NCBI GenBank assembly: GCA_034520885.1
Contig: JAXHNE010000005.1
Coordinates: 77,748 to 141,747, forward strand
Direction of reading: 5' to 3'
Origin: Candidatus Saccharimonadota bacterium
GTDB lineage: Bacteria > Patescibacteriota > Saccharimonadia > Saccharimonadales > JAXHNE01
DNA: 64,000 nucleotides
In this document: positions 1 through 64,000 of the stretch, in pieces
How the letters are laid out: the number at the start of each line of letters is the position of its first letter
How positions within the stretch are numbered: the stretch's first letter is position 1
Program-made: the position numbers and the translations under genes
Notes under the pieces: model-generated
Database searches by the model: none
What the model saw: the letters and a program-made list of their open reading frames with translations, nothing else
Told to the model about the DNA's origin: nothing

Positions 1-81
1 CAACTGGTTGGTGACCATTCGGGCGACCGCGTCGGCGGTGCGACCCTTTCGTACGCTGCCAATTACCACTAATGTTTTGAT
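1..81 (-). CDS. NAD(P)H-dependent FMN reductase-like flavoprotein, N-terminal fragment running off the left edge
   Basis: Reverse translation reads IKTLVVIGSVRKGRTADAVARMVTNQL. AGGAGG lies at 87-92. The start codon is unclear (ATC at 79-81). Confidence 0.4.
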   Translation of the reverse strand, partial: MKTLVVIGSVRKGRTADAVARMVTNQL

Positions 82-98
82 AAAAACCTCCTTTGTTT

Positions 99-404
99 TT
101 ATAGTTTGTTTACGTCAATTCCCGCGCGGAGCAGGGCATCACGATTAAGGCGGTAGTAGCGTTCCTTACCGCGCTTGGTACTAGTGAGAACGCCGGCTTC
201 TACTAACCGTTTAAAATGATGGCTTTTGGCCGGCTGGCTCAACTCCGAGCAGCTCCCGGCCTCCGAACAACTTACCTCACAGCCTTTTTCCGACAGGGAA
301 CGGACGATATCCAGCCTGGTGCTATCGGAAAGAGCCTTTAAAACGGTAATGAGCCGTGCATCGGACATGTGTTCACTATACATCCAAACATTTAAATATG
401 TCAA
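99..404 (-). CDS. ArsR/SmtB-family winged-helix regulator
   Basis: LKALSDSTRLDIVRSL...ELSQPAKSHHFKRLVEAGVL...KRGKERYYRLN is the ArsR HTH pattern. The true start may be the internal Met at 368. Confidence 0.8.
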   Translation of the reverse strand: MTYLNVWMYSEHMSDARLITVLKALSDSTRLDIVRSLSEKGCEVSCSEAGSCSELSQPAKSHHFKRLVEAGVLTSTKRGKERYYRLNRDALLRAGIDVNKL

Positions 405-516
405 TGCAATGATTCATATTTTGGTTTCGTTGGCCGGTAAACCGGTCGTTCGTTAAGTTGGTGATTTGTTAGTCGTAGGTGATTGTCGTATCTGTCGGGA
501 TGCTATACTTGATAGC

Positions 517-1218
517 ATGAAAAAGAGCGTGGAGCGATTGCGAGCCAACCCTGCCCGGCGGGTGGTGGCCGCGTTAGTGATGTCACACGCCGCCAGCGTG
601 TTATTGCTCGCCGCCCGCACCGCGGAAGCCGGCACACCGCGGTATCACTTTTTGCTGTGGAACATGTTTTTGGCAATCGTGCCGTTGGTTTTTAGTCTTT
701 GGCTGAGAAGCCGGCTAAAACACGGTTCTTGGCTGGCCTGGAAAAACCTGGCCATTACCGGTTTGTGGCTGATGTTTCTACCCAACAGTTTTTATTTGGT
801 GACCGATCTGATCCACTTGCACCAAACCTACGAGGTCAACATTTACTACGACATAGTGTTGTTCACCGGCTTTATCGTGAACGGCTTGTTCACCGGATTT
901 ATGAGCCTGTACCTGGTTCACGTGGAGCTCGCCAAGCGAGTTCGCCGGTGGGACGCCCACATGGTTATGGCCGGCGTTTTGCTGCTGGCCAGCTTCGCGA
1001 TTTTTTTGGGCCGCTTTCTACGCTGGAATAGCTGGGACTTATTTTTGCACCCGGCCGGCGTGTTATTTGACGTGAGTAATCAATTTATCGACCCGGCCAG
1101 CCCTAGCGCGTTGGTCACCACGGGCAGCTTTTTCGTGATGCTGACCACGTCCTACGCGGTGGTGTGGACGTTGGCTTCGTACGCCCGTGCTCAACACGCG
1201 CAACGTGACGCATCCTAA
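517..1218 (+). CDS. DUF1361-family integral membrane protein
   Basis: Multi-TM ORF with LLWNMFLAIVPL and FLPNSFYLVTDLIHL blocks. ATG 517 lies 7 nt after TATACT (504-509). The ORF-track start at 466 is upstream of that -10. Confidence 0.7.
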   Translation: MKKSVERLRANPARRVVAALVMSHAASVLLLAARTAEAGTPRYHFLLWNMFLAIVPLVFSLWLRSRLKHGSWLAWKNLAITGLWLMFLPNSFYLVTDLIHLHQTYEVNIYYDIVLFTGFIVNGLFTGFMSLYLVHVELAKRVRRWDAHMVMAGVLLLASFAIFLGRFLRWNSWDLFLHPAGVLFDVSNQFIDPASPSALVTTGSFFVMLTTSYAVVWTLASYARAQHAQRDAS

Positions 1219-1296
1219 GTCGAGCAAAGCTTGGAGGAAAACGGTGCGTGGTCGTATCACGGGAGTTTATTCTGTCCTTCAAAAGTGTGAAGCTGG

Positions 1297-1313
1297 TATA
1301 CTAAGAAGTAATG
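1297..1313 (+). promoter_or_regulatory. -10 TATACT 8 nt before the argS ATG (leaderless-type start)
   Basis: TGgTATACT-aagaagta-ATG. Confidence 0.5.
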
Positions 1314-2984
1314 TACGAGAAACTTATTCACCACATTGTAGCCGACTGCAAAGAATTGTTCAATGCTGACGTTCAGCCTATCGTCTCCCGTCCGGATGAA
1401 CAATTCGGTGATTATGCCTGCAACGTGGCCATGCAACTGGCCAAGGAACTGGGGCAAAATCCACGGGAGATAGCCGCGGCACTCCGTGAAAAGCTACAAG
1501 TGGTTGACGGCGTAAAACACGTTGAAATCGCCGGCCCCGGTTTTATTAATATTTTCGTGGAAGACGAGGTGCTGGTAGGTGACGCGTCCAATATCTCCCC
1601 GTATCAGCATCACGAAGGCAAAGAGGTGTTGGTAGAGTTCGGGAATTTTAACCCGCTAAAAACCGTACACCTCGGCCACTTGTACCAAACGGTCGTCTAC
1701 AGTGCCATTGCCCGGCTGTTTGAGCGCTCCGGCGCGACGGTTCATACGATTAGTTATCACGGCGACGTCGGTATGCACATTGCCAAGGCCATTTGGGCGA
1801 TCGGGGAAGAAGTCGGCTGGAAGCCACAAGATCTGAAAGCCCTTGAAGACGGCGAAGAGTCCGACGTCTCTATGCGGAACATGAAAACTATCTTCGGATC
1901 GTATTACGCCAAGGGCAATGAAGCTTACGATGCCGATTCGTCGGCCGCCGAAAGTATTCGCGAAGTGAACCGCCACATATACGACCGCGACAACCAGGCA
2001 GTCAACGACATTCACGCTTTGTGCGTAAAACGCAGCATGCAGTACTTTGACACCATTTATGACGAACTGGGCGTGAGCTTCGAAAAACACTACATGGAAA
2101 GCGAAACCGCGCCGATCGGTACCGAGGTAGTCAAGAAAAACATCGGGAACGTGTTCGAAGAAAGCGACGGCGCGATCATCTACAAGGGCGAAAAAGACGA
2201 TTTGCATACTCGCGTATTTTTGAATTCCGAAGGGCTGCCCACGTACGAAGCCAAAGATCTCGGGCTAATAGAACTCAAGCGCCGGGACTATCCGGGCGCG
2301 GACAAATCGGTGATCATTACCGGCAATGAACAACAGCAGTACTTCAAAGTAATGTTGGCCGCGCTCAAGCACATTCATCCCGAGGAAGCCGCCAAAACCG
2401 AACACATGACCCACGGGTTATTAAGTTTGACCACCGGAAAAATGAGCAGCCGCACCGGTAATGTGTTCGGCGCCCAAAGTTTAATGGACGCTACCCGCGC
2501 GGCCGTTAGTAAGGCTTTCGTGGATTCCGAAGTGCAACGTGACATCTATCTCGCGGCGCTCAAGTATACGTTTTTAAAAAGCCGGATCGGCGGAGATATC
2601 GTGTTTGACGTGCAGGAATCGGTCAGCCTGGAAGGCAACTCCGGCCCGTATATCCAATACGCCTACGCCCGGGCACGCAGTATTTTGCGCAAAAAAGCCG
2701 CTAGCGAGGACGAGATTACCGGACTGGAAGCCGACGAGCGAAGCCTGGTGCGCAAAATAAGTGAATACGAAGAGGTACTGGAAAAGGCCACCAAAGAGCG
2801 CCTGCCGCATCATATCTGCACGTATTTGTATGAACTGGCGCAAAAATTTAACGCTTTTTACGAGAAAAATCGTGTTTTGGAACACGAACGCGAAGCGCAG
2901 CGCCTAGGGATCGTGCATTTTTACGCCGAGGTTTTAAAAGACGGCCTGGAAACCCTGGGTATTCCCGCGCCGGAAAAGATGTAA
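1311..2984 (+). CDS. argS: arginyl-tRNA synthetase
   Basis: 557 aa. Class I signatures HLGH (HIGH-type) and GKMSSRTG (KMSKS-type), with an ArgRS-like N-terminal domain and C-terminal anticodon-binding region. Confidence 0.93.
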   Translation: MYEKLIHHIVADCKELFNADVQPIVSRPDEQFGDYACNVAMQLAKELGQNPREIAAALREKLQVVDGVKHVEIAGPGFINIFVEDEVLVGDASNISPYQHHEGKEVLVEFGNFNPLKTVHLGHLYQTVVYSAIARLFERSGATVHTISYHGDVGMHIAKAIWAIGEEVGWKPQDLKALEDGEESDVSMRNMKTIFGSYYAKGNEAYDADSSAAESIREVNRHIYDRDNQAVNDIHALCVKRSMQYFDTIYDELGVSFEKHYMESETAPIGTEVVKKNIGNVFEESDGAIIYKGEKDDLHTRVFLNSEGLPTYEAKDLGLIELKRRDYPGADKSVIITGNEQQQYFKVMLAALKHIHPEEAAKTEHMTHGLLSLTTGKMSSRTGNVFGAQSLMDATRAAVSKAFVDSEVQRDIYLAALKYTFLKSRIGGDIVFDVQESVSLEGNSGPYIQYAYARARSILRKKAASEDEITGLEADERSLVRKISEYEEVLEKATKERLPHHICTYLYELAQKFNAFYEKNRVLEHEREAQRLGIVHFYAEVLKDGLETLGIPAPEKM

Positions 2985-3037
2985 CCGGTGTTACCGGCAG
3001 TGTGTTACCGAACGCAAGGGTGTATGCTGGAGGTGCT

Positions 3038-4249
3038 ATGCTAAAAAGTGCTCAAGAACTTGTTCGTAGCGTGGGGCAGTCAATGGGGCTGACTTCACAT
3101 CAACTGGAATATGTGCTCACCCCGCAGGCGACGCATCGTTTTGAAGTGACCTTGAACAATAAAACGTACCCGGCTTTCCGGGTGCAACACAACAATGCCC
3201 GCGGGCCGTTCAAGGGCGGTATTCGGTTTCATTCCCATGTGGAGGCGGACGAAGTGCGCGCGTTGGCGCTACTGATGTCGCTCAAAACCGCGGCGGTAAA
3301 CATTCCGTTCGGCGGCGGGAAGGGCGGCGTGGCAATCGACCCCAAACCACTTTCGGAATCCAAATTGGAAGAGCTTTCCCGGCAGTATGTCCGCGGGGTG
3401 TGGCACCACCTCGGCCCCAAAAAAGACGTGCCCGCGCCGGACGTTAACACCGACGCGCGCATTATTGACTGGATGACGGACGAATACGAAAAACTTTCCG
3501 GGGACACCACCCACGCTAGTTTTACCGGCAAAAGCCTAAAGAACGGCGGCTCGGAAGGCCGCGTGGAAGCCACCGGCCGCGGCGGGGCGATCGTGCTTAG
3601 CGAGCTCCTTGCCCAAAAAAATATCACGGCTCCCGCTTACGCCGTGCAGGGGTTCGGTAACGTCGGCAGCTACTTCGCTTTGAGTATGCGGGAATTTTTA
3701 CCCGACGCCGGGCTGGTTGCCGTAAGTGACAGCCGCGCGACAGTACTGTGTCGTGATGGGTTGGACGCCAAAGAACTCATGGCCTTTAAAGACCAAGGCG
3801 GCTCGTTCAAGGACTTTAAGAAGCCGGGTGTTAGCGTAGAAAGTGCCGAAGCCGTGCTTACGCAACGAGTCGATGTCCTCGCGTTGGCGGCGCTGGGCGG
3901 CGTAGTGACCGAAGAAAACGCCGCCGCACTCAATACGGATTTTATTTTGGAGCTGGCCAACGGCCCGGTTACCGATGATGCCCATGACCGGCTGAGCGAA
4001 GCCGGTACAACGATCATTCCGGACATTCTGGCCAACGCCGGAGGCGTGACGGTCAGTTATTTCGAGTGGCTGCAAAATAGTAAAAACCAGCGGTGGGAGC
4101 TCTCAAAAGTGCGCGAAAATTTGCGGGAATATCTCACCCGGGCCATGGACGATTGCTTGGATACGAGCCAACGGGATGAGTGTTCCCTGAAAGATGCCAC
4201 CGTCAAGCTTGCGATTCAGCGTATACTGGATGCCAAAGGCAAGGAGTAG
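3038..4249 (+). CDS. glutamate dehydrogenase (Glu/Leu/Phe/Val dehydrogenase family)
   Basis: Contains FKGGIRFH, PFGGGKGGV and GFGNVGS (Rossmann). GGAGGTG lies just before ATG 3038. The ORF-track GTG at 3002 is less likely. Confidence 0.9.
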   Translation: MLKSAQELVRSVGQSMGLTSHQLEYVLTPQATHRFEVTLNNKTYPAFRVQHNNARGPFKGGIRFHSHVEADEVRALALLMSLKTAAVNIPFGGGKGGVAIDPKPLSESKLEELSRQYVRGVWHHLGPKKDVPAPDVNTDARIIDWMTDEYEKLSGDTTHASFTGKSLKNGGSEGRVEATGRGGAIVLSELLAQKNITAPAYAVQGFGNVGSYFALSMREFLPDAGLVAVSDSRATVLCRDGLDAKELMAFKDQGGSFKDFKKPGVSVESAEAVLTQRVDVLALAALGGVVTEENAAALNTDFILELANGPVTDDAHDRLSEAGTTIIPDILANAGGVTVSYFEWLQNSKNQRWELSKVRENLREYLTRAMDDCLDTSQRDECSLKDATVKLAIQRILDAKGKE

Positions 4250-4297
4250 ATTATTTCTCGGAAGAAGACTAATTTAAGTGACGAACAAAAACGGGTT

Positions 4298-4648
4298 TTG
4301 TTCGATAAAGGTACTGAAACTCCCGGAACCGGGGAGTACCTTAATCATGACGAAACGGGCGTATATACCTGCGCCAATTGTGAAGCCGAGCTGTTTCGTT
4401 CCTCGGCCAAGTACGAATCGACTATGCCGGGGCTCATTGGTTGGCCCAGTTTTCACCAAGCAGCCAACAATAAGGCCTTGAAGCTGCTACCGGACAATTC
4501 CATGGGAATGAAGCGCACTGAGGTCACGTGTGCCCAGTGCGGCGGCCACCTCGGCCATTTGTTCGAAGGAGACCCGTCAGCACCCAACGGCAAGCATTAC
4601 TGTATTAATTCTGCCAGCCTGGGATTTACTCCGCGGGAAGAAACGTAA
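4298..4648 (+). CDS. msrB: peptide-methionine (R)-S-oxide reductase MsrB
   Basis: CANCEAELF...GWPSF...CAQCGGHLGHLF is the SelR pattern. A conserved-looking LSDEQKRVLF lies in frame upstream of TTG 4298, so the real (non-ATG) start is probably at 4250-4274. Confidence 0.85.
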   Translation: MFDKGTETPGTGEYLNHDETGVYTCANCEAELFRSSAKYESTMPGLIGWPSFHQAANNKALKLLPDNSMGMKRTEVTCAQCGGHLGHLFEGDPSAPNGKHYCINSASLGFTPREET

Positions 4649-5850
4649 TGCATCTTTCCAAAAAACACGTACTGATTGCCTGCGTAAGCGTAGCGGTCGT
4701 TGCCTGCGGTGTTATAGCCGGCACGTATTACCGCGATAACGTAGTTTCAAAATCCCAAGAAGCCGAGCAACGATCCGCGCGGGAACCAACTGTCGAGCCG
4801 CAAAAATCCACCGTCCGTTTGTTGGCGACCGGCGACATGATCGCCCACGATTCCATCAATCAAAACGCCAAACAGGGCGACAAGTATGATTACGCGGCGC
4901 TTATGAGTGACATGAAACCCTACTTCCAAAAGGGCGATATTAACTTTTGTAATCAGGCTACTCCGGCGGGCGGTTCGTCGTTCGGTATTTCCGGATATCC
5001 GATTTTTAACGCGCCGCTCGCGTTTCCCCGCGGTATCGAGGAAGTCGGCTGCAATCTTATAAATATCGGCACCAACCACACCTACGATAAGGGCAAAGAT
5101 TTGGTGGACGCTACCGTCAAAGCCTGGGACGACCGCGACGTGTTGGCCGTGGCCGGAGCCAATCGTAACCAAAGCGAACAAAACCAACCGCGTATTTTCG
5201 AGGTGAATGGGATGACCTTTGCATTCGTTAGCTATACCAACTACACCAACGAACCGATTGCCAACGACTACAGCGTGAATCAGTACTCCAAGGCTTTGGC
5301 CGAGCAACAAATCAACACCGTGCGCGACGAAGCGGATTTGGTTATCGCCAGTATGCGGTGGGGGACGGAGTACGCGGATCGCATAAACGACACGCAGGAG
5401 AAAATCGCCCGGGACTTGGCGAACTTCGGCGCGGACGTTGTTTTGGGGCACGGTACGCACGTGTTGCAGCCGGTCAAAAAACTCACCAGTAATGACGGGC
5501 GTGAAGTATACGTGTGGTACGGCTTGGGGAATTTCCTAAACTCCCAACTGGAAGCCGAGGCCTTAATCGGCGGATTCGCCTCCATGGATATAGACATCGA
5601 GACGGCCAGTATCACCGAAGTCGGTTTTTTGCCGGTGTATCAACACTACGAATGGACGCCCGCGCAAAAAGCGGCGGGTAATTTATTGGCGCGCACTAAC
5701 TTTCGTATGGTTCCGCTGGACGAAGCCGGCGACTTGCTGGCCAAACCCAACGCCCACCTGGATACGAACGTCAAAGCCCAGACCGACCGCGTACGCCAAA
5801 TACTCAACCGCCACACGGACATTCCCATTTTAAAATCTGGGGATTTTTAG
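4648..5850 (+). CDS. CapA/PGA_cap-family protein, membrane anchored
   Basis: Blocks ATGDMIAHDS, NIGTNHTYDKG, LGHGTHVLQP and GLGNF. The ATG overlaps the msrB stop (TAATG). Confidence 0.8.
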   Translation: MHLSKKHVLIACVSVAVVACGVIAGTYYRDNVVSKSQEAEQRSAREPTVEPQKSTVRLLATGDMIAHDSINQNAKQGDKYDYAALMSDMKPYFQKGDINFCNQATPAGGSSFGISGYPIFNAPLAFPRGIEEVGCNLINIGTNHTYDKGKDLVDATVKAWDDRDVLAVAGANRNQSEQNQPRIFEVNGMTFAFVSYTNYTNEPIANDYSVNQYSKALAEQQINTVRDEADLVIASMRWGTEYADRINDTQEKIARDLANFGADVVLGHGTHVLQPVKKLTSNDGREVYVWYGLGNFLNSQLEAEALIGGFASMDIDIETASITEVGFLPVYQHYEWTPAQKAAGNLLARTNFRMVPLDEAGDLLAKPNAHLDTNVKAQTDRVRQILNRHTDIPILKSGDF

Positions 5851-6614
5851 TCGGTTAGCTTAAAGTATTCTTCCAGGGTTTGGTCGCTGGCGTGGACTTT
5901 TCGGGCCAGGTCTTTGCCGATAAAGCGGAAGTGCCAGGGCTCGTATTGGTAACCGGTGATGGCCTCCTTGCCGGGGAGGTAGCGCATAATAAACCCGTAT
6001 TCGTGCGCATGTCCGTCCAGCCACTCTCCCTGAGGCGTATCCTCAAAACAGATTTGTAAATGACAGGTTTGTGACGGACTGGTGGCGTCAAACGACAAGC
6101 CGGTTTGGTGTTCGCTGGTGCCCGGACGGGCGGAGTAACGATCGGCCGTCTCCCGGCCGTCACGCGCAACGTAGCTTTCGTAAAATTGTTTTTGCAGTGC
6201 GTACGATCGATACCCGCTGCCAAATACCAGCTGCACATCGTCGGCTTCGGCGGCCGCGAACATGGCCTTTAGTTGATCGTGAGCCACGCGGCGGAACCGC
6301 ATTTGTTCCGCACTTGGAGCGAGCCGCAAACGAACATCGGGGGTTATTAAATCCTCCGGCACGTAATCGGCGGGCAAGGGCGGCCGGGTTTTATTGACGA
6401 TCACGGTCAAGCTGCTCGGGCTGGAAAGGTCATACGACGGCTCTTCCTCCGGCCGAGGTGTTTGACTTTGTTCGGATCGGGACCGTGAGTCGGTTTGGTT
6501 GTTCGCTTGTTGGTCGTCTTGTTGGGACTCATGGCGTGTGAATACAAAAATAACGCCCGCCAGAATAAAACACGATAGCAAGAACCCGATGCCAAAAATA
6601 CGGCGCTTCATCAC
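5847..6614 (-). CDS. VanY/M15B-family D-alanyl-D-alanine carboxypeptidase, membrane anchored
   Basis: SGYRSYALQ...PGTSEHQTGLSFD...YEPWHFRF zinc-peptidase motifs, with an N-terminal TM segment. Confidence 0.88.
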   Translation of the reverse strand: MMKRRIFGIGFLLSCFILAGVIFVFTRHESQQDDQQANNQTDSRSRSEQSQTPRPEEEPSYDLSSPSSLTVIVNKTRPPLPADYVPEDLITPDVRLRLAPSAEQMRFRRVAHDQLKAMFAAAEADDVQLVFGSGYRSYALQKQFYESYVARDGRETADRYSARPGTSEHQTGLSFDATSPSQTCHLQICFEDTPQGEWLDGHAHEYGFIMRYLPGKEAITGYQYEPWHFRFIGKDLARKVHASDQTLEEYFKLTD

Positions 6615-7513
6615 GGTGATTCCGCAACATCAAGCCGTTCATATAATTGCCCGGCAAGATCGGCCATGGCTCGCGGGCCGACGCCATCGGTCAGAACGCT
6701 CACGACGTAGTGGCGGCCATTCGACAATTCGAGAATGCCGACATCGTGATATTCGTTCGATCCGCGAAATCCGACCTTATTATAAAACGTGCCGCGCTTG
6801 AACCCTTCCGCCAAGGCATCGCGGTAAATTTGATTTTCCAGTGACGCTAACAATTTTTGTTTGTTCGCGGCTGATAATTCCTCTCCGTGCCATATCCGGG
6901 TAAGCATAGTGGCGGCATCCTCCGCGGTGGTAGTGATAGCGGTCATCGAGGTGTCGTTAATGCCGTAACTTTCCAGCTGCGCCGTGGTGTCGGCTTTGCC
7001 CAGTTCGTTCCATAGTTTTTCGGCGCACGGGCTGTCGGATTCGCGGAGCATTTTATCCAAACATTGCCCGAAGGTGTTCCCGCTTTGGTACGGCTCGCTT
7101 GCTTGGTACTCCCCGCGCTGCAAGGCAAGGTAGCCCTCGTAAGCCACGTATAATTTGTACAAACTGGCGGCGAAGTAAACCTCGTCTTCATTATGAGTAC
7201 CGATTACTTCTTCGTTTTCCAGATCGTATACCACAATGGAATACGTGCCGCTTTGTTGTTCGCCCCACGCATCAATTACCGGTTGGGCGTTGAGTAATCG
7301 TGGCGGCTCGGGCTCCGGTTCGGGTTCTTCCTCCGGCGCTTGCCGGGTTTGCTCGGCGGATTGCCGTGGGCTTTCGGCGGTTTCCGGCGCAAAAAGTAAA
7401 TACACCACGAAAAAAATAATGGACAGCGCGATCATTCCTAAACCGATAAGCAATTTATGCGAACGCATATCTGATACTATACTACTACGGTGAGAGCAAA
7501 AAAATATATTCAC
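6611..7513 (-). CDS. class A beta-lactamase-like serine hydrolase, membrane anchored
   Basis: S-x-x-K appears as ASLYK, SDN-like as ESDS, and KTG-like as NKVG. The likely true start is Met 7468, before the TM segment. Confidence 0.6.
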   Translation of the reverse strand: MNIFFCSHRSSIVSDMRSHKLLIGLGMIALSIIFFVVYLLFAPETAESPRQSAEQTRQAPEEEPEPEPEPPRLLNAQPVIDAWGEQQSGTYSIVVYDLENEEVIGTHNEDEVYFAASLYKLYVAYEGYLALQRGEYQASEPYQSGNTFGQCLDKMLRESDSPCAEKLWNELGKADTTAQLESYGINDTSMTAITTTAEDAATMLTRIWHGEELSAANKQKLLASLENQIYRDALAEGFKRGTFYNKVGFRGSNEYHDVGILELSNGRHYVVSVLTDGVGPRAMADLAGQLYERLDVAESP

Positions 7514-8719
7514 GATGTCGGTTCACACCCTGAGCGCCTGAAAGCCGCGTTACTCGGAGTACTGATTTTACTGATTGGCGGCGGGGTGTTTTGGTGGCAA
7601 AACCGGCCTCCCCAAGAAGAAGCTAGTCCTTCCGAGTCGGCCGTGCAGCAACGTACGGAACCGGAAGAATCCACGGTCACCGAATTAAAAGGAAAATATT
7701 TGTTCAGTGGCACCGTAGTACCGGCCCGGGCGGTGGAAAACGAAGCGCGGAGAGCTGACGGCACGGTGGATTACGCACAACCCTTCAGCAAACTCGATAC
7801 CTTTAACCCCGAGCAATACGATGGCTGGCTGATCGACTTTGAATGCCCCATGACCACGGACGACATTCCGTACCGAACCCAGGTGCAAAACACGGTGTTT
7901 AATTGCCCGGACGAGTTCGCTCCGGAAATGGCCGAATATTTCACTCACGCCAACGTGGCCAACAATCATACTCGTGATCAAGGCGATGACGGGTTCACGG
8001 AAACCGTGGAGCATTTGGAGCAAGCCGAAATCCAAACCATCGGCCACTGGGATCCGCGGGAAACGGACGAAATTTGCGAAGTGGTGGAGCTCGGCGTACG
8101 CTTGCAAAAATCCGCTGGCGCGGAAGAGAAGGGAACGCTCCCCATTGCCATGTGCACCTGGCACTACTTTGAAAAGGACGCCACCGACGAAGAGCTGGCC
8201 GTCATGGACGAATACGCCGACATCATGCCGGTGTTCGCGTTCATGCAAGTCGGCACCGAATACCGGGCCGGTCCGGATCAAAAACAGATCGATCTGGCGC
8301 ATCGTTTAGTTGATAATCACGATCCGGAATTTTTAATTCAAAACAGTGCGCATTGGGTGCAAAATACCGAAAGTTATAAAGGCAAACTGGTCGTTTACTC
8401 CACCGGGAACTTCATTTTCGACCAGCTCGACGATGAAACCAACCGCGGGTTAAATATCGAAGCCGAAATGACCGTCCCCTACGATCAAAACGTGCAAGAG
8501 TGGCTGGATCTCGGCAAAACCTGCAAGCCACGCGGTGATAATTGTTTACGAATTGCCCGCGAACTGGGTCTGGAAAAAGTCGATATTTCGCTTAGCTACG
8601 ACGCTATCGGCAGCAGTACCGGCTACCAACGGCTTACCCAAAAAGCCGCTCCGGATTTACAGGCGGCAATCGAACAACGCGCCGATTGGGAAGAAACCAT
8701 CAACGGGCTCAGTAATTAG
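7490..8719 (+). CDS. second CapA/PGA_cap-family protein
   Basis: N-terminal TM segment, plus VANNHTRDQGDDGF and STGNFIFDQ blocks. Same architecture as 4648-5850. Confidence 0.65.
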   Translation: MRAKKYIHDVGSHPERLKAALLGVLILLIGGGVFWWQNRPPQEEASPSESAVQQRTEPEESTVTELKGKYLFSGTVVPARAVENEARRADGTVDYAQPFSKLDTFNPEQYDGWLIDFECPMTTDDIPYRTQVQNTVFNCPDEFAPEMAEYFTHANVANNHTRDQGDDGFTETVEHLEQAEIQTIGHWDPRETDEICEVVELGVRLQKSAGAEEKGTLPIAMCTWHYFEKDATDEELAVMDEYADIMPVFAFMQVGTEYRAGPDQKQIDLAHRLVDNHDPEFLIQNSAHWVQNTESYKGKLVVYSTGNFIFDQLDDETNRGLNIEAEMTVPYDQNVQEWLDLGKTCKPRGDNCLRIARELGLEKVDISLSYDAIGSSTGYQRLTQKAAPDLQAAIEQRADWEETINGLSN

Positions 8720-9045
8720 TTAACGGTTTGCGGAGTACGTGTTTGACGGGGAGATTCCTCAACCACTAACGCACCGATGCTTATGGCGAAATTTTCAGCA
8801 ATTGAATCAAAGTCACTTCCTTCGATGAAACAATCGTCCATATAGCCGATTTCGGTGCGGGGGTCGGTGCCATCCTCTTCTGTGACCAAACGAGCGACAT
8901 ATGGCGCCCGGTCGACAACACCTTTAATAAAATGATGCGGTAAATCTTTGCATTGCTCCATGTGCAGCGGCGGTCGCACCTCCATGGTGTACCAACCACC
9001 TCTTTTGATCTTTTTGATTTCTTGTTGGTTTGTCTCCACTTCCAT
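8716..9045 (-). CDS. hypothetical protein
   Basis: 109-aa ORF with no recognisable motif. Confidence 0.45.
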   Translation of the reverse strand: MEVETNQQEIKKIKRGGWYTMEVRPPLHMEQCKDLPHHFIKGVVDRAPYVARLVTEEDGTDPRTEIGYMDDCFIEGSDFDSIAENFAISIGALVVEESPRQTRTPQTVN

Positions 9046-9215
9046 GTATGCACTATGCTCCCTCTAAAAGCGTTTTGCAACCCCGATTAGAGGTTAGTAG
9101 TTAGAGGTTCTAAGCTCTAACTGACCAGCTTTACCCTCAGCTACTTTTTGCATGGGTCAAAAAGTACCCCAAAGTATGTTTTTTCGGAGCAAAGCTTCGC
9201 TTTTGCTTTCCCGAC

Positions 9216-9433
9216 TATCTTTTTGGTTCGGCAAAGAGATAACAAGAAGCCGACAGGCGGCTCCTAAATCGTGACTGGCCGCCACCTCAGGCAAGCAGCG
9301 TGTCCTTTGCGGGAACGACCCTAAAGGGCTCGGCCTTGGCTGCTTTATCTAAAGCAGGCAGCCAAAACTGTCCTCGGACAACGATTCGCTGCTTGCCCGG
9401 GCGTCGCCCAATCAGTTTGAGGAGAGCCTGGAA
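9216..9433 (+). ncRNA. unclassified structured RNA, copy A
   Basis: Shares identical cores with copy B. Four helices differ between the copies by fully compensatory changes (for example 9291-9300 pairs with 9387-9396). No ORF. Confidence 0.65.
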
Positions 9434-9439
9434 CCCCTC

Positions 9440-9650
9440 GCCACCTACTTTTTGCTTATTACTTTCCCCATCTTCCATCTTCTATTTTCCAGCCGCTGCA
9501 TTCAATCCCCATTCCCCAATCTTCCATCTGTCATAACTATCACCTATCATCTATTAATCCTCATCTATCATCTATTGCGACGAAGTCGCTTGCCATCTTC
9601 CAACTACCATCTTCCACCTTCCAGAAACCCCCTAGCCCCTAAACTCTACT
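9440..9650 (-). repeat. inverted copy of the rpoD-type tract (C-poor strand = minus)
   Basis: The reverse complement matches 16860-17045 (GGAAGATGGCAAGCGAC..GTCGCAAT.GATGATAG). Confidence 0.8.
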
Positions 9651-9655
9651 CCCTG

Positions 9656-9729
9656 TATACTGCAAAGCAATGAAGCAAAAAACGTTCCCGCAAAAACTAT
9701 CCCGGGTTGATTTAGGATCTAACTGTTAG
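9656..9729 (+). pseudogene. orphaned copy of the orn promoter plus first ~18 codons
   Basis: TATACT at 9656-9661, then 8 nt, then ATG 9670 giving MKQKTFPQKLSRVDLGSNC stop. Compare real Orn MKKNNKLPTKLFWVDLEMTG. Confidence 0.6.
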
Positions 9730-10541
9730 ACTGGATCAAAACCAAGAGGTGGCGTGGCGTCTTTTTGGTGGGCGTAAATAGTGTAGTCGCCTGGTTCATT
9801 TCGTACAAAATTATGCATTGCGGGAGCCAACTTTTCAGTTCCTTGCCAGATAAGGCTTGTAGTATCAGGTATCAGCATTGCTTCGTGAATGTCAGTGCTC
9901 ACAGGTAAGTCACGATTAAAAATAAGACGTAGCGAACCATGATATTGCGGGGTTTCAAATTTTTCTGCAGCGATCCGAGCTCGTGCATCAGCTAAAAGAT
10001 CGTCTCTTTCTTCATTCGAGTATGGTAATTTTTCGATTGTATCCGCTGCTTCTACGTAGGTCGCAAATGCTGACCCAGCCATATGCCTCGCCTGTAAAAC
10101 ACCCCCACCACGTTCGTTATGATGGACTATCCATGGTAAAAAGCCACCATTAAAGTAGGTATCAAAGTGTGGGCCTACGGACATCTCGCCAGCTCTTGAA
10201 GAGCGAACATTGACACCTTGCTGTCCATTAACAGCGTGCAGTACACCATCAAGCGTGAGTTTAGAACTTACAACATAGGCGGGGAAGACTGGTTTTTCAC
10301 GTCTGTTTGCTGTAGTTGAGGCTACTTCCTCAAGTGTTTTCAAAACTGGGATTTTCCCCGCAGCTTTGGCTATCCTATTTAATGTTTCAGTAACTTTTTG
10401 GTCATACTCTCTTTTCGCAGCCCGAGATTCTTGTTGGCGTAACCTTTGTCCACCAGCATCAACAATACGTCTTGCTCCTAGTTGTTGACGTCTCCGCATT
10501 GATCTACCCACACCGTTTCGTATTGGATTGTTCCCAAGCAT
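9726..10541 (-). CDS. hypothetical protein, sole cargo of the segment inserted between two copies of the orn 5' end
   Basis: 271-aa intact ORF with a basic N-terminus and no motif I recognise. Confidence 0.6.
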   Translation of the reverse strand: MLGNNPIRNGVGRSMRRRQQLGARRIVDAGGQRLRQQESRAAKREYDQKVTETLNRIAKAAGKIPVLKTLEEVASTTANRREKPVFPAYVVSSKLTLDGVLHAVNGQQGVNVRSSRAGEMSVGPHFDTYFNGGFLPWIVHHNERGGGVLQARHMAGSAFATYVEAADTIEKLPYSNEERDDLLADARARIAAEKFETPQYHGSLRLIFNRDLPVSTDIHEAMLIPDTTSLIWQGTEKLAPAMHNFVRNEPGDYTIYAHQKDATPPLGFDPV

Positions 10542-10575
10542 GAACCCATTATAACAGCCCTCATTATATTACTGC

Positions 10576-10723
10576 TATACTGCTACTAATGAAAAAGACA
10601 GAGAAGCTACCTGAGAAGTTGTTTTGGGTTGATTTGGGAATGGCCCCGCACCAAACTCTTGAAGCTACACAATCTGATTGCTTACTGCTCCGCTCAGGAG
10701 TTGGTGCGGGGCAGGCCGGGTAA
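10576..10723 (+). other. second orn promoter/5' copy, opening a 44-codon uORF through hairpin E1
   Basis: TATACT at 10576-10581, then 7 nt, then ATG 10589 giving MKKTEKLPEKLFWVDLGMA.... Stop at 10721-10723, 4 nt before the real ATG. Confidence 0.65.
10644..10711 (+). repeat. MITE-like hairpin element E1
   Basis: CCCCGCACCAAACTC...GGAGTTGGTGCGGGG terminal inverted repeats. Sits 16 nt upstream of the orn ATG. Confidence 0.8.
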
Positions 10724-10727
10724 AGCT

Positions 10728-11282
10728 ATGAAAAAGAATAACAAGCTACCAACTAAACTTTTTTGGGTAGATTTAGAAATGACTGGTTTGGATCCGGAAA
10801 AGGATGTCATCCTGGAAGTTGCCGCGGAAATCACCGACTTTAAGTTCAAAACCCTGGAAAGCTATGAGGCCATGGTGCGGGGCGGTAATCGCAAAACGGT
10901 GGTGCAGCGCATGCAGGCCAACACCTGGTGGGCGGATTTTCCGGGTAATCGCGATACTTTCGTTGACGGGCTAGAGGAAGCCACGCCGCTGGGAGTGGTA
11001 GAGGACGAACTCATTGATTTACTCAAAAAACACTTCGGCAACGAACCGGCCATTTTAGCGGGTAACTCCATTCATTCCGACCGCGCATTCATTAAAAAGT
11101 GGTGGCCGTCGCTTGACCTGAAATTACATTACCGCATGCTAGATGTCAGTAGTTTTAAGGTGTTGATGCAGGGCAAGTACGGGGAAGAGTTCGAAAAAGA
11201 CAACCCCCACCGCGCTTACGACGACATCCAAGCCTCGATTGCCGAATTAGAACACTACATTGAATTTATGAAAACTAGCTAA
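10728..11282 (+). CDS. orn: oligoribonuclease (DEDDh exonuclease)
   Basis: FWVDLEMTGLD, GNSIHSDRAF and HRAYDDIQASI. The ORF-track start at 10629 reads through hairpin element E1 and is not the real start. Confidence 0.9.
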   Translation: MKKNNKLPTKLFWVDLEMTGLDPEKDVILEVAAEITDFKFKTLESYEAMVRGGNRKTVVQRMQANTWWADFPGNRDTFVDGLEEATPLGVVEDELIDLLKKHFGNEPAILAGNSIHSDRAFIKKWWPSLDLKLHYRMLDVSSFKVLMQGKYGEEFEKDNPHRAYDDIQASIAELEHYIEFMKTS

Positions 11283-11328
11283 AACGTACATGCTTGCAAT
11301 TTTATGAGCTGCAAGGGATGCTTGAATC

Positions 11329-11862
11329 ATGAAAACTTACTACCATGCGGTTCATCCCCCGTATGAAAACGACCGATTAGGTCTAGAATCAATTCGCGAT
11401 GACTTTGAGGCTGATCCGGTCCTTTCGCAAGACAGGGATCGCTTGATTGTTATTGGAGGTGCAAACCTTGTATTGCGTGGCATCATTGATCACACACCAG
11501 ATGTTGATGTGCTCGCACCAAAAACTTTCTTAGAAATCATGGCAATCTATGACCACGTCGAAGAGCTACCCGTACCACGCCGTGCACGGGAGGCAGGAGC
11601 TACCAATACGAGCATTCGCTTTAAAACACAACTGGGTGGTAATTGGGTCTGCGCAACCGATGCACTTGGGGATGGATATTATCCAATGTCTTACGATGGG
11701 CTAAACCAGCAACCTGGATCTACAGAAATGATTGAGGGAGTTCGTTGCTTGTCTTTAGGTAGGGTGATTTCCTCGAAAAGGGCCCTTGGGCGGGAGAGAG
11801 ATCTGGTACATCTCGAAGCCATCAAATACTACCAATCAGAAAATTGGGGTGAACCGTTTTAG
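11329..11862 (+). CDS. hypothetical protein (weak nucleotidyltransferase-fold resemblance)
   Basis: 177 aa. GGANLVLRG...TPDVDVL resembles minimal nucleotidyltransferase motifs, but the call is weak. Confidence 0.45.
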   Translation: MKTYYHAVHPPYENDRLGLESIRDDFEADPVLSQDRDRLIVIGGANLVLRGIIDHTPDVDVLAPKTFLEIMAIYDHVEELPVPRRAREAGATNTSIRFKTQLGGNWVCATDALGDGYYPMSYDGLNQQPGSTEMIEGVRCLSLGRVISSKRALGRERDLVHLEAIKYYQSENWGEPF

Positions 11863-11879
11863 TACGCTACTATTGATTC

Positions 11880-12404
11880 ATGAATCATAAACAAGTTGAA
11901 GAATATGTACTCAGTATGCCAAACACAGTGTTGGATTATCCGTTTGGCGAAGAAGTCGCCGTCTACAAAGTATTTGTTCCTGCAGAGTCCAGCGCCTCGC
12001 ACATGGATGCAGCGCAAGGAAGCAAGGAGGAGCAAGCGAGCCGTACTGGCGGTACGGTGAGTGAGAGACAGACGCCAGCTGACGCAGCGATGCGCCATGA
12101 GCCTGGACGGGCTGCTGGCTCTGCCAGCGGGCAAGACCAGGCGGTGCGTGGCGACTGGAAGATGTTTGCTTTAATTCCGGAAGGCAAGGATCCGGTGCGG
12201 ATTAGCCTTAAGTGCGACCCCAAGCTTTCCGAAGTCTTGCGCGAACGCTACGAAACGGTCATGGAAGGCTATCACCTCAACAAAAAACACTGGAACACCA
12301 TTGTGCTTACCGGCCAATTACCGTGGAAGGACATAGAGGCGTTGATAAATCACAGTTACGATTTGGTCACTAAATCTGGCGGCGAAGTTCCCACGATTGA
12401 ATAA
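11880..12404 (+). CDS. MmcQ/YjbR-family protein carrying a ~55-aa low-complexity in-frame insertion
   Basis: VLDYPFGEEVAVYKV...[insert]...KMFALI...ISLKCDP...GYHLNKKHWNTIVL. Confidence 0.75.
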   Translation: MNHKQVEEYVLSMPNTVLDYPFGEEVAVYKVFVPAESSASHMDAAQGSKEEQASRTGGTVSERQTPADAAMRHEPGRAAGSASGQDQAVRGDWKMFALIPEGKDPVRISLKCDPKLSEVLRERYETVMEGYHLNKKHWNTIVLTGQLPWKDIEALINHSYDLVTKSGGEVPTIE

Positions 12405-12434
12405 ACTGTTATATAACTAGTTATATAACAGTTT
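12403..12434 (+). terminator. 15-bp perfect hairpin after the YjbR-like gene
   Basis: AAACTGTTATATAAC-TA-GTTATATAACAGTTT overlaps the stop codon. The T-run is weak. Confidence 0.5.
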
Positions 12435-12546
12435 ATAGTTGTCAGTGTTCAATTGTCCGTTCTCAGTCTTCAGTGAGCAGATTACGGACACCAAATCACG
12501 GATAACAATTCAAAATATGAAAACTGGCGCCAAACGACTTGATAAG

Positions 12547-12572
12547 TAATACTAGAGTTAATTCTAGTATTA
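12547..12572. repeat. 26-bp palindrome TAATACTAGAGTTAATTCTAGTATTA
   Basis: One-mismatch copy of the perfect palindrome at 23787-23812. Confidence 0.8.
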
Positions 12573-12669
12573 TTGTTCCGTAACGGAGGAGTAGCGACCG
12601 TAACTATGCAGCTAAAGTTGCAGTTAACTACCAATTATAGAAAGCTGTCTGTTCAGCTTCATCCCCAGC

Positions 12670-12887
12670 AATCTTTTGAGTCGGCAAAAGATTGCAACAA
12701 AAGCCGACAGGCGGCTGCCCGGAACCGGACTGCCCGCAGAACATAAAACGAGTGTGCTTCCTGCGGGAACGACCCTAAAGGGCTCGGCCACGCTGCTTTA
12801 TCTAAAGCAGGCAGCTTAGGCTGTCCTCAAGCAATGACTCACTCGTTTTATGCCCTCCGAACAATCTGTCCGGGCAGAGCCTGGAAG
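12670..12887 (+). ncRNA. unclassified structured RNA, copy B
   Basis: Same cores as copy A. The long-range helix 12742-12754/12840-12852 replaces the copy A helix with an unrelated but complementary sequence. Confidence 0.65.
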
Positions 12888-12989
12888 CCAGGTGAACAAC
12901 TGCTCCAAAGCAGTTGTAACTATATAAAAAACAAGCTTGAAGCTTGTTTACTGGTTTTACCCGGATCACCCAATAAGTTTAAGCAGAGC

Positions 12990-13209
12990 TTGGAATTCCT
13001 TTGTCATTATTTCTCATCTTCATTCTTCAATTCTCATTCCCCGATCTGCCAACTACCACCCACTAACTTCCACCCCCCTAATCCCTATAACCTAGCCACT
13101 AAAACCTAAAACCTGCTTTTAACCTATGAACTATGAACCCAGAACTCTTTCCTCAATCCTCAATCCCCGATCTCCTATCTACTACCTACCAACTACGAAC
13201 TTCTAACTC
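12990..13209 (-). repeat. C-poor (minus-strand) word tract 3' of gene 13210-13800
   Basis: The plus strand is almost G-free, with CCATC, CTAAC and CTACC words. Confidence 0.7.
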
Positions 13210-13800
13210 CTACTCCGTCGTTTCAACGATTTTCCGTAAATCATCATACAGGTTGCTATAGACCTCTTTGTTGCTACTGGAACTCGAAGCTTCGTGGGCG
13301 GCTTGTAATTCGCCCTGGTATTCTTGAATCTCCTCGATTAACAGGGGAATGAATACTTCGTCGAACCGGCTGCGTTGTTCGGCCTGGGTGAGCGTCTCGT
13401 CCGTTTCGGTATCTTGGCCGGCGGCCAGTAGTTTGGAGGAAATATCTTGGTTTCTTTCGGCAATGGCAATAATATCCGCTTGGTCCGACAGCAAAGTGAG
13501 CCGCGTACCATTGGCCAGATTTTTGGCGTCCTGTCCGCGGGCTTTGTCGGTGCCGACTTCACTGACGCGTACCAGTTCGGTATGCATTTGGGCCAGGCGC
13601 AAGGTGCGTTCCGGCGAATCACCGCCGCTACCGCCGAAAATAAGCGAAAACAACATAATCACTACGAACAAAAGCACCGCTCCGCCACCGGCAACGATCA
13701 TAATGCGCCGTTTTTTACTCGGTCCTTGTTTGGTGGGCGCTCCGGACAAAAAAGAGTAATCCGGCTTGTTGTCACTCGGTTGCATAAGCATAAGTATCAA
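13210..13800 (-). CDS. hypothetical membrane-anchored protein
   Basis: 196 aa with a single TM segment (IMIVAGGGAVLLFVVIMLFSLIF). Confidence 0.5.
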   Translation of the reverse strand: MILMLMQPSDNKPDYSFLSGAPTKQGPSKKRRIMIVAGGGAVLLFVVIMLFSLIFGGSGGDSPERTLRLAQMHTELVRVSEVGTDKARGQDAKNLANGTRLTLLSDQADIIAIAERNQDISSKLLAAGQDTETDETLTQAEQRSRFDEVFIPLLIEEIQEYQGELQAAHEASSSSSNKEVYSNLYDDLRKIVETTE

Positions 13801-13912
13801 GTATCACGCCTCAAGTATCAAGAGCAAAACGCGAGCAATAGCTTGAACTCATGCCAAGAACGAACTACTAAATACTATCTACGAACTACTGTCCAGTGTA
13901 CACTGGAGTTAT

Positions 13913-15676
13913 ATGAATGCCGTGGATGACATTAAAGATCGCGTGGCGATTGAGGACGTAGTGGGTGACTACGTGGAGCTCAAGCGTTCCGGCCGTAATT
14001 ACAAAGGCCTAAGTCCGTTCACCGGCGAAAAAACCGCCAGTTTCATGGTCAGTCCGGAAAAGCAGATTTGGCACGACTTTTCCTCCGGCAAGGGCGGAAA
14101 TATGTTCAGCTTCGTTATGGAAATGGAAGGCGTGGAATTCAAGGGGGCGCTGGAACTTTTGGCCCGCAAAGCCGGCATTGATTTAAGCCAGTACCGCAGC
14201 AGCCAGTATAAAGATTCCGCCAAGTTAAAGGAGCGGCTTTTAAAAGCGCACGAGCTGGCCACCAAGTTTTACCAGGTGCAATTTTCTAAACACCAAGACG
14301 CACTTAATTATGTGTTCAAAACCCGGGGGTTCAGCAAAGACGTCGCCTTGGAGTTTAAGCTCGGTTACGCGCCGAATAACGGCACCGCACTGGCGGATTA
14401 CCTCACCAAACAGGGGTTTTCCAAAGAGGAAATGGGCAAGGCCGGATTGGTCAGCACGCGTTTTAAAAACCCCAGCGATATGTTCCGCGGGCGGATCATG
14501 GTGCCGCTTATGGATTCGTTCGGGAAGGTCATCGGTTTTACCGGGCGTATTTTAGAGGACGCCCATTCGCCGGCCAGCGAAGCGCCCAAATACCTCAACA
14601 CGCCGCAAACCATGCTTTACGACAAAGGGCGGCATATTTTCGGCTTGCATTTGGCCAAGGAATCGATCCGTAAGAAAAAGCGGGCGGTCATGGTGGAGGG
14701 CAACCTGGATGTGATTGCCAGCCACCAGGCGGGCGTCAAGGAAGTCGTAGCTACCGCGGGCACGGCCATGACGCCCATGCACTTAAAAGCCATTGGCCGT
14801 TTGACCGATGACGTGCGCATCGCCTTTGACCAGGACGACGCCGGCCTGCGTGCCGCGGAACGTACCATCCCTTTGGCCAGCCAAGCCGGCGTTAATTTGA
14901 GTATCATCACCGTCCCGGAAGGCAAAGACCCCGACGATTTGATCAAAAAAGACCCTTCGGCGTGGGAGAAAGCCATTAAAAAGAACCAATACGCGCTGGA
15001 TTGGCTCATAAAGCGAAAGAAAGAGGAGTTCGATATTACCGGCGCGGAAGGCAAGCGGCGGTTCACCGATTCACTGATGCAAACCATTCGTGAATTAAAA
15101 GATCCGGTAGAACAGGATCACTATATCCAAGTGTTGGCCAAGGAGATTAACGTCAGTGCGGAAGCCCTGCGCAGTAAGTTCGAGGACGCCCCGCAAAAAA
15201 CCGCCCGGCGTAAAAAAGAACCGCCGCCAAACAAGGACGAACACATCGTTCAGGAGCAAATGAAGCTGCTGAAAATCCAGGATCACTTGCTGTGCTTAAT
15301 TTTGCTGCAACCCGCGCTCAGATATCACATTGACGAATTCGGCGATAACGTGCTGGTCACCGACCAAGCCAAACAACTTCACGGCTTTCTTAAGGGCAAT
15401 CAAAATTTTACCGGCGACCCCAAAGAGGCCGAGGAATTGAAGGACATCGCTGATTATGTTAAAATTTTAGGATTGCAATACGAGGAATTGTATCAGGGAC
15501 TAGAGCTCCTAGAACTTCGGAATGAAGTTGCTCGCCTGAAACTTCGTTTGACGGATCAATACGTAAAAACCAAAAAGGCCACGATCACCAAAGAGTTGGA
15601 GACGGCCGATGAAACTCGAACCAAAGAGTTGCTGGAAGAAGCCAAGCGGCTCGACGAAATGCGCATCAATCAATAG
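13913..15676 (+). CDS. dnaG: DNA primase
   Basis: Zinc-ribbon region SPFTGEKTASFMVSPEKQIWHDFSSGKGGN and Toprim block VMVEGNLDVIASHQAG...FDQDDAG. Confidence 0.95.
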   Translation: MNAVDDIKDRVAIEDVVGDYVELKRSGRNYKGLSPFTGEKTASFMVSPEKQIWHDFSSGKGGNMFSFVMEMEGVEFKGALELLARKAGIDLSQYRSSQYKDSAKLKERLLKAHELATKFYQVQFSKHQDALNYVFKTRGFSKDVALEFKLGYAPNNGTALADYLTKQGFSKEEMGKAGLVSTRFKNPSDMFRGRIMVPLMDSFGKVIGFTGRILEDAHSPASEAPKYLNTPQTMLYDKGRHIFGLHLAKESIRKKKRAVMVEGNLDVIASHQAGVKEVVATAGTAMTPMHLKAIGRLTDDVRIAFDQDDAGLRAAERTIPLASQAGVNLSIITVPEGKDPDDLIKKDPSAWEKAIKKNQYALDWLIKRKKEEFDITGAEGKRRFTDSLMQTIRELKDPVEQDHYIQVLAKEINVSAEALRSKFEDAPQKTARRKKEPPPNKDEHIVQEQMKLLKIQDHLLCLILLQPALRYHIDEFGDNVLVTDQAKQLHGFLKGNQNFTGDPKEAEELKDIADYVKILGLQYEELYQGLELLELRNEVARLKLRLTDQYVKTKKATITKELETADETRTKELLEEAKRLDEMRINQ

Positions 15677-15688
15677 AGGAGGCAACAC

Positions 15689-16828
15689 GTGCCAAAGAGT
15701 AAAAAGACCAAGAAGGTAAAGGTCGAACAGGCCGAAGCCGCCTTGCAACAAATCAAGGACGAGCTGTACAAAAAAGCCAAAAAAGAAGGGACGATTGACC
15801 AAAAAGAGATTTTTCAGGTTATCCCTGATACACCGGCCAACGCCGAAATCTTGGACGAATTGTATACCCAGCTGGCCGATAAGAACATCGACATCACCAG
15901 CGGCAAAGAGAAGGACATCAAAGACGGCTGGGAAGACGGCGAAGACGACGAGGAAGATATCGACGAAAAGTCCGCCAAAAAGGCTTACTTGGATGATATT
16001 TCCGATGACTCCGTCCGGCTTTACTTGCGTGAAATCGGAAAAATTCCACTGCTTACGGCCGAGGAAGAGCTGGAGTTGGCCAATAAAGTGGTCGCCGGCG
16101 ATAAACGCGCCAAAGACCAAATGGCGGAAGCTAACATGCGCTTGGTGGTGTCTATCGCCAAACGCTACGTCGGGCGTGGACTCGACCTTCTGGACTTGAT
16201 TCAAGAAGGAAATACCGGTTTGCTACGCGCCGTGGAGAAGTTCGACCCCGACAAGGGCTTTAAGTTTTCCACCTACGCCACCTGGTGGATTCGCCAGGCC
16301 ATTACCCGTGCCATTGCCGACCAGGCGCGCACCATTCGTATTCCGGTGCACATGGTGGAAACCATCAACAAACTGCTGCGTACCCAACGCCGCTTGACGC
16401 AGGAAATGAACCGCGAACCGACCAACGAAGAGATCGCCAAGGCCATGGATATCGAGGTGGAAAAAGTCGTACACATCATGAAGATCAAGCAGGACATTTC
16501 CTCACTCGACGCCAGCGTGCGTGATGACGAGGAAGATTCCGTGCTCGGTGACTTCATTGAAGACGAAGACACTGTCACGCCGGAAGAATCCGCCACCGGC
16601 CAGCTGTTGAAGGAACACGTCAAAGATATGCTAGGCAGCTTGACCGAGCGCGAGCAAAAGATCTTAAAACTGCGCTTTGGCTTAGAAGACGGCAAAAGCC
16701 ATACGCTGGAAGAAGTCGGGCAGGAATTCAGCGTCACGCGTGAGCGTATTCGCCAAATCGAAGCCAAGGCACTGACCAAGCTGCGCAAACATCGTGATAG
16801 TAAGCGTTTGCATGACTACATCAAATAG
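15689..16828 (+). CDS. rpoD: primary RNA polymerase sigma factor
   Basis: [18 protein letters not shown] and [30 protein letters not shown], plus region 4 [25 protein letters not shown] start follows GAGGAGG. Confidence 0.97.
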
Positions 16829-16830
16829 AC

Positions 16831-17033
16831 GTTAGAGGGTAGAAGGTGGAAGTTGGAAGATGGTAGGTGGAAGGTGGAAGATGGCAAGCGACTTTGTCGC
16901 AATGGATGATAGGTGAGGATTAATAGGTAATAGGTGGTATGTGGGTGGAAGATGGAATTTGGAAGATAGAAGATGGAAGATGGTAGGTGGTAGGTGGAAG
17001 TTTGGGAAAAAGTAATAAGTAATAAGTAATAAG
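16831..17033 (+). repeat. C-free G/A/T word tract 3' of rpoD
   Basis: No C at 16831-16884 or at 16901-17033. Built from GGAAGATGG, GGTAGGTGG and GTAATAAGT words. The only interruption is the GCGAC-TTT-GTCGC hairpin. Confidence 0.85.
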
Positions 17034-17139
17034 CAAAAAGTAGAGTGTACTTCTACTCGACCCCCCTAACCTCCAACGTCTAACCTCGAGCCTCAAACAT
17101 CTAACTTCCACTCTGATCCTATGATATGATTTTAAGCGA

Positions 17140-17745
17140 ATGAAACATGTGAAAATTATCGGGATTGGCGGTCTGCCGCGGAGCGGAAAAGATTCTTTGG
17201 CCGAGCATTTTATGAAAGCCGGTTTTTTCGGCGTGTCGCTGGGTGATATCAATCGCGAATACACACGGGAACGACACGCGGGCAAGCCCGACCCGATTTC
17301 GGTAGAAAACATGACGGAAACCTCCAACTGGTTGCGCAAAGAACACGGCGCAGACTTCTTTTTACAAGAAGCTTTGCGGCGCTACGAAGCGCATGATAAA
17401 CCCTCCGAAGGGTTGGTGCTTTTTAGTATTCGCGCGCCAATTGAAGTCGATTTCATCTTGGAGCGCGGTGGGGAGCTAATTTGGGTAGAAGCCAGCGCGG
17501 AAGTCCGCCACGACCGCGGCCGTGCTCATTTACGCGACGGCGAAGTACCCATAAGTTTGGAAGAATTTAAGCGCCAAGAAGCCAAGCAGTGGGAGCCGCA
17601 ACCCGGACAAGACAGCGAAAGCCAAATGAATATTTCCTACGTCAAGCAAAAGGCCACCCTTACCTTTGAAAATAACGGCAATAGTTTTCGTGCATTTCAC
17701 GAACAAGCTGACGAACTCGTTAAACGGCTGACCGGTCTCCAATAA
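17140..17745 (+). CDS. P-loop nucleotide/nucleoside kinase-like protein
   Basis: Walker A motif GIGGLPRSGKDS at the N-terminus. 201 aa. Confidence 0.55.
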   Translation: MKHVKIIGIGGLPRSGKDSLAEHFMKAGFFGVSLGDINREYTRERHAGKPDPISVENMTETSNWLRKEHGADFFLQEALRRYEAHDKPSEGLVLFSIRAPIEVDFILERGGELIWVEASAEVRHDRGRAHLRDGEVPISLEEFKRQEAKQWEPQPGQDSESQMNISYVKQKATLTFENNGNSFRAFHEQADELVKRLTGLQ

Positions 17746-17747
17746 TG

Positions 17748-17764
17748 TATACTGGTAGATAATG
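17748..17764 (+). promoter_or_regulatory. -10 TATACT 8 nt before the polyprenyl synthase ATG
   Basis: TATACT-ggtagata-ATG. Confidence 0.5.
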
Positions 17765-18868
17765 ACGCGTGAAACTTTGGAAGCCAACAAATCGGTGTTC
17801 CAGTCCCGGCTTAAAGACTATAAGACACTGATCGACGATGACATTGCCGCGTACGCCAAAAGGGTGAGCGCCCGGACGTTGCAGGATTATGGGAAGTACT
17901 CGCGCGTGGCGTCGGACGCGTATTTTGATATTTTGGCCCGCGGCGGCAAACGGATCCGCGGAGCTTTGGTGCTTTTGGGTTATGAAATGAGCGGTGGCAA
18001 AAATCGGGACTTAGCACTGGAGGCGGCCCGCGCAATAGAAATGATGCACGCCTACATTTTGATTATCGATGACATTCAAGATCGTTCCAGCATTCGCCGC
18101 GGCGGCCCGGCGGCGCATAAAATTTTAGAACAATACCACCGCGACAAATACTTGGCGGGCGAGGCCGAACACTTCGGCGTGGCCGTGGCGCTCAACTCCG
18201 CCCTGGGCGGAGCGCACGCCGCGCAAATGATCTTGGCTACCTTGGATTGCGACGAAGAAATCCGCACCAAAGTACTCGGCATCATGAACCGCACCATGTT
18301 AGTGACCGCGCACGGCCAAACCAACGATATCGTTAACGAACTGATTGCCGATGTCGACGAACAGGCGGTAGAGCGCGTACTGGAATGGAAAACCGCGCAC
18401 TACACGTTTTTGAACCCGCTGCACGTGGGTATGGTGTTAGCCGGGGCGGATTGCCACGACACGGACGCCGTTACCGATTACGCCATGTTCGCCGGCAAAG
18501 CCTTCCAAATTACCGATGATATTTTGGGGACGTTCGGCGCGGAGCAAGAAAGCGGCAAAAGCCCCATGGATGACATCCGCGAAGGTAAGCGTACACTGCT
18601 TACCGTGTACGCCCTGGAACATGCCGGCCAGGCCGATCAGAACTTTTTGATCCAGACTTTGGGCAATCAACATATCACGCCGGCGGAGTTCGAGCGTTGT
18701 AAACATATACTGCAAGATTCCGGCGCACTGGACTACGCCCGCAAGCAAGCCGAGCATAACGCCACCAAGGCCATCGAATCGCTTACGTCGCACGCCACGC
18801 GTTGGTCCGAAGAAGGCGTTGCCTTTTTATCCGGTTTGGCGCAATATTTACTTACCAGAACCACATGA
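17762..18868 (+). CDS. polyprenyl diphosphate synthase (trans-IPPS, FPP/GGPP type)
   Basis: Two Asp-rich motifs, LIIDDIQD and FQITDDILG. Confidence 0.9.
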   Translation: MTRETLEANKSVFQSRLKDYKTLIDDDIAAYAKRVSARTLQDYGKYSRVASDAYFDILARGGKRIRGALVLLGYEMSGGKNRDLALEAARAIEMMHAYILIIDDIQDRSSIRRGGPAAHKILEQYHRDKYLAGEAEHFGVAVALNSALGGAHAAQMILATLDCDEEIRTKVLGIMNRTMLVTAHGQTNDIVNELIADVDEQAVERVLEWKTAHYTFLNPLHVGMVLAGADCHDTDAVTDYAMFAGKAFQITDDILGTFGAEQESGKSPMDDIREGKRTLLTVYALEHAGQADQNFLIQTLGNQHITPAEFERCKHILQDSGALDYARKQAEHNATKAIESLTSHATRWSEEGVAFLSGLAQYLLTRTT

Positions 18869-18886
18869 CGAAGGGACGTATATTTT

Positions 18887-19867
18887 ATGCCAAAGACAAC
18901 CGGTAAACTAGAAAAACGGATTTTCAAGAAGGGGAGTACCACGTACTACTGGAGTAGCCGCTTATTTCCCAAAAAATACCGGGATGATGTTTTTGCGCTG
19001 TATAGTTTTGTGCGCACGGCGGACGATTACGTCGACGAAGAGCCTCCGCAGCCCAAAAAATTACTCCAGCTGGAAAAAGATTGGCACAAGGCCATTAACG
19101 ATCCGTCGTTCGAACAAATCGCCCACAGCTGGGACGATATAGATGAAATTGCCATTAAGCACATCGTACGCCTGACCCATAAATACAAGTTCGATCCGGC
19201 GTGGGTGCAAAGTTTTTTCGACGCCATGAAACAAGACATCGATCACTCGGGCTACGCTAACATTAATGAATCGCTCAAGTACGTCTACGGATCCGCCGAG
19301 GTCGTAGGGTTAATGATGGCCCGAATAATGGGAGTCGATAATCCTGAAAATGTAAGGCGAGTTTTGCATTTGGATGAAGCGCAAGGCGTTCGCGAGAAGC
19401 AGGTCACTGCGGTGCAAAACCTCGCCCGGGCTCAGGGGCGTGCCATGCAGTGGATCAACTTCATTCGTGATGTCGACGAAGATAATCGACTCGGCCGAAC
19501 ATACTTCCCCCGTAATGATTTACGCAAATATAACCTCAAGGATTTATCCAAAGAAACCGCCCGGGCGCAAAAAGCGGATTTTGAACGGTTTATGCGCTAT
19601 CAACTTAAACGTTACGAAAAGTGGCAGGCGGAGGCCGACAAAGGCGTGGAATATATCCCCAAGCGCTTACGTAGCGGGTTAAAAACAGCGGTGGAAATGT
19701 ACAACTGGACCGCCAAAAAAATCGATAAAAATCCGCTGATTGTTTTTGATAAAAAGATAAAACCCAAAAAAATTCGCTTTCTATGGAGCGGCACCAAACG
19801 GGTAAGCAATAAAGCCGCGCGCCTGTTTGCTTCACAGGAAACGCCCGCCAAAAAACAAAAAAAGTAA
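18887..19867 (+). CDS. phytoene/squalene synthase-family protein
   Basis: YYWSSRLFP, FVRTADDYVDE and INFIRDVDED are head-to-head trans-IPPS motifs. Confidence 0.8.
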   Translation: MPKTTGKLEKRIFKKGSTTYYWSSRLFPKKYRDDVFALYSFVRTADDYVDEEPPQPKKLLQLEKDWHKAINDPSFEQIAHSWDDIDEIAIKHIVRLTHKYKFDPAWVQSFFDAMKQDIDHSGYANINESLKYVYGSAEVVGLMMARIMGVDNPENVRRVLHLDEAQGVREKQVTAVQNLARAQGRAMQWINFIRDVDEDNRLGRTYFPRNDLRKYNLKDLSKETARAQKADFERFMRYQLKRYEKWQAEADKGVEYIPKRLRSGLKTAVEMYNWTAKKIDKNPLIVFDKKIKPKKIRFLWSGTKRVSNKAARLFASQETPAKKQKK

Positions 19868-20103
19868 AACGAGCAAGGGGTGCTTAAAACATATCTTTTC
19901 CCTGATTCCCAAGAGCCTCGCAAAGCCAGCTAGCGCGGGAGTTTATTGTTGTCAGGCGTGTTTTGCAAAGTAGCTTGCCGTAGAAGCAAAGTAGTTGATT
20001 TGTCCAAAAACCCCGGTCAGTTTCGTGAATTTTACGTCCATTCGTTGGAGATTTCCGTAAAAACGGATAAGCGCTAGCAATATATGCTGCCATGTTCAGA
20101 GTG

Positions 20104-20120
20104 TATACTGTTAGGTAATG
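20104..20120 (+). promoter_or_regulatory. -10 TATACT 8 nt before the polA ATG
   Basis: TATACT-gttaggta-ATG. Confidence 0.5.
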
Positions 20121-22775
20121 GGAGATAGTAAAAAGCCCAAGAAGTTAGCAATTATTGATGGTAAGTCCGTTTTTTACCGCGGATATTACGCCATGTCGCA
20201 GCTGGCGACCAAGGATGGCACGCCCACCGGCGGGGTGTTCGGCTTCGCCACCATGGCGCTGGAGGTGATCCGCAAACTAAAACCGGATTACGTGTGCGTG
20301 GCGTGGGACAAACCCAAAACCAATATCCGAAAACGCCTAGAGATTTATCCCGAATACAAAGCCGGCCGTAAACCCGCGCCACCGGATTTTTACGAACAAA
20401 TTCCCGTATTGCACGAGCTTTTGGAGGCCTTCGGGTGGCCGCTTTACGAACTGGACGATTACGAAGCCGATGACATTATGGGCGCGCTGGCCGTGCAAGC
20501 CCGCGAAAAGGGACTGCAAACTCTCCTGGTCACGTCCGACCTGGACATGCTTCAACTTATTAACGGCGGCGTTAAAGTCTTCGCACTTAAAAAAGGCCTT
20601 AGTAATATCGAACTGTTCAGCCCGGAAAGCTTTCAAGCCAAGTACGGGTTAAGAACCGATCAGTTTTTGGAACTAAAAGCATTGATGGGCGATAGCTCGG
20701 ATAACATTCCCGGCGCCGCCGGGATCGGTAAAAAGACGGCGACCGAACTGCTACAAAAATACGATACGATCGAAGGAATTTACGATAATTTAGAATTGAT
20801 CAAAGACAGTACCCGTAAAAAGTTGGAAGCGGACAAAGAAATGGTTCACTTGAGCAAAAAGCTGGCAAGTATCATGACGGACGCGCCGCTCAAACTGGAT
20901 CTCAAAGAAGTTGACGGCAGTAAAGCCGATCCGGAAAAGATCCGCGACATCCTCCAAAAACTGGAATTCAAAAGCCTGGTACGCCAGCTGCCGGAAGTCA
21001 TGCGAGTCGAGGAACACCACAACGACCCCGCGCAATTCGTTCACGACCCCAAAGCCAAAACCGTGTTAGTAGAATCGGACAAGGAATTAGATCAGCTAAA
21101 CAAAATAGGGAAGACCGCCTACGTGTTCGGTCGCTCCGCGGGCACGCACGGCCGCAAGCCGACTTGGCTACTACTAAGTGGTGACGGCAAAACCACCTAC
21201 GCCGTAAACTTACAAAAAATATCCGCCAAAGCTCTTAGCTCACAGCTCTCGGCTCTCAGCTCGGTAATCGGGTATAACGTCAAAAACGATCTGCAGATTT
21301 TCATTGAACTGGGATTACCGCTGCCGGAGGTGGCGCACGACGTACTTATCGGTTCGTTTTTAATTAACTGCCTGCGCCGGGAGCAGTCTCTCACCGAACT
21401 GGCCAGTGCGGACATTGGCTATGAAGGTTCGCCGCTGGAGGAGCTCAGCGACGACGAACTGGTGCAAAAAGCCGGGGAAATCATCGCCATTGTAAAGGCG
21501 CTACATAAAGACCAAGAAGCTTCGCTGAAAGATATGCCCAAAGTCGCCAAGCTGGCCCGGGAAATCGAATGGCCGGTTATTCCGGTGCTGGCGCGGATGG
21601 AGTACGAAGGTATCAAGCTAGACGTCGGTTACTTGGAAGCCTTTAACACCGAGCTGGAAGATCAAATCAGCGACTTGGAACAAGAAATTTACGGGCACGC
21701 CAACAAGGAATTCAACATCGGCTCGCCCGCGCAACTTTCTGAGGTGTTGTTTGATGGTCTAGGCCTACCCACCCAAAACATCAAAAAAGGGAAGAGTGCC
21801 TACTCTACCGCCGCCAGTGAGCTGGACAAATTACGCGGCCAGCACCCTATCATTGATTTGATTACTCAGTACCGCGAGGTCACCAAACTCAAAAGTACCT
21901 ACGTGGACACTTTACCCAAACAGGTGGACGATGATTCGCGGCTGCACACCACCTTCGCGCTTACCGTGGCGCAAACCGGGCGCTTGAGTTCTAACGATCC
22001 GAACTTACAAAATATTCCGGTACGCACGGACTTGGGCCGGCGGATTCGTACCGCCTTTACCGCCCGGCCGAAACACATGTTAATTAGCGCTGATTATTCA
22101 CAGTTCGAACTCCGCCTGGCCGCGTTTTTGGCGGGGGATAAAGAATTAATCAGGATGTTCAACGAAGGCGCGGACATTCACGCCGCCACCGCCGCGCAAG
22201 TGTACGGCCGCGAACCGGAAGACATTACCAAACAGATGCGCCGCGACGCCAAAGTCATTAATTTCGGGGTGCTGTACGGCATGAGCCCGCACGGGTTGGT
22301 GCAGGCCACCGGCATGACGTACGACGCCGCCAAAACCTATATCGACAAATACTTTCAACTGCGAAAACCCTTGCTGGAATACATGAATTCGCTTAAAGAA
22401 AAGGCCAAAACCGACGGCTACGTGGAAACGCTGTTCGGCCGCCGCCGACCCATGCCGGATATTAAATCCAGCAATTTCATGGTGCGCTCGGCCGCGGAAC
22501 GCGCGGCGATTAACATGCCGATTCAGGGCACGGAAGCCGATTTAATGAAAATGGCGATGGTCGCGGTAGACCGCGAGCTCAAAGCTCAAAGCTCAAAGCT
22601 GAAAGAACTGCCCAAACAGCTTTTGCAAATTCATGATTCCATTTTAGTGGAGTGCCACGAGGACGACGCCGAAGCCGTCGCCAAAGACTTAAAGCGAACT
22701 ATGGAAGGGGTGTATGAGCTGCCCGTCAAGCTAACGGTAGATACTACAATAGGTCGCAACTGGGGCGAACTGTAA
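20118..22775 (+). CDS. polA: DNA polymerase I
   Basis: 885 aa with a 5' nuclease N-terminus. Polymerase motif A ADYSQFELR, motif B RRDAKVINFGVLYG, motif C QIHDSILVE. Confidence 0.97.
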   Translation: MGDSKKPKKLAIIDGKSVFYRGYYAMSQLATKDGTPTGGVFGFATMALEVIRKLKPDYVCVAWDKPKTNIRKRLEIYPEYKAGRKPAPPDFYEQIPVLHELLEAFGWPLYELDDYEADDIMGALAVQAREKGLQTLLVTSDLDMLQLINGGVKVFALKKGLSNIELFSPESFQAKYGLRTDQFLELKALMGDSSDNIPGAAGIGKKTATELLQKYDTIEGIYDNLELIKDSTRKKLEADKEMVHLSKKLASIMTDAPLKLDLKEVDGSKADPEKIRDILQKLEFKSLVRQLPEVMRVEEHHNDPAQFVHDPKAKTVLVESDKELDQLNKIGKTAYVFGRSAGTHGRKPTWLLLSGDGKTTYAVNLQKISAKALSSQLSALSSVIGYNVKNDLQIFIELGLPLPEVAHDVLIGSFLINCLRREQSLTELASADIGYEGSPLEELSDDELVQKAGEIIAIVKALHKDQEASLKDMPKVAKLAREIEWPVIPVLARMEYEGIKLDVGYLEAFNTELEDQISDLEQEIYGHANKEFNIGSPAQLSEVLFDGLGLPTQNIKKGKSAYSTAASELDKLRGQHPIIDLITQYREVTKLKSTYVDTLPKQVDDDSRLHTTFALTVAQTGRLSSNDPNLQNIPVRTDLGRRIRTAFTARPKHMLISADYSQFELRLAAFLAGDKELIRMFNEGADIHAATAAQVYGREPEDITKQMRRDAKVINFGVLYGMSPHGLVQATGMTYDAAKTYIDKYFQLRKPLLEYMNSLKEKAKTDGYVETLFGRRRPMPDIKSSNFMVRSAAERAAINMPIQGTEADLMKMAMVAVDRELKAQSSKLKELPKQLLQIHDSILVECHEDDAEAVAKDLKRTMEGVYELPVKLTVDTTIGRNWGEL

Positions 22776-22944
22776 CGCACGCACCACATCAGTCTGCCAA
22801 CCAGCATAGCTGGTTGCGCTACTGATGCTCTTGGCACATTTTGACTGTTTTTGCTGTGGTTCACAGTCAATGTATAGAGCGTATACATCTCTTTTGCGGT
22901 CCTCGCAAAGAACAGCCAAACTGCACTCAAGTGCGTGCGTTACA
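22771..22944. repeat. 14-bp perfect inverted repeat pair flanking 146 bp just after polA
   Basis: TGTAACGCACGCAC (22771-22784, includes the polA stop) pairs with GTGCGTGCGTTACA (22931-22944). A third half-site lies at 22991-23007. Confidence 0.7.
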
Positions 22945-23087
22945 GCCAACTCTTCGAGTAAAGTGCAGAGAAATTGCACTGGAGCCTAAAGTGTGTCCGT
23001 TACAGCCCTACTCGCCGAAGCAATGAATAGCTAAATTGAACTCAGTACGCTCGTGCTACACTTCCTCCACTGTTAGAGATATACTAT

Positions 23088-23789
23088 TTGTTGACTATGA
23101 ATGATTATGGCAGAAAGTACGCGGAGTTCGCCAAAGAATCTTTTAGCTGGCGTTATATTGAGCGCCCAGCACTAGAGCGTGTCTTACCGGGCGATGCATA
23201 CAGTGACGAGACCGAAGTACTGGATATTGGTTGTTCGGCAGGGAGGGTTGTTGATTTTCACTTACGAACCAGTTGTCGTGAATCAAATGTAACTGGCATT
23301 GATCCGGATGAGACAACTATAGAAATGGCAAAGGAGAATTTTCCAGAAGCTACCTTTATTAATAAGCGCATCCAAGATGTTGACCTAGCAGACCGTACTT
23401 ACGATATCGTAACGGCACAGCTAAGCTTACGGTATCTTGATAATAGTGAGCTTGCTCAGGTACTAGGGAGTGTGGCTTCATCACTGAAGCCGAATGGTAT
23501 ATTCGTCATGCTCGACACGCATCCCGCCAGACATGCCTTAACGGATGGTTTTGAACGGTATAGCGAAGAAGGTGTGCGCACAGCAGCAACACCGTGGGGT
23601 GGAAGTGAGTCGTTTTACTACCGCACCATTTCTACTTACATTAATTCCATAATTGAAGCTAGCTTGAGCATAGGTCGGTTTGATGAATGTCCCATCGAAT
23701 CCGAAGCAAAAGAAGATTACCCAGACGAATATAAACGATATAACAGATCACCGGCACGCTTTATGATCATGGCTCGCAAATCTAATTAA
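23088..23789 (+). CDS. class I SAM-dependent methyltransferase
   Basis: Motif I is VLDIGCSAGR. ATG 23097 is the more likely start. Confidence 0.8.
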   Translation: MLTMNDYGRKYAEFAKESFSWRYIERPALERVLPGDAYSDETEVLDIGCSAGRVVDFHLRTSCRESNVTGIDPDETTIEMAKENFPEATFINKRIQDVDLADRTYDIVTAQLSLRYLDNSELAQVLGSVASSLKPNGIFVMLDTHPARHALTDGFERYSEEGVRTAATPWGGSESFYYRTISTYINSIIEASLSIGRFDECPIESEAKEDYPDEYKRYNRSPARFMIMARKSN

Positions 23790-23812
23790 TACTAGAATTA
23801 ATTCTAGTATTA
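23787..23812. promoter_or_regulatory. perfect 26-bp palindrome TAATACTAGAATTAATTCTAGTATTA, candidate operator
   Basis: Starts at the methyltransferase stop codon, about 50 bp upstream of the AbrB-like gene. Confidence 0.5.
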
Positions 23813-23863
23813 ATGCTAGTATTATTAACAGATATAAATTTTAAATTCGGGGAGGGAAGTTAT

Positions 23864-24037
23864 ATGGCCAATAAAGCGCATAATGAACGCAACGTTCGAA
23901 ATCTTCAAAACTCTAACGGCACGTATTACGTCACGCTGCCGATCGAGTTAGTCAAAGAACTTAAGTGGCGCGAACGCCAAAAAGTAGTCGTGGAAAAGTT
24001 CGGCGAAGACCTAAAAATAACCGACTGGAAGAAATAG
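23864..24037 (+). CDS. AbrB/SpoVT-type DNA-binding protein
   Basis: 57 aa. YYVTLPIELVKELKWRERQKVVVE is a swapped-hairpin pattern. GGGGAGGGAAG lies before the ATG. Confidence 0.6.
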   Translation: MANKAHNERNVRNLQNSNGTYYVTLPIELVKELKWRERQKVVVEKFGEDLKITDWKK

Positions 24038-24041
24038 CGGC

Positions 24042-24070
24042 TTGACGTCAAAACGTCAAAACGTTAATCT
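24042..24070 (+). promoter_or_regulatory. sigma70-type promoter with repeat operator for the RelBE-like operon
   Basis: TTGACG-N17-TAATCT. The spacer contains the GTCAAAAC direct repeat and the TTGACGTCAA palindrome. Confidence 0.5.
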
Positions 24071-24076
24071 GAGTGC

Positions 24077-24337
24077 ATGACCAAGCTTACGCCCAAAGAC
24101 ACCAAAGAAAAGCTGGAAAAGCAGACCGTATACTTGCCAAAGGAGTTCCGGCGTTATGTTCGTATGCAAGCCGCGCGCCAGCAAATGACTATTTCGGACT
24201 ATTTCATTCAAAAAATCGAGGAAGATCTCCAGGATTTAGAGGACATAAAAGCCATTGAAGAAGCAAAAAACTCCAAAGAAGACTACTATTCTTTGGAGGA
24301 ATTCACCAGGTTGTTAAAGCAAGATGGCATCTTATAA
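24077..24337 (+). CDS. type II antitoxin, ribbon-helix-helix type
   Basis: TVYLPKEFRRYVRMQAARQQMTISDYF. Overlaps the toxin gene by 14 nt. Confidence 0.65.
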   Translation: MTKLTPKDTKEKLEKQTVYLPKEFRRYVRMQAARQQMTISDYFIQKIEEDLQDLEDIKAIEEAKNSKEDYYSLEEFTRLLKQDGIL

Positions 24338-24584
24338 ATTACGAATTGCCAAACGGTTTTACAAAGATATAAAAAAGATCGACCAAAAGGACGCGGCAAG
24401 AATTTACAAAGCGGTGGTCAAGTTGGCGAATAACCCTGATCCTCCGGCAGCGAAACAGTTGCGAAATACTACTATGCGTAGTTTGCGAGTCGGGCAGTAC
24501 CGGGTGCTTTTTGAAATCCAGCGAGCCGAGCTGATAGTTTATGTTTTTAAAGCAGGACACAGAAAGGACGTTTACAGGAAATGA
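24324..24584 (+). CDS. RelE/ParE-superfamily toxin
   Basis: 86 aa with LRVGQYRVLFEIQRAELIVYVFKAGHRKDVYR. Confidence 0.88.
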   Translation: MASYKLRIAKRFYKDIKKIDQKDAARIYKAVVKLANNPDPPAAKQLRNTTMRSLRVGQYRVLFEIQRAELIVYVFKAGHRKDVYRK

Positions 24585-25198
24585 CCAACTGGAAACAGGT
24601 GACAGTTGATACTTACAATAAGTCTGCAAAAGAACTGGCTGAGTATTTTCGAGGTATTGGTTCGCGGGTAAAAGACATAGAAAAGGCCTTGGAGCTTGCT
24701 GGAAACACCAACAACCCAAAAGTTCTTGAAATTGGGTGCGGTGATGGGCGTGATGCTAAAGAAATCGTCAAGCGGACTAAAAGTTACTTAGGCTTCGATA
24801 TTTCAGAAGAGCTCATCAAGCTTGCTAAAGTTCACGCACCAGGAGGTAAGTTTGTTGTTGCGGACGCAGTACGTTTTAATTATGGAAAAGACAACTACGA
24901 CGTTGTTTTTGCGTTTGCCTCATTACTGCACCTCAACAAAAGTGAGGTAGGTGATGTTTTGCAAAAGGTTCATGTCGCACTAAAAGAGAATGGCGTGTTT
25001 TACGTGTCACTTAAACTAGCGAATACCTACGAGGAAAAAGTAAAGGACGATAAGTTTGGAAAGCGGATGTTTTACTTCTACAACCCGCAAGTCATCAAAG
25101 AGCTAGCCGGAGATGCGTATGAGGTAGTCGATGAAGACGGCGGTTTTGTGACAGTCGGCAACACAAAGTGGTTTGAGATGGCGCTGCGTAAAAGATGA
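24581..25198 (+). CDS. class I SAM-dependent methyltransferase
   Basis: Motif I is VLEIGCGDGRD. Overlaps the toxin stop by 4 nt. Confidence 0.82.
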   Translation: MTNWKQVTVDTYNKSAKELAEYFRGIGSRVKDIEKALELAGNTNNPKVLEIGCGDGRDAKEIVKRTKSYLGFDISEELIKLAKVHAPGGKFVVADAVRFNYGKDNYDVVFAFASLLHLNKSEVGDVLQKVHVALKENGVFYVSLKLANTYEEKVKDDKFGKRMFYFYNPQVIKELAGDAYEVVDEDGGFVTVGNTKWFEMALRKR

Positions 25199-25234
25199 CA
25201 GAGCATCTGGCACCTTATTGATACAATTAATCTA

Positions 25235-25636
25235 ATGAAGACGTTTCATATTGGCGTGAAGGCAATAATTGTTGACCAAGATAAAACCTTGCTACTCAAA
25301 ACCAACGAAGAGCGGGGCAGTAGGTGGGAGGTGCCCGGTGGCAGAATTGATGATAACGAATCGATCCCGGAGACTCTTAAGCGCGAGCTTGAAGAAGAAA
25401 TTCTAAATATTCGCTCCATCGAAGTAAAAGAAATAGTGCACGTCCACCGCCTACAAAAAGACATAGAGGGCAGCATTAGCCTTACGCTGTTATTTTATGA
25501 AGTGACGGCAACTTTTGACGGTGCTATTGCCTTGAGCGACGAACACGTAGACTATAAGTGGTGCACAAGGGAAGAAGTAGCAGAATTCGTCCAACCGGAG
25601 TTAGCAGAAATCATTCAAAAGGCTTTTGATGAGTGA
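25235..25636 (+). CDS. Nudix hydrolase
   Basis: Nudix box GGRIDDNESIPETLKRELEEEI. Confidence 0.88.
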   Translation: MKTFHIGVKAIIVDQDKTLLLKTNEERGSRWEVPGGRIDDNESIPETLKRELEEEILNIRSIEVKEIVHVHRLQKDIEGSISLTLLFYEVTATFDGAIALSDEHVDYKWCTREEVAEFVQPELAEIIQKAFDE

Positions 25637-26141
25637 TATTGAATATTTTGATGTAGTTGATGAAAATGACCGGCCTAACGGTGAAAAAACTACGAAGGCC
25701 GAAGCTCACGAACATAGAATTATACATCGTTGCGCGGCGGTGTTCGTTTTTAATCAAAACGGTAACTTGTACGTGCAGGAACATCTAAAGCACAACAACA
25801 AGCTAGATCACACCGTCGGTGGTCATGTGTCGGCAGGCGAGGATTACGAAACGGCAGCTTACCGTGAAATGGCGGAGGAAATCGGCTTGAGTGGCGTTAA
25901 ACTACAAGAAGTAGCAACTGGCTATTATTCTGACGAAGGAGTGTATATCCATATGTTCGGGATTTTTAAATGTACTGCTCCCAAAGCGTGGGAATTTACC
26001 CCCAACGATGAAGTCGAAGTTATCTACCCGATGCCGGTTGAGAAAATCGTAAAACAAATGCAAAGTCACCCCGAAAAATTCACCGGCGGGTTCATAAATA
26101 CCATGAAAAAATACTTGGGAGCAACGAGCGAGAAATCCTAG
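25626..26141 (+). CDS. Nudix hydrolase
   Basis: Nudix box GGHVSAGEDYETAAYREMAEEIGL. Confidence 0.85.
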   Translation: MMSDIEYFDVVDENDRPNGEKTTKAEAHEHRIIHRCAAVFVFNQNGNLYVQEHLKHNNKLDHTVGGHVSAGEDYETAAYREMAEEIGLSGVKLQEVATGYYSDEGVYIHMFGIFKCTAPKAWEFTPNDEVEVIYPMPVEKIVKQMQSHPEKFTGGFINTMKKYLGATSEKS

Positions 26142-27046
26142 CGGCGTTGTTCGCGGGCGGCGGCTTTGTCTAGCTGATTGAGTCGTTTGTGGATTTTATC
26201 GCGGGCTTCTTTGGCTTCGTCACTTAAGTCCTCAATTTCGTCGATATGCCACTTTTCGAATGTAGGGTCGACCACATTCTTTTTGAACTTAGTGAAGTTA
26301 TAAATACCGGTTTTTTGGATGGCTCGGGCGTGGTCACGAAAACCGGGTATGCCGGTTCCGGGCATATCGAAGCCCCGAAGTTGCCGCTCGGCGGCGATCA
26401 TCATGGCCGAAGGATCCAGAGCGAACGCGGCTCGCGCTAAGTCACGGTAAAAGATGTGATGCAACTGTTCGTCACCAGCCACGTGGGACATGACATCGAA
26501 CCCACCGAATTCGTCGCCAAGGATGCGGCCAGTACCGCTATGCGCGACGCGAGTGGCAAGTTCTTGCAAAGAAGTGTATACAAGCATGTCCGTTAGGTCG
26601 TCCGGCTGAGGAACTTCGCCGCTTTTGATTTGTACGCTCCGGGCTTTGTCCAGCTTTAGCGGGTCAATCGCTCGAGTCACGTGTATCCATTCCCGAATAA
26701 CGGTCGCGTGGTTGTCTTCTTCGCTCGTCCACTGGCGCGCCCATTCGCTCCACGGATGCTCACGGTTCGGCGGGCTCCAGCGATGGATAGTTTCGTAATA
26801 ATACGGAAGATTGTCTTCCGTTAGTAGATTCACGAAGAGCGCGCTTCGCACGCCATCCGACAAATCGTATTCGTCCGGCCGCCACTCATCGCCGGACTGG
26901 TAATCGCGGCCATGAGAGTAGGGTACGAGCTCGTACGGATGCCATTCGCCCTTCTTTTCTTTGCTTTCCAGGTGTCTGTCGTACAAACGTTCTACTTCCG
27001 GTGTAAGGTCTTCTAATAGCTTGATGTTGGGATCAATTTCCGTCAT
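26138..27046 (-). CDS. soluble diiron acyl-ACP desaturase family protein
   Basis: Two E-x-x-H diiron motifs (SEEDNHATVI and GDEQLHHIF), plus TSLQELATRV. Confidence 0.85.
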   Translation of the reverse strand: MTEIDPNIKLLEDLTPEVERLYDRHLESKEKKGEWHPYELVPYSHGRDYQSGDEWRPDEYDLSDGVRSALFVNLLTEDNLPYYYETIHRWSPPNREHPWSEWARQWTSEEDNHATVIREWIHVTRAIDPLKLDKARSVQIKSGEVPQPDDLTDMLVYTSLQELATRVAHSGTGRILGDEFGGFDVMSHVAGDEQLHHIFYRDLARAAFALDPSAMMIAAERQLRGFDMPGTGIPGFRDHARAIQKTGIYNFTKFKKNVVDPTFEKWHIDEIEDLSDEAKEARDKIHKRLNQLDKAAAREQRR

Positions 27047-27139
27047 AAGAACTCCTTATTTGTATCTATGGTACAACAAGTCAATGTCAAGCGTAAGGGT
27101 GTTGCAATAATTAGGTAATTATGCTATAATTACAATGTT

Positions 27140-27697
27140 ATGAGATACATTTTAGGTGTTTTGGCCACTATATTTATTCTGATTGCCGTTATTTTTTGGG
27201 CATTGAGTGGCGGTCCTTCAGAGGTCGTAGAAGAAGATGACGCTGCAAAGCTTTCTACTTATGCGGACTCGTCTGCAAAAGTAAGCTACGAAGTAAGAGG
27301 TGAAATTGTTGCTAACGAAGAGCACCAATCTATTCGCTTTACGATTGATCGAAATCAGCGTGTATTTGAGGTATTTGATGGATATCAGAAAAAGGTAATC
27401 AAGAAAAAGACATTTTCAAATAACTCCAAAGCTTATGAGGAATTTATATATGCGCTCGACCGAGCAGGTTTTATTAACCAGCAAGAGGCCGATTTTGATA
27501 CCGAAAAGGGTGTGTGTCCTGAAGGAAATGTCATGGTATATAAACTTGCCGACCAAGGCGAAGATATTTCACGATTATGGTCAGGATCGTGCGATGACGA
27601 AGCCGGAACTTTCGGCGGCGATGACGACGACGTGGAAGATTTGTTCGAAGCCCAGATCCCCGATTACCGGGATATCGCCCGCGACGTTAATCTGTAA
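27140..27697 (+). CDS. hypothetical membrane-anchored protein
   Basis: 185 aa with an N-terminal TM segment and an acidic C-terminus. Confidence 0.5.
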   Translation: MRYILGVLATIFILIAVIFWALSGGPSEVVEEDDAAKLSTYADSSAKVSYEVRGEIVANEEHQSIRFTIDRNQRVFEVFDGYQKKVIKKKTFSNNSKAYEEFIYALDRAGFINQQEADFDTEKGVCPEGNVMVYKLADQGEDISRLWSGSCDDEAGTFGGDDDDVEDLFEAQIPDYRDIARDVNL

Positions 27698-27716
27698 GTC
27701 AGCTTACTCGGGCTGC

Positions 27717-27852
27717 TACAATATCAGCAATGATTAAAGCCATTATTTTTGACCCGCGCACCAAAATCTTTGCGCTCCACAATCTGATTACGGACTATTG
27801 CGCCCGGGATTTGGTGCGGGGCAAGTCTTTTTGGGGTAAGTATGGCAATTAA
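27717..27852 (+). other. decoy HAD start (TACAAT-7nt-ATG) opening a 40-codon uORF through hairpin E2
   Basis: ATGATTAAAGCCATTATTTTTGAC at 27730 compares with the real ATGGCAATTAAAGCCATTATTTTTGAT at 27842. The uORF stop at 27850-27852 overlaps the real start region. Confidence 0.65.
27753..27821 (+). repeat. MITE-like hairpin element E2 (diverged family member)
   Basis: CCCGCGCACCAAAATC...GATTTGGTGCGGGG, with the shared internal CACAATCTGATT. Sits 20 nt upstream of the HAD ATG. Confidence 0.75.
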
Positions 27853-28408
27853 AGCCATTATTTTTGATTTCTTCGGGGTGATTTGTTCCGACCAGTACTG
27901 GAATTACGTTAAGGCCGACCGCCAATCGGCAGGCACGTTTCGGGAGTATGCCGAGGAAGTGAACCTGGGCGAAATGTCGTGGTCCGATTTCGTAGCTAAG
28001 ATCGCGCAGGCCACGCACACCTCGGTTGACGAAGTAAAGGAGCTATATCGCTCCGAACGCATTAATCCGCGTATGGCGGAATGGATCGCCGACCTGCACG
28101 GTCGCTACAAAACCGGGCTGATTACCAACGCGCATCACGAATTCATTGACCCGCTCCTGAAAAGAAGCCACCTGGCCAAACACCTGGATAGCGTGGTCGT
28201 GTCTTCTCGGCTGGGAGTAATAAAACCCGATCCGGCGATTTTTGAAGCCGCCTTGGAGGAGCTTGGCTGCGCGCCGGAGGAAGTGATATTCATGGATGAT
28301 CTGGATCGGCACGTGGAGGCCGCGCGGAAGGTTGGCATTCAAGCCTTCCGATTCGACGATTTTACGCGGGCCAAACAACGTGTAGACCGACTTTTAAATC
28401 ACACGTGA
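27842..28408 (+). CDS. HAD-superfamily hydrolase
   Basis: N-terminal IKAIIFDFFGVI, with LITNA and FMDDLDRHV blocks. Confidence 0.82.
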   Translation: MAIKAIIFDFFGVICSDQYWNYVKADRQSAGTFREYAEEVNLGEMSWSDFVAKIAQATHTSVDEVKELYRSERINPRMAEWIADLHGRYKTGLITNAHHEFIDPLLKRSHLAKHLDSVVVSSRLGVIKPDPAIFEAALEELGCAPEEVIFMDDLDRHVEAARKVGIQAFRFDDFTRAKQRVDRLLNHT

Positions 28409-28513
28409 TATAAATAAAACTAAAATGTTTTCACACGGGAAAAGTCTATTGACTTTCACGGATTTAAGAGTGTAATGAGGGTATCTTTTCAAAATAAAAG
28501 AAAGGAAAACAAA

Positions 28514-28717
28514 ATGAATTTATACGAAATTGACGAGCCCGGTCGAGCACCAATGATTATTGGCGGTAGTGCGTTCGGGGTAGAAGACGCAAGGTATCTT
28601 CAGGAATCTATCAGAGAAGATGGACGGCGTCCCGAAGAAACCGTCGTAGGTATCGATACGCAAACGCTCGAACGGACACTTCCTGTCGCTGATCTTGCGA
28701 TCACACAATACGAATAA
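28514..28717 (+). CDS. hypothetical small protein
   Basis: 67 aa from ATG 28514, after AAAGGAAAAC. Confidence 0.4.
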   Translation: MNLYEIDEPGRAPMIIGGSAFGVEDARYLQESIREDGRRPEETVVGIDTQTLERTLPVADLAITQYE

Positions 28718-28940
28718 ATAAGCGCTTTTTTGTTTGACACATTTCTTTGAGCGTATGCAAATGCATACGAAGTGTGCCGGCCAAAGCGGCGCTGTCCACG
28801 ATGATCGTAATGCCGCGATCGTTCATTTTTACCAAGCAGTCGACACCGAACTCTTTGCGCACGAAGGATTTGATAATCTGAATTTCTTTGGGTTCGTGGA
28901 ATTCGCGGTTTCCTAAAATGTCAGCGACGGAATTACTCAT
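28701..28940 (-). CDS. DUF721/DciA-like small protein
   Basis: 79 aa. ITIIVDSAALAGTLRMHLHTLKE resembles the DUF721 core. Call is tentative. Confidence 0.45.
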   Translation of the reverse strand: MSNSVADILGNREFHEPKEIQIIKSFVRKEFGVDCLVKMNDRGITIIVDSAALAGTLRMHLHTLKEMCQTKKRLFIRIV

Positions 28941-29016
28941 ACCCCTCAGTGTAGCAGTGGATCAAACGGGGGAGAAGCGGGTACAATGGGAGCATGCCAG
29001 AACTACCGGAGGCTTG

Positions 29017-29082
29017 CCCCGCACCAACTCCTGAGCGGAGCAGTAAGCAATCAGATTGTGGAGCTTCAAGAGTTTGGTGCGG
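29017..29082 (-). repeat. MITE-like hairpin element E3a (inverted relative to E1, 1 mismatch in the core)
   Basis: CCCCGCACCAACTCC...GAGTTTGGTGCGG. Confidence 0.8.
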
Positions 29083-29102
29083 AATACATAGGGAGAATAA
29101 GT

Positions 29103-29219
29103 ATGCCAGAACTACCGGAGGCTTGCCCCGCACCAACTCCTGAGCGGAGCAGTAAGCAATCAGATTGTGGAGCTTCAAGAGTTTGGTGCGGAATACATAG
29201 GGAGAATAAGTATGCCTGA
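29103..29219 (+). other. decoy mutM start opening a 38-codon uORF through hairpin E3b
   Basis: MPELPEACPAPTPERSS.... The TGA at 29217-29219 overlaps the real ATG at 29212 (ATGCCTGA). Confidence 0.65.
29126..29191 (-). repeat. MITE-like hairpin element E3b
   Basis: Identical to E3a, 109 bp downstream. Sits 20 nt upstream of the mutM ATG. Confidence 0.8.
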
Positions 29220-30126
29220 ATTACCAGAGGTCGAAACGGTCAAAAGAGGCCTGGATCAGCTCATCGTTGGTAAGATTGTCGCTGACGTTACTTCCGACTG
29301 GGTAAAATCCTTTCCGAACGCCCAAACTGACGTAAACCAATTTTTAATGGGTGCAACCGTGCAGAAGTTACGCCGCCGTGGCAAGGCGTTGATTATTGAT
29401 CTGAATTCAAAGTATTCGCTCGTCATTCACTTGAAAATGACCGGACAGTTGGTTTTTGTTGGCCAACAAAAAAATGAGCAAAAAGCAAAAAGCAAAAAGC
29501 AAAAAGAGGTAAGATTTGGCGCGGGACATCCGACGGATAGCTTGGTAGGTGAACTGCCCGATAAGTCCACTCGCGTAACATTCACTTTTAAGGATAAATC
29601 TCGATTATTTTTTAACGATCAACGCAAATTTGGCTGGGTCAGACTACTCCCGACTATAGAAATTGAGAACCTGGACTTTATGAAAAAGCTAGGCCCAGAA
29701 CCATTGGAAAATGACTTTACGAACACAAAATTTGTTCAACGGCTACAACGCCGCAAAAACAGTGGTATAAAAGCCGTTTTATTGGATCAAACCGTGGTCG
29801 CGGGCGTTGGAAATATCTACGCGGACGAGTCGTTGTACGCCGCCAAAATCCATCCGGCAACGTTGGTAAAAGACGTTCCCCGGAACGAGTTAAAGGTACT
29901 TTTTAAAGAGCTTATAAAAGTTTTGCGCCGCGCCATAGAAAGTGGTGGCAGTACCGACAAAAACTACGTTGATGCCGAAGGTAAAAAGGGAAGTTATTTA
30001 ACATTCGCTAGGGTTTTCCGCCGGGAAGGCAAGGCGTGTGAACGCTGTGGTGATATCATCATAAAGACGAAAGTCGCCGGACGCGGCACCCACACGTGCC
30101 CGACTTGCCAAAGGAGCCACTCATGA
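29212..30126 (+). CDS. mutM: formamidopyrimidine-DNA glycosylase
   Basis: MPELPEVETVKRGL N-terminus, an H2TH region, and a zinc finger CERCG...CPTCQ. The real start is the third ATGCC(A/T)GAA copy. Confidence 0.95.
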   Translation: MPELPEVETVKRGLDQLIVGKIVADVTSDWVKSFPNAQTDVNQFLMGATVQKLRRRGKALIIDLNSKYSLVIHLKMTGQLVFVGQQKNEQKAKSKKQKEVRFGAGHPTDSLVGELPDKSTRVTFTFKDKSRLFFNDQRKFGWVRLLPTIEIENLDFMKKLGPEPLENDFTNTKFVQRLQRRKNSGIKAVLLDQTVVAGVGNIYADESLYAAKIHPATLVKDVPRNELKVLFKELIKVLRRAIESGGSTDKNYVDAEGKKGSYLTFARVFRREGKACERCGDIIIKTKVAGRGTHTCPTCQRSHS

Positions 30127-31046
30127 TTCATGTGCTAACCGGACCCAATGATTTTTTGCGTATGCAGCGAAAACGCGAACTTATCGAATCATTCGTAAAA
30201 GAACACGGAGACTTGGCGCTGGAGCGTTTTGAAGGGGAAGAGACCGAACCGGCGAAAATCCGGGAGTCGCTGGAAAGTTTGCCGTTTTTAGCCGCCAAAA
30301 AGCTGGTGGTATTGCGCGAGCCGGGCGCTAACAAAGATTTTGCGGAGTCCGCGGAAAGCTTGCTGGAAAATGTACCGGAAACGACCGATTTGATCATTGA
30401 GGAGCCGAAGTTCGATAAACGCTCCCGTTACTTTACGTATTGTAAAAAGCTCGGTGGGTTTAAGGAATTCGATCATCTCCCCGAACCGGCGCTAAAAAAA
30501 TGGGCGCCCGATTACGTGAAGAAATGGCAGGCGAGAATTGAACCGCAAGCCGCGGGGGAGCTTATTCGTCGCGCTGGCACCGATCAACTTAAATTGGCCA
30601 ACGAGCTGGATAAGTTATGCATGTTTACCGCCGACATCGACGTGGAAGCCGTGAATCAACTGGTTATGGCCACGCCGTCAAGCACTATTTTCGAGCTCAT
30701 CGACGCCGCGTTTTCAGGGGATGTCCAACGTGCGGTTCGTCTGTATGATGAGCAACGGGCGCTGCAGGTAGAGCCTTTGCATATCGTGGCTATGTTCGCC
30801 TGGCAATTTCACGTACTAGCCATCGTGAAAGCCGCGGATGATATGCCACCGGGCGAAATTGCCAAACGGGCCAAGCTAAATCCTTATGTGGTACAAAAAA
30901 CCGGGCGAATTGCCCGCAAGCTCAGCCTTGGCGAGATAAAAACTTACGTACGAGCATTGCGTCGATTGGACGAAAAGTTGAAAAGCACGCGCATGAACGC
31001 CGACGACGCGCTAAAAAGCTTTATTATTTCTTTGCCCGCCCGGTAG
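30123..31046 (+). CDS. holA: DNA polymerase III delta subunit
   Basis: 307 aa from ATG 30123 after AAAGGAG. ATGA overlap with mutM. Delta-like LPFLAAKKLVVL and STIFELIDA blocks. Confidence 0.8.
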   Translation: MIHVLTGPNDFLRMQRKRELIESFVKEHGDLALERFEGEETEPAKIRESLESLPFLAAKKLVVLREPGANKDFAESAESLLENVPETTDLIIEEPKFDKRSRYFTYCKKLGGFKEFDHLPEPALKKWAPDYVKKWQARIEPQAAGELIRRAGTDQLKLANELDKLCMFTADIDVEAVNQLVMATPSSTIFELIDAAFSGDVQRAVRLYDEQRALQVEPLHIVAMFAWQFHVLAIVKAADDMPPGEIAKRAKLNPYVVQKTGRIARKLSLGEIKTYVRALRRLDEKLKSTRMNADDALKSFIISLPAR

Positions 31047-31467
31047 TCTTTTTCGTGGTAGATTTTTTGGCGGTGGTTTTCTTGGCGGCCGGCTTTTTCG
31101 CGGCGGGTTTTGCGGGAGCCGCTTTTTTCTTGGTGGAAGCCGAACTCTTCGCGGAAGTCTTTTTAGCCGGTGTCTTGGCGGTGGACTTCTTGGTGCTTGC
31201 GGCCGGCTTTATCCCGGCGGCTTTGGCCGCGGCGGCGAGCTGCGTCTTTTTACGAGCCACTTTGTTCTTGTGTAAGATGTTCTTCTTGGCGGCGGTGTCC
31301 AGCGCGCTTTGGGCGGCGTTAAGCGCTTCGGCGACCTTCTTTTTGGACTTTACGGCGGCGTCGAAATCCTTCAACGCCTGTTTAAGATCACGCTTGGTTT
31401 TACGGTTACGAATGGCGGCCTTTTGGGCCACTTTGACACGCTTGCGTGCCGACTTAATGATTGGCAT
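31024..31467 (-). CDS. rpsT: 30S ribosomal protein S20 with a ~60-aa Ala/Lys-rich C-terminal tail
   Basis: SARKRVKVAQKAAIRNRKTKRDLK...HKNKVARKK, then the AAKKPAAKK tail. Confidence 0.9.
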   Translation of the reverse strand: MPIIKSARKRVKVAQKAAIRNRKTKRDLKQALKDFDAAVKSKKKVAEALNAAQSALDTAAKKNILHKNKVARKKTQLAAAAKAAGIKPAASTKKSTAKTPAKKTSAKSSASTKKKAAPAKPAAKKPAAKKTTAKKSTTKKTTGRAKK

Positions 31468-31547
31468 TCATGCTCCTTCAATTACTGACTGCTAAAAGAT
31501 TAATAAAAGTCGGATTTGACTGTAACAGCATCCCCCCTGTTTGTAAA

Positions 31548-31629
31548 CCCAGTAGTGAGCCTTCGAGACTCCGCCCGTAGGGCGGACTGGCTCGCTGTTC
31601 GCGAGCCCACTCGAAGATCTACTACGGGG
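31548..31629. other. Y-shaped structured element between rpsT and the NrnA-like gene
   Basis: Outer stem CTTCGAG/CTCGAAG encloses the hairpins CCGCCC-GTA-GGGCGG and GGCTCGC-TGTTC-GCGAGCC, extended by CCCAGTAGT/ACTACGGGG. Confidence 0.5.
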
Positions 31630-31732
31630 TAATTTCCCGATGAAGTAAAGGCCAGATTCCTTCATCTTGCCGACTATAGTGGACAGCCGTAAGCGTTTAT
31701 GATATCTTTTGATTAAGGATTAGAAAATAAAA

Positions 31733-33784
31733 ATGGAAAATCAAAAAACAGAAGTAATCCAAACCATAAAAGACGCACAAAACGTGTTGGTTACCGTCAG
31801 CAAGGATCCTTCGATCGACCAACTGGCCGCGGCCATCGGTATGACGCTGATACTTAATAAAATGGGCAAACACGGCACGGCGGTGTTCAGCGGCACGGCG
31901 CCATCCACGTTAGAGTTTCTAAAACCGGAAGAAACACTGGAGAAGAACACCGACAGCCTACGGGATTTTATTATTTCGCTGGACAAATCCAAGGCCGACA
32001 AGCTGCGCTATAAAGTGGAAGACCAGCACGTAAAAATCTTCATTACCCCTTATCGTACGACGATTGGCGAGCAAGATTTGGTGTTTAGCCACGGTGATTT
32101 TAACGTTGACGTGGTATTGGCGCTCGGCGTGCACCAGCAAAACGAACTCGACCAGGCTATCACCGCTCACGGGCGGATTTTGCACGACGCCAAGATCGTG
32201 TCCGTAAATGCCGGCAAACCGGGCGAGCTCGGCGGAATTAACTTGAACGAACAAAACGTTAGTAGCTTGTCGGAAGTAATGGCCGACATGAGCTTGGAGA
32301 TTCAAAAAGACGTTTTTGATCAGCAGATCGCTACGGCGCTTCTAACGGGAATCGTGGCCGAGACCGAGCGGTTCAGTAACGAAAAAACCAAACCGGAAAC
32401 CATGTCGATTAGCGCCAAACTCATGGCCGCCGGTGCCAATCAGCAGTTAGTCGCTACTAAACTACAAGTCCAACCGGAGCCTTCGGAACCGACTCCACAA
32501 CAGGGGCAAGCCGAGCAAGCGGAAGGTGAAGGTAAAAATCCGAACGAATCGGCGGACTCCATTAAGCACGAGGACGGGTCTTTACAAATAAAGCACACCG
32601 AACCTCCAAAAAAGCAGCAAACGAGTGAACAATCACAAAATGCGGGCGACCCCCCGCAAAGCGACAATGAAGTCCACGTCGACGAAGAAGGCAATTTCAA
32701 ATCCGCGCACATGGACGAACTACCGCCCATAAAAACCGAAAATAAAGCCGGTACTTTGGAAAAGGAAGCCGGTACCAACGAACCTCCGAAAAACGACAAC
32801 GAGCCACTTAAACGCAAGCGCATGATTTTGGATCCGCCGTCCAGCGGCAGTACGCTCACTGCCAGTGGTAAGGACGAGCCGGAAGGCACCAGTGACCCGC
32901 TAAGCAAACCGGTAAACGAAGGGCCGATGCTCACGCACGACGATCAAAAGTCCCGGCCGCCGGAATCAGGTAATACGAATGATCAATCCACGCCACCAAA
33001 GGCGGCGGAGGCGCCCGCGGAAAACGCTCCGGCTCTCCCCAAAGCGGATAATCAAACACCGGGTAACTCTCCGACACCCGCTTCGAGCACGCCCAAGGAA
33101 CCCGAAGAAAACCCGAAAACGGCTCCGTCCGAGACATCGAAAGATACGTCAAAACAGCCGCTTAACGGAAACCAAACGCTTGATTCTTTGGAAAAACGCG
33201 TGGACAGCCCACACCAACACCAAACGGAGAAAAAAGCCCAAAGTCCGCCGGAACCACCGGCAACGAATAACCAACCTGGCGGCGGTGGTAAAGCCCCGGA
33301 TTCTTCGGATTCGGTCTCCGAAACGGCAAACCAGTCCGATACCGACAAAGCCGAAGCGCCGGATATCGGTCAATTGCAAAATGCCGTAGACAAAGCGCTG
33401 GCTAATTCCGGTGATCAAAAACCGCAGGAGCCAATTAAAGCCCTTAACGCCAACCCCGTGGATTTGGACTTAGGGCATGATGATCAGCAAAACGGCAATC
33501 AACCCGCCACCTCTGGCGATAATAGCGATGATGGCTACCTGGACGTCAATAAGTTGGACGAGCAAACCGGTCTGGAAAAGAGTTCATCCTCAGATCCGGC
33601 GCAACCCGAACAACCCCAAAACCAACAAAAACCGAAGTTTCCGCCGGATCCTAAACCCGCTCCGTCAACTGACGCCGCCTCGCCGGCTTCTTCGCCGCCG
33701 CCAGTACCGCCGCCGATGATGCCACCCAAGCAAGGTCAAGATGACAACGGCGACGATCTGAATTTGCCACCCGTACAGCGGTAG
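31733..33784 (+). CDS. NrnA/DHH-family-like protein with degenerate catalytic motifs, fused to a ~440-aa disordered tail
   Basis: The first ~240 aa align by eye to NrnA (ALLTGIVAETERFSN in place of TDTGxF; VSKDPSIDQLAAAIG in place of HxxPDGDxxGS). The rest is P/Q/E/S/N/K-rich. Confidence 0.6.
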   Translation: MENQKTEVIQTIKDAQNVLVTVSKDPSIDQLAAAIGMTLILNKMGKHGTAVFSGTAPSTLEFLKPEETLEKNTDSLRDFIISLDKSKADKLRYKVEDQHVKIFITPYRTTIGEQDLVFSHGDFNVDVVLALGVHQQNELDQAITAHGRILHDAKIVSVNAGKPGELGGINLNEQNVSSLSEVMADMSLEIQKDVFDQQIATALLTGIVAETERFSNEKTKPETMSISAKLMAAGANQQLVATKLQVQPEPSEPTPQQGQAEQAEGEGKNPNESADSIKHEDGSLQIKHTEPPKKQQTSEQSQNAGDPPQSDNEVHVDEEGNFKSAHMDELPPIKTENKAGTLEKEAGTNEPPKNDNEPLKRKRMILDPPSSGSTLTASGKDEPEGTSDPLSKPVNEGPMLTHDDQKSRPPESGNTNDQSTPPKAAEAPAENAPALPKADNQTPGNSPTPASSTPKEPEENPKTAPSETSKDTSKQPLNGNQTLDSLEKRVDSPHQHQTEKKAQSPPEPPATNNQPGGGGKAPDSSDSVSETANQSDTDKAEAPDIGQLQNAVDKALANSGDQKPQEPIKALNANPVDLDLGHDDQQNGNQPATSGDNSDDGYLDVNKLDEQTGLEKSSSSDPAQPEQPQNQQKPKFPPDPKPAPSTDAASPASSPPPVPPPMMPPKQGQDDNGDDLNLPPVQR

Positions 33785-33843
33785 TTGTTAGAAGTTAGAA
33801 GTTAGTTGTTAGAAGTTGGAAGTTAGAAGATGGAAGATAAGAT
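33780..33843 (+). repeat. C-free GTTAGAAG word tract 3' of the NrnA-like gene
   Basis: 64 nt without C, followed by the hairpin GAAGATA-AGATC-TATCTTC. Confidence 0.8.
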
Positions 33844-33958
33844 CTATCTTCTGACGTCTAGATTCTAACGTCTATTTAGTATGGTCGTGCAAGGAAAGTA
33901 CGCTACATTTACCAAGAGTTTTCAGTACTTGAATACTCGAGCTGGTACACTTTAGATT

Positions 33959-34702
33959 ATGTTTGACGGACTGTTATTAATAGATAAGGAAAAAGGCTGG
34001 ACGAGCCACGACGTAGTAGCCAAAATCCGTGGCGCTCTGCGCCACGAGCTAAAAGCTCGTAGCCAGTCAACGGACAACGCTCAACAAACAACGCCGGCCA
34101 AGCGTCGGGTGAAGGTGGGTCATACGGGAACGCTCGACCCGGCCGCAACCGGTTTATTAGTGCTCGTGGTCGGCAGCTATTGCAAGCGGGCACAAGAGTT
34201 CTCCAAGCTGGACAAAACCTACGAAGTCACCATGAAGTTGGGCTACACCTCGACCACCGGCGATAGCGAAGGCGTTATTAGTAAAAAGCAAAACGTAAAA
34301 AGCAAAAAACCGACAGAACAGGATTTAAGGCGGGTATGCGCCGATTTTATGGGTGAAATCAAACAAACGCCGCCGGCTTATAGCGCGGTAAAAGTAAACG
34401 GCCAGCGGGCTTATGCGCTTGCTCGCGCCGGAAAAGAAGTAAACCTAGAACCCAGAAAAGTGACTATCTATCAACTATCAATTACCAACTATGCTTACCC
34501 AGAGGTACGTTTCACTTGCCGGGTAAGTAGCGGCACCTACATTCGTAGTTTGGTAGAAGATATCGGCGAAAAACACGGAACCGGCGCCTACATGACGGAT
34601 TTAAGACGCCTACGCGTCGGCTCGTTCGACCTGAAAGACGCGTACACGGTTGACCAGCTGCAAAACAAGCCAATTAGAGAAATTTTGAAGGCAACGGTAT
34701 GA
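33959..34702 (+). CDS. truB: tRNA pseudouridine(55) synthase
   Basis: GLLLIDKEKGWTSHDVV and VGHTGTLDPAATGLLVL (catalytic Asp). Confidence 0.95.
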   Translation: MFDGLLLIDKEKGWTSHDVVAKIRGALRHELKARSQSTDNAQQTTPAKRRVKVGHTGTLDPAATGLLVLVVGSYCKRAQEFSKLDKTYEVTMKLGYTSTTGDSEGVISKKQNVKSKKPTEQDLRRVCADFMGEIKQTPPAYSAVKVNGQRAYALARAGKEVNLEPRKVTIYQLSITNYAYPEVRFTCRVSSGTYIRSLVEDIGEKHGTGAYMTDLRRLRVGSFDLKDAYTVDQLQNKPIREILKATV

Positions 34703-36363
34703 TCGCTAACATCAACATCGAAGAAAAATCGTTCGGCAATAACCTTTTGTACGAGAATTTGTCGCTCAAAATCCAAGCCGGCGAAAAACTGGGATTTATC
34801 GGGCGTAACGGTACGGGCAAAACCACCCTGTTTCATATGCTCACCGGCGAGGATAAAGATTTTGCGGGTGATATTGAGTTCCAGCGAAACTTAATAGTGG
34901 CGAGTTCCCGCCAGGAACACCACGGGTTCGAAGATTCGCCCGTTTTGCCGTTTATTTTAGAGGATTTGCCGCAGTACAAACGCCTTAAAAACATTATAGA
35001 TACCTATCCGGAGCACATGGGCAGCAACCCCAAAAAGATGGAAGTGTTCAGCGAAGCTCTGGAACAGTTCAGCTCGCTGGGATATTACCAAGTAGAGGAA
35101 GAAATCCGGCGAAGCCTCCAAGCGTACGGGCTGCAAGAGAGCCACATCGAGGGTACAATCGGGCAACTTTCCGGCGGGCAGAAACGTTTCGTAGAGCTGG
35201 CAAAACTGCAACACAGCAAAGCGGATTTAATTTTGATCGATGAGCCGACCAACCACATGGATTACGCCGCAAAAGAGCTTTTTCTGGAGTGGCTTAAACA
35301 CGAGAAAGCCGCGGTGATGGTGATTACGCACGATCGCGACGTACTGAAAGCGGTGGATAGAATTATCGAAATACGGGACGGCAAAAGCTACAGTTTCCGC
35401 GGCAATTATGACGATTATTTGCGCACCAACACCTCGCAAATTACCAGTGAAGTCAATGAATACGAGGTTACCCAGCGGCGGATTTCCAACTTAAAAGACG
35501 AAGTGTTGCGGTTTCAGCGCTTAAAGGAGAAAGCCCGCAATCCCGGCACTATCCAGCGCTTTAAAAGCCAGGAACAACGCGCGCGGAAGGAACTCGAGCG
35601 GCTAAGCAAACAAGCCAAGCCAAGTTTTTGGATAGACAAAGAATCCGTCCAAGGACTCAACAACAAGCTGGCGGACGCTTATGACGAACACAAAGCCCGC
35701 AATATTCGCATACGGGCGCGCACCAGCGAGACAAAATCACGCAGATTACTGGTAGAGGCGCACAAAGTAGTGCTGAGCTATGGCGACGAACCGCTGTTTG
35801 ATGAAGTTTCGTTTCAGCTGCGCGAAGGTGAGCGTTTGCGCCTGCATGGACGTAACGGAGCCGGAAAAACCACTTTGGTAAACGCGATTTTGGCCGAAAA
35901 CCGTGGCGCTTCAACGAAGAGCAACGTCTTGAGCGGATACATCTCTACCGAAAAAGGGCTCAAAATCGGTGACTACAAACAAGAAATCGATGGAACGTAC
36001 TTAAACCGCAAACTTAAAGACGCGGTAGAACACGTTTTGTTAAAAAAGAACGTAAATGCCAGCGATCAGAAAATACGCCAGTTACTGAGCGACTACTTAT
36101 TCCAGCCGGAAAGTGACGGAGAAATGCCGGTGTCGCGCTTAAGCGGCGGCCAAAAAGCCCGTTTTCAGCTAATGAGCATGCTGGCGGATGACCCCATGGT
36201 GTTGATTTTAGACGAACCCACCAACCATCTGGATTTGCCAAGCATTGAGGAACTGGAACAAGCTCTCAAGCAATATCACGGCGCGATTATCTATATTTCC
36301 CACGACAGTTACTTCACCCAAAACATCGGTGGGGAACAAGTAAACATTGACAAAATAGTATAA
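34699..36363 (+). CDS. ABC-F family ATPase
   Basis: Two ABC cassettes (GRNGTGKTT/LSGGQKRF/LILIDEPTNHMD and GRNGAGKTT/LSGGQKARF/LILDEPTNHLD) with a charged linker and no TM segment. Confidence 0.93.
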   Translation: MIANINIEEKSFGNNLLYENLSLKIQAGEKLGFIGRNGTGKTTLFHMLTGEDKDFAGDIEFQRNLIVASSRQEHHGFEDSPVLPFILEDLPQYKRLKNIIDTYPEHMGSNPKKMEVFSEALEQFSSLGYYQVEEEIRRSLQAYGLQESHIEGTIGQLSGGQKRFVELAKLQHSKADLILIDEPTNHMDYAAKELFLEWLKHEKAAVMVITHDRDVLKAVDRIIEIRDGKSYSFRGNYDDYLRTNTSQITSEVNEYEVTQRRISNLKDEVLRFQRLKEKARNPGTIQRFKSQEQRARKELERLSKQAKPSFWIDKESVQGLNNKLADAYDEHKARNIRIRARTSETKSRRLLVEAHKVVLSYGDEPLFDEVSFQLREGERLRLHGRNGAGKTTLVNAILAENRGASTKSNVLSGYISTEKGLKIGDYKQEIDGTYLNRKLKDAVEHVLLKKNVNASDQKIRQLLSDYLFQPESDGEMPVSRLSGGQKARFQLMSMLADDPMVLILDEPTNHLDLPSIEELEQALKQYHGAIIYISHDSYFTQNIGGEQVNIDKIV

Positions 36364-36414
36364 GTAGTGTTATAATAAAATTATTCGACAAGTTATTTTA
36401 TTTGGAGGTTAATT

Positions 36415-36744
36415 ATGTCAAGACACAATGAATTTCCCAACTGGGGTGAGTTTGCCGCACCAGAAGAAATCGGGGTAATACAAGCACGGGTTGACGGGCT
36501 CAAAGCTGGGCTCAAAGCGGGTGGACTGCCTGGAATTGAAGTAAGTTTTATAGATGACCCAGACGCGGCAGGAGCAATGCATGCAAACATAGCGAGAACG
36601 CTCGGTAATAACTATAGCCCTAAGGGATGGGCTTCAACTGCGCATGAAAAGGTTAGTGCTGGTGAAGTATATGTCAATTTTACCGGAACCCCTGCAGCAA
36701 TGAGTGCATATAGAGAAGCAGAAAAGTCAGAACAAGACATCTAA
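36415..36744 (+). CDS. hypothetical protein
   Basis: 109 aa, with GGAGG before the ATG. Confidence 0.5.
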   Translation: MSRHNEFPNWGEFAAPEEIGVIQARVDGLKAGLKAGGLPGIEVSFIDDPDAAGAMHANIARTLGNNYSPKGWASTAHEKVSAGEVYVNFTGTPAAMSAYREAEKSEQDI

Positions 36745-36897
36745 AAAAGAATCTACCGCCCTTAAAGTCTCATAATCCGCAAGTCGATAAAAAGTGGTTA
36801 CTCGACATCTTTGTTGCATAACTGGGGTAGGTGTGGTATATTCTTCTCTAACGCCATCCATCTCTTAATAAATTACACCGAGGAAGAGGAGAATTAA

Positions 36898-37164
36898 TTG
36901 ATTTCAGCGGAGAAGAAAAGCAAAGTTGTCAAAGACAACCAACGAAAGAAAGAAGATACCGGAAGCCCGGAAGTGCAAGTCGCGATTTTAACGGAGCGCA
37001 TTACCGAACTGACCGATCATCTAAAGGCCAACAAGCACGATTATATGGCTCGCCGCGGACTATTGCAGGCCGTTGGCAAGCGTAAGCGATTGCTGAAGTA
37101 CCTGGCCCAAGAAGACGGCGAGGCCTACCTAAAGCTAATCAAAAAGCTCGGTATTCGCCGCTAA
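36898..37164 (+). CDS. rpsO: 30S ribosomal protein S15
   Basis: [51 protein letters not shown] start. Confidence 0.95.
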
Positions 37165-37373
37165 ACGTAATTTAACAGAGAACAGATGACAGATTCCAGA
37201 AATTTAACAGAGAACAAGTGCCAAACAACTTTTAAACCGAGTCGTTTGTAGTTTGTAACCCGATAAATTTCTGATCCTTCATCCACCGCCCTTCGCAATA
37301 ATTATTTTTTGCCAGAATCGTTTTTATAAAATATTATAATTTAGAATGAATAAAAACAAGCCAATGGTAAAAA

Positions 37374-37622
37374 TACAATCGAGTGGTTGTAAATTTACAA
37401 TCGGACAATCGGGTCGGGGCAACAGGTGTTACAATCTGTACCCCAGATGAATGGGACAATCCATAAGCGGACATTCATCGCCCCATCGAATAGGACATTG
37501 CCACAGGACAATCATAATATTATATGGCGTACAATGCCTATTGCCAGAGACCGTACAATGATGTGCTACGTATCTTTGCATTGCTGTCGGTCTACTGGTG
37601 GACAATGCGACAGCGGACATTG
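37374..37622 (+). repeat. iteron array: 12 same-orientation copies of (G/T)(G/T)ACA(A/T)T(C/G)
   Basis: GGACAATC, GTACAATG, GGACATTG or TTACAATC at 37374, 37395, 37403, 37429, 37454, 37469, 37493, 37506, 37529, 37553, 37600 and 37615. Confidence 0.8.
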
Positions 37623-37706
37623 CTGTAGCACGGAGTCTACTCGGTCTATGTCGTGGCGCAACAGTTACAACTACTATGAATATGTTGTGATTTTGTTCTT
37701 GTTATG

Positions 37707-37733
37707 TATACGAAGAATAATTTAAAAGGTTAC
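37707..37733 (-). promoter_or_regulatory. cassette promoter, weak variant (CGTATACA)
   Basis: -10 at 37707-37712, -35 GTAACC at 37728-37733, N16. Fires toward the iteron array. Confidence 0.35.
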
Positions 37734-37816
37734 ATTAGTATTGTACAATGATGATTATTAATTATTTTTATTATCTTTGTAACATAAAAAATAATTGTAA
37801 TATAAAATAAGTAATT

Positions 37817-37994
37817 ATGGCAGAATTTAAAATTGGAGACGTCAGTATGTCTCAAGTCAGGTAGTGTTCCATTAACCATTGAAGAGTTATCCAATGGTAT
37901 TGCTCATGTTGTGTGGTTCAACGACAACAAGGAATTAAATAATGTGTATGTTAATGTTAAGACATTGAAGACTTACATTGAACCAAAAGACTAA
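37817..37994 (+). CDS. DUF2158/YodC-like small protein, frame broken by one extra nucleotide
   Basis: MAEFKIGDV then, after removing one nt near 37843, VCLKSGSVPLTIEELSNGIAHVVWFNDNKEL.... The span is 178 nt, not a multiple of 3. Confidence 0.55.
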
Positions 37995-38307
37995 TGAAAA
38001 ACCCAGAGGGTAACCACTCCCTCTGGGCATTACTAACCAATAAACACAATTTGTAAGGGGTCACAAGTCCCTCACGATTTGCCTGTCTAACGAACGACAG
38101 GTCTTTTGAAGTGTCTTTAAAACTGAATCGTTTCGGTATCTGGAATTCAATTGAGAATCCATTTATGACATCACCAACCCTAAAGGTATAGGTTGTATAC
38201 TGTGGCATACGGAGCACTGACCTCTTGGGAATGTATTTCAGTGGGTATAGTACTACATTCAATATCTTCACTGCTACTGGTATACTTTTGGGTTTTGTCC
38301 TTGCCAA
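37957..38307 (-). CDS. hypothetical protein
   Basis: 116-aa ORF. It is in the same frame as 38314-38862, separated only by a TAG at 38314-38316. Confidence 0.35.
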   Translation of the reverse strand: MARTKPKSIPVAVKILNVVLYPLKYIPKRSVLRMPQYTTYTFRVGDVINGFSIEFQIPKRFSFKDTSKDLSFVRQANREGLVTPYKLCLLVSNAQREWLPSGFFISLLVQCKSSMS

Positions 38308-38313
38308 GGAGTT

Positions 38314-38862
38314 CTACAACCCAGAGTTTTTTATTAAAAGTCTTCGGGGCGAACTGACTACCGTACTTATACCTATAGAAGTCCCACCAGTGTTTGTCGT
38401 TAACGCCTTGGTCATCGAATATTGTTGTTTGTATTGCTCTGCAAGGTCTTTGTTATTAATTAAAACATAGAACATTATCAGGTCTTCGACTTTAACCAGA
38501 TGTGGTCTTCCCATGCCTTTGAGGTTATCTGCACTGAGTTTACCCGTGGTATAATACCTTTGCATGGCTTCATGAGTCCCATAACATGTTTTATAGTTCA
38601 GGGCGAGGTATTTCTCGAAGTGGGACATGTCTTGGTCTCTGAGGATATCGCTACGGGTTCTAACGTAACCCACAAGGAATTCATAATTCCTGAAATCCTT
38701 ATCGTGCTCTTTCGTCCTGATGGGATGTTCACAGTCTTCATTATATTCTCTTATGAGTCTGGCATTGCAACCAGCAGCCAGTGCTTTGCGTAGACTTAGT
38801 GTGGCTGCGAGTATATTTGTTTTGGGACTGTCCCAATTGGTATTTATGTCTGTCTCCGTCAT
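38314..38862 (-). CDS. hypothetical phage protein
   Basis: 182-aa ORF preceded by the promoter cassette at 38903-38929. Confidence 0.55.
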   Translation of the reverse strand: MTETDINTNWDSPKTNILAATLSLRKALAAGCNARLIREYNEDCEHPIRTKEHDKDFRNYEFLVGYVRTRSDILRDQDMSHFEKYLALNYKTCYGTHEAMQRYYTTGKLSADNLKGMGRPHLVKVEDLIMFYVLINNKDLAEQYKQQYSMTKALTTNTGGTSIGISTVVSSPRRLLIKNSGL

Positions 38863-38902
38863 TTTTATATTGTGTTTGGTTAATATTCTTCTTGTGTTAT
38901 TA

Positions 38903-38929
38903 TATACGATGACGGCTTCGAAAGGTTAC
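38903..38929 (-). promoter_or_regulatory. cassette promoter GTAAC-N16-CGTATA
   Basis: -10 at 38903-38908, -35 at 38924-38929. Drives 38314-38862. Confidence 0.6.
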
Positions 38930-39107
38930 AGTAGCATCGTACAATGGCATAGTTTAGAATCATTGTAGATAAGCGTACAATGACTGAACTTATTTTAATT
39001 AAAAGAACCCCGTACAATCTCTTGCACGGGGTTCAGGTATTCCCCTCCAATTGTACATTACGTACAATGCTTTAATACGTTTTAGTCTCTTGGGTCTCCA
39101 GTGAACA

Positions 39108-39473
39108 TCATCTGGGGTTTTCAATATCTGTGTCCCAGATTGTCAGGAGTTGCCACTGGTTGTCATCGTTACCAGTCAGCATCTGATGTGCTTGTTTGAG
39201 ACTATACACAGATGAACTGTCTTCCATTAAAGGATGTGTTAGACCTTCCTGTGTAGTGCCGTCTTCACCGAAGACCTGAAAGCCTATTACCTTGGCATCT
39301 TCATTGAGTTCAACTGCTTCAATAACAGCGTGTAGTTGTTCATCACAGCACCATCCCACTTCTTCACCGATTTCTTCTTGGTATTCGTTATTGCGATTGG
39401 GTTTAACCCATGCTTTGACTTCAACATTATCGCTGTTGCAATTCTGGCATACATAAACTGTTTTTGTCATCAT
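39108..39473 (-). CDS. hypothetical phage protein (N-terminal CxxC)
   Basis: 121-aa ORF. Confidence 0.5.
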   Translation of the reverse strand: MMTKTVYVCQNCNSDNVEVKAWVKPNRNNEYQEEIGEEVGWCCDEQLHAVIEAVELNEDAKVIGFQVFGEDGTTQEGLTHPLMEDSSSVYSLKQAHQMLTGNDDNQWQLLTIWDTDIENPR

Positions 39474-39505
39474 AATTTCTATGTGTTTGGGTTAAATGTT
39501 TTTAA

Positions 39506-39668
39506 TTAATATAGTTCTTCATCATCGAAATCGAAATCCATTACTTCGCCCTTTGGGGTTCGAATTCGTCTTCATTGAATCTCATTAGTTCAGTGGTACT
39601 CAGGGATTCCAAGAAGGCACGATTAGTGGCTTCGTATTTGATATCATCACTTTTATACTTAGTGGACA
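39506..39668 (-). CDS. small acidic protein, one frame break
   Basis: MSTKYKSDDIKYEATNRAFLESLSTTELMRFNEDEFEPQ, then shifted to KGEVMDFDFDDEELY. The ATG overlaps the upstream stop (ATGTCCACTAA). Confidence 0.4.
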
Positions 39669-39907
39669 TTATCGGAATCGATTAATGATTCTTTACTGGA
39701 TTTCTTTGTCATAGTTTTAGGTATTAGTGTTACATTCTTATACGATTTCCACTTGGATTTGTTACGATTTATTTCACCAAACATTGTGTTTATTTGTTCC
39801 CTGACGATAATAGCGTCTTCCAGAGTCTTGCGTTCTGCAATACCCAAGGGCATTGTTTCATCATAACCTGTTTCGGTGTCTTCGATTGTTACGTATACTT
39901 TATACAT
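39659..39907 (-). CDS. hypothetical phage protein
   Basis: 82-aa ORF. Confidence 0.5.
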   Translation of the reverse strand: MYKVYVTIEDTETGYDETMPLGIAERKTLEDAIIVREQINTMFGEINRNKSKWKSYKNVTLIPKTMTKKSSKESLIDSDNVH

Positions 39908-39930
39908 GATATCTGTTTTTAATTAAAATC

Positions 39931-40137
39931 TTATTGGTTACCGCATTCATTACAGAACCCGTCATCATCACAACTCTGGAGATGCTGTCCTGATTTCTTG
40001 CATTCCTGAACGTCTTCTGATTCTTCGAAGTCTGCCCACTTGTCTTCTGGCAATGAGTGTTTCAGTACCTCATAAGGTAATCTATTCAGGAGTTCATCCA
40101 GAACCGTCTGGTCGCCATGATAATAGTCGTCCATCAA
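39931..40137 (-). CDS. hypothetical small acidic protein (C-terminal CxxC)
   Basis: 68-aa ORF. Confidence 0.45.
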   Translation of the reverse strand: MMDDYYHGDQTVLDELLNRLPYEVLKHSLPEDKWADFEESEDVQECKKSGQHLQSCDDDGFCNECGNQ

Positions 40138-40531
40138 TTGCCTTTATAACGGCATCAACCAGTTCAATCTTATCTCTGGTATCTGGTTCAGCGTTATCCA
40201 TCTGACAGAACCTCACTTCTTGGACAATGGTGTCATCAGTAAGGCGTATATTCTCAATGACATCGACATTCATTGGGAACAGGTCTTCTACGTCTCCTGT
40301 TTCGGTGTCAATTGTTTGAACACAGAGTTGGTCGTGGTCATCGAGGTCTCTGAGGATGTGTCTCGAGTTGACCAACGGTATCAATGCGTTCACCGTACAT
40401 TGGTACTTGCTGTAGTTGGCATTGCTTTGCGTACATATCTCAAACGCTTCAACGGCTTTCTGTTCACCGTGTGCGCTTAATACATTAAGGATATATTGAA
40501 TATCCATGTGAAGTTGTTTTACTTTTCCCAT
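40094..40531 (-). CDS. hypothetical phage protein
   Basis: 145-aa ORF preceded by the cassette at 40563-40589. Confidence 0.55.
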   Translation of the reverse strand: MGKVKQLHMDIQYILNVLSAHGEQKAVEAFEICTQSNANYSKYQCTVNALIPLVNSRHILRDLDDHDQLCVQTIDTETGDVEDLFPMNVDVIENIRLTDDTIVQEVRFCQMDNAEPDTRDKIELVDAVIKAIDGRLLSWRPDGSG

Positions 40532-40562
40532 TGTGTTATTTTTATTGGTTTGTGTACAATCT

Positions 40563-40589
40563 TATACGAACATTCTCTGTAAAGGTTAC
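40563..40589 (-). promoter_or_regulatory. cassette promoter GTAAC-N16-CGTATA
   Basis: -10 at 40563-40568, -35 at 40584-40589. GTACAAT motif in the leader. Confidence 0.6.
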
Positions 40590-40946
40590 ACCTTATCGGG
40601 GTTTAATACGATTTCAAGGGTCTCAGTAATGAAGTCACATCCACAATCATCACAACTGCTCATTGTATCAGGGAAGTCGTAATCCAGTCTTGTGTTTTGG
40701 CTTCCACAATGTGGACAATCAGCAACTGATTTGATTTTAAGTGGGTCTGAGTTCATTCTGACCACAGATAAGACATTCAGTACAGAAGTGTGGGGTCTTG
40801 GCATCGCAACCCGTACAATGCTTATAACTGACGTTGCTGTTTGGGTGTTCATCCATGTACTGGTTACAATAGGTATAAACAGCCGTTGCTCCTTGTTTTT
40901 CGTAGGATTTCTTTACAGGTCTGTGTAATATGTTTTAACTTTTTCA
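40586..40946 (-). CDS. zinc-ribbon protein, frame broken
   Basis: ATG 40946 follows the cassette. Cys-pair segments HCTGCDAKTPHFCTECLICGQ and CPHCGSQN...CDDCGCDF lie in different frames. Confidence 0.4.
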
Positions 40947-40973
40947 TTGGTTTGTGTTTTTGGTGTACAATCT

Positions 40974-41000
40974 TATACGAATAATATCGATTAGGGTTAC
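40974..41000 (-). promoter_or_regulatory. cassette promoter GTAAC-N16-CGTATA
   Basis: -10 at 40974-40979, -35 at 40995-41000. Confidence 0.6.
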
Positions 41001-41114
41001 AAAGGCGAATAACCATGCGATGATTAACATAGTTATTCACCTTATGTTTTGCGGTGATTAGACATTGACTCCGAGTTCCTGTAAATTGGTACTCAGGATA
41101 AGCATCACCGTGTT

Positions 41115-41555
41115 TCATTTCTCTTTGATACATTCGACATTCATTTGCAATATTGTTGCTGATACCTCGGACAATGGACGCTTGAAATTGTAATAACTGT
41201 ATGTCATTGCATCAGGTTTGCCAACCAATATACATGTCTTCATGCGCTTCTCTAATTTCTTTTGTTCCTTGGCTTTGAGAAAGTCTTCGAACAAAATGTC
41301 AATAGTATTTTCAAGACTGTTTTTAATCTTAAATGTACCATAGTCGATATCAGGTAAGGTCTTGCAATAGGCTTCTGCCTGTGCTATGACTTCATTGTCC
41401 TGTTTTGAGTTTCCTCGATCAGTCTGTGCAACCACCGTGACCATCATTTTTAACGTAGCCGACATTCTTACCACCAATATACAGGTCAGCGACAAAACAG
41501 TTAGTCTCTTCAGACATTCGTTCGCTAAATTCAACTTTTTTAATTCGATTTTCAT
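41115..41555 (-). CDS. hypothetical phage protein
   Basis: 146-aa ORF. Confidence 0.5.
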   Translation of the reverse strand: MKIELKKLNLANECLKRLTVLSLTCILVVRMSATLKMMVTVVAQTDRGNSKQDNEVIAQAEAYCKTLPDIDYGTFKIKNSLENTIDILFEDFLKAKEQKKLEKRMKTCILVGKPDAMTYSYYNFKRPLSEVSATILQMNVECIKEK

Positions 41556-41600
41556 TGTGTTATATTTTATTGGTTTTAATTAAAGTTGTTGTTATCGATT

Positions 41601-41627
41601 AAAAACTGGTTGCTATACCGCAACCAG
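41601..41627 (-). terminator. intrinsic terminator
   Basis: CTGGTTGC-GGTATA-GCAACCAG followed by T5, at the end of the GP88-family gene. Confidence 0.6.
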
Positions 41628-42457
41628 TTCTAATTTTTGTACATTGCTAACATCGGCTTTCAGTTGAGCAGGACTAATAACAAAACAACTGTTTAATACC
41701 TGTTTTTCAACTTGCCTGTTTGCAATACGTTTCCATTTTCAGACCTATTATAATACCATCGGCATCATCAACCCTATAGTCGGTAAGGTCGCCATTTACC
41801 ACGTTATAGCCACTATATTGAGCAGGTAATTCACTTTCTTTTTTGACATCGAATACCGTTGCTACATTGTGACCACGTTCAAGCATTGCTTCACATGAGT
41901 TCCAGTTCCTGCCTGTGTATGAGAGACGTTAAGTGGTAGTTAGGTGCAAGGTTATTGAATTTATTGGCGTTTTTCGTATAGTCGTAAAACTGTACATCAG
42001 GAAATATTTCGAAAATGTTTTGACCGTTAACTCTAACATTTTCCCAGTCGATATCCGAAGTACAATTTAATCTAACTGAAAAGAAATAACCATCTTTTTG
42101 TGCTTTTACCTGTTTTGCTTCGATATCAGCAATAAGCCACTGCATAAAAAATTCAGGTTGTTCATAAAACAATTTAGTTTTTTTGATACGTGCATTTAAG
42201 ATAGTGCATTTACCGCTAAACTCTTCAACGGCAACCCTACCGCTTGTATTTAAGCAACCCATACGGCATTCAGGTGTGCTATGTGAACACGTATTATAAC
42301 CACTTGTTTTGGCGGGTGCAAGGTGTAAGCCGTAGGTATACTGGTTGCTTACCTACCGCTTTTAAGCAGTTTTGCGCTTGCATTGATACTACCTAAATAG
42401 GGATAAACCTGTTTGTCTTTTTGCGTCTGCGATACTCTTAAAATTCATTGCTTTCAT
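41613..42457 (-). CDS. GP88-family phage protein, reading frame interrupted >=4 times
   Basis: Pieces in three frames read MKAMNFKSIADAKRQTGLS / YLGSINASAKLLKSG / VSNQYTYGLHLAPAKTSGYNTCSHSTPECRMGCLNTSGR... / EAMLERGHNVATVFD...VNGDLTDYRVDD. Confidence 0.6.
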
Positions 42458-42483
42458 TGTGTTATGGTTTTGGTTATGGTTAT

Positions 42484-42510
42484 TATACGAAAATAAGTTG
42501 TAATAGTTAC
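42484..42510 (-). promoter_or_regulatory. cassette promoter GTAAC-N16-CGTATAAT
   Basis: Drives the GP88-family gene (ATG 42457). Confidence 0.6.
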
Positions 42511-42576
42511 ATCTTAATTAAAATCTTTTTGGTTATTTACAATTTATTTTCGTGTGTGTCTGTGTGTGATAGTTAT

Positions 42577-42603
42577 TATACGAAAATAAGGTGTGAAAGT
42601 TAC
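42577..42603 (-). promoter_or_regulatory. cassette promoter GTAAC-N16-CGTATAAT, tandem to the previous
   Basis: No ORF before the next promoter, about 95 bp downstream. Confidence 0.5.
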
Positions 42604-42612
42604 GACCTGTGC

Positions 42613-42695
42613 TTATTTAGAACGGTTCTAAACTCAGAGTATCGGGTAGGGTTGCGATTACCGCACTGAGGTTATACCCTCCGTTGTTGTCTTAT
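42613..42695 (-). ncRNA. promoter-driven small RNA candidate, copy 1
   Basis: About 80 nt between a cassette promoter and the hairpin TTTAGAA-CCG-TTCTAAA. No ORF. Homologous to copy 2. Confidence 0.5.
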
Positions 42696-42701
42696 ACTTA
42701 T

Positions 42702-42728
42702 TATACGAAATAAATTAAAAAAGGTTAC
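42702..42728 (-). promoter_or_regulatory. cassette promoter driving small RNA copy 1
   Basis: -35 lies in the 3' arm of the hairpin AAGGTTGCG-AAAAA-CGTAACCTT. Confidence 0.6.
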
Positions 42729-42756
42729 GTTTTTCGCAACCTTTTTTAATTAAAAT

Positions 42757-43068
42757 CTAAACTTCTAATTCAAATACGCATTCCAGCATCAACTCAATTT
42801 CTTCACCCTCTGTTATCCATTTGTCGATTTGTTTCATGGTATAGCCATAAGCCATACAAGCATCAAGGATTTCACGATAACTGTAATCATCGTAGTCCAT
42901 TTCCTGCTCAAATACTTCGGTTTCCCCTGTTAAGGGGTCGATACAACGGTCTTCACGAAAAGCATATGTTTTGTCTTCAATGATTTCTTTTCGCATTTGG
43001 TTACAACTGGGGTCAGTTACTACCCAACCGTCTTGTTCCAGTTTTTTGATTTCGTCTTTTGTTGTCAT
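42757..43068 (-). CDS. hypothetical small acidic protein
   Basis: 103 aa with its own cassette and terminator. Confidence 0.55.
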   Translation of the reverse strand: MTTKDEIKKLEQDGWVVTDPSCNQMRKEIIEDKTYAFREDRCIDPLTGETEVFEQEMDYDDYSYREILDACMAYGYTMKQIDKWITEGEEIELMLECVFELEV

Positions 43069-43093
43069 TGCTTTGTGTTTTGGTTATAGTTAT

Positions 43094-43121
43094 TATACGT
43101 AAAAACCCCTGCAAAGGTTAC
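43094..43121 (-). promoter_or_regulatory. cassette promoter GTAAC-N17-CGTATAAT
   Basis: -35 lies in the loop of the CCCCTG/CAGGGG terminator hairpin. Confidence 0.65.
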
Positions 43122-43149
43122 ACTTCACAGGGGTTTTAATTAAAATCTT

Positions 43150-43365
43150 TTACTTAATCATTGGAATGTAATTCATTACTTCCAGTACTGCGTCTTCATC
43201 TTCCTCTGAAAGGTCAACGCTGAATACGTCTTCTGACTTGTCACAGGGTTGAACATCAAATTGCCAATCACTGTTTTTATCCTGCAACCATTTCTGAATT
43301 TCTTTTGCTGCTTCGAGCGGACTATCCGCATCGACTTCGATTTCCAATACTACTCTGTTTGTCAT
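43150..43365 (-). CDS. hypothetical small acidic protein
   Basis: 71 aa with its own cassette. Confidence 0.55.
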   Translation of the reverse strand: MTNRVVLEIEVDADSPLEAAKEIQKWLQDKNSDWQFDVQPCDKSEDVFSVDLSEEDEDAVLEVMNYIPMIK

Positions 43366-43393
43366 AATTTTTGTGTGTTTTGGTTATAGTTAT

Positions 43394-43420
43394 TATACGA
43401 TATTAATTAAAAAAGGTTAC
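43394..43420 (-). promoter_or_regulatory. cassette promoter GTAAC-N16-CGTATAAT
   Basis: Drives 43150-43365. Confidence 0.65.
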
Positions 43421-43427
43421 GTTTTAA

Positions 43428-43459
43428 ATAAAAAAACCCCCGTGTAACCAGCACGGGGG
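43428..43459 (-). terminator. intrinsic terminator
   Basis: CCCCCGTG-CTGGTTA-CACGGGGG followed by T7. Confidence 0.8.
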
Positions 43460-43504
43460 CATAACCCATAACCATAAATCACAATCAAATATTTTAAATT
43501 TCGT

Positions 43505-43825
43505 CTACAACGGCTCGGAAACCACCTTCATCTTCTCTATACATTTGGAGTTTGGGTGAAAAACTCTTACAAGATGACCGTTTATTTGTGTGTAGTATCC
43601 GAAGTAACTACCGTCTGTTAGAATATCGGTTTTATTTTTCTTTAAATACGTTATAAAATCTTCTTCTTTGTCTCCAAGTGGATAACCAGTTTCGTGTTCG
43701 ACTTTCAATTCGCTGAACGGAATTGTTCTCGGACTCAGATTCTTTGTGGTTTTGGTTATCCTGATAGCGAATCTACCAAAGGGTTCTAACTTGAATTCCT
43801 GTGATTTTGTTAATGTGATTTCCAT
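43505..43825 (-). CDS. hypothetical phage protein
   Basis: 106 aa with its own cassette and a strong terminator. Confidence 0.55.
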   Translation of the reverse strand: MEITLTKSQEFKLEPFGRFAIRITKTTKNLSPRTIPFSELKVEHETGYPLGDKEEDFITYLKKNKTDILTDGSYFGYYTQINGHLVRVFHPNSKCIEKMKVVSEPL

Positions 43826-43850
43826 CGCTTTGTGTTTTGGTTATAGTTAT

Positions 43851-43877
43851 TATACGAATAATTTCAGTCAGGGTTAC
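43851..43877 (-). promoter_or_regulatory. cassette promoter GTAAC-N16-CGTATAAT
   Basis: Drives 43505-43825. Confidence 0.65.
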
Positions 43878-43923
43878 ACACCCATGAGTTTTAATTTTTG
43901 ACCTGAATTAAATGGGTCATAAA

Positions 43924-44082
43924 TTACAGGTCTTTGTCATCATCGAAGTTCTGTTCTAAGTATGAACTATCAATAGTAAACATTCCACCTGATTGCTCAT
44001 GCTTAAAAACGGACATTGATACTTCTGCCTTTGTGTCGGGGTCTGTTACTGTGATTTCCTGTACGAATTTTGCTGTGTTCAT
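43924..44082 (-). CDS. hypothetical small protein
   Basis: 52 aa (MNTAKFVQEITVTDPDTKAEV...). Below the ORF-track cutoff. Confidence 0.4.
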   Translation of the reverse strand: MNTAKFVQEITVTDPDTKAEVSMSVFKHEQSGGMFTIDSSYLEQNFDDDKDL

Positions 44083-44104
44083 TGCTTTGTGTTTTAATTA
44101 AAAC

Positions 44105-44353
44105 TTAACTATGATAATCAATTCCATCGGTATTCATACCTGTACAATCGGCTTTCTTTTCATAGTCCAGAAGAAATGACCAATGCATTGCAGGTAGTTC
44201 TTCATCATTCTGTGCTTTGAAATAATCAGGCACGGAATAATAGGTTGTTTCTTCACACTCTACAATTTCTTCGTAGGTGCTTGATTGGTCGATACCATTA
44301 CCTGTTTCGGTTGGCACGACTGCTACTCTTAAATCTCTTAAGTCTGGGTTCAT
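44105..44353 (-). CDS. hypothetical small acidic protein
   Basis: 82 aa with its own cassette. Confidence 0.55.
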   Translation of the reverse strand: MNPDLRDLRVAVVPTETGNGIDQSSTYEEIVECEETTYYSVPDYFKAQNDEELPAMHWSFLLDYEKKADCTGMNTDGIDYHS

Positions 44354-44379
44354 TGCTTTGTGTTTTGGTTATAGTTATT

Positions 44380-44406
44380 ATACGAAAAAACCCCTGAAAG
44401 GTTACG
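44380..44406 (-). promoter_or_regulatory. cassette promoter GTAAC-N16-CGTATAAT
   Basis: -35 lies inside the CCCCTG/CAGGGG hairpin (44392-44418). Confidence 0.65.
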
Positions 44407-44431
44407 TTATTCAGGGGTTTTAATTAAAATC

Positions 44432-44709
44432 TTATCTTCTTTCGTAGTACAGTTTCCTGATTTTCCATAAATGGTCTTCGGTGTAATCTTTACCCATTAC
44501 CTTATTATAGAATTTCAGAGCAGGAAGTAAATCATTGACGTTCTTCTCGCCTTCGTAGTCTGTGAACCCATCTGAACTAAACGTATAGTCCAGAATATCA
44601 ACTGCTGCAAGTAGACAAGCCACAACAAGCAGGTCATAAGGTTTACGTGCTGTCTTACAGAAATTCCAACGGCTGTCTTCATTGATTCTGTCAATGAAAA
44701 ATGTTTCAT
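44432..44709 (-). CDS. hypothetical protein, one frame break
   Basis: ORFs 44515-44709 and 44432-44623 overlap in different frames. ATG 44709 lies 3 nt after the upstream stop. Confidence 0.4.
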
Positions 44710-44712
44710 GGT

Positions 44713-44973
44713 CTAAATCACGTTCGGCATTCCCATTAAACCAGACCGCATCTGCTGTGAATTCGGGTTCGTTATCTCCCTGACCACCTCGGATTTCGAG
44801 AGGGTCATCTGAACAATAACCACCTGCTGTATCTGTGGTTTTGGGTAGTTCGCCATGTAATTTTCTACATGCTTTTGAGAATTCCTTAAAGTCTTCTTTA
44901 GTATTCTCGGCTTTTGGTATCCAATAATGTGTGTATCCGATAATTGTAACGCCCTTTTGGGGTCGCCCTCCAT
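44713..44973 (-). CDS. hypothetical phage protein
   Basis: 86 aa with its own cassette. Confidence 0.5.
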   Translation of the reverse strand: MEGDPKRALQLSDTHIIGYQKPRILKKTLRNSQKHVENYMANYPKPQIQQVVIVQMTLSKSEVVREITNPNSQQMRSGLMGMPNVI

Positions 44974-45006
44974 TTTTTGGTTAATAATTTGGTTTCTTAT
45001 ACTTAT

Positions 45007-45034
45007 TATACGATATTAATTAAAAAAAGGTTAC
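45007..45034 (-). promoter_or_regulatory. cassette promoter GTAAC-N17-CGTATAAT
   Basis: Drives 44713-44973. Confidence 0.6.
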
Positions 45035-45071
45035 GTTATTCATGGGTTTTTTTAATTAAAATCTTTGTACA

Positions 45072-45275
45072 TTAGTCTTCATCCTCTTCATTATTTGTAA
45101 TCTCAATATCATCATCATCAATTGCACTAACGAAGATTTGTGGTTGTTCATCACTAAACCTTTGCTGTAAAACTGTGTTGATTTCTTCAAGCATATCTAA
45201 TGCCGTGTGTTTGTCTGCTCCATCATCGAAACTATCAAACTGAATTTGAATGTTTTTTACGATTATTGATTTCAT
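45072..45275 (-). CDS. hypothetical small, very acidic protein
   Basis: 67 aa ending in NNEEDED, with its own cassette. Confidence 0.55.
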   Translation of the reverse strand: MKSIIVKNIQIQFDSFDDGADKHTALDMLEEINTVLQQRFSDEQPQIFVSAIDDDDIEITNNEEDED

Positions 45276-45300
45276 TGTGTTTGGTTTTGGTTATAGTTAT

Positions 45301-45327
45301 TATACGTGTTTTAATTAAAAAGGTTAC
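45301..45327 (-). promoter_or_regulatory. cassette promoter GTAAC-N16-CGTATAAT
   Basis: The upstream gene's stop codon lies inside the -35 (ACG TAA CC). Confidence 0.65.
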
Positions 45328-45630
45328 GTTTTTAACCTGATTTGATTTTCATAAATAAAACCCTCATCATTCTCATTGTCGTAAAACTCCAAATCGTTAG
45401 CCACAAATACAGGAATATTACCATGCCAATCGTAAACTGGTGAGGCTTTGCAGTATGTTCTGGTCACCCTTACAATAACAATTGGATAGGGTTTATGTCT
45501 TGCGCCATTGTCGGGATGAATCGTTCTGACATCCAGAACCTCACCCTCACGCCATTCGTTAAGGTTCTCATTTCTGGGGTTGTTGATTAACACCTCAACG
45601 ACATCACCCTTTATAATTTTTTAGTTTCAT
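45324..45630 (-). CDS. hypothetical protein, frame break near the start
   Basis: ATG 45630 gives MKLKNYKG, then an extra G, then DVVEVLINNPRNENLNEW.... Confidence 0.45.
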
Positions 45631-45655
45631 TGTGTTTGGTTTTGGTTATAGTTAT

Positions 45656-45682
45656 TATACGAAAAAACCCTGCAAAGGTTAC
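45656..45682 (-). promoter_or_regulatory. cassette promoter GTAAC-N16-CGTATAAT
   Basis: -35 lies in the CCCTG/CAGGG hairpin. Confidence 0.65.
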
Positions 45683-45800
45683 AGGGTTTTTAATTAAAAT
45701 CTATATATTATTCTCATATTATTTTATCTATAGTGTGTCTTAGGGCGAACCTTTGTTTAGCGTTTCCATCGTTTACGGTTTTAATTAAAATCTCTATACA

Positions 45801-46007
45801 TTAGTCTTCTCTGACTTCGACATTATCTGCATCGACTTCGAATGCTTCTCCGCATTGGTCTTCGACAATCACCGTGCCACGGGATTCCAGAATACCATCT
45901 TTTACAATGATTCCGACAAAACTGTGATTATGCATATCACTTTTTCTGGGTGCTCCGACTTCAACTGTTTGGAATTCTTCGAGTAGTGTGCCTGTTTTTT
46001 CTAACAT
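45801..46007 (-). CDS. hypothetical small protein
   Basis: 68 aa. Confidence 0.5.
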   Translation of the reverse strand: MLEKTGTLLEEFQTVEVGAPRKSDMHNHSFVGIIVKDGILESRGTVIVEDQCGEAFEVDADNVEVRED

Positions 46008-46025
46008 GATTTTTGGTTTTAATGA

Positions 46026-46238
46026 TTATACGATATAGAACATTGTTGTTTCAGTGAATTGTTCACTAACTACGATTTTTGTCAGACCCACATTTTCGTT
46101 TTCCACTGGTGAAATGAAGCCATTTTCTGCCCTATCACTTAACGCTGATAAAGTGTTTTCAACAACTTCTTTAATCTCTTCGTCATCAGTGATTTTGTTG
46201 TCGAATTCAAGACTAACTACTAATTGAATTGTTTTCAT
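46026..46238 (-). CDS. hypothetical small acidic protein
   Basis: 70 aa. Confidence 0.5.
   Translation of the reverse strand: MKTIQLVVSLEFDNKITDDEEIKEVVENTLSALSDRAENGFISPVENENVGLTKIVVSEQFTETTMFYIV
46027..46052 (-). promoter_or_regulatory. cassette promoter variant GAAAC-N15-CGTATAAT
   Basis: The -10 overlaps the upstream stop (ATC GTA TAA). Confidence 0.45.
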
Positions 46239-46264
46239 GATTTCTGTGTTTTGGTTATAGTTAT

Positions 46265-46291
46265 TATACGAACAATATCTGAAAAGGTTTC
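46265..46291 (-). promoter_or_regulatory. cassette promoter variant GAAACC-N16-CGTATAAT
   Basis: Drives 46026-46238. Confidence 0.55.
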
Positions 46292-46365
46292 AGTTTATGG
46301 ACATTATATCAATAAAAAACCCCACAATATTGTTGCAGGGTTTTGTTTAGGACATTGTGTTGTTG

Positions 46366-47250
46366 TTAATCCTCAACTCTTTTGATGATGAACAATAACG
46401 TCTTTACCCTTGTATCTTTGTAGGGAAACTTAACCACAATCTCATAACCTGCATTGCTGTTAACTAAAAAGTTAACCAAGTCATTTGTTACTTCTGCCCC
46501 AGTTGGTTCTTTACCAGCATAACAGTTTTTGATATACTTATTACTATAACTGTTCATGCGGAGCGAATGATTTAAAACCCTGTCATTTTCTGATAGTGTT
46601 AAGGTAATGTACCCACCTTTTTTAACTAAATTGCGTTTCATCACATCATTGATTTCATCATAAAAAGTGTCGATGAAACCGCAGTAATCCAAAATAGCAC
46701 TACTATATGTGTCTTCGGCATCATTCACAATATGTTCACCAACGGTTTTGTTACGTAGTGGAAATAACTGAATCAAATAACTTGTCATTAGCCGTCAGAT
46801 TCCTAACCATTTCCTTATAGGTTTCTTTGTCACGTTCAACCGCAGTGAATTTATAACCACTTTTTTGTTTGAGGATGTTTTTCTCCATTATCCATTCAGC
46901 AGCAGGTAAGGTCAGGATATTACTACTTTGCCGTTTGGTTAACATAATTGATTCAGCAATTAATTGCCTTGCCTTATCTTTGGCTTTTCCATGATAATTA
47001 CTAAAAGTGTTTTTTGCTTCTTTTAACACGTTTTACTGGCTTCTTAGGTGCTTTTTTGGTTGTTGTCCCGTTTGCGGAATTAAGTGCTCTGGCTATCGCA
47101 TTTACTTGCCTAAATGAAGGCAAACCAAGAAGTTCAGCCAATTCGTTGTTGTCCATACTATCATAGTTTTCAATAATAGTATCAATCATTTTAGTTGTTC
47201 TGCCGTCAGTTAATTTAACGCCTTTGTACTTTTCAATTGTCTGTTGTCAT
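46366..47250 (-). CDS. ~295-aa protein in >=4 frame pieces (weak methyltransferase-like resemblance)
   Basis: ORFs 47001-47189, 46751-47029 and 46366-46788 overlap end to end. ATG 47250 follows the cassette. Confidence 0.35.
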
Positions 47251-47297
47251 GGTGTTTGTGATTTTGGTTAAACAATTTGTTTGTTGGTTATGGTTAT

Positions 47298-47324
47298 TAT
47301 ACGACACACACACGCAAAGGTTAC
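47298..47324 (-). promoter_or_regulatory. cassette promoter GTAAC-N16-CGTATAAT
   Basis: Drives the gene starting at 47250. Confidence 0.6.
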
Positions 47325-47356
47325 ACTATATGAAATATAATTTTAATTAAAACGAG

Positions 47357-47438
47357 TTATTTAGAACCATTCTAAACTCAGGATATAAGGTAGGGTCGGA
47401 TTACCGCACTGAGATTTTACTCTCCGTTGTTGTTGTTA
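47357..47438 (-). ncRNA. promoter-driven small RNA candidate, copy 2
   Basis: Shares CTCAGTGCGGTAATC, CCCTACC and CTGAGTTTAGAA. Helix GAGA/TCTC here corresponds to GAGG/CCTC in copy 1. Confidence 0.5.
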
Positions 47439-47444
47439 TACTTA

Positions 47445-47471
47445 TTATACGCAGAAATAAAAAAAAGGTTA
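47445..47471 (-). promoter_or_regulatory. cassette promoter driving small RNA copy 2
   Basis: -35 lies in the hairpin GGTTGCA-GAAA-TGTAACC. Confidence 0.6.
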
Positions 47472-47508
47472 CATTTCTGCAACCCTTTTTTAATTAAAAT
47501 CTTAATTC

Positions 47509-47838
47509 TTAATATGCTCTTGACGGCATTCTCTGGTTCTGTTCGTAACTCTGGCTCTCCCATTCGCTGTCGGGATTAGTGAGTTCAAAGAAATACTTGC
47601 GCAGTTGTTCAGCGATTTCATCGAGTTCCTTACAAACGCTTTCTTCAACGAATGACTGGTTGGCTCTAACTGTGTCGCTACTGCATACTCTGCCCAGCAT
47701 TCCACCACCTAAGTAGTTTTGATACGCTGACATTTTCTCGCCTTCAAAACCCAGTGTGTCGAGACTGATTTCAATTCCACCACCACGACCACCGATTTCC
47801 TGTCTTAATACGATTTCTTCAAAGTTAATGGTTTCCAT
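47509..47838 (-). CDS. hypothetical phage protein
   Basis: 109 aa with its own cassette. Confidence 0.55.
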   Translation of the reverse strand: METINFEEIVLRQEIGGRGGGIEISLDTLGFEGEKMSAYQNYLGGGMLGRVCSSDTVRANQSFVEESVCKELDEIAEQLRKYFFELTNPDSEWESQSYEQNQRMPSRAY

Positions 47839-47864
47839 TGTGTTAATGTTTTGGTTATAGTTAT

Positions 47865-47891
47865 TATACGTGTTTTAATTAAAAAGGTTAC
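47865..47891 (-). promoter_or_regulatory. cassette promoter GTAAC-N16-CGTATAAT
   Basis: Drives 47509-47838. Confidence 0.65.
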
Positions 47892-47892
47892 G

Positions 47893-48036
47893 TTAATTAA
47901 GACGTATTTCAAATATGTTTTCATTGCTGATAAACAAATACTTTGGATTGGTTTTGGCTTTGTACTCCCTAACATCTTCTTGTGTTGGCGGGTGACCTAA
48001 CATCTTTTCGAGTTTCTTAAATTCATAGAGGTTCAT
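47893..48036 (-). CDS. hypothetical small protein
   Basis: 47 aa, MNLYEFKKLEKMLGHPPTQEDVREY.... Confidence 0.35.
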   Translation of the reverse strand: MNLYEFKKLEKMLGHPPTQEDVREYKAKTNPKYLFISNENIFEIRLN

Positions 48037-48096
48037 GTCTTTAGTATTTTAATTACTTATACGTAAATACTCTGAAAACATTGAATTCTGAAATGG

Positions 48097-48124
48097 AAAA
48101 ACCCCCGTGTAACCAGCACGGGGG
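48097..48124 (-). terminator. intrinsic terminator (same hairpin as 43437-43459)
   Basis: CCCCCGTG-CTGGTTA-CACGGGGG followed by T5. Confidence 0.75.
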
Positions 48125-48169
48125 CAACCATGAATTAACTAAAACGACTACTAACTATGAATAATATTT

Positions 48170-48358
48170 TTATCTATTTGTAAACTCTTCCCACAACGCA
48201 TCGGGGTCAATTTCCTGTGTCAGGTCGCCACCTGTTCTTAATATGATGAACTTGGCGAAGTTAATGCGTTTAGTTGCTTCATCTCCATTTGTGTGAGATA
48301 TTATCTCCTGTGCGTCACTGAGGTGCGACATTACTACCATGCTTGCTTTCATTATCAT
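48170..48358 (-). CDS. hypothetical small protein
   Basis: 62 aa with its own cassette and a strong terminator. Confidence 0.5.
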   Translation of the reverse strand: MIMKASMVVMSHLSDAQEIISHTNGDEATKRINFAKFIILRTGGDLTQEIDPDALWEEFTNR

Positions 48359-48384
48359 TGCTTTGTGGTTTTGGTTATAGTTAT

Positions 48385-48411
48385 TATACGGATTCAGATT
48401 AAAAAGGTTAC
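48385..48411 (-). promoter_or_regulatory. cassette promoter GTAAC-N16-CGTATAAT
   Basis: Drives 48170-48358. Confidence 0.65.
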
Positions 48412-48412
48412 A

Positions 48413-48678
48413 CTACATCCAACCTTTTTTGAAATTGGTTTTCTCTTCTATCCAGTCCATTATTTTTTCTGCGTAATAGTATGAAGTCAGTTCTTCGAGA
48501 AATCTCTTATTTGACTTACTACGCCATATTCTTCAGTTGTTGTTGTTCCTTGTTTTACAACTTCTTTGGTGTTGTAGTCCAGTGCCTTTATCTGAATTAC
48601 TTTTACCTTTTATATCAATTCGGATAATTCCACCTATTGCGTATTCTCCGATTTTAAAACTCTTTGTCGCTTGTGCCA
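48413..48678 (-). CDS. hypothetical protein, frame broken
   Basis: MAQATKSFKIGEYAIGGIIRIDIKGK ... RFLEELTSYYYAEKIMDWIEEKTNFKKGWM. Confidence 0.4.
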
Positions 48679-48704
48679 TTGCTCTGTGGTTTTGGTTATA
48701 GTTA

Positions 48705-48731
48705 TTATACGTACATTAGTTAAAAAGGTTA
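48705..48731 (-). promoter_or_regulatory. cassette promoter GTAAC-N16-CGTATAAT
   Basis: Drives the gene starting at 48678. Confidence 0.65.
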
Positions 48732-48733
48732 CA

Positions 48734-48955
48734 CTACATCCAACCCTGTTCAATTATAACAGGTTTTCTCTTGTAATTAAAACCCCAGACTTCTCTCCAT
48801 TCACCCCACTCTCCACGTCTTGAACGAAATACAGTCACCTGCTTATCGGGTGCTTGTTCAATGAGTTCAGATAGTCTTGATTTCAATTCCGCATAGGTCG
48901 GAAACGGTTTCCATTCCTTGCCTACTACTGCTGTGGGTTTTGTCATTCGTGCCAT
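48734..48955 (-). CDS. hypothetical small protein
   Basis: 73 aa, ending in GWM like its neighbour. Confidence 0.5.
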   Translation of the reverse strand: MARMTKPTAVVGKEWKPFPTYAELKSRLSELIEQAPDKQVTVFRSRRGEWGEWREVWGFNYKRKPVIIEQGWM

Positions 48956-48982
48956 TGCTTTGTGGTTATTGGTTATAGTTAT

Positions 48983-49009
48983 TATACGTGTTTTAATTAA
49001 AAAGGTTAC
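48983..49009 (-). promoter_or_regulatory. cassette promoter GTAAC-N16-CGTATAAT
   Basis: Drives 48734-48955. Confidence 0.65.
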
Positions 49010-49010
49010 A

Positions 49011-49252
49011 TTAAACGTAATGATAATGCCACGCTAAAAAACCCTGCCTGTCCATATAAAACGCTGTAACATGATAATGATATTTGTCTTTACTGAATAA
49101 ATTGGTTCTAATATATTCTAAGGCATTTTCCACGGATTCAACCCTGTCGCTTTGCCGTCATCACCAGTCCAGTGTGAATTATTCTGAGTTAAGACCAAAT
49201 ATTTATTGGTTCTTGTGCTACGAATTGCGACCTTATGATACTTTGCTGTCAT
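49011..49252 (-). CDS. hypothetical protein, one frame break
   Basis: MTAKYHKVAIRSTRTNKYLVLTQNNSHWTGDDGKATG, then shifted to ESVENALEYIRTNLFSKDKYHYHVTAFYMDRQGF. Confidence 0.4.
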
Positions 49253-49264
49253 GGTACATTGTGG

Positions 49265-49450
49265 TTATTGGTTTTGAATATCATCAACAATCTTTTGTTG
49301 TATCTTTATTGCCCTGCATATAGCGAAGAACGGCATACCTTTGAGTTTCTTCATTTTATGAAGTTCAGATAGGACATTAACAGCGGTTTCGAGTTTATTA
49401 CCACTTGCTTTTGCAATAGTCAGTGTCGATATTATTGCGGTTGCGTTCAT
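49265..49450 (-). CDS. hypothetical small protein
   Basis: 61 aa from ATG 49450, just after the cassette. The ORF-track start at 49537 reads through the promoter. Confidence 0.45.
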   Translation of the reverse strand: MNATAIISTLTIAKASGNKLETAVNVLSELHKMKKLKGMPFFAICRAIKIQQKIVDDIQNQ

Positions 49451-49477
49451 GGTACATTGTGTTTTGGTTATAGTTAT

Positions 49478-49505
49478 TATACGTATAAATACAAAAAAAG
49501 GTTGC
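49478..49505 (-). promoter_or_regulatory. cassette promoter variant GCAACC-N17-CGTATAAT
   Basis: Drives the gene starting at 49450. Confidence 0.5.
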
Positions 49506-49543
49506 GTTTTACACAACCTTTTTTTAATTAAAATCATTTCTTT

Positions 49544-49878
49544 TTACACGTGACCACCAGACTTTACGGTTTCCATTACATCTGCTAGAGTTCTGGACAA
49601 TGGTTCGAAGTGCATATCTCTCTCAATACCCAAACCGAACATACCCCTAAAATCCTTCAACTCCTGCATTGATACAGTACCACATTCAGCATCTTCGGGA
49701 TAACCCAATGTTGCAAAACACATATAAACATCATCATCGAGTTTTTCGTACAAATACCATGTGCTTGCACCTGCGGGATAAAAGATTTCATGACAATTTT
49801 AATATCCTTTGCGGACTTCTGACTTGTGTCGCCTTGCTTTGCAAATGCTTTTTCGATTTCTTTGGTTATTAGTTTCAT
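49544..49878 (-). CDS. DUF2958-family protein, one frame break
   Basis: MKLITKEIEKAFAKQGDTS...KIVMKSF, then shifted to WYLYEKLDDDVYMCFATLGYPEDAECGTVSMQELKDFRGMFGLGIERDMHFEP. Confidence 0.6.
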
Positions 49879-49904
49879 TGTGTTTATGTTTTCGTTATAG
49901 TTCT

Positions 49905-49931
49905 TATACGGTTTTAATTAAAAAAGGTTAC
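49905..49931 (-). promoter_or_regulatory. cassette promoter GTAAC-N16-CGTATAAG
   Basis: Drives the DUF2958 gene. Confidence 0.6.
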
Positions 49932-50377
49932 ATTATTCGCTCATTTCTCCAATATATTGAAACATTCCCAATAAGGTGACAAAATATATGATTTCCCCAT
50001 GTAAAATATAATCCGAGGTTAACGCCATTATGAATAAGAGGTTTTGTGATTTTCTCAATCTCAAACATACCGATATTTGGAAAACTTTTCGTTTTTCCTT
50101 TCCCCTCATTAATTAAATGAAGTAAAACATCTTTGGCGTTATTAAAATCGGGTGTTGTTTTGGTTTCTTTTCCATAACAACCAACACTATATCTAAGAGT
50201 ATAACCCATTTTATTAACATCACCACGGGGCGAAGCCAATTCTTTTGCATCACAAAGAAAATCAACACCATCAAATCTATCAATGGTTATATAATGCACA
50301 TCATTTAACTCACTGAAAGTAATTACACCTTTGTTAATTAAATCTGAATGTTTGGTTTTAAAATATTCTAATGTCAT
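49928..50377 (-). CDS. hypothetical phage protein
   Basis: 149 aa with its own cassette. Confidence 0.55.
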   Translation of the reverse strand: MTLEYFKTKHSDLINKGVITFSELNDVHYITIDRFDGVDFLCDAKELASPRGDVNKMGYTLRYSVGCYGKETKTTPDFNNAKDVLLHLINEGKGKTKSFPNIGMFEIEKITKPLIHNGVNLGLYFTWGNHIFCHLIGNVSIYWRNERIM

Positions 50378-50402
50378 GGTTTTGCGTTTTGGTTATACTT
50401 AT

Positions 50403-50429
50403 TGTACGTATTTTAATTAAAAAGGTTAC
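50403..50429 (-). promoter_or_regulatory. cassette promoter variant GTAAC-N16-CGTACAAT
   Basis: Drives 49928-50377. Confidence 0.55.
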
Positions 50430-50493
50430 GTTTTATGGACATTATTTTAATTAAAACCATGAACATTATCACCCTGTTATTATGGACATTGCC

Positions 50494-51176
50494 CTATGCT
50501 GTTTGGCGAAGGCTTTGCAGTTGTTCCCTCAACTTGGTTTTACACCTGTTTATAGTTGCTTTAACTGTTCCCAAAGGTATATCAAGTGCAGCACATATTT
50601 CTTCATGACTTAATTTCCTTAAAAAGAACATTGTGGCAATCTTTCTTTGTTTCGCTGAAAGACTACGAAACGCCTCGGCTATGTTTTTACGACTTTCCTC
50701 GGACATCATGTTATCATCGGCTTGTATTGACGTTTGTTGCTCAAACATTGGCTTACCTTTATCATCGACATAATCATCGGTATTCAAATAACGGTCTGCG
50801 TGTTCGGTTCTATGATGGTCAATAACAACGTTTTTCGCAATATGGTATAACCACGTATTGAGTTTAGCAACATTAACATCATAGTTCTGTAAATGCTTTA
50901 TACATTTTCTAAAAACCTCACTTGTTAAATCTTCGGCAACCTCGGTTTCTCCCCTCCAACTCTCGGCAATATGTAGTAAAATATCTGCTTGTTATACTTT
51001 GTGTATATCTCGCTTATCTCATTTTCTTTTGTGCCGTTTTTCGCAATGTTCCAACTCTGACGTAAACAAGTGCTAAACATTTCCATTGTCCTGACTTCCT
51101 GAGCCTTATAGAATTTCCATGCTCTTCTCATTATCAATGACTTGTTGTAGTTGGCTACCAATTTTCTGTTTTTCAT
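50494..51176 (-). CDS. ECF-type (group 4) sigma-70 family factor, frame broken at a C4 run (50951-50954)
   Basis: Region 2 reads EIYTKYNKQIFYYILPRVGG / ETEVAEDLTSEVFRKCIKHLQNYD...LNTWLYHIAKNVVIDHHR. Region 4 reads LSAKQRKIATMFFLRKLSHEEICAALDIPLGTVKATINRCKTKLR. Confidence 0.7.
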
Positions 51177-51319
51177 AGCATATAAAATTAATGGTTAATA
51201 ATTGTGTCGCTTTGTTATTTCTACGCAGGGTTACAAAAAATGTTTCGTTTTTCAAGTTTTTTTTGTTATTTATAATGATTAAAAATAACAAGTGGATGCG
51301 AAAATAAATGCGATTCACT

Positions 51320-51346
51320 ATAACTTTTTTAATTAATCCACGTACA
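51320..51346 (+). promoter_or_regulatory. plus-strand cassette variant ATAAC-N16-CGTACA
   Basis: Leader TCTATAACCAACACACACACGACC, then ATG 51375. Confidence 0.5.
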
Positions 51347-51374
51347 CATATCTATAACCAACACACACACGACC

Positions 51375-51775
51375 ATGACAGCCGAAACCCTAAGTAATAA
51401 AAAGATAGTTGAACACATTAAATATGGTAATGGCACAAAAACAGTTTGCGTTTCGACTTGCTTAAACTATTTGGGTATTGCTCCAGACCAATACAGATAC
51501 ACTTCATCAAATAGAAATATGACCGCTTATATTAATGTATTTGAGAAAAACAGGTTATGCAGTTAGAAGCCGAATAACGAGAGTTTAAGGTAAAGAAATA
51601 TAATACCACCATGACAGCACTAAAAGCCGAAATTAAACGGTCAAAATACACTAAAACAGACTTATTTATTGTTAGTGGAGTGCAACAAAAATCTGCACAC
51701 CTTATGATATTAAACGGTAACGGAGAAACTGTAATAGATACCGCACCCAAAAGAAATGGCGCATACGTGCTGTAA
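51375..51775 (+). CDS. hypothetical protein, frame broken
   Basis: MTAETLSNKKIVEHIKYGNGTKTVCVSTCLNYLGI... continues in other frames to ...NGNGETVIDTAPKRNGAYVL. Confidence 0.4.
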
Positions 51776-51829
51776 ATCAAGTATTTAAGAATTAATTTGT
51801 AAAATAAATGAAAATAAATACGAATTAAT

Positions 51830-51856
51830 GTAACTATTTTCATTTATCCACGTAAT
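51830..51856 (+). promoter_or_regulatory. plus-strand cassette GTAAC-N16-CGTAATAAT
   Basis: Drives the ATG at 51907. Confidence 0.55.
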
Positions 51857-51906
51857 AATAAGAGAAAGACAAACACAAACCATATTAACTAAAAAAAACA
51901 GAAATT

Positions 51907-52622
51907 ATGAAAAACGCACAAACAATTCTTGCAGAGATTCTTAAAGGACAAAACGGTAAAGGTGCTAACTTCATGGGTATCAGCGAGTACACGTCAAAAA
52001 CAAGTGGCGAAGTTGCTAACTTTGTTGTGAATTTTGGTGCATCTTATGGAAATGCTAAAGCCAAAAGTGTTGAGATGCTTAACTCGCTGACCAACAATGA
52101 CTTCAAAGCAATTGCAGAGAAGTTCAAGGTAAATAATGCAGAGGGTGTAAAGTATGCAACCAATGCAGGGGCAACAAAATTTCTTGCAGAGGGTAAACTA
52201 CCAAAGGAAGGTACAAAAGCACGTGAAACCGCTTTAAATGGCGTGAAGGAAACAAAAACCCTTGCAACTGTAAGAGATGAAATGGTAAAAACCATGTTGG
52301 ATAACAAAAATGAGGAAACCCAAAGTGCGCAAAGTATAGCACAACAAGAAAAATATAATCATTTGGGCAGGGGCATTAAACAACACAAAGAAACCGAACA
52401 GTATTATTTCTATGCCAATTCACACGCCAAAGAAGTAATTGTTGAGGGTGAATACAAAAAAAGTAATCCTAACCCCGAAACCGCTCAAAAGAATGCGATT
52501 AGCAGGTATTTCAAGATGTTCTAAAAACCGAATTGCCAGTAGATAAATTCAGAATGTTTGCAATATCCGAGGAACGAATGAAAGAAGTAAATGTAACAGG
52601 TGACACATACCAATTCATTTAA
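51907..52622 (+). CDS. hypothetical phage protein, frame break near the 3' end
   Basis: A 205-aa ORF, then shifted to DVLKTELPVDKFRMFAISEERMKEVNVTGDTYQFI. Followed by a terminator. Confidence 0.5.
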
Positions 52623-52645
52623 CCCAAGAAACCCAACAGAAAAAA

Positions 52646-52671
52646 GGTTACAGTTTGTAGCCTTTTTTTTT
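52646..52671 (+). terminator. intrinsic terminator of the plus-strand pair
   Basis: GGTTACA-GTT-TGTAGCC followed by T9. Confidence 0.7.
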
Positions 52672-52974
52672 GCCCCAATACTTAATTTATAATGATTCTA
52701 AATAAGAACACCATGCTTTTATTTATGGTTTTAAGCCTGTTTAAGACAGTCAACCCCTAAACCATACGACCATACCATTCACCAGCAGATAGTCAGCCAC
52801 AACCCATGCTATACAGTGACAGGGGGAAACCCCGTATCCCACCCCAGAGGGACGGGGGGCATATATGGCTGGGGGTGCTACATGTCGACACCTTCACATA
52901 GGATCAAAAAATTTTCTGGAAAAAAATCCGGTATCCCCTATATACAAAACCCAAAAAAATTCTGGAAAAAATTT

Positions 52975-53443
52975 TCAAAAATCTGATAATGAGGTAGTTA
53001 AAAAATTATTTCGGGTTTTTTCCAGATTCTTGATATTCATCAGCAACAACACCACGCCATTAAGTGCAGCGATTGCCCAACTAATTAATGATTTCCAATC
53101 CACGCCTTGTTGTGGTTGTTGTGGGGGCATCTGAACCACTATTACTTGTTGTTCTGATATCAGTGGTTCTGATTCTTCAGGTAAAGATTCCAATTGTTTT
53201 AGGGGTTCTTCTATCGAAAACGTGTCTCTGATAATAGATTTTCTCTCAAGTCGTAACTGTTTTTCAGCGAGACGTTCTTCGTATCGTTTTTCTGTATCAG
53301 GTGTTACGATTGCCACGGTGTCTATAACATATTGGGTTTCCGTGAGCTTGTTGGCTATCACCAATACCAAAATTAAGCACAACTATTGCCAGCACCGATA
53401 TGCTGAACATCGCAATAACCGCTTTTCTCGTATTGATTTTCAT
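52975..53443 (-). CDS. membrane protein with N- and C-terminal TM segments and a coiled-coil middle, frame broken
   Basis: MKINTRKAVIAMFSISVLAIVVL...EKRYEERLAEKQLRLERK...WAIAALNGVVLLLMNI. Confidence 0.4.
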
Positions 53444-53937
53444 GGTTTTATCATAAATACTACTCAGAGACCCATTTTTTTCCTTAATTAAATCGAAGTT
53501 GTTCAAGCTTTTCCGCACTGAGTTCCCAGTACTGTTCCATGATATCGTTTTTAATCACGGCACAGTATAAGCACCGATTTGAGCTTCGACCCCAGCCATA
53601 GTTAATGTGTCTTCGGCTTCCATTACTTGACCGCAATGTCTACATTTTAAGTTTTTCCATTACGATAATATCTACTTAGTTATTACTACTATCATCATCG
53701 CTATACCATTCTTCACGTTCTTTAACCGCAGCATCAAAATTATCTCCTAATGTTTTATCAAGAATACCTTGCCAATATAAAGTCTGGGGTATCGCTGCCA
53801 TTTTCCTTACTGTACCTGTTTATCAGTTTTACCAGTACTTTTCTAAATCCATTGTCTGCCATTGTCTGTATTTGTTTTTTCATTTTTCTAATTTGTCTTG
53901 ATTTTCTCTATACCGTGTGTCCATACTATATACGACC

Positions 53938-54321
53938 TTATGCGTCTACATTAAATACGTCTTTCATTGGCCACTCAGTACCGATATTTTTTCTCGTTAA
54001 GCTGACTGTCTCCATTTCTATCCCATTGTTTCCATGTTCCGACTTTCCTTGCCCACGCTGTAATACATTTGATATGTCGAGTTGTCCGTTCTGCGTCCAG
54101 ATTTTCCACATACCATGTTTGACTCCATGTAAATACTGGGCTTCGGCAATCAACACGCTACTGGCATTCATGCCCTTGACTTACCATCTAATTCATTGTT
54201 ATTATCGTCTATAGGTCCTGCAACCGTTACTGGTTTTCTTCACCTGTACACCCTGACCACTTGCTGCAATACAAGTCAACAGTAGTATAATCATTAATAA
54301 TTTATGTCCGAGATTTTTCAT
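53938..54321 (-). CDS. YwqK/MORN-repeat-like lipoprotein, frame broken
   Basis: Signal sequence MKNLGHKLLMIILLLTCIAASG, then GVKHGMWKIWTQNGQL. Confidence 0.4.
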
Positions 54322-54998
54322 GTCATTATATTTTAATCAAAACTTAATACTGTTTTAACATAAATACTGATGTAATAGTAATTATAACTGAGAAAAACAA
54401 GTTAATATGAAAACCACGATAATTGCAATTATATTCGTTTTGACATCAATTGGTTATAACAAAACCATTCAAGAATCAACTGTTACTGACGAAAACTTTT
54501 TAAAACCGAACTCCAGAACTCCGTATTGGAATTCTGTAAGGAGTTAGGATCTGTAGAGCCCCGATAGCGTTTATATACCATTTCGACGAGTTATAACTAC
54601 GACGAAATCAGTTCTTCCACACCTATTACGTATTTCCTACGTTTCTTCTCTACACGAACCTCTAATTTGAATTCATCGATGATATCAGTTATTTTTCCAC
54701 TATAGGTCTTAGTATCTCCGACTTTTTTACTGTCGTATAGCATTTCTTTTAGATATTCTGGACTCCAGCAACACACAAAGACCTCGACGTAGTCACCGAC
54801 TGATATTTACTAAATATCCTGCTCCCCCACCGTTATCACAGGGTCTGACTTTACAGAATTTACCACAAGACCTCGCAACGACCACCATCTACACCTGAAC
54901 CACAACATTCACTAACATCACCAGTACCACCGCATTCATCACAGCATCGTGTTAACCTTTTGATTTCTTTATGTTTCGTTTTGAACGCGTTACAGGGT

Positions 54999-55247
54999 TT
55001 ACTTAAACAGTTTCTTGAAGACCCAGTTAAAGCCTTCAATCAAGTAATGCAATGTAAATGCCCCAGCCACAGCGACTAATACCATAAAATGTAGAACAAA
55101 AAGACCCCATAGACCCGCATCTAATCTCGACATAGCCACACCATCGAGTTGCGTTGTTGCTCTGAAGAACGTATCCACACATATCAACGCATAGAGCAAT
55201 GCCGATATAAGCCACCTGTATTTAATTAAGAACCTATTATTTTTCAT
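54999..55247 (-). CDS. small two-TM membrane protein
   Basis: MKNNRFLIKYRWLISALLYALICV...GLFVLHFMVLVAVAGAF. Confidence 0.4.
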   Translation of the reverse strand: MKNNRFLIKYRWLISALLYALICVDTFFRATTQLDGVAMSRLDAGLWGLFVLHFMVLVAVAGAFTLHYLIEGFNWVFKKLFK

Positions 55248-56126
55248 ATTTCTAATTTTATTTGATAACCTACTTATTATGGTATTCATCACAAAATATA
55301 CATTTACCCGTTTTTCTGCTTTTAGATGTGTACTTATTACAGCGTTTGCACCATGCTGGAACTGGTTCACTTGGTTTAGGACTCCACCCGTTATAATTAC
55401 TGGCTACAACACTCATCAACATAGTTTTTCACCGATTGGTCAACAAGCATCTCCCTCTTACACTTAATTGAATGTCTCGTAAATTAATTGGGATTTCAAT
55501 AGTGTTATACCCATTATTTAAATCACCTTCTTCTGGTTCGGTATTTTGATATGACATTAAAGCAATCAATTTACCATCTCTTGTTGAGATGTTTATAATC
55601 TCCATATTTTTTCAAGTTTTCCATTGGTTTAACGCCTTCTATTTATTTGAATACATTCTGTTATTGTATGAAATTCCTGATTTTCTCTGGCTCTATGGGT
55701 TTCCACGACCTTATCGAATCCCACGCCTCTGGTGTGTCCAACATTGGTAATGGCATAATAATATATAATATGGTCTTGGGTTTCCAGCATGTACTTATGC
55801 AAGGCAGTTACTCCCTTGACAACAGAGGTAAAATATCTCCCAAATAATTTTTAACATCATTAATACTCCTACCAATAACCGCTATGTGAATAACATTTTT
55901 GTTTCTGCTGTTCTACCTGTTTTTCAATTCCGAGATTTTACGCTTCAGGTTTTCTTCCAAATCCGCATCAGCTTCTTCGTAGAGTCTGTTTAAATCATTG
56001 GAGTCATACAAACTTCTTACCCTCCTTGGGTCATTGACGTATTCCGTGAATAATGTAATCAAGTTTTTTATTCCGTTTCAACACATCGTCTGACAACCTG
56101 CTTTACAGATAACCATAATCCTTTTG

Positions 56127-56312
56127 TTAGATAAGGATTTTATCGATTTTCAAAGGACTTGCTGGTTCACTCATTGGTTCATCTATACCAACATTAAATG
56201 AACCCCGATTTGATACAATACCATTTCCTTGTAGCATATAAGGTGGTATGTATTGCGGTTCTTCTTCTTGGCATTTACAGCCATCGTCACAACAATTTTT
56301 TTCTTCGTCCAT
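56127..56312 (-). CDS. hypothetical small Cys-rich protein
   Basis: 61-aa ORF. Confidence 0.35.
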   Translation of the reverse strand: MDEEKNCCDDGCKCQEEEPQYIPPYMLQGNGIVSNRGSFNVGIDEPMSEPASPLKIDKILI

Positions 56313-56357
56313 AATATCTGTTTTAATTAATTATTCAGTTTTTTATCGCAATCACAA

Positions 56358-56609
56358 TCATTTTGCATTTATTAAGTCATCACTGGTATCGGTAACAAAT
56401 ATCTCATCAAGATATTCCTGTGTACCTATTGCCATACCCCTCACAATATCATCATCACTGCCATCGTGAACAAGTCCAGTCCCCATATCCAGTGCAGCCA
56501 TAGCCACAATCAAAACTGGGTGGACTTCCTCGCCTTCTCTGAATTTAAGATTCTCGTAGGAGATTTGGTGTCCTTCAAGCATTTTCATCAGTGCTTGCTC
56601 TGGTGTCAT
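56358..56609 (-). CDS. hypothetical protein
   Basis: 83-aa ORF. Confidence 0.4.
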   Translation of the reverse strand: MTPEQALMKMLEGHQISYENLKFREGEEVHPVLIVAMAALDMGTGLVHDGSDDDIVRGMAIGTQEYLDEIFVTDTSDDLINAK

Positions 56610-57539
56610 GTGTTTTGTAATGTGGTCGTAAAGTTCTTTATGTCATAATATCGGTTTTTATAGTTTATGTAATTCTTGTTCGACATCCGAAATAACCTGT
56701 CTTAGCAGTTCCAGAAATCTGGGGAAATGTCTTCCGCAACAACAACTTGTTTATGGTCGTCCTAGCATTCCCCATAGTTTTGACAAAATCTCACATTAAC
56801 GGTGTGAAAATATTCTCTATTTTTTAATAAAGAATCTATTTCTTAAGTTCTTTGATTTCCTCAAGAAGTTCTATCACATGTTTGCTTGTTCTTCGGTCAT
56901 GTCTCTTATTTTTTCTAATTATTTTATTTTCTAGATTGTTTGGGTATGACTCAGACAATCAGCAGGAACGCTGTTTCTCTGTGTCAAAACCCTCGCTTTG
57001 CTTCTCATAAGGGTACAAAGACTTTGATATCCAGAGATTTTCTTCATCCGTGGTCTTGTCTCTAATGGGTTTATTTTTAATAATGACCAGTTAATTTGCT
57101 GATTGCATTACGGCTTCCTGTACGTCCTTGAATCTGTTTTTGTAATGTTTCATATTTTGGGTTGTTCCGCTATGATTTCTCTAAGTCTTATGAGATCATT
57201 GAGGTATTCTCTGATTCACCATAAAAATTTGTTATTCTATCGTGTATCCCATTGCAGGTGTTCTGATTTTATAAGTATGTAACAGTTTTAAATTTTTTCG
57301 TTCTGGTTTCGTTATTGGCTTCCTTATCCATGTTGTTGATATAGGTCTGGCAGTCCTTTAAGCATTCCAGCACGTCATGGAATTCTTTCGCTGCGTTTTC
57401 TGTTCAGGAATTTCCCGATACACTTGGTTCCCCCACATACCATATTTGCCTTTCATCGGTATGTTCTGCAACAAAATCGGTAATCCCGACCGCATAGCAC
57501 CATTAGCAATTGATTCCATGTAGTTTTGGTTTCATTAAT

Positions 57540-57860
57540 CACAGTTCTTTATAGTGTTTATCACATAGGGTTCTGTGCCACCCAAGGTCTCTACGTGTCT
57601 TTCCAGTTTCTCCACAGACCTCACAGGTCTCATAACTAAGTTCTTCGTACCGACTGATAATATGAACACTTCTTGGCTTGCGCTTACAACATAAATCTCA
57701 GACCCCCGAATTTCTCTTTGATTTGGCGAATATCTCTGTCCCAGTCTGTTTTAATTCATTCCTCAAGCAAATCCTGCATGAGACCGTACCAACCCTCACA
57801 ATATCCGTGAGATCTAGCGGTGGCTTGATAATATTCATCTAATTGGATTACCATTGTCAT
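57540..57860 (-). CDS. conserved phage protein of the ...IKEKFGGLRFY...CEVCG... type, 2 frame breaks and 1 in-frame TGA
   Basis: MTMVIQLDEYYQATARSHGYCEGWYGLMQDLLEE[TGA]IKTDWDRDIRQIKEKFGGLRF / YVVSASQEVF / HIISRYEELSYETCEVCGETGKTRRDLGWHRTLCDKHYKEL. Confidence 0.5.
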
Positions 57861-58527
57861 AGAGTATTTGAGTTATATTAGTCTGTTTTATAATACAACA
57901 CATCTTCAGGTCTATGTCCTTAAGATATTGGTTTAATTCCTTTCTGTCATGATTTCAACCTATTAACGTGGTACTTATTTACTAACATCTGCACCGAGTT
58001 GTTGGATGTCAACGCATTTCTCAAAGACTTCAACCCATTTATAGCAGCGTCCACTCAAAACCATAACGAAATATATTATTTTCGAGATGCAATTGGCATC
58101 GTGGCGAGTCTTAATGGTTTTTATTCTGCCTTCACAAATAAAGACCTCCTTTTGTTTTGGTGACCAATTCTCGTCATCGGTTAGTTCGGGATTGTCTGAG
58201 GAGAAAATACACCTTATCGTTTCTGTTGTATTTTGTTAAAATTTCCATAATATTTATAATTTTTATAATCTCTGTAGAAAAGCCAGAAGGCTTTCGCACT
58301 CTGATTTTGTCATCCTTGAATTCCACGAGTCTAACTGATTCGGGGAAATAATTTTGTAATTCGGTTTTAATTGTGTCTATGAGTTCATCACAACCACTTT
58401 TATCGTTTCATAATTCTTCCCAAACATTTCATCATCACCTTCTTCGAACACTATTTCTATTTTATATCTTTTCATGTAATTTACCGTTGATATCCATGTC
58501 GTAATTATTGTCTTTTATTTTGTAGTG

Positions 58528-58869
58528 TCATTGAATCGCCTCGGTTTCATCATAATTCAGATGATATAGTCTAACCTCTTCACCACCATTCCTCACGCTC
58601 AACACGAGTTTAACCCATCTGTTGTAATATTTAGTAATCCATGTAATTCCATTTTTAGTTCTCGTCTTCCCATGAGTTGTAAGTCGTCTTCCATTACTTA
58701 GTATCTCGTTGTCATCACTCATATCATTGCCGTCAATCAAAGATAGTTCTCCGGTTCTGACACCATCAAATACCACAATATCTTTAAGTAAATCATTGGG
58801 AAAACATGTTTCTTCTTTGAAGATTAGTCCTAGTGTTGTTCCGAGTTTTATAATTTCTTTGGTTTTCAT
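58528..58869 (-). CDS. hypothetical protein
   Basis: 113-aa ORF. Confidence 0.4.
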   Translation of the reverse strand: MKTKEIIKLGTTLGLIFKEETCFPNDLLKDIVVFDGVRTGELSLIDGNDMSDDNEILSNGRRLTTHGKTRTKNGITWITKYYNRWVKLVLSVRNGGEEVRLYHLNYDETEAIQ

Positions 58870-59156
58870 AATTTACTTACAATTATTTGGTAGTACTACC
58901 ACTATCCATTTGTTTTTCCAATTGATGTTCGGGCTTACTTACAATATTATGTGCTTGTATTTCAGAATCATAAATTAATTGAAACATATTTTGTTGGTTT
59001 ACCGTAACCTCATATAGTGTATATCTTTTTAACATACCGCGAAATATAAAACAAAGAAATCAGATATGCAAGAAAAGGACAGCCGATTGACTGTCCCATT
59101 TAAAAAATATGTTTATGTGTGATTATAATTCCTTACTCAGTACTTACGCGACAGCA

Positions 59157-59710
59157 TCATGTATGTAATTTACGCACCAAACTGTTTTCATATGTTTTTT
59201 CCACGATGGAATTACCGAACATCTGTTCGACCATACTGTCGCCAAACATTTCCATGACCTTACTGTCTTCATCCATGAAATTAATACGGGCATAATCAAA
59301 CATTTTCTCCACAACAGTCCATTCCCACATTTCTTCGATTATCTGGTAATACATTTCATCTACACGTGATAAATGCTTAAGTCTATCAGCTTTACTTTGG
59401 TCACGCATTTCCAAGACATTACTATCGCCTTTCAGCGCTCCGATTCTCGCATAGTCACGCATTTTCACCGATTTTTGCTCCACCATACATTTTAACCACT
59501 TTACTGTAATCACGCATTTCTTTTGATTTTCGCATATCCCGGCGTTTCTTCGACTTTACTACCGTCTCTCATTATGCCAATAAACGCATCATCTGTCATG
59601 TATTTCACCACAGTGGTTTCATCGATAGCATCTATTCTGGCTTCGTCATACATCGCAAAGACTATGCAGTGTTTGGCTTCTTCGATACGAGTCATTTTAT
59701 TTAGAATCAC
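59157..59710 (-). CDS. repeat protein (about 11/22-residue periodicity), frame broken
   Basis: MRDYARIGALKGDSNVLEMRDQS, MFDYARINFMDEDSKVMEMFGDS and MYDEARIDAIDETTVVKYMTDDA units. Confidence 0.4.
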
Positions 59711-60764
59711 GCCTTCGCTGAAGCAAGAGTTTTTTTCTGCCCTTCACAATCATGGCTTCGATAATTGATTTCGAGTTCAGCCATGACTTTTGTGCAATAA
59801 TTTAACCGTGGTACCAGTCGGGAAAAAAACTTTATTATTCAACAGCGTGTAGTTATTGACATCATCGAGTCTGTGACCATCTTTGGGGCAGTACTTTTTC
59901 CCACGAAGAAATCTTCGGCAGCGATTTCATCTAATGTAAGATATTTATTGATTAAGTCGTTATGAGTCTGAGGCAAATATATCGTGAATAATTGTGCCAT
60001 CTTTTTTTATTATTACGGGATAAAAATGTTTCCATACTGCTTTTATTATAAATAGCTTACAGATATTAATATTGATTATAATATTAATTTATTAAATCTT
60101 TGTTTCCATTCCCTCGATTGCTTGGCAATTCGGGTTGGTCGATATAATCACCTAACTTGCTAATGGGTATACCATCCAGACCTTGGGTTTTTCCATTCGT
60201 TATATGTTAAAGTAATATTTAACTGCAACTCATCATCGTCTTCACGCTGAAAACCAACGTTCCACCATTACCTCCTGGAGAACCGAAATCCGTAACAGTT
60301 ATTGTTTTATCCTTTTGTCGTCTTTTTGCTAGTAAACAGTGTCCCCTCGAAAAAATTCGAACCCATATTTTTTCAATGTTTGTCTTAAATTATTTCATCT
60401 GCTTCTACTTTGAGCATAGATATTTTGAATATGGGTCATCAAGGTCTTCTAACATCCTATCCGAATCATCACTTATTTCCGAATCCATATGATTCGTAAT
60501 CGATATCATTATATCTGGACTTCATAAACAGCATCCGGTGAAAGGTCGATATTATCTTTAACATCTTCTACAAACTCATCGAATGTATTGAATTGTTTCT
60601 CGTTTTCTTCTCATGTATTCCAACATCCTATCAATTGAAAGATTACCGTCATTTACATCAAAAACGATGTCATTAAGTTGTTCTTTTGCCTGGCTCGAGT
60701 TCGGACATCATTTTCAGGGCTTCAGCACGTTCTGCCTAATATGTGTCCATGACAGTTTTCCATA

Positions 60765-60983
60765 TCACGCCGCTCGAAAAAAATCTTTCATCTCCCCGTC
60801 TACCCCAACAAGTTCATATGTTTTTTGTCTGGACACCCCTATTTTTTTGGCAATTTCCTGTATTTTTTTTATGTTGTTGTCACTAAGAACGTTTTGCATA
60901 TAATTCAATTCATCATCATCTGCATAACCATAACTACCATATGCGTCTGATGCCATCGAACTAATGGTATCGGATTCAATCAC
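60765..60983 (-). CDS. HTH-containing small protein
   Basis: IQEIAKKIGVSRQKTYELV is helix-turn-helix-like. Confidence 0.35.
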   Translation of the reverse strand: MIESDTISSMASDAYGSYGYADDDELNYMQNVLSDNNIKKIQEIAKKIGVSRQKTYELVGVDGEMKDFFRAA

Positions 60984-61646
60984 CTAAATCCAGAGCCTCT
61001 TTCATTTCATCCTCACTCATACCGAAGTCAACACTACCATGATATATTTCAACGTTATCTGGTGACGTGTCTTCGCTCACGAAATTACTTTTATTAATGA
61101 CTTCAAGTAGTTCGTCTTTCAGAACCCTCAGTTTTTAAACTCTGTTAGTCTCTTAACGCCTTCTAATAAACCAGCAGCACCCCTAAAATCAATTTAGCTA
61201 TTCTTGCTATTTTACGTTTAGCCAAATAGTTGTTGAATATGTCATAACGACAGATTTTCCTTTATTCTTAACAATTGTATCTAGATTGGTTTGTTTAGTC
61301 ATCTTTTAAAATGTGTTGTTGAAGATTCTGGATTGTCGGAGACGGATCTTGGTTGCCGCCATATCTCTAACTGTCATTTTCTGGTTGATTGAATTCCCAC
61401 ATGTGGAAATATGTTGTTGCCACCTTTTTTGTGTGACCTTCGGTGTGAGGGGTCACGAGCGATCCACCATTGACGGTCAACCATTGTTTTTGATGCGTCA
61501 TGTGACTATTTTGATGATGTGCCATTAGTAATATCTTTATCTGGTGCTACCAGATGCTTAATGCGCACTACTGGTATTTTCTATCTTTTGTTTAATGAGC
61601 TTCATAGTCATCGCCGGATTGGATTCGTGTTATATACGCATCCGAA

Positions 61647-62214
61647 CTATTCATGAATTCTTGGAATGTTCCGATATCCCCTGACTTTCTGAATAAAGAA
61701 ATTCTGTTGTTCTGGTTTTAACTTAATGAAATCAGCAGCGAGTTGTTTCATTTTTTCGTTTGTACGAGCATCGAGTTGTTTTGCCTGGGTTCCAAGATAT
61801 GATGGAAGTTTATCGTAGAGTTTTTTCAATGTTCTACTTTCTCTTCCATACTATCTAAGTCTCTTCTGGATTCCCTATAGGTTTCGTATGTTACAACTGG
61901 TTTACGGTAAGACGGTTAACGTGTTGTTTATTTTCTTTAAGATAATCATATAGTTTTTTTATGTCGTCAATAGGCATTCTCTCATTGACATAGAATTTAG
62001 TTAATAAATTCGTGTACCCATCACCTCTTGGAGCATGATTAATGGTATCCAAGATTTTTTTACCTTCTTGTGATACTTGGGGGTCAACGATTTTTTTCTT
62101 TTGAAGATAATTTGATTGCCTGATTCGGATTTTTTCCAAACAACAAACCCTCGGATATATAATACTTCGAGGCTGAGATAATTGGTGCAATCTTAATTTT
62201 TGTTCCGTTAACAT
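61647..62214 (-). CDS. hypothetical protein in 3 frame pieces
   Basis: ...NRLTVNQL / VTYETYRESRRDLDSMEEKVEH / LKKLYDKLPSYLGTQAKQL.... Each junction is repaired by adding one T. Confidence 0.4.
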
Positions 62215-62247
62215 CAGAATAAGTTTTTCATAAAAATACTTGGCGTT

Positions 62248-62274
62248 GTAACCTTTTTAACTTTTTATCGTATA
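62248..62274 (+). promoter_or_regulatory. plus-strand cassette GTAAC-N16-CGTATAAT
   Basis: Drives the DUF2227-like gene (ATG 62297). Marks the minus-to-plus strand switch. Confidence 0.6.
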
Positions 62275-62296
62275 ATATCGCGAAAAAATAAACGTT

Positions 62297-62636
62297 ATGC
62301 CTAACGGAAGAACACATGACATCATAACATTGCCGCAACGGCACCAATTATTGGTGTTGGTACTCATTATCTTACGCATGATATCAGAACCACAACCACT
62401 TTAACGTCCTGCTTATGTTTTCGCAGCACTGATGTTCAATGGTGATTTGGATCCCGATAGCCGACCATATGATCGGTGGTGGGTTTTTTAAAATGATTTG
62501 GATTCCTTATCAATTGATATTCGAACACCGAAGCGTTTTCACTCACGGTATCATTATTGGGACTGTGGTGAGAACTTTTATATGTGTTGGTGATACCGAT
62601 ATCAATAATAGCATTAAAGGGCATAGGGATGCCTGA
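62297..62636 (+). CDS. DUF2227-like metal-binding protein, frame broken
   Basis: MPNGRTHDIITLP... then FNGDLDPDSRPYDRWW and MIWIPYQLIFEHRSVFTHGIIIGTVVR in other frames. Confidence 0.45.
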
Positions 62637-62737
62637 ATGTGAACTGGAGCGTAGTGATTCCGATGTTAATAGGATTAGTACTTGGCGCTGCAAGTCAGTA
62701 CGATCGCAGATTACTTTATAAATAAATTAGTAAAACT

Positions 62738-62764
62738 GTAACCTTTTAAAATATTTTTCGTATA
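62738..62764 (+). promoter_or_regulatory. plus-strand cassette GTAAC-N16-CGTATAAT
   Basis: Drives the structured leader at 62772-62925. Confidence 0.6.
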
Positions 62765-62771
62765 ATTGCAT

Positions 62772-62925
62772 AGAATAAAGTTCGCTAAACTGATTGTTTA
62801 GGGTCTGGTTCGCCAGACAAGTGGTTCTTTAATAATTAGCTTAACACAACCCGAAGACACGGGAATCTGGTCTTATATAAGGAAGCATAACTGACCGATA
62901 TAGTTCCCGTGTCTTCCTGATTTTT
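62772..62925 (+). promoter_or_regulatory. structured leader / attenuator-like element or stand-alone sRNA
   Basis: GTCTGG-TTCG-CCAGAC (62803-62818). A 13-bp perfect stem GAAGACACGGGAA (62853-62865) pairs with TTCCCGTGTCTTC (62904-62916), followed by T5 and then ATG 62931. Confidence 0.5.
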
Positions 62926-64000
62926 AAATCATGGAAAATAAAAAACAAATTTTGGCGTTCCGTGTAATTCACGAAGAAAAGAAAAGAAAATATTTCGGGT
63001 TCACATTCGGAATGATTTGGGTTACTTTCCGTACAGGTTTATTTGGGGTATGGATGTTTCCATGACAGTTACCAGAGCAATTGATAGAGAAGAATATTAT
63101 ATTCAATTTTATGCTGAATAATTATGGAAAAACAAAAACAAATCGAAGACATTGCTTTGGCAACTGTTTCAAAGGAAATTAGGACTGAGGTTCAAAAGAG
63201 AACTCACTCCCGATGAAAAGAAAAAAATCACTGATGTTGATTCCTATGATGAATATTATCGTCAGGAAGCACTGAAAATCTGCGTTAAAGAAACAGAAAG
63301 CACTTCAGAACAAAAAATATCCAGTAATTGACGTACCTGCCGATGGTGAAAAAAGTTGGATGGGTGGTGCGTATTGTCTGTGTTTTGTGTACAGCAAATA
63401 TGAGGGTAATTTTGTTCTCTAGGGGTTATGTCATGCGAAGGTCGAGGAATTTGAAAAAGAATTACACACATTATTTCTGTAATATAAGTCTTTGGAGTTC
63501 AGGATTCAGATAGGGACATCTGGAAATTCTGGAAAGAAGATGTTGGTATTTTTCATCCAAGTCTTCGTGAGAAGAAAAAACATGGAAAGAAAATCGAAGT
63601 CCGAGCATATGGTTCTTGGTATGAAGACGATACCACCACAGAAGAAAAGAATAAAATGGCATTACATTTCAAACGCATGCCGAAACGCTGGATACCGAAT
63701 TCGATAGATTTTAATTAAAAACAACGACATGGAAAACCCCTTGATGTTTGATAAGAGATTCGTTAATCTCGAAGAAGTGAAATCGCTTTTACGTCAGAAA
63801 GAAAAGATAGAAAAGATGTTGTCACAAGCACCAGCAATATCATTGTCATGTTTGTGGAGATACAAAACCTCTACATAAATTTGATGCGATAATGGGAATG
63901 GCTTTTGGTGAGGGTATTTATCAGACCTCTGCTAACATCTGTCATAGGTGTGCACTCAGTGATGAACAGTATGAAGAAGTATTTGGTGCACCAAAAGAGA

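Follow-up and report, generated by a model that had tools for sequence, protein, structure and literature searches.

Saccharibacteria are tiny bacteria whose life is spent attached to other bacteria. They and other bacteria of the candidate phyla radiation (CPR) have genomes of about 1 Mb with very little spare DNA, and to our knowledge almost nothing is known of their non-coding RNAs. The locus described here raises the question of what a roughly 220-nt sequence is that occurs twice among the housekeeping genes of such a genome, with the same predicted fold built each time from different stems. The two copies, A (9216-9433) and B (12670-12887), lie 3.45 kb apart, both on the + strand, within the 64,000-nt stretch of DNA that was analysed as a whole (the window). 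An earlier note on this DNA had taken them for an unclassified structured RNA, either a functional non-coding RNA or the end of a mobile element such as an orphan guide-RNA-like scaffold. Judged from their sequences and those of their relatives, A and B are best explained as paralogues that diverged long ago within an unclassified family of structured RNA modules in Saccharibacteria.

A MAFFT alignment of the two copies recovers five identical blocks, and a 28-mer and a 24-mer common to them each have 2 exact matches in the window against 0 expected, so that the blocks and their positions as first described are borne out by alignment and exact-match search alike. The four helix replacements that had been listed between the copies also proved correct on reading the sequence. 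The 5′ hairpin H0 is ATCTTTTT/AAAGAGAT in A and AATCTTTT/AAAAGATT in B; P2 is CTCCTAAA/TTTGAGGAG in A and CTGCCCGGA/TCCGGGCAG in B; P3 changes from GCAAGCAGCG/CGCTGCTTGC to CATAAAACGAGTG/CACTCGTTTTATG, and P4 from TGTCC/GGACA to TGCTT/AAGCA.

Copy A runs from H0 to a GAA tail and scores 264.7 bits with the R1 covariance model. H0 itself (AUCUUUUUG / GUUCGG / CAAAGAGAU; 9217-9240) covaries across the family, with 5/8 pairs changed on both sides, and is followed by an A-rich linker (AACAAGAAGCCGA; 9241-9253) whose GCCGA could form a pseudoknot with UCGGC of the H0 loop, a pairing that shows no covariation. The 5′ strands of the closing stem P1 (CAGGC), an internal loop (GG) and P2 (CUCCUAAA) occupy 9254-9268, and those of P3 (GCAAGCAGCG) and P4 (UGUCC) occupy 9291-9305. 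Between the arms lies an apical domain (9306-9375) composed of the junction GCGGGAAC, hairpins P5 and P6 and CUGUCCUC; its blocks 2-4 are the same in B, and the predicted P5/P6 pairs are invariant between the two copies. The return arm contains the 3′ strand of P4 (GGACA), a conserved bulge (ACGAUU) and the 3′ strand of P3 (CGCUGCUUGC) at 9376-9396, then the 3′ strand of P2 (UUUGAGGAG), a loop A, P1 (GCCUG) and the tail at 9416-9433. Copy B scores 270.5 bits with the same model, with H0 at 12670-12693 and P1 at 12708-12712 / 12879-12883. A further hairpin, H-1, precedes each copy on the + strand (CGGAGCAAAGCUUCG then CUUUUGCUUU at 9185-9199 before A; GAAAGCUG..CAGCUUC at 12640-12660 before B), and analogous hairpins are found upstream of most copies of the family.

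The absence of an ORF had been claimed as well, and this requires some amendment. Mechanical ORFs do overlap the copies, at 9300-9536 (+), 9287-9478 (-) and 12834-13109 (+). None of them is conserved, and A and B differ in reading frame owing to a 1-nt indel located between blocks 2 and 3. Neither a shared ORF nor a hydrophobic peptide was found in 11 copies on either strand, on which ground a type I toxin-antitoxin locus was rejected.

Relatives were sought by several routes, namely a covariance model of A and B, a gapped pattern scan of metagenomes, inspection of flanks, and regular expressions combined with hairpin heuristics. These yielded ten further copies (nine full-length, one decayed), so that the sample comprises 12 copies from about 7 genomes or contigs. 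The additional sources are two NCBI Saccharibacteria MAGs, one JGI contig with the same gene order, one NCBI genome carrying the decayed copy and three other metagenome contigs. Relatives with a common gene order hold L010 (14713-14917, between rpoD and a kinase gene), L012a (5964-5741) and its convergent partner L012b (~5488-5700), L022a (4842-5045) and its convergent partner L022b (5305-5095), and the decayed copy L023 (10938-~11110), which sits in the same spacer as B. From metagenomes come the convergent pair L017a (7934-8142) and L017b (8404-8195), and L015 and L016, one copy on each contig. The metagenome scan with AAGCCGWCAGGCRRYTN{132,162}AGAGCCTG returned three true members together with four chance matches in GC-rich coding DNA. 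A search with the block-2 18-mer AACGACCCTAAAGGGCTC against 185,579 species genomes found no homologue, giving five chance matches (Myxococcota, Campylobacter). Conservation outside the source genome, which the earlier note had left to be checked, is thus borne out by copies in relatives and metagenomes; so far, the family has been found only in one clade of Candidatus Saccharibacteria.

The copies share one plan. Hairpin H0 (YUUUUG...CAAAAR) and an A-rich linker precede the closing stem P1 (CWGGC/GCCWG), which carries a purine internal loop (RR opposite A). P2 begins with CUG/CAG and is followed by an irregular section, with P3 and P4 beyond; the rod from P2 to P4 is 25-45 bp long and nearly all Watson-Crick. 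It leads to a three-way junction (GCGGRAAC - variable hairpin(s) - RUCCUC), and its 3′ strand carries a bulge, CAAYNAYU, of 6-9 nt. A short tail and one or two downstream hairpins complete the unit.

Several measures agree on the fold. RNAalifold on A and B predicts 62 pairs, of which 17 have both partners replaced and 0 are broken. Relative to its own shuffles, each copy folds more stably, with z at -3.8 (A) and -5.8 (B). Family-wide, 94% of cells in the curated helices pair within a copy, and the figure falls to 51% if the two arms are taken from different copies; the difference is greater for P3 (97% against 42%) and P4 (96% against 36%). P1 covaries completely (CUGGC/GCCAG in L012a, UCACG/UGUGA in L012b). 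A further test used a MAFFT alignment, not fitted to the structure, in which 5′ ends were spliced to 3′ ends through an artificial CA spacer. Here, 87.9% of positions pair as against 73.0% in shuffles, none of the 500 shuffles reaching as high a value; 9/18 pairs are changed on both sides, and sliding the partner lowers pairing to 32-54%. Covariation across copies therefore shows that the predicted fold of this family is under selection, and the folded non-coding element proposed in the earlier note is real and selected.

The composition of the helices is unusual. Among 240 distinct cells of the curated helices there are only 3 G.U and 5 A.C. Five copies have a conserved A.C in H0, and P1 of L017b has two A.C cells. 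This G.U count is far below what is usual for RNA, as might be expected if both strands, or single-stranded DNA, were under selection. Moreover, the apical hairpins of A and B are perfectly identical while P2-P4 are wholly different. Template switching within inverted repeats is a known DNA-level process, and long perfect duplexes are classical substrates of RNase III. The G.U deficit and the stem replacement could be explained by selection on two strands or single-stranded DNA, by template switching that renews the stems, or by a need for perfect duplexes, for example for RNase III. Scarce G.U pairs and wholesale helix replacement beside invariant loops pose the question of whether selection acts on RNA, on DNA or on both strands.

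A lone T-G wobble had been offered as evidence for the + strand. This argument finds no support family-wide, given the 3 G.U and 5 A.C cells, and neither wobble pairs nor folding energies favour either strand. Context does favour the + strand, through downstream hairpins and the geometry of the convergent pairs. A hairpin with a U-rich tail lies 5-18 nt past the closing stem of B, L012a, L015, L017a and L022a/b. Behind B there are two hairpins on the + strand (CAACTGCT..AGCAGTTG and AAACAAGCTT..AAGCTTGTTT, then a U-rich tail; 12897-12949), which are likely to mark the 3′ end of a transcript. The hairpin of L017a contains a G.U that would be A.C on the opposite strand. At the centres of the three convergent pairs (L012, L017 and L022) there are hairpins that are terminator-like and do not resemble promoters; one central hairpin, CCATGGAC..GTCCATGG, is common to L017 and L022. 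A TATACT box resembling a -10 element stands just upstream of L017b, and promoters are unconvincing for most copies. Beyond the L012 pair, hairpin-rich non-coding DNA extends over 5100-5500 of that locus.

Taken together, we tentatively favour, at somewhat less than an even chance, a + strand structured RNA module that is recognised through its junction and closing loop and has been spreading slowly by duplication or insertion. The module would be transcribed on the + strand, either together with an upstream gene or from a promoter of its own, and its transcript would end at the downstream hairpins. The product would be a stable RNA, and a lineage-specific partner, most likely a protein, would bind the conserved junction and closing loop. 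The rod could be a mere spacer, or else a duplex of the kind that RNase III processes. Single copies, convergent pairs and decayed fragments would then result from duplication of the module or its insertion into spacers between genes. The earlier alternative between a functional non-coding RNA and the end of a mobile element is retained in so far as this is a real, selected, folded non-coding element that has no Rfam match and is conserved elsewhere; its guide-scaffold half is not upheld, for reasons given below. A folded module of 220-300 nt with several copies per genome would represent either an RNA-protein machine or regulatory device of this lineage, or a new structure-dependent selfish element, and the family lends itself to covariance-model searches of CPR genomes.

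The genomic setting bears on how such copies may arise. The first 36 kb of the window are housekeeping sequence (argS, gdh, two PGA_cap genes, orn, yjbR, dnaG, rpoD, polA, fpg, holA and truB), and the oligoribonuclease encoded between A and B matches a protein from a Candidatus Saccharibacteria MAG at 100% identity. Related genomes have the same gene order with tight spacers. Copy A lies inside an insertion of 1.9 kb that separates orn from a PGA_cap gene, with two flanking genes that have no known relatives: the 271-aa neighbour has no homologue in the protein database, and it is unrelated to the 196-aa one. Copy B lies where yjbR and a membrane-protein gene are 805 nt apart; in most relatives this spacer measures 0-110 nt. 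Across five genomes, five spacers of this one conserved gene block are occupied, and six other loci with the same gene order hold no copy. The orn-yjbR region is a hotspot for insertion. No neighbouring gene is conserved across the copies, and no partner protein was found.

Other features of the region were recorded in passing. A DUF6036-like nucleotidyltransferase gene (11329-11862) stands between orn and yjbR; it is missing in the nearest relatives that were sampled, the loci L008-L012, where orn abuts yjbR. In L027, PemK and PIN/Phd toxin-antitoxin genes lie within the same gene block. Directly 3′ of the yjbR stop codon is a perfect 36-nt AT-rich palindrome (ATAAACTGTTATATAACT / AGTTATATAACAGTTTAT; 12401-12436). 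At 28994-29230, a 109-nt unit is repeated 2.2 times at 97% identity and includes the start of fpg (ATGCCAGAACTACCGGAG, encoding MPELPE); this is either a recent duplication of the fpg 5′ end or an assembly artefact. From 36400 to 64000, GC content falls from about 0.50 to about 0.36 and there are only ORFs of at most 211 aa, whether the standard code is used or any one stop is reassigned. Twenty of these ORFs have no match in Pfam, 10 compared with PHROGs gave one weak match, and the segment contains no tRNA and no Rfam match. This gene-poor island of 27 kb beside housekeeping genes is either a foreign or phage-like element or the product of a chimeric assembly.

An alternative that we regard as possible, though unlikely, is that the copies are old insertions of a non-autonomous mobile element, moving as a unit or as a convergent pair and mobilised by an enzyme encoded elsewhere that recognises the conserved fold, either in RNA or in single-stranded DNA of one or the other strand. 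The occupation of different spacers of a conserved gene block in different genomes argues for this, as does an 11/14-nt direct repeat around A (left CAGCTACTTTTTGC, 9138-9151; right CACCTACTTTTTGC, 9442-9455; both +). However, eight other copies that were checked have no such repeat. The right repeat of A heads a pyrimidine-rich repeat of ~200 nt (9442-9650) that recurs on the - strand of the rpoD spacer (17043-16840), where it starts with a single uninterrupted CTACTTTTTGC. The latter may be an empty site, but its upstream homology is weak and limited to heptamer repeats. Terminal inverted repeats are lacking in single copies; at L022, an identical 28-nt block before each copy forms a perfect 28-bp inverted repeat around the convergent pair, overlapping the TAG stops of msrB and hxlR. 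Two subtypes can be distinguished, L017b resembling L022a, and L017a resembling L022b and L016; the pair of type 1 and type 2 recurs at L017 and L022, which occupy unrelated genomic positions. Remnants also occur: 29 nt from the 3′ part of a third copy, similar to A (CACCCAATAAGTTTAAGCAGAGCTTGGAA, comparable with 9407-9433), lie at 12967-12995 (+), and L016 has a 50-nt mini-copy (CAGGCTCAC..GACGGGAACTTACAGAGCCTGG; ~720-790) after the full one. Helices that are Watson-Crick only, with A.C as frequent as G.U, are expected if both strands or DNA fold.

Against such mobility, there are no near-identical copies, the window holding only A and B with wholly different stems, which implies that any movement is old or rare. 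Covariation among old copies further implies that each resident copy is under selection. The nuclease, transposase or reverse transcriptase (RT) gene that the earlier note had proposed to look for adjoins none of the 12 copies, and genes for a transposase, an RT or an HUH-family transposase are absent from the about 300 kb examined. Complementarity of A and B to the rest of the window is near chance (17 and 12 11-mer matches, respectively, against about 9.5 expected per query); only the 12-mer at 9683-9694 (-), TTTGCGGGAACG, and the shared pyrimidine-rich repeat stand out. This 12-mer is the start of block 2 of A; its - strand copy falls in the 3′ region of the 271-aa gene beside an inverted CTACTTTTTGC-like motif, and may be the remnant of a convergent partner copy. 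The pyrimidine-rich repeats themselves, at 9442-9650 (+), 16840-17043 (-) and, as a variant, 12990-13209 (+), consist of CCATCTT-type heptamers around a central hairpin, GCGAC(G/A)AAGTCGC, and two of them have purine-rich GAGGTTAG heptamers upstream; a repeat of this kind is unusual for a reduced genome.

A more specific proposal, which we consider distinctly unlikely, is a non-autonomous mobile element of CPR bacteria whose whole ~220-nt fold forms on both strands, be it as RNA and cDNA or as single-stranded DNA of either strand. If true, it would explain at once the Watson-Crick-only helices, the renewal of stems, the direct repeat of A, the inverted repeat of L022 and the hopping between spacers. 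Such an element would be a bacterial counterpart to SINEs, or a structure-recognised element moved as single-stranded DNA.

The module could also act only in cis, as a 3′-UTR or between-gene element that ends, insulates, stabilises or processes the upstream mRNA in the manner of REP, ERIC, BOX or Correia elements or of RNase III stems, with no role in trans; we think this improbable. A gene in the same orientation precedes 9/12 copies, often with no more than 10 nt between its stop codon and the element; among these genes are rpoD (L010), a mazG-like gene (L016), an S41 peptidase gene (L017), and msrB and hxlR (L022). However, this proportion does not differ significantly from chance orientation, and A, L015 and L017b have no such gene before them. 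Convergent pairs between convergent genes, and long duplexes suited to RNase III, are likewise in keeping with a cis element. So is the layout of L010: the element begins 8 nt past the rpoD stop, ends 31 nt ahead of the following gene and lacks its own terminator, an arrangement more suggestive of cis action within a transcript that spans both genes. The unpaired junction bases, asymmetric bulge and purine loop are, on the other hand, too elaborate for a terminator or stabiliser hairpin.

Still less probable, and in our view very much so, is an element of DNA alone, an imperfect palindrome serving as a cruciform or as folded single-stranded DNA, for instance at a single-strand origin or recombination site, without function as RNA. 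The near absence of G.U and the equal frequency of A.C mismatches, together with the A.C conserved in H0 of five copies and the two in P1 of L017b, are what such an element might display. Nevertheless, the sites are housekeeping chromosomal spacers with no relaxase or Rep genes nearby, and hairpins with U tracts occur on one side only. Moreover, blastn of A against 72,556 plasmids and 50,697 phages gave no match, and five pattern scans of IMG/VR found no relative and one chance match.

Finally, an orphan guide-RNA scaffold (omega RNA of TnpB or IscB (HEARO), IS110 bridge RNA or tracrRNA) used in trans by a distant nuclease or recombinase shares with the family its size, multi-helix fold and several diverged copies per genome, and the sequence past the closing stem does differ between copies, but it is scarcely credible here: Rfam, HEARO included, gives no match; no tnpB, iscB, isrB, cas or DEDD recombinase gene and no IS200/IS605 end stands beside any of the 12 copies, whose neighbours are housekeeping genes or have no known relatives; variation falls in paired stems and not in single-stranded loops; and the 3′ tail is short (5-18 nt), varies irregularly and leads directly into a hairpin, the 5′ end being taken up by hairpins.

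With the + strand RNA module still the preferred reading, known families were compared with it. Rfam 15 gave 0 matches over the whole window at gathering thresholds, and at permissive E-values there were only chance-level matches over A and L017 and none in L015 or L016. The earlier note had recognised no conserved core of a familiar RNA class in the sequence, and the cmscan search proposed along with it agrees; literature searches by topic and by sequence string returned nothing relevant. Patescibacteria commonly carry group I introns within tRNA genes (PMC13011429). At the loci studied here, however, ARAGORN found no tRNA in the window or in seven loci even with introns allowed, which excludes such an intron; nor is there an Intron_gpI match even at E<=10, and the flanks are stop codons of protein genes. 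A split tRNA was rejected as well. A retron msr-msd was rejected because no RT gene occurs at any locus examined and the closing stem encloses a single rod. A riboswitch or leader is contradicted by A, B and L012a, which face convergent genes, and by downstream genes that differ everywhere. For the ZTP riboswitch in particular, A has the motif's CGUGACUGG and B is without it, and there is no Rfam match. An integron attC site and a cobalamin riboswitch were also rejected.

Among systems that the family resembles, 6S RNA is similar in its length of about 200 nt, its rod-like closing stem, its sometimes paired paralogues and its occasional processing from the transcript of a neighbour. However, the large central bubble of 6S RNA has no counterpart here, where a near-continuous rod (almost continuous in L022a) leads to an apex with a three-way junction; the genomic positions of the family are not conserved, there is no Rfam match, and 6S RNA was rejected. 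BOX, ERIC, Correia and REP/BIME elements are likewise intergenic, often located past stop codons, made of long hairpins, variable in presence between genomes and found as fragments and composites. They differ in having many similar copies and simple hairpins, whereas the family described here is deeply diverged with covarying stems, combines a conserved three-way junction with an asymmetric bulge and a distinct 5′ hairpin, and as a rule has no terminal inverted repeat or target duplication. Omega RNAs of TnpB/IscB and IS110 bridge RNAs are of comparable length, have a stem-loop at the 5′ end ahead of a long stem interrupted by internal loops, and occur as diverged paralogues; in contrast to them, the family has no nearby effector gene and no apparent single-stranded programmable segments, and its short 3′ tail is followed by a hairpin. 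The raiA motif, HEARO and ROOL differ from it in that the family has no match in Rfam 15, is confined so far to Saccharibacteria and is unusually poor in G.U; HEARO, with which it shares the presence of several copies per genome, goes with IscB, whereas the family has no associated ORF. In common with all three, it has a function not evident from sequence, a length of at least about 200 nt, several helices, strong covariation and conserved unpaired bases.

Follow-up and report, generated by a model that had tools for sequence, protein, structure and literature searches.

A palindromic element, likely mobile, accompanies duplicated gene starts in Candidatus Saccharibacteria

We consider it likely that E2, a hairpin located in front of a HAD hydrolase gene of Candidatus Saccharibacteria, is a copy of a small, non-autonomous palindromic mobile element that is RPE-like and specific to Saccharibacteria, and that its copies at the 5' ends of genes come with a duplication which restores the gene start. 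The evidence is given locus by locus, followed by the structure and distribution of the element family, a proposal for how the 5' copies arose and are expressed, and a comparison with known systems.

The HAD hydrolase locus

The window is the whole stretch of DNA analyzed (64,000 nt). It is cellular DNA, encoding PolA, HolA, MutM, Orn and a fatty-acid desaturase. In front of the HAD gene a first start codon, termed decoy, is followed by the hairpin and then by the start termed real. The positions given for this layout in the preliminary description were all confirmed, i.e., TACAAT at 27717, a 7-nt spacer (ATCAGCA), the decoy ATG at 27730, the hairpin at 27753-27821, the real start at 27842 and the stop of the upstream open reading frame (uORF) at 27850-27852. 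The features of the locus are:

27717..27722, + strand: TACAAT of the extended -10 box TGcTACAAT, native to the HAD gene (sequence)
27730..27752, + strand: decoy, the ancestral HAD start, ATGATTAAAGCCATTATTTTTGA (ortholog N-termini)
27753..27825, + strand: element copy E2, a 72/73-nt palindrome with a stem of ~18 bp and the conserved loop CACAATCTGATT (covariance model, 87 bits, E = 5e-21)
27826..27841, + strand: E2 tail TCTTTTTGGGGTAAGT, with a Shine-Dalgarno-like GGGG 5 nt upstream of the new ATG (sequence)
27842..28408, + strand: HAD-family hydrolase gene with the derived start MAIKAIIFD, ATGGCAATTAAAGCCATTATTTTTGAT (Pfam PF00702/PF13419)

The uORF comprises 40 codons from the decoy ATG (27730-27852) and ends with TAA. 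Whereas the hairpin proper ends at 27821, the element core extends to 27825. Directly before the real start, ATGGCAATTAAAGCC at 27842, the sequence GGGGTAAGT is found at 27833-27841. The hairpin was found to fold with -30.9 kcal/mol (z = -3.85), and none of 200 shuffled sequences was equally stable. E2 was also considered as an intrinsic terminator and rejected; the T-run begins 6 nt past the stem, the copies E1 and E3 (see below) are without a T-run, and the scan made no call.

The first codons of the HAD gene are present twice. A direct repeat of 20 nt, ATTAAAGCCATTATTTTTGA, is located at 27733-27752 and at 27848-27867, and the two copies are identical in 20 of 20 positions. Since the repeat is perfect the insertion must be young, and judged from the sequence the HAD copy is a recent insertion and not an old conserved leader. 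The tail TCTTTTTGGGGTAAGT was absent from empty orthologous sites and had no other source within the 64-kb window.

The orn and mutM loci

Three further copies of the element were found in the window, one at orn (E1) and two at mutM (E3), in the following arrangement:

10576..10643, + strand: orn promoter with -10 box TATACT (10576-10581), decoy start at 10589 and 55 nt of ancestral 5' coding sequence, MKKTEKLPEKLFWVDLGM (sequence, ortholog comparison)
10644..10715, + strand: element copy E1, 72 nt, in front of the oligoribonuclease gene (covariance model, 99.5 bits)
10716..11282, + strand: tail CCGGGTAAAGCT, then the oligoribonuclease gene with the real ATG at 10728, MKKNNKLPTKLFWVDLEM... (Pfam RNase_T)
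28982..29211, + strand: mutM promoter with -10 box TACAAT (28982-28987), then two 109-nt units at 28994-29102 and 29103-29211 (TRF period 109, 2.2 copies)
29013..29084 and 29122..29193: the reversed element within the two units, each of which consists of decoy ATGCCAGAACTACCGGAGG, reversed element and tail TACATAGGGAGAATAAGT
29212..30126, + strand: MutM (formamidopyrimidine-DNA glycosylase) gene with the real start ATGCCTGAATTACCAGAGG (Pfam)

The orientation of the E3 copies relative to their own gene is opposite to that of the others, a point absent from the preliminary description. The two 109-nt units at mutM have no mismatches between them, and the real mutM start differs from the decoy by three nucleotides, all three synonymous. 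The copy number of this tandem repeat could be mis-assembled; a Logan contig stops inside it.

Decoy and real copies of orn differ in 14 of 54 nt, which is as much as between species. Changes specific to the real copy were concentrated in nt 10-33, and those specific to the decoy were three synonymous changes and one E-to-G replacement. Both copies carry CTA at codon 7 and AAA at codon 2, the latter also found in L018. These codon states common to the two copies favour a local duplication.

Empty sites and direction of change

Gene order was kept in the related loci L003, L004, and L006, but no element was present ahead of HAD or MutM. The Orn loci of L015, L017, and L018 were likewise without the element, with gene order kept. 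In the related genomes the HAD, MutM, and Orn genes start 6-10 nt past a -10 box, L017 being the exception in that a Shine-Dalgarno (SD) sequence is used. The HAD loci of L003, L004, and L006 all have this leaderless layout from -10 box to ATG.

The HAD orthologs P0002-P0009 begin MIKA[VI][VI]FDFFGV, which is the decoy version, compared to MAIKAIIFD in the window. The closest Orn relative begins MSKTEKLPEKLFWVDLEM, to be compared with MKKTEKLPEKLFWVDLGM for the decoy and MKKNNKLPTKLFWVDLEM for the real start in the window; with PTK, the real Orn N-terminus is like that of more distant lineages. When 27 gene starts were inspected directly, the leaderless layout, -10-N6-8-ATG, proved to occur at ~11 other gene starts of the window and to be the usual one for first genes, while a sigma-70 consensus scan of the window left such -10-only promoters unflagged.

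Since ortholog N-termini agree with the decoy and the leaderless layout is usual, the decoy is the ancestral leaderless start. On this comparison everything from the element to the second copy of the first codons, tail and new ATG included, is derived, and the window copies are read as insertions 19-55 nt into the leaderless genes orn, HAD, and mutM. The terms "real" and "decoy", which are kept here as names, consequently have to be turned around with respect to ancestry, the so-called real start being the derived one.

Recurrence of the decoy layout

The layout of decoy start, hairpin and overlapping uORF was said to recur, and it was found in four sequenced genes. The fourth is ychF in L012, a different Saccharibacteria genome, where the element is reversed and the order is TTAGAAT-N6-ATGTCTTTATCTATTGGAATTGTTGGG, element, ATGCCGGAGACCAAGC and ATGAGCTTGAGTATCGGCATCGTGGGG... 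Decoy and real copies of ychF differ in seven of nine codons, all seven differences being synonymous and including TCT vs. AGC/AGT for serine. Their GC3 is 1/8 for the decoy and 7/8 for the real copy, compared to 0.55 for the whole gene.

A profile of the in-frame peptide (see below) was searched against 1.84 billion representative proteins and gave 20 matches, many of them small ORFs; one of these, P0181, is the orn uORF product of the window itself. In P0176 the N-terminus of Saccharibacteria PolA (MAERRKKLAIIDGKSVFY) runs into the element peptide, after which comes a stop, and in P0188, compared with P0040, a PrgI-like N-terminus (MAVYKVI) is followed by the element, both at the peptide level. 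The decoy layout is thus present in four sequenced genes and probably in at least six when polA and the PrgI-like gene, seen from peptides alone, are counted.

The uORFs were 38-44 codons long in all four sequenced single-unit cases and stopped at -7, +9, +6, and +2 from the real ATG; in ychF stop and start overlap as ATGA. The frame of the element that is used by the uORF differs from gene to gene. All four real starts, from two genomes, share GGRG-N2-7-AAGY(T)ATG. At the 5' copies the duplicated first codons are variable in length (19-55 nt) and the tail is 12-18 nt with an SD-like motif. Toward the decoy the element always ends cleanly, while variable filler is found on its other side.

Decoy-hairpin-start structures could also be chimeric joins resulting from MAG assembly or binning, as the source is a MAG, the Logan contig breaks in the mutM repeat and the 109-nt units are identical. 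We find this extremely unlikely. The Logan contig, which was assembled separately, is identical to positions 24842-29023 of the window before it ends within the mutM repeat, and it includes the HAD insertion. The same architecture was found in the unrelated GTDB genome L012, and databases already list the orn uORF product as a called protein, P0181. Chimeras would furthermore not be expected to have such orderly reading frames and uORF stops. The HAD protein (P0001) and the Orn protein were both 100% identical to NCBI Candidatus Saccharibacteria MAG proteins.

Copies inside proteins

Three to four of the six frames of the element are open, and the translated open frames were searched against 5.8 billion proteins. 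An in-frame insert of ~24 residues, HQKLDAPQSDYRLLRSGFGAGQA or from the other strand APHQNLSGAVGNRIVEHQVFGAG, was found in at least eight unrelated Saccharibacteria proteins and in both element orientations. The hosts were glutamate dehydrogenase (GDH), MurB, TatD, ComEC, MnmA, an RluA-like synthase, a PrgI-like protein and RNase HII, the last one from the DNA scan, with the element in frame within the gene on contig L002. Most element copies are located inside coding sequences and in frame, and the intact ORFs suggest that the 24-aa inserts are translated.

Compared to insert-free orthologs, the insert in GDH, MnmA, and MurB is exactly 24 aa and the flanking residues are not duplicated. At the DNA level the filled MnmA site reads AAC AAG / 72 nt / TCAAGC and the empty site AAC AAG CTAAGT. 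Two MurB orthologs carry inserts at two different positions. Directly 5' of the element the motif RCTTRA was found in GDH, L014, L002, and MnmA and partially at HAD; it was absent beside the element at TatD, ComEC, and Orn. The presence and absence of copies between orthologs point to recent mobility.

In orthologous pairs of GDH, the PrgI-like protein and the RluA-like synthase the insert was conserved to 83-92% vs. 57-83% for the remainder of the protein. Because orthologous in-frame copies are common to proteins that are only 57-83% identical, the family is older than a single event. The view that the family is old and not the product of one event therefore stands, but it does not extend to the HAD copy itself, which with its perfect 20-nt duplication is a recent insertion.

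Structure and distribution of the family

The family is a 72-nt palindromic repeat (24 codons). Its internal word CACAATCTGATT, described earlier as conserved, was found exact at 10668, 27778, 29049, and 29158, which are all the matches in the window and all inside the four element copies. E2 is identical to E1 in 56 of 72 positions and to E3 in 56 of 72, while E1 and E3 share 68 of 72. From E1 and E3, E2 is as distant as are copies from other genomes. With an identity to E1 and E3 of only 78%, it therefore comes from a subfamily or source other than that of the other two window loci.

A structure alignment was made from nine distinct DNA copies in nine genes, and the MnmA copy (L019) was fetched later. 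In the nine copies 96.3% of the cells of the 18-pair stem were paired. Six stem pairs were changed on both sides, e.g., C-G/A-U, A-U/U-A, and C-G/A-U in GDH. Over 500 column shuffles not one of five pairing measures was reached, and when the 3' partner was slid by 1-3 columns pairing fell to 31-53%. The compensatory change between AACTC/GAGTT in E1 and AAATC/GATTT in E2 proved to be real; it corresponds to alignment pair 18-62, where E1 and E3 have C-G but E2 and six further copies have A-T. The observation that E2 has diverged while its stem stays paired was thus upheld, with the 56/72 identity, the 96.3% pairing and the six doubly compensated pairs.

The preliminary description took this conservation as selection on the structure, and the hairpin with its decoy uORF could be a dedicated cis-regulatory RNA leader, a conserved module for controlling translation of selected genes, possibly processed by RNase III. 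The hairpin is stable and the covariation real, the uORF ends at the real start in four of four sequenced cases, and an SD-like motif is located just 3' of the hairpin. However, the element is reversed at mutM and ychF, sits in frame within at least eight unrelated proteins, and is missing at the orthologous HAD, MutM, and Orn loci. The frame in which the uORF reads the element differs per gene, the host genes are functionally unrelated, and there was no Rfam match. A dedicated leader is therefore very unlikely, although the hairpin may have a domesticated regulatory side effect. As the element is found in both orientations relative to transcription, the pairing constraint belongs to the element and not to an mRNA leader; pairing is kept as the element's own property and not for regulating HAD. 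The constraint on the stem would act through pairing in DNA or ssDNA, or in RNA from either of the two strands.

For the covariance-model search called for earlier, the model was built from the element copies. With filters off it returned only the four known copies in the window, and over 126 kb of related loci it recovered only the copies that had been fetched on purpose. A strict element pattern gave no matches in viral contigs or in GTDB species representatives and a single match in a metagenome scan, contig L002. With a relaxed pattern, 185,579 GTDB species yielded two Saccharibacteria genomes (L012 and L014) and one chance match; the latter, L013 from a Sandaracinobacter MAG, was rejected as a family member. 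Within the searches made, the family is confined to Candidatus Saccharibacteria as judged by sequence.

Copy number was low, with one copy per 8-21 kb locus outside the window genome. No transposase or autonomous partner was identified in the 64-kb window, and beyond the four copies the window held no extra element ends of the kind that a cognate autonomous IS would show. Rfam gave nothing at gathering score in the window and only noise at E <= 10 on 27700-27880, and a tRNA/tmRNA scan gave none. DGR, retron, attC, CRISPR, and att site of an integrative element were considered and dropped in view of the 72-nt size, the in-frame copies, the lack of arrays and the gene-specific duplicates.

Proposed origin and expression of the 5' copies

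The element would land within genes in either orientation, and most surviving copies would be those that add 24 translated residues where the host protein tolerates them. At 5' sites a plain insertion would sever the start from the catalytic N-terminus; the N-terminal motifs at stake are presumably the nucleophile Asp of HAD, the N-terminal Pro of MutM (Pro2 region) and the DxE of Orn. Surviving 5' alleles would thus be those that combine the insertion with duplicated first codons, an SD-like tail and a new ATG. Duplication and tail restore an intact ORF, and the old promoter and start stay upstream.

Transcription would still begin at the old leaderless promoter, so that the mRNA starts at the decoy ATG. 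Ribosomes from this ATG would translate the uORF of 38-44 codons, open the hairpin and terminate a few bases from the new ATG. The same ribosomes could then reinitiate, or fresh ones could load at the new SD, to make the real protein. The uORF and the real gene would in this model be translationally coupled.

For the duplication step we favour an insertion-coupled target duplication of variable length, arising from a staggered break or a flap and followed by selection. Purifying selection would act as a sieve, by which duplication-free in-frame copies persist within genes and start-restoring copies persist at 5' ends. Two observations should be kept beside this. The in-frame copies without duplication, together with 5' copies that have 19-55 nt plus filler, are not readily explained by a single mechanism. 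The differences between decoy and real copies are mostly synonymous, a pattern not expected from a simple duplication in which the decoy then decays neutrally.

The main rival for the duplication step is allele import. The second gene start, i.e., tail, ATG and first codons, would then have been brought in by recombination with a diverged Saccharibacteria allele, for instance by homology-facilitated illegitimate recombination after DNA uptake, and the hairpin would mark the junction. Decoy and real copies that differ almost only synonymously (three of three at mutM; seven of nine codons with opposite GC3 at ychF) would fit such an import, as would the orn divergence of 14/54 nt, as large as that from other species, and the real Orn N-terminus with PTK as in more distant lineages. 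E2 being as far from E1 and E3 as are copies of other genomes, and the clean element end on the decoy side with variable filler opposite, agree with it as well. It is at odds with the HAD duplicate, identical in 20 of 20 positions, and with CTA at codon 7 and AAA at codon 2 in both orn copies, which point to one local source for both. A donor allele was not found, and import leaves unexplained why the junction falls exactly at the element end and why this recurs in at least four to six genes. We consider import improbable.

About equally improbable, in our view, is a reading in which the act of insertion makes a copy of the target's 5' end, or of that of its leaderless transcript, and provides an SD-ATG module (GGRG-N2-7-AAGY-ATG) that can be carried from gene to gene. 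Leaderless genes would in that case be converted to uORF-coupled, SD-led genes with both N-terminal copies under purifying selection. Both N-termini could then be used by way of alternative starts, reversible excision between the repeats, or ribosome hopping.

Implications

The 5' copies point to a repeatable route by which a compact genome can tolerate a mobile insertion in an essential N-terminus, with the start duplicated, an SD added and the ancestral leaderless start persisting as a uORF. The practical effects are wrong start calls, spurious small ORFs (such as P0181 in the databases) and breaks in MAG contigs. Behind the synonymous-only divergence between decoy and real copies there may be an unusual mechanism of recombination or insertion.

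A search of full-text literature found no description of palindromic, MITE or leaderless elements for Saccharibacteria/CPR. Elements of this kind are known; apparently new to the libraries and literature searched are this family, the phylum of its hosts, and a decoy start combined with a duplicated N-terminus and a new SD.

Comparison with known systems

Leader peptides and uORF leaders are expected to keep position, strand and peptide in orthologs, and such conservation was not found here.

Translational bypass elements (gene 60 of T4; the mitochondrial byps of Magnusiomyces) are mobile hairpins in coding regions with matching flanking codons, and in programmed bypass a stop follows the take-off codon and the gap is at most about 55 nt. 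The last duplicated codons here also match (ATG/ATG, GAC/GAT, GAG/GAG, and GGG/GGG), a match that is trivial given the duplication. Unlike in gene 60 and byp, the gap is 109-139 nt and the stop codon after the take-off codon is lacking. Since a complete SD and ATG are present, bypass is unnecessary.

IS200/IS605-derived elements, PATEs and REPs are hairpin-based, use Y1 single-strand transposition and insert without target duplication. The Saccharibacteria element resembles this type in its hairpin, its in-frame copies without duplication and RCTTRA on the 5' side at four copies, a likeness to be taken as a lead. It differs in that the motif is missing at TatD, ComEC, and Orn and in that no TnpA/RAYT was identified in the 64-kb window.

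MITEs such as Correia, ERIC, BOX, and Nezha are similarly small, non-autonomous and dispersed, with terminal inverted repeats and a hairpin, and like the Saccharibacteria element they can alter the expression of neighbouring genes. In contrast to MITEs there is no short target-site duplication of fixed length (none at in-frame copies; a variable 19-55 nt at 5' copies), the copies from the DNA searches were intragenic and not intergenic, and the 64-kb window held no partner IS.

The closest resemblance in behaviour was to the RPEs (Ogata et al., 2000), which the excerpted account in a MITE review (PMC10969869) describes as palindromic repeats in unrelated genes, translated in frame. RPEs are longer (~100-150 nt vs. 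72 nt), and the Saccharibacteria element belongs to another phylum (Patescibacteria) and has a far lower copy number. The same excerpt makes no mention for RPEs of the 5' outcome with duplicated start, new SD and uORF. What the two have in common, as far as that account goes, is a short palindrome in unrelated coding genes, a conserved peptide read in frame, a host-dependent bacterium with a reduced genome, and the lack of a known transposase. The likeness would be one of behaviour only, so that no homology is claimed and the element is not filed as an RPE member. Selfish palindromic DNA inside protein genes, known from Rickettsia, would in this way be extended to the ultra-small episymbiotic Saccharibacteria (CPR).

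Gene starts and repeats

Eleven gene starts in the window have a -10 box (TATACT, TACACT, TACAAT or similar) that ends 6-9 nt upstream of the start codon.

Start codons behind a -10 box
1311, 7490, 11880, 13913, 17140, 17762, 20118, 25235, 27140 and 33959
9726, minus strand

Because of this short distance between the -10 box and the start codon, leaderless mRNAs seem, as judged from the sequence, to be the default for the first genes of this genome.

Two types of repeat were also found in the window.

Repeats
9246-9436, ~190-nt non-coding repeat, one copy
12700-12889, ~190-nt non-coding repeat, other copy
9463-9623, array with 7/14/21-nt periodicity, reverse complement
13020-13208, array with 7/14/21-nt periodicity, reverse complement
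16825-17042, array with 7/14/21-nt periodicity
33774-33850, array with 7/14/21-nt periodicity

In the two copies of the ~190-nt repeat, perfectly conserved blocks (e.g., TGCGGGAACGACCCTAAAGGGCTCGGCC and GCTGCTTTATCTAAAGCAGGCAGC) alternate with variable stretches. Neither copy had a match in Rfam, even at E <= 1; possibly, the repeat is a structured RNA that has not been described before and has two paralogous copies here. The arrays, which are intergenic, have units of the type GGAAGAT / GTTAGAA; they adjoin the ~190-nt repeat and stand after several genes.

The AT-rich island

Positions 36500-64000 make up an AT-rich island with a GC content of 33-41%, compared to about 50% in the remaining window. 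The island has small ORFs only, and none of the eight that were tested had a Pfam match. A promoter-like repeat (TTGGTTATAGTTATTATACG ... AAAAAGGTTAC) recurs about 20 times inside the island, over the stretch from 42.4 to 50.4 kb; its copies are mostly upstream of minus-strand ORFs and often accompanied by a hairpin and a T-run.

Tandem units and related loci

The two 109-nt units upstream of mutM (28994-29211) are 100% identical to each other and the independently assembled Logan contig L001 ends within the first of them, which leaves it uncertain how many times the unit is repeated.

On another Saccharibacteria contig (L009), gene calling divided the dnaK (HSP70) gene at 2316-3965 into three consecutive fragments, which could result from frameshifts, assembly errors or another insertion. 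The MnmA protein P0048 (L019, 857-930) has two inserts, the palindromic element and a further stretch of about 15 residues (KIATRNSKIAANRIPRY); the latter is missing in the ortholog from the related locus L008 (L008 18576).

The small-ORF proteins P0177 and P0183, from Logan contigs and analysed as proteins, have similar short peptides on either side of the element peptide.

Peptides around the element peptide
P0177, MVNGQW...MVNECINGQC
P0183, MFNVQC...MFNECSNKQC

Both may represent a decoy-type copy, i.e., an element near a gene start with duplicated first codons, read in one frame in some host gene.

Follow-up and report, generated by a model that had tools for sequence, protein, structure and literature searches.

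A palindromic hairpin element at duplicated gene starts in Saccharibacteria, in tandem at mutM

Why should mutM be preceded by two copies of its own beginning? The question arises in a stretch of 64,000 nucleotides from a Candidatus Saccharimonadota bacterium, here called the window, in which the real mutM gene (Fpg, 304 aa, N-terminus MPELPEVE; 29212..30126, + strand, as are all modules of the window described here) encodes a protein with 100% identity to a Ca. Saccharibacteria MAG protein at NCBI that carries the domains Fapy_DNA_glyco, H2TH, and zf-FPG. A preliminary description of this region had reported an exact 109-bp tandem repeat with a hairpin behind each decoy start, and direct comparison of the sequence bears out that anatomy. 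A -10 box, TACAAT (28982..28987), stands 6 nt 5' of a first decoy ATG at 28994, with which begins a copy of the gene start, ATGCCAGAACTACCGGAGG, encoding MPELPE (28994..29012). A palindromic element in forward orientation follows (29014..29086; 88 bits with covariance model R1), and after it a linker (29087..29102) with an SD-like GGGAG 7 nt 5' of the next ATG. The series then recurs as a second decoy start (29103..29121), a second element of the same sequence, likewise placed by the covariance model (29123..29195), and a second linker with GGGAG (29196..29211), so that GGGAGAATAAGT is read at 29091-29102 and again at 29200-29211. The two units, 28994-29102 and 29103-29211, are identical at 109/109 nt. 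The real start at 29212 constitutes a third, partial copy, which differs from the units at offsets 5, 9, and 14, and all three of the changes between decoy and real start (CCA/CCT, CTA/TTA, CCG/CCA) are synonymous. Tandem Repeats Finder assigns the array a period of 109, 2.2 copies, and a score of 453, which no other tandem repeat of the window approaches. The mutM hairpin copies have a folding energy of -29 kcal/mol (z = -3.8).

The reading frames of the two decoys end differently. A unit of 109 nt (36 x 3 + 1) puts both decoys out of frame with mutM, and they are, as had been claimed, unable to extend the protein. It had also been claimed that the frame of the second decoy closes on the real start in a geometry typical of termination-reinitiation. 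This is correct, its uORF (29103-29219, 38 aa) ending in a TGA at 29217-29219 that overlaps the real start within ATGCCTGA. The first decoy behaves differently: its uORF (28994-29143, 49 aa) is moved by one in frame at the next unit, bypasses the second ATG, and reaches a TGA at 29141-29143 inside hairpin 2 instead of at a start codon, which leaves the first decoy uncoupled. When this 49-aa decoy ORF and an ORF at the window edge were looked up, no record matched. A simple sigma-70 scan of 28700-29400 found no two-hexamer promoter, and promoters here appear to be of a -10-only type. Inside the mutM coding sequence there is also a perfect (AGCAAAA)x4.3, a second slippage-prone repeat besides the 109-nt unit; as a side reading, a mutM with two such repeats could act as a reversible mutator switch.

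The window comes from a short-read MAG, and the same genome holds the element elsewhere at 97% identity, so that a repeat collapsed or expanded by the assembler, or a chimera with the near-identical copy at 10.6 kb, might be suspected. An independent assembly of the same sample (Logan contigs, k = 31, run SRR26473340) does not span the repeat. Two of its contigs match the window without a mismatch, one of them (12 kb) stopping at 29023 and the other starting at 29187. In a de Bruijn simulation with at least two units, contigs break exactly after the 31-mer 28993-29023 and before 29187-29217, whereas a single unit predicts breaks at 29044 and about 29031. The observed ends are the last and first 31-mers with the bases that separate the upstream-unit and unit-real-start junctions from the unit-unit junction, and since they fall where at least two units would put them, the unit-to-unit junction is present in the reads. 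There are thus at least two mutM units in the reads, although their exact number, or a mixed population, is not resolved. In another lineage, three ENA scaffolds show the same order of decoy, hairpin, and real start at mutM, and we consider an assembly artefact, the objection foreseen in the preliminary description, very improbable. A second module of the window, at a HAD hydrolase gene (27717..27867), is spanned by an independent Logan contig with zero mismatches.

The hairpin itself is a palindromic element of ~72 nt with ends CCCCGCACCAA...TTGGTGCGGGG, terminal inverted repeats that make its outer stem, and a conserved loop, AATCAGATTGTG. We found 12 element sites across about nine Saccharibacteria genomes. 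The 64-kb window has four copies at three sites; outside it the element occurs in about eight other genomes or metagenomes, at five Saccharibacteria MAG loci and three metagenome loci found by pattern scans, and on three ENA scaffolds (L027-L029) that were reached via a decoy ORF recovered from a protein library. The remaining pattern-scan matches were chance matches in other phyla. The exact-pattern scans demanded the loop AATCAGATTGTG and missed variants such as that of L027, which has AATCAGATTATG, and the element family is therefore larger than counted here. The covariance model, run on the window and on 109 kb of related loci, added no copies, and viral contigs scanned with the element pattern gave 0 matches. 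Of the two window copies away from mutM, both inverted, that at 10642-10714 is 97% identical to the mutM copies and that at 27752-27824 is 81% identical to them, with compensating changes. The fold is supported by covariation: in an 11-sequence alignment, five stem pairs have 14 cells with double compensatory changes, a result equalled in none of 500 shuffles, and pairing drops from 94% to 30%–40% in slid controls. Both strands are stable (-28 to -38 kcal/mol, z from -3.5 to -6), and almost every copy is open in four of its six reading frames. Between lineages whose proteins are 65%–70% identical, the element retains about 80% nucleotide identity, with an invariant loop.

Several familiar identities were tried for the hairpin and rejected. 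Rfam gave no match at the gathering score in the window or in eight loci, and around the repeat nothing with an E below 5, and a known RNA family was rejected; tRNA and tmRNA were rejected as well. No U-tract follows the hairpin, and the reading as an intrinsic terminator was given up. A protein search with 31 concatenated element-encoded peptides returned nothing at E <= 10, probably because the query is short and repetitive.

At eight gene-start sites (mutM x2, ychF x2, dnaJ x2, a HAD hydrolase, and an RNase T-family exonuclease), the element is found in one and the same layout: first a decoy that repeats the opening 4-18 codons of the gene, next the hairpin, which may point either way, then a linker, in most cases SD-like, and last the real start. 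The element lies 12-54 nt inside the coding start. The window's mutM site enters this count by its coupled second unit; the ychF sites are in two MAGs (L001, L005), the dnaJ sites at L008 and L012, and the second mutM site on L027-L029. In the HAD hydrolase module (27717..27867), TACAAT-N7 precedes a decoy ATG at 27730 (MIKAIIFD) whose uORF runs to 27852, the element is inverted (27752-27824), and the linker GGGGTAAGT leads to the real start at 27842 (MAIKAIIFDFFGV). The module of the RNase T-family (Orn-like) exonuclease, called orn below (10576..10745), has TATACT-N7, a decoy ATG at 10589 with a uORF to 10723, the inverted element at 10642-10714, the linker GGGTAAAGCT, and a real start at 10728; its decoy of 18 codons encodes MKKTEKLPEKLFWVDLGM, and the real start encodes MKKNNKLPTKLFWVDLEM. 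There are two units at mutM in the window, and one unit at every other site. Where the preliminary description tied the duplication of the start to the tandem, then, the repeat is real, but the tandem is not what duplicates the start: a duplicated start belongs to the usual layout of this dispersed element.

The coupled geometry is nearly as regular as the layout. The decoy ORF reads through the hairpin, and at seven of the eight sites its stop begins within -7 to +8 nt, counted from the first base of the real start, with overlaps of stop and start that include ATGA, GTGA, ATGCCTGA, and ATGGCTAA; the exception is L027, where the decoy stop is at +20 and there is no clear SD. The same reading test at ordinary gene starts of the window places a stop in that interval in 15 of 44, so that 7/8 is unlikely by chance (roughly 3 in 1,000). 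The termination-reinitiation geometry pointed out at mutM would hence seem to be no coincidence, although coupling itself is inferred. An SD-like core (GGAG/GAGG/AGGA/GGGG) is found 5-8 nt 5' of the real start at 7/8 sites. The decoy ATG stands 6-7 nt after a strict TAnnnT box at four of the eight sites, and in the first, leaderless mutM unit besides, with a relaxed -10-like hexamer before it at two further sites. The dnaJ decoy of L012 has its own SD upstream, and the decoy ATG of L027 follows directly on the stop codon of the upstream gene (TAG/ATG), the sole site with such an overlap. Orthologous modules vary in length by multiples of 3 (116 versus 113 nt for ychF, 112 versus 103 nt for dnaJ), and these differences of 3 nt and 9 nt preserve the frame of the decoy.

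The decoy is in frame with its gene at none of the eight sites, and an in-frame N-terminal extension was rejected for that reason. The decoy could nevertheless be the true N-terminus if, in the manner of T4 gene 60, ribosomes were programmed to bypass the gap or to shift frame and so joined it to the gene body. This would account for the conservation of decoy amino acids discussed below, a hairpin stands where take-off would have to occur, and the final codon of the decoy agrees with its counterpart in the real gene. However, no stop or rare codon follows the take-off codon, the decoy ORF being open for 30+ codons through the element; the gap to be crossed, 103-139 nt, is far longer than known hops; and the real ATG/GTG is kept at 8/8 sites, along with the N-terminal codons and in most cases (7/8) the SD. 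The orn decoy, moreover, has Gly where the DLEMTGL motif of the real gene has Glu, presumably a catalytic residue, as in DEDD exonucleases. Without a take-off stop and with the downstream start conserved throughout, bypass of the T4 gene 60 type was rejected, and we find it scarcely credible.

The element is not confined to gene starts. At L013 it is inserted in frame in rnhB and adds 24 codons, at a point flanked by residues that align with positions 60 and 67 of RNase HII, which is exactly where the RNase HII alignment splits. At L007 the element sits within hairpin P3 of the SAM-I riboswitch 5' of metK; a full-length match to RF00162 (35.4 bits, E = 1.8e-6) there has a 53-nt insert at the P3 loop. 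At L011 it lies between convergent genes, just 3' of the mutM stop codon, and at L003 in a 5' leader. These contexts weigh against the idea that the hairpin, instead of being mobile, serves to regulate mutM or a stress regulon as a dedicated leader (an attenuator, RNA thermometer, or protein or sRNA site). That idea draws on the element being more conserved than its host genes, with its loop invariant, and on dnaJ, ychF, and mutM all being stress-related. Yet a leader of this kind would hardly be expected in frame in rnhB, in a riboswitch P3, or after the stop codon of mutM, nor in both orientations relative to the gene; no Rfam match and no U-tract behind the hairpin come to its aid, and the element is missing in close relatives. 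A regulatory leader is thus improbable in our judgment.

The element is instead apparently mobile, a property inferred from its distribution only, without transposase data and without any fixed short target duplication; the mechanism of mobility is likewise inferred. It meets the expectation of terminal inverted repeats for a classical MITE but not that of a fixed short target-site duplication. The orn and mutM copies are 97% identical in unrelated flanks, and this, combined with the presence of the element in either orientation relative to the gene, its patchy distribution, and its varied contexts, is the signature of a selfish repeat, one that by the look of these sites persists in a compact genome only at places where it does no harm.

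Relatives without the element give an indication of what was there before it. The syntenic loci L017 and L018 lack it (MutM 77%–79% identical pairwise, 74%–75% in the search listing), and their mutM genes begin with TAGAAT-N7-ATG and TACAAT-N9-ATG, with no SD; their HAD gene begins with TACACT-N7-ATG and encodes MIKA..., resembling the decoy of the window. The closest relatives of L005 have an element-free ychF, which in one of them is visibly leaderless. In the window at large, TAnnnT-N6-8-ATG is frequent at the first genes of transcription units, and internal genes have SD-like sites. The TACAAT at 28982-28987 is, on this comparison, the putative ancestral leaderless promoter of mutM, and the element-free relatives at mutM, HAD, and ychF support the proposal made in the preliminary description that a leaderless gene became a leadered one, with a hairpin and an SD.

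The element is missing both from close relatives of YchF (80% aa) and from the nearest ones of MutM (74%–75%), and for this reason no graded series of a single insertion could be built. In both mutM and ychF the element stands at the same nucleotide in distant lineages and is absent in nearer relatives, a pattern equally compatible with an old, conserved feature that has been lost in places and with a mobile element specific for its site. L027, whose element is at the same mutM nucleotide as that of the window, has a single unit. Judged against this second lineage, the tandem of hairpin units at mutM is a lineage-specific and recent amplification, as the exactness of the two units had already suggested.

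The account that we favour, and hold to be probable though by no means secure, is that of a selfish repeat resembling MIRUs and RPEs that is tolerated by means of a coupled uORF, and whose 109-nt unit was recently duplicated by slippage. The unit would be a composite module built around the apparently mobile palindrome. With the element in an originally leaderless gene, the old promoter and the decoy would remain upstream, a linker and a complete second start would lie downstream, and the protein would be made from that second, complete start. Transcription would still begin at the old leaderless (decoy) ATG, and ribosomes would translate the decoy ORF through the hairpin, a passage permitted by the element's 4/6 open frames, to terminate on or beside the real start codon. 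The real gene would then be expressed by termination-reinitiation, or by unfolding of the hairpin together with the SD. Such a course agrees with descriptions of coupled gene pairs. Insertion would thereby do little harm, and the gene is probably still made. In the absence of expression data, the transcription start, the translation of the decoy, and the coupling are all inferred. The whole predicted fold of the mutM region has z = -1.2 and leaves the SD and the real start unsequestered, so that coupling may be an aid and not a necessity; if the model fold is right, it may even be dispensable.

Under this same tolerated-repeat account, the module at mutM would have been duplicated once in this genome, through slippage or unequal exchange between decoy and real starts. 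The putative substrate for such an exchange is the 16/19 identity of decoy and real starts, with an exact ATGCC common to both. In the resulting two-unit state the first decoy would be leaderless and uncoupled, and the second, SD-led decoy would be coupled to mutM.

What the tolerated-repeat account leaves unexplained is the way in which the decoys evolve, a clean and coding-like signal. Decoy and real starts have 51 nucleotide differences in 36 differing codons, 29 of them synonymous and seven nonsynonymous. Simulated neutral decay of the decoys, by comparison, gives a mean of 76% nonsynonymous differences and a minimum of 52% in 5,000 runs, none of which was as extreme as the observed case. 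All five decoy codons differ at L027, and seven of eight at L005, in every instance synonymously and at L005 including a serine encoded by TCT versus AGC. Decoys compared with decoys between lineages are coding-like as well (for mutM, five synonymous and 0 nonsynonymous differences). A mere relic that needed only to start translation should not diverge almost only synonymously. Selection at the amino-acid level may act on the decoys where they stand; otherwise the two copies would have separate coding histories through recombination between diverged alleles.

The origin of the duplicated start must also be inferred, and the divergence of the decoys bears on it directly. The decoy might be a target-site duplication, produced on insertion by staggered cuts or by template switching upstream of the point of departure, and neutrally decaying since, with only those insertions surviving that regenerated a start. 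The HAD duplication is identical over 20/20 nt, and in mutM and HAD the linkers resemble the promoter region 5' of the decoy (TACAATGGGAG versus TACATAGGGAG), from which it appears that the duplication may begin at the -10 box; a compact genome would in addition tolerate few other sites. The likeness of linker and promoter is not seen for orn or ychF, however. Flanking duplications range between 12 and 54+ nt in length and are confined to gene starts, none being seen at the intergenic (L011), rnhB (L013), or riboswitch (L007) copies. Neutral decay is further at odds with coding-like differences between decoy and real starts (29:7, and all five synonymous at L027) and between decoys, and with the uncoupling of flank and element divergence: the orn element is 97% identical with flanks 27% diverged, and the HAD element 81% identical with identical flanks. 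We regard a duplicated target site as a doubtful source of the decoys.

Separate coding histories, whether by recombination with the DNA of a diverged relative, in which the hairpin served as an illegitimate joint, or by selection of the decoy peptide in place, would explain the coding-like divergence, and can be entertained only tentatively. Under such a history the nonsynonymous differences of orn, mostly at positions that look variable in this single comparison, and the shared position of the element in mutM and ychF of distant lineages, with closer relatives lacking it, would be less surprising; Type IV pilus/competence-type genes adjoin ychF in L025. But with a difference at almost every synonymous site, the partners have diverged too far to anchor by homology. 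The identities of neighboring genes show no sign of transfer, with no clear outlier that would point to a horizontal origin of the gene body, and there is no known function that would constrain the N-terminal residues of decoys in five unrelated proteins. The bolder inference, that the decoy is a working part of the module, its N-terminal peptide, the same as that of the host protein, kept by selection in place or the module rebuilt repeatedly by recombination of diverged alleles with the hairpin as joint, remains somewhat hard to accept. Were the recombination version true, a 72-nt element would in effect be "homing", by way of recombination, into the opening codons of housekeeping genes.

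The finding stands, and it reaches further than the mutM case described at first. It contributes a repeat family to the little-studied, genome-reduced Saccharibacteria (CPR), of which no prior description was found in Rfam or in the literature searched. It also suggests a way for selfish DNA to persist among the opening codons of housekeeping genes without destroying them: the formerly leaderless start would become a uORF that delivers ribosomes, and the gene would gain a second start. This bears on how leaderless genes acquire leaders and SD sites, and on whether delivery of ribosomes by uORFs is a general mechanism of tolerance beyond mycobacterial MIRUs. For annotation there is a practical risk that gene callers choose the wrong start or call decoys as genes, and in public data one decoy (P0241) has already been called as a gene.

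Among known systems, MIRUs are the nearest in layout. They are described, after Supply et al. 1997, as repeats that "insert themselves at start codons" with a coupled ORF (PMC12548453; PMC3184786), and are likewise short and dispersed, about 40-100 bp long, in a host of which many genes are leaderless. Their ORF traverses the repeat and ends in a stop that overlaps the start downstream, so that insertion is cheap, and they form tandem arrays (VNTR); here a tandem is seen at one site, the mutM of the window. The module of L027, which starts directly at the stop codon of the upstream gene, adds to the likeness; a uORF start that overlaps the upstream stop in a polycistron is a MIRU trait, whereas in our data it is confined to L027. 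The host phylum is different, and the likeness is one of layout and not of tested sequence homology. The Saccharibacteria unit, unlike MIRUs, is a long covarying hairpin that occurs in either orientation, and its uORF start is no part of the repeat but a duplicated host-gene start, usually with its leaderless promoter, that shows coding-like evolution.

Rickettsia palindromic elements (RPEs; Ogata et al. 2000, reviewed in PMC10969869) offer the second likeness. They too are palindromic selfish repeats of small, compact genomes, with several frames open and with in-frame positions in housekeeping genes, as the element has in rnhB (L013). They are larger, however, at about 105-150 bp, they have no sequence relationship to the Saccharibacteria element, and they are not reported to duplicate gene starts or to act as coupled uORFs. 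Correia, ERIC, and REP-BIME repeats resemble the element in being co-transcribed hairpins near gene ends that can alter mRNA processing and expression, and Correia hairpins are cleaved by RNase III (PMC10969869); but these repeats are extragenic, have a fixed short target duplication (TA, in Correia) or an associated RAYT, and bring no decoy start. Neisseria REP2 and the Borrelia IR-A,B repeats lie directly 5' of genes and bring translation signals (PMC3184786). REP2, however, carries its own promoter, RBS, and ATG within the repeat, whereas here the linkers vary by site, and the promoter and decoy start are host-derived. By analogy, then, the element works like a MIRU in its start-codon position, in its inferred coupled ORF, and, as far as the two units at one mutM site go, in its tandem arrays, and like an RPE in being palindromic, open in several frames, and able to insert in frame. 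It differs from both in its long covarying hairpin, in its independence of orientation, and above all in a decoy start derived from the host gene.

Within mutM itself, a perfect heptanucleotide repeat, (AGCAAAA)x4.3, occupies positions 29477–29506 of the window and codes for a Lys-rich loop insertion of ~12 aa, which is absent from the MutM proteins of two syntenic relatives (L017 and L018). Because one 7-nt unit more or fewer would change the mutM reading frame, the repeat is a possible slippage switch. Tandem arrays with a 7-nt unit, 3–8 units each, are numerous in the window (9468–9623, 13017–13166, 13792–13889, 16833–17042, 21230–21262, 22576–22605, 33782–33838, and 34280–34308), and an ORF of 885 aa (20118–22775) contains two of them. 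Positions 9538–9623 and 16854–16939, within two of the listed array regions, are 87% reverse-complementary across 86 nt. In addition, a 98-nt direct repeat pair with 71% identity (9339–9436 and 12792–12889) opens with the small palindrome GCTGCTTTATCTAAAGCAGGCAGC.

The GC content of the window is ~36% across 36000–64000, compared to ~50% in the first 36 kb. In this AT-rich island, a ~57-nt promoter- or terminator-like repeat (TTTTGGTTATAGTTATTATACG...AAAGGTTAC) occurs 21 times or more between 42454 and 50447, and a minus-strand ORF at 41891–42262 matches the phage family GP88. The small minus-strand ORFs of the 36000–64000 region have no Pfam match. The island is probably a prophage or another integrated element.

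The hairpin element is also found in other genomic contexts. Upstream of metK at locus L007 (7320–7467, minus strand), a SAM-I riboswitch carries it in its P3 stem-loop, and the 53-nt insert alone keeps the match to this riboswitch under the Rfam gathering score. In an RNase HII gene (L013, 14–655, plus strand) the element preserves the reading frame and is translated, adding 24 aa (VPHQNLSAAVGNQIVEHQVFGAGL) to the protein. Additional copies may be marked by the ends of contigs in k=31 assemblies, since Logan k=31 contigs break off inside or beside the element in both genomes (L026 from run SRR16798008, and L016 and L024 from SRR26473340).

At the dnaJ start that carries the hairpin element (L008), inspection by eye reveals an inverted repeat, TAGCACTC-N10-GAGTGCTAA, on the reverse strand at ~7735–7765, directly upstream of the decoy start. 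This repeat resembles the CIRCE consensus. Given its position just before the decoy, the usual heat-shock operator appears to have been retained in front of the dnaJ module.

Follow-up and report, generated by a model that had tools for sequence, protein, structure and literature searches.

In the Escherichia coli rpsO-pnp operon, PNPase autoregulation is mediated by the hairpin of the pnp leader, a target of RNase III cleavage. Prophages of the lambda/P4 type usually integrate at tRNA or tmRNA genes. The combination of rIIA and rIIB genes, a sigma factor of the phage's own and a very large genome is the profile of large virulent phages. Finally, chimeric contigs that bring together parts of different genomes are a known class of misassembly in metagenome assemblies and MAGs.

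The locus described here was compared with each of these systems. It lies in a stretch of 64,000 nucleotides (hereafter the window) within a 145,094-bp contig of the GenBank 'Candidatus Saccharibacteria bacterium' MAG, whose locus tags begin with U5L95_. A sequence-only reading of the window had reported an abrupt junction just after rpsO, and this was borne out by a step in GC content (~0.50 over positions 1-37275 versus 0.365 over 37276-64000) and by alignment to an independent contig. We attribute the junction, with a probability of about 0.85, to an assembly misjoin between an accurate bacterial part and a poorly polished, low-abundance phage part. The features of the locus are listed in Table 1.

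Table 1. Features of the window on both sides of the junction, in window coordinates.
Feature	Position	Strand	Remarks
rpsO (ribosomal protein S15, 88 aa), last intact Saccharimonadales gene	36898..37164	+	Pfam PF00312, E 1.7e-32; MDZ7785959.1
Truncated 5' part of the native rpsO-pnp leader	37165..37275	+	100% identical to L001 2458-2568
Breakpoint (probable chimeric join)	37275..37276	.	...AAATTTCTGAT then CCTTCATCCACCGCCC...; L001 identity ends at 37275, L084 homology from or next to 37276
Fragment of an uncultured large phage, early-gene region, low-accuracy consensus	37276..64000	.	Collinear with L084 and L086
Eleven same-strand KKACAWT heptamers (7 are GGACAWT)	37395..37621	+	Phage non-coding DNA, 227 bp
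Junction-proximal phage gene	38116..38862	-	245-250 aa in relatives; MDZ7785960.1, U5L95_02455
GP88-family gene (PF17338)	41616..42457	-	275-280 aa in relatives; broken over three frames here
Promoter-like GTAAC-N15-17-CGTATAAT, sixteen copies	42482..49009	-	Upstream of small early genes
Phage sigma-70-family factor, regions 2 and 4 (PHROG 1740/1190)	50497..51011	-	N-terminus in other frame
Promoter-like GTAAC-N15-17-CGTATAAT, two more copies	62248 and 62738	+	Motif scan

The bacterial side and the native rpsO-pnp locus

The left half of the window carries bacterial housekeeping genes, namely fpg, holA, rpsT, the gene of a DHH protein, truB, the genes of an ABC-F ATPase and of a 109-aa protein, and rpsO. 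When genomes were scanned with S15, this side was assigned to Saccharimonadales, the best S15 identity being 81%. An exact look-up of the S15 protein returned a single contig, L001 (6,530 bp), from the Logan assembly of run SRR26473340, a run for which no paper was found. The S15 proteins of L001 and the window are identical, and positions 1-2568 of L001 are 100% identical to window positions 34708-37275 (2,568 bp), where the identity stops. The gene order of L001 is ABC-F, 109-aa gene, rpsO, pnp, a 75-aa gene and the uracil-DNA glycosylase (UDG) gene, with pnp beginning 250 bp after rpsO. The absence of pnp from the window, pointed out in the sequence-only reading, was confirmed. That reading had also proposed looking at whether relatives keep rpsO and pnp together. 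They do so in 76 of the 76 related loci with enough downstream sequence to judge.

The native rpsO-pnp spacer (L001 2455-2710), which includes …GATAAATTTCTGATACCTGCTATCTGCAGG…, folds to -76.8 kcal/mol (z -6.06) and forms a long hairpin of unusual stability. Window positions 37162-37275 are the 5' part of this spacer, and the breakpoint is located at nucleotide 114 of 256, inside the long hairpin, whose inner arms are found at 37197-37230 and 37240-37273. The 16-nt direct repeat AATTTAACAGAGAACA, which the sequence-only reading had noted, is present at 37169-37184 and 37201-37216, where its copies form the 5' strands of two stacked helices in the folded leader. Because both copies also occur in the uninterrupted L001 (at 2462 and 2494), the repeat is a native element of the leader hairpin and is unrelated to the junction.

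With its structured leader, the native locus conforms to the standard rpsO-pnp operon. In L001, pnp lies directly downstream of rpsO behind that leader; the window shows neither the gene nor the complete leader. The L001 locus resembles its E. coli counterpart in the succession of rpsO, a 250-nt spacer with a stable hairpin (z -6.1) and pnp, although the two leaders share no sequence similarity and an Rfam scan gave no match for the Saccharimonadales leader. This leader may be a counterpart of the RNase III-processed leader of E. coli.

Some other features of the bacterial half may be mentioned. S20 (31024-31467, minus strand) has a long Lys/Ala-rich C-terminal extension, for a total of 147 aa, and the DHH-family protein (31733-33784, plus strand) ends in a Pro/Gln/Ser-rich low-complexity tail of ~450 aa. 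The position of both is conserved in Saccharimonadales relatives. Within this half of 0.50 GC, the GC content dips to ~0.43 at 23000-25500 and at 27000-28000.

Position of the junction and change of character

Alignment to L001 set the breakpoint at 37275|37276. At this point the window reads …AAATTTCTGAT|CCTTCATCCACCGCCC… and the native locus …AAATTTCTGAT|ACCTGCTATCTGCAGG…. The sharp change described in the sequence-only reading is thus real, but its placement at ~37,300-37,320 is not, since the true breakpoint lies 25-45 bp further left. Likewise, the C-rich word CCTTCATCCACCGCCC, which had been assigned to the style of the left half, in fact makes up the first 16 nt of the phage side (37276-37291) and aligns with CCCCACACCCA-CGCCC of the phage relative L084. 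Neither an N run nor an adapter was found at 37275|37276. Comparison of the host, window and L084 sequences revealed at most 3 nt of microhomology at the join, and no shared repeat or k-mer that might explain a false path is visible there.

The switches in regulatory style that had been described at the junction were all reproduced. The promoter-like motif GTAAC-N15-17-CGTATAAT has no copy on the left and 18 on the right. The AT-only palindrome TTTTAATTAAAA occurs 19 times in the right half and never in the left, and PacI sites number 32 and one, respectively. Left-half genes are preceded by TATACT/TACACT 6-8 nt upstream of the ATG, or by GGAGG, whereas right-half genes have short C/A-rich leaders without SD. 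In the right half, the full arrangement of a promoter-like element is GTAACC(T-rich)-N-CGTATAAT, followed by a C/A-rich, SD-less leader of ~22 nt. Such leaders hint at a host lineage that would not rely on SD, for instance one within the Bacteroidota.

A phage fragment on the right side

The right half comes from the genome of a large, uncultured, virulent-type phage, because it is collinear with phage relatives, belongs to a lineage with rIIA and rIIB, and encodes phage domains. The fragment accounts for 26.7 kb of the window (36.5% GC) and extends to the window end. It contains many small ORFs, mostly on the minus strand, and few long ones. The domains recognized were GP88, a sigma-70-family factor, Lar, DUF2958 and DUF2227, and domain searches found no bacterial housekeeping genes in this half. 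Between 53000 and 64000 there are almost no ORFs of at least 90 aa and no family matches; this part is probably the same low-accuracy phage consensus.

The organization of the fragment is similar to that of the early region in large virulent phages, T4-like ones among them, with small acidic ORFs on the same strand, each behind a near-identical motif of the -35/-10 type. As in T4-like phages, a sigma factor is encoded and, in the relatives, an rIIA-like gene and rIIB are adjacent. Unlike in T4-like phages, GTAACC serves as the -35-like element and leaders are SD-less and rich in C and A; moreover, the fragment is distant from every cultured phage.

Neither half of the window had a DNA-level match in 50,697 phage records (megablast, blastn), and the sole outcome of single-protein searches of IMG/VR was a distant relative with 27% identity, located on a 222-kb contig. 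A 29-mer of the right-hand junction had no exact match in viral, genome or metagenome collections, and a 24-mer conserved with L084 had none in metagenome or viral collections. The junction-proximal protein has 58 homologues of 205-270 aa, most of them ~250 aa long, from many metagenomes. Its one 100% match is MDZ7785960.1 of the U5L95 MAG itself, and besides this entry no protein was more than 89% identical in a collection of 5.8 billion proteins. The bacterial proteins beside the junction are present in Logan.

The closest relative of the junction-proximal protein (P0002, 89% identity) is encoded on L084, an Illumina-style contig of 16,385 bp. Collinearity of L084 with the window extends over positions 37287-48241 (running 48241→37287) at 77-87% nucleotide identity, and L084 carries the same intergenic repeats. 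L086, within a 229,048-bp contig, is collinear with positions 38113-44414. The more distant relatives, L086 among them, are pure phage contigs. In other samples, too, the phage lineage has 36-38% GC and maintains the promoter and leader style peculiar to it. Of each relative, ~20 kb was examined, and no structural genes were found within it.

In L086, L090 and L091, a spacer comes after the homologue of the junction-proximal gene, and then an rIIA-like gene (766-768 aa) and rIIB (PF26926); the breakpoint is therefore internal to the phage genome. Accordingly, the possibility that position 37276 is a phage genome terminus was ruled out, as relatives continue into more phage genes; L088 also has further phage genes beyond its junction-proximal homologue. 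The rIIA/rIIB pair and the very large genome that point to a virulent lineage are seen in the relatives only, as the fragment in the window stops earlier. The rIIA-like protein is only ~25% identical to its counterparts in cultured phages.

The KKACAWT array of the window occupies the spacer which, in relatives, lies ahead of the rIIA-like gene. It is largely conserved in L084 and L085 and could be a putative iteron-like or regulator-binding array. L084 continues for 79 nt past the junction-equivalent point, and this DNA is unrelated to the bacterial spacer. L084 and L085, two assemblies of the closest phage relative, both end shortly after that point (79 and 15 nt past it, ~37197-37260 in window terms). 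They are low-coverage contigs, probably from the same sample, and their ends may reflect a hard-to-assemble or repeat-bounded spot in the phage lineage. A homologue of the junction-proximal protein, P0051, was considered as a second link to Saccharibacteria and was rejected, its 10,060-bp contig being pure phage with rIIA and rIIB.

Accuracy of the consensus on the two sides

A frame test of the right half was performed with the intact genes of L084 as reference, 11 genes being aligned pairwise. In 4,961 aligned coding nucleotides, 25 non-triplet gaps were found, which corresponds to ~5 frame-breaking indels per kb. Most of these gaps (21 of 25) span a single nucleotide, and about half of the 25 change the length of short base runs; a few adjacent gaps summing to three may be real codon indels. 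The coding sequence is spread over two or three frames in the GP88 gene and in genes of 288, 119 and 142 aa, and other right-half genes contain short out-of-frame stretches bounded by compensating shifts. The junction-proximal ORF is cut to 182 aa (38314-38862) by an out-and-back frameshift, the GP88 gene has an additional shift of this type near its 5' end, and the frameshift of the sigma-factor gene occurs at a G run near 50950. Four to five independent relatives have uninterrupted versions of the GP88 and junction-proximal genes. As a control, the same test was applied to the left half with ORFs from six Saccharimonadales relatives: none of the 33 queries was split across frames, and there was no difference from L001 in 2,568 bp. 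The claim that frame-breaking indels go from none to frequent at the junction was thus verified.

Substitutions relative to L084 are distributed over codon positions 1, 2 and 3 as 152, 127 and 391, with 58% at the third position. This distribution indicates that the right-half genes diverged under purifying selection. Because such selection coexists with so many frame-breaking indels, consensus error is the best explanation for the state of the right half.

The abundance of frameshifts and truncated genes on the right, together with the lack of long ORFs at 53-64 kb, would also fit a decaying prophage remnant, in which the sequence is accurate and the frameshifts represent real pseudogenisation of an old insertion. 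This is highly improbable. The excess of third-position substitutions speaks against pseudogenes, and the indels have accumulated with neither a matching level of neutral substitution nor a shift of GC content toward that of the host. In addition, the promoter motifs are near-perfect in 18 copies, many of the indels are changes of ±1 nt in short base runs, which is a signature of sequencing error, and the existence of an uninterrupted native allele of 100% identity argues against an old insertion.

Low ORF coverage under the standard code could also be expected if an error-free phage sequence used an alternative genetic code or programmed frameshifting, an explanation that has next to no chance of being correct. 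None of five schemes of stop reassignment restored long ORFs beyond the trivial effect of TAA in AT-rich DNA, and in close relatives these genes can be read through without interruption in the standard code. Recoding is excluded because all three stop codons (TAA, TAG and TGA) are found among the interrupting stops, which fall in short out-of-frame stretches, where homology is lost and then regained.

Consensus error being the preferred explanation, its onset exactly at the join means that the two sides differ in read support. Read support was judged here by proxy, through a consensus error rate that rises from 0 to ~5 indels per kb at the join. A local loss of quality in a nanopore consensus could also stem from modified bases in phage DNA.

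Origin of the junction

In all probability, the junction does not reflect any biological feature. The uninterrupted arrangement of the left flank exists elsewhere, in L001 and in all of the related loci that could be judged. The displaced continuation was found in the same MAG, on a separate 10,993-bp contig that carries an identical PNPase (MDZ7786563), the 75-aa protein (U5L95_05660) and UDG (MDZ7786566), a finding that would be equally expected if a long real insert or prophage had broken the assembly. The two sides are also unrelated, with Saccharimonadales on one side and a large-phage lineage on the other, and with promoter, palindrome and leader styles that are confined to one of them. 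These are traits of known inter-genome misassemblies: a blunt join of unrelated taxa, a step in GC content, regulatory signals and accuracy at one base, a native arrangement that can be recovered elsewhere, and a displaced flank on another contig of the bin. Of the two possibilities offered by the sequence-only reading, the evidence supports the joining of unrelated sequences and gives no support to a chromosome bordered by the end of a phage or prophage.

In the proposed scenario, an accurately assembled stretch of Saccharimonadales chromosome would have been connected, in the middle of the rpsO-pnp leader, to an internal point of an unrelated phage fragment. The phage part would be a poorly polished consensus, presumably derived from low-coverage long reads. 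The step in accuracy would then be a step in coverage or polishing, and the differing read support would mean that the two parts come from different molecules. The join itself might have been caused by a chimeric read or a spurious graph path, and the true continuation of the chromosome (pnp, the 75-aa protein and UDG) would have been left on the 10,993-bp contig.

We also considered a genuine insertion, in which a phage or part of one would have integrated between rpsO and pnp in this strain or in a subpopulation, the assembler failing across the element. The join is part of a deposited contig without an N gap, it falls in an intergenic spacer, and the presence of pnp on a separate contig would agree with a long insert. 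Furthermore, L001 may come from a strain or sample lacking the insertion, and alone it does not exclude one in the MAG strain. The native allele nevertheless exists at 100% identity, and the join cuts the pnp leader hairpin and parts pnp from rpsO, whose order is kept in every related locus judged. An integrated element should share the read depth and accuracy of its host, but accuracy collapses exactly at the join, and the two sides are separated by 13 points of GC content and by different initiation signals. In view of these observations, a genuine insertion is very unlikely.

The comparison with lambda/P4-type integration leads in the same direction. The locus resembles such integrations in that phage DNA stands beside a conserved chromosomal gene, in intergenic DNA. 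Unlike them, it has no integrase, tRNA or att core, and no second junction lies within the window. No integrase, recombinase or transposase domain (Pfam/PHROG) was found in the 126 right-half ORFs of at least 62 aa (37.3-64 kb), a tRNA scan found no tRNA, and no integrase or recombinase is encoded beside the junction-equivalent site in relatives. For the att core, the host sequence ...TTTCTGAT|ACCTGC was compared with ...AAGTATG|CCCCACAC of L084, and at most 3 nt are common to both, with attP taken from this ~80%-identical relative. These searches agree with the sequence-only reading, in which no integrase, tRNA or att-like repeat had been seen at the junction. The phage lineage also has a virulent profile, as it possesses rIIA/rIIB and a sigma factor of its own and one relative reaches a contig size of at least 229 kb, and sequence quality differs across the join, both unlike lambda/P4-type integration. 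If an insertion were real, phage DNA of the rIIA side would be expected before ACCTGCTATCTG.

A real join would mean that DNA of a large virulent-type rIIA/rIIB phage had entered the rpsO-pnp leader of a Saccharibacteria (CPR) chromosome, either through illegitimate recombination or along some unknown route of integration, with modification of the phage DNA then accounting for the poor consensus. An ultra-small episymbiotic bacterium would thereby be connected for the first time, as host, with a jumbo-type phage. We regard this combination of events as very unlikely.

Consequences for the deposited record

With an assembly misjoin as the preferred explanation, the junction is biologically ordinary and its value is that of a contamination flag for the U5L95 MAG. 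This GenBank Saccharibacteria MAG has at least 26.7 kb of foreign phage DNA. Such contigs can yield false CPR phage-host links, false claims of horizontal transfer and spurious protein families. The join is crossed by consecutive NCBI accessions of the 145,094-bp contig, MDZ7785957 (ABC-F), MDZ7785958 (U5L95_02445), MDZ7785959 (S15), MDZ7785960 (U5L95_02455) and MDZ7785961 (U5L95_02460). Some 40 hypothetical proteins from this phage DNA, truncated by errors, bear the label Candidatus Saccharibacteria, among them MDZ7785960-61, MDZ7785963, MDZ7785986, MDZ7785993 and MDZ7785997.
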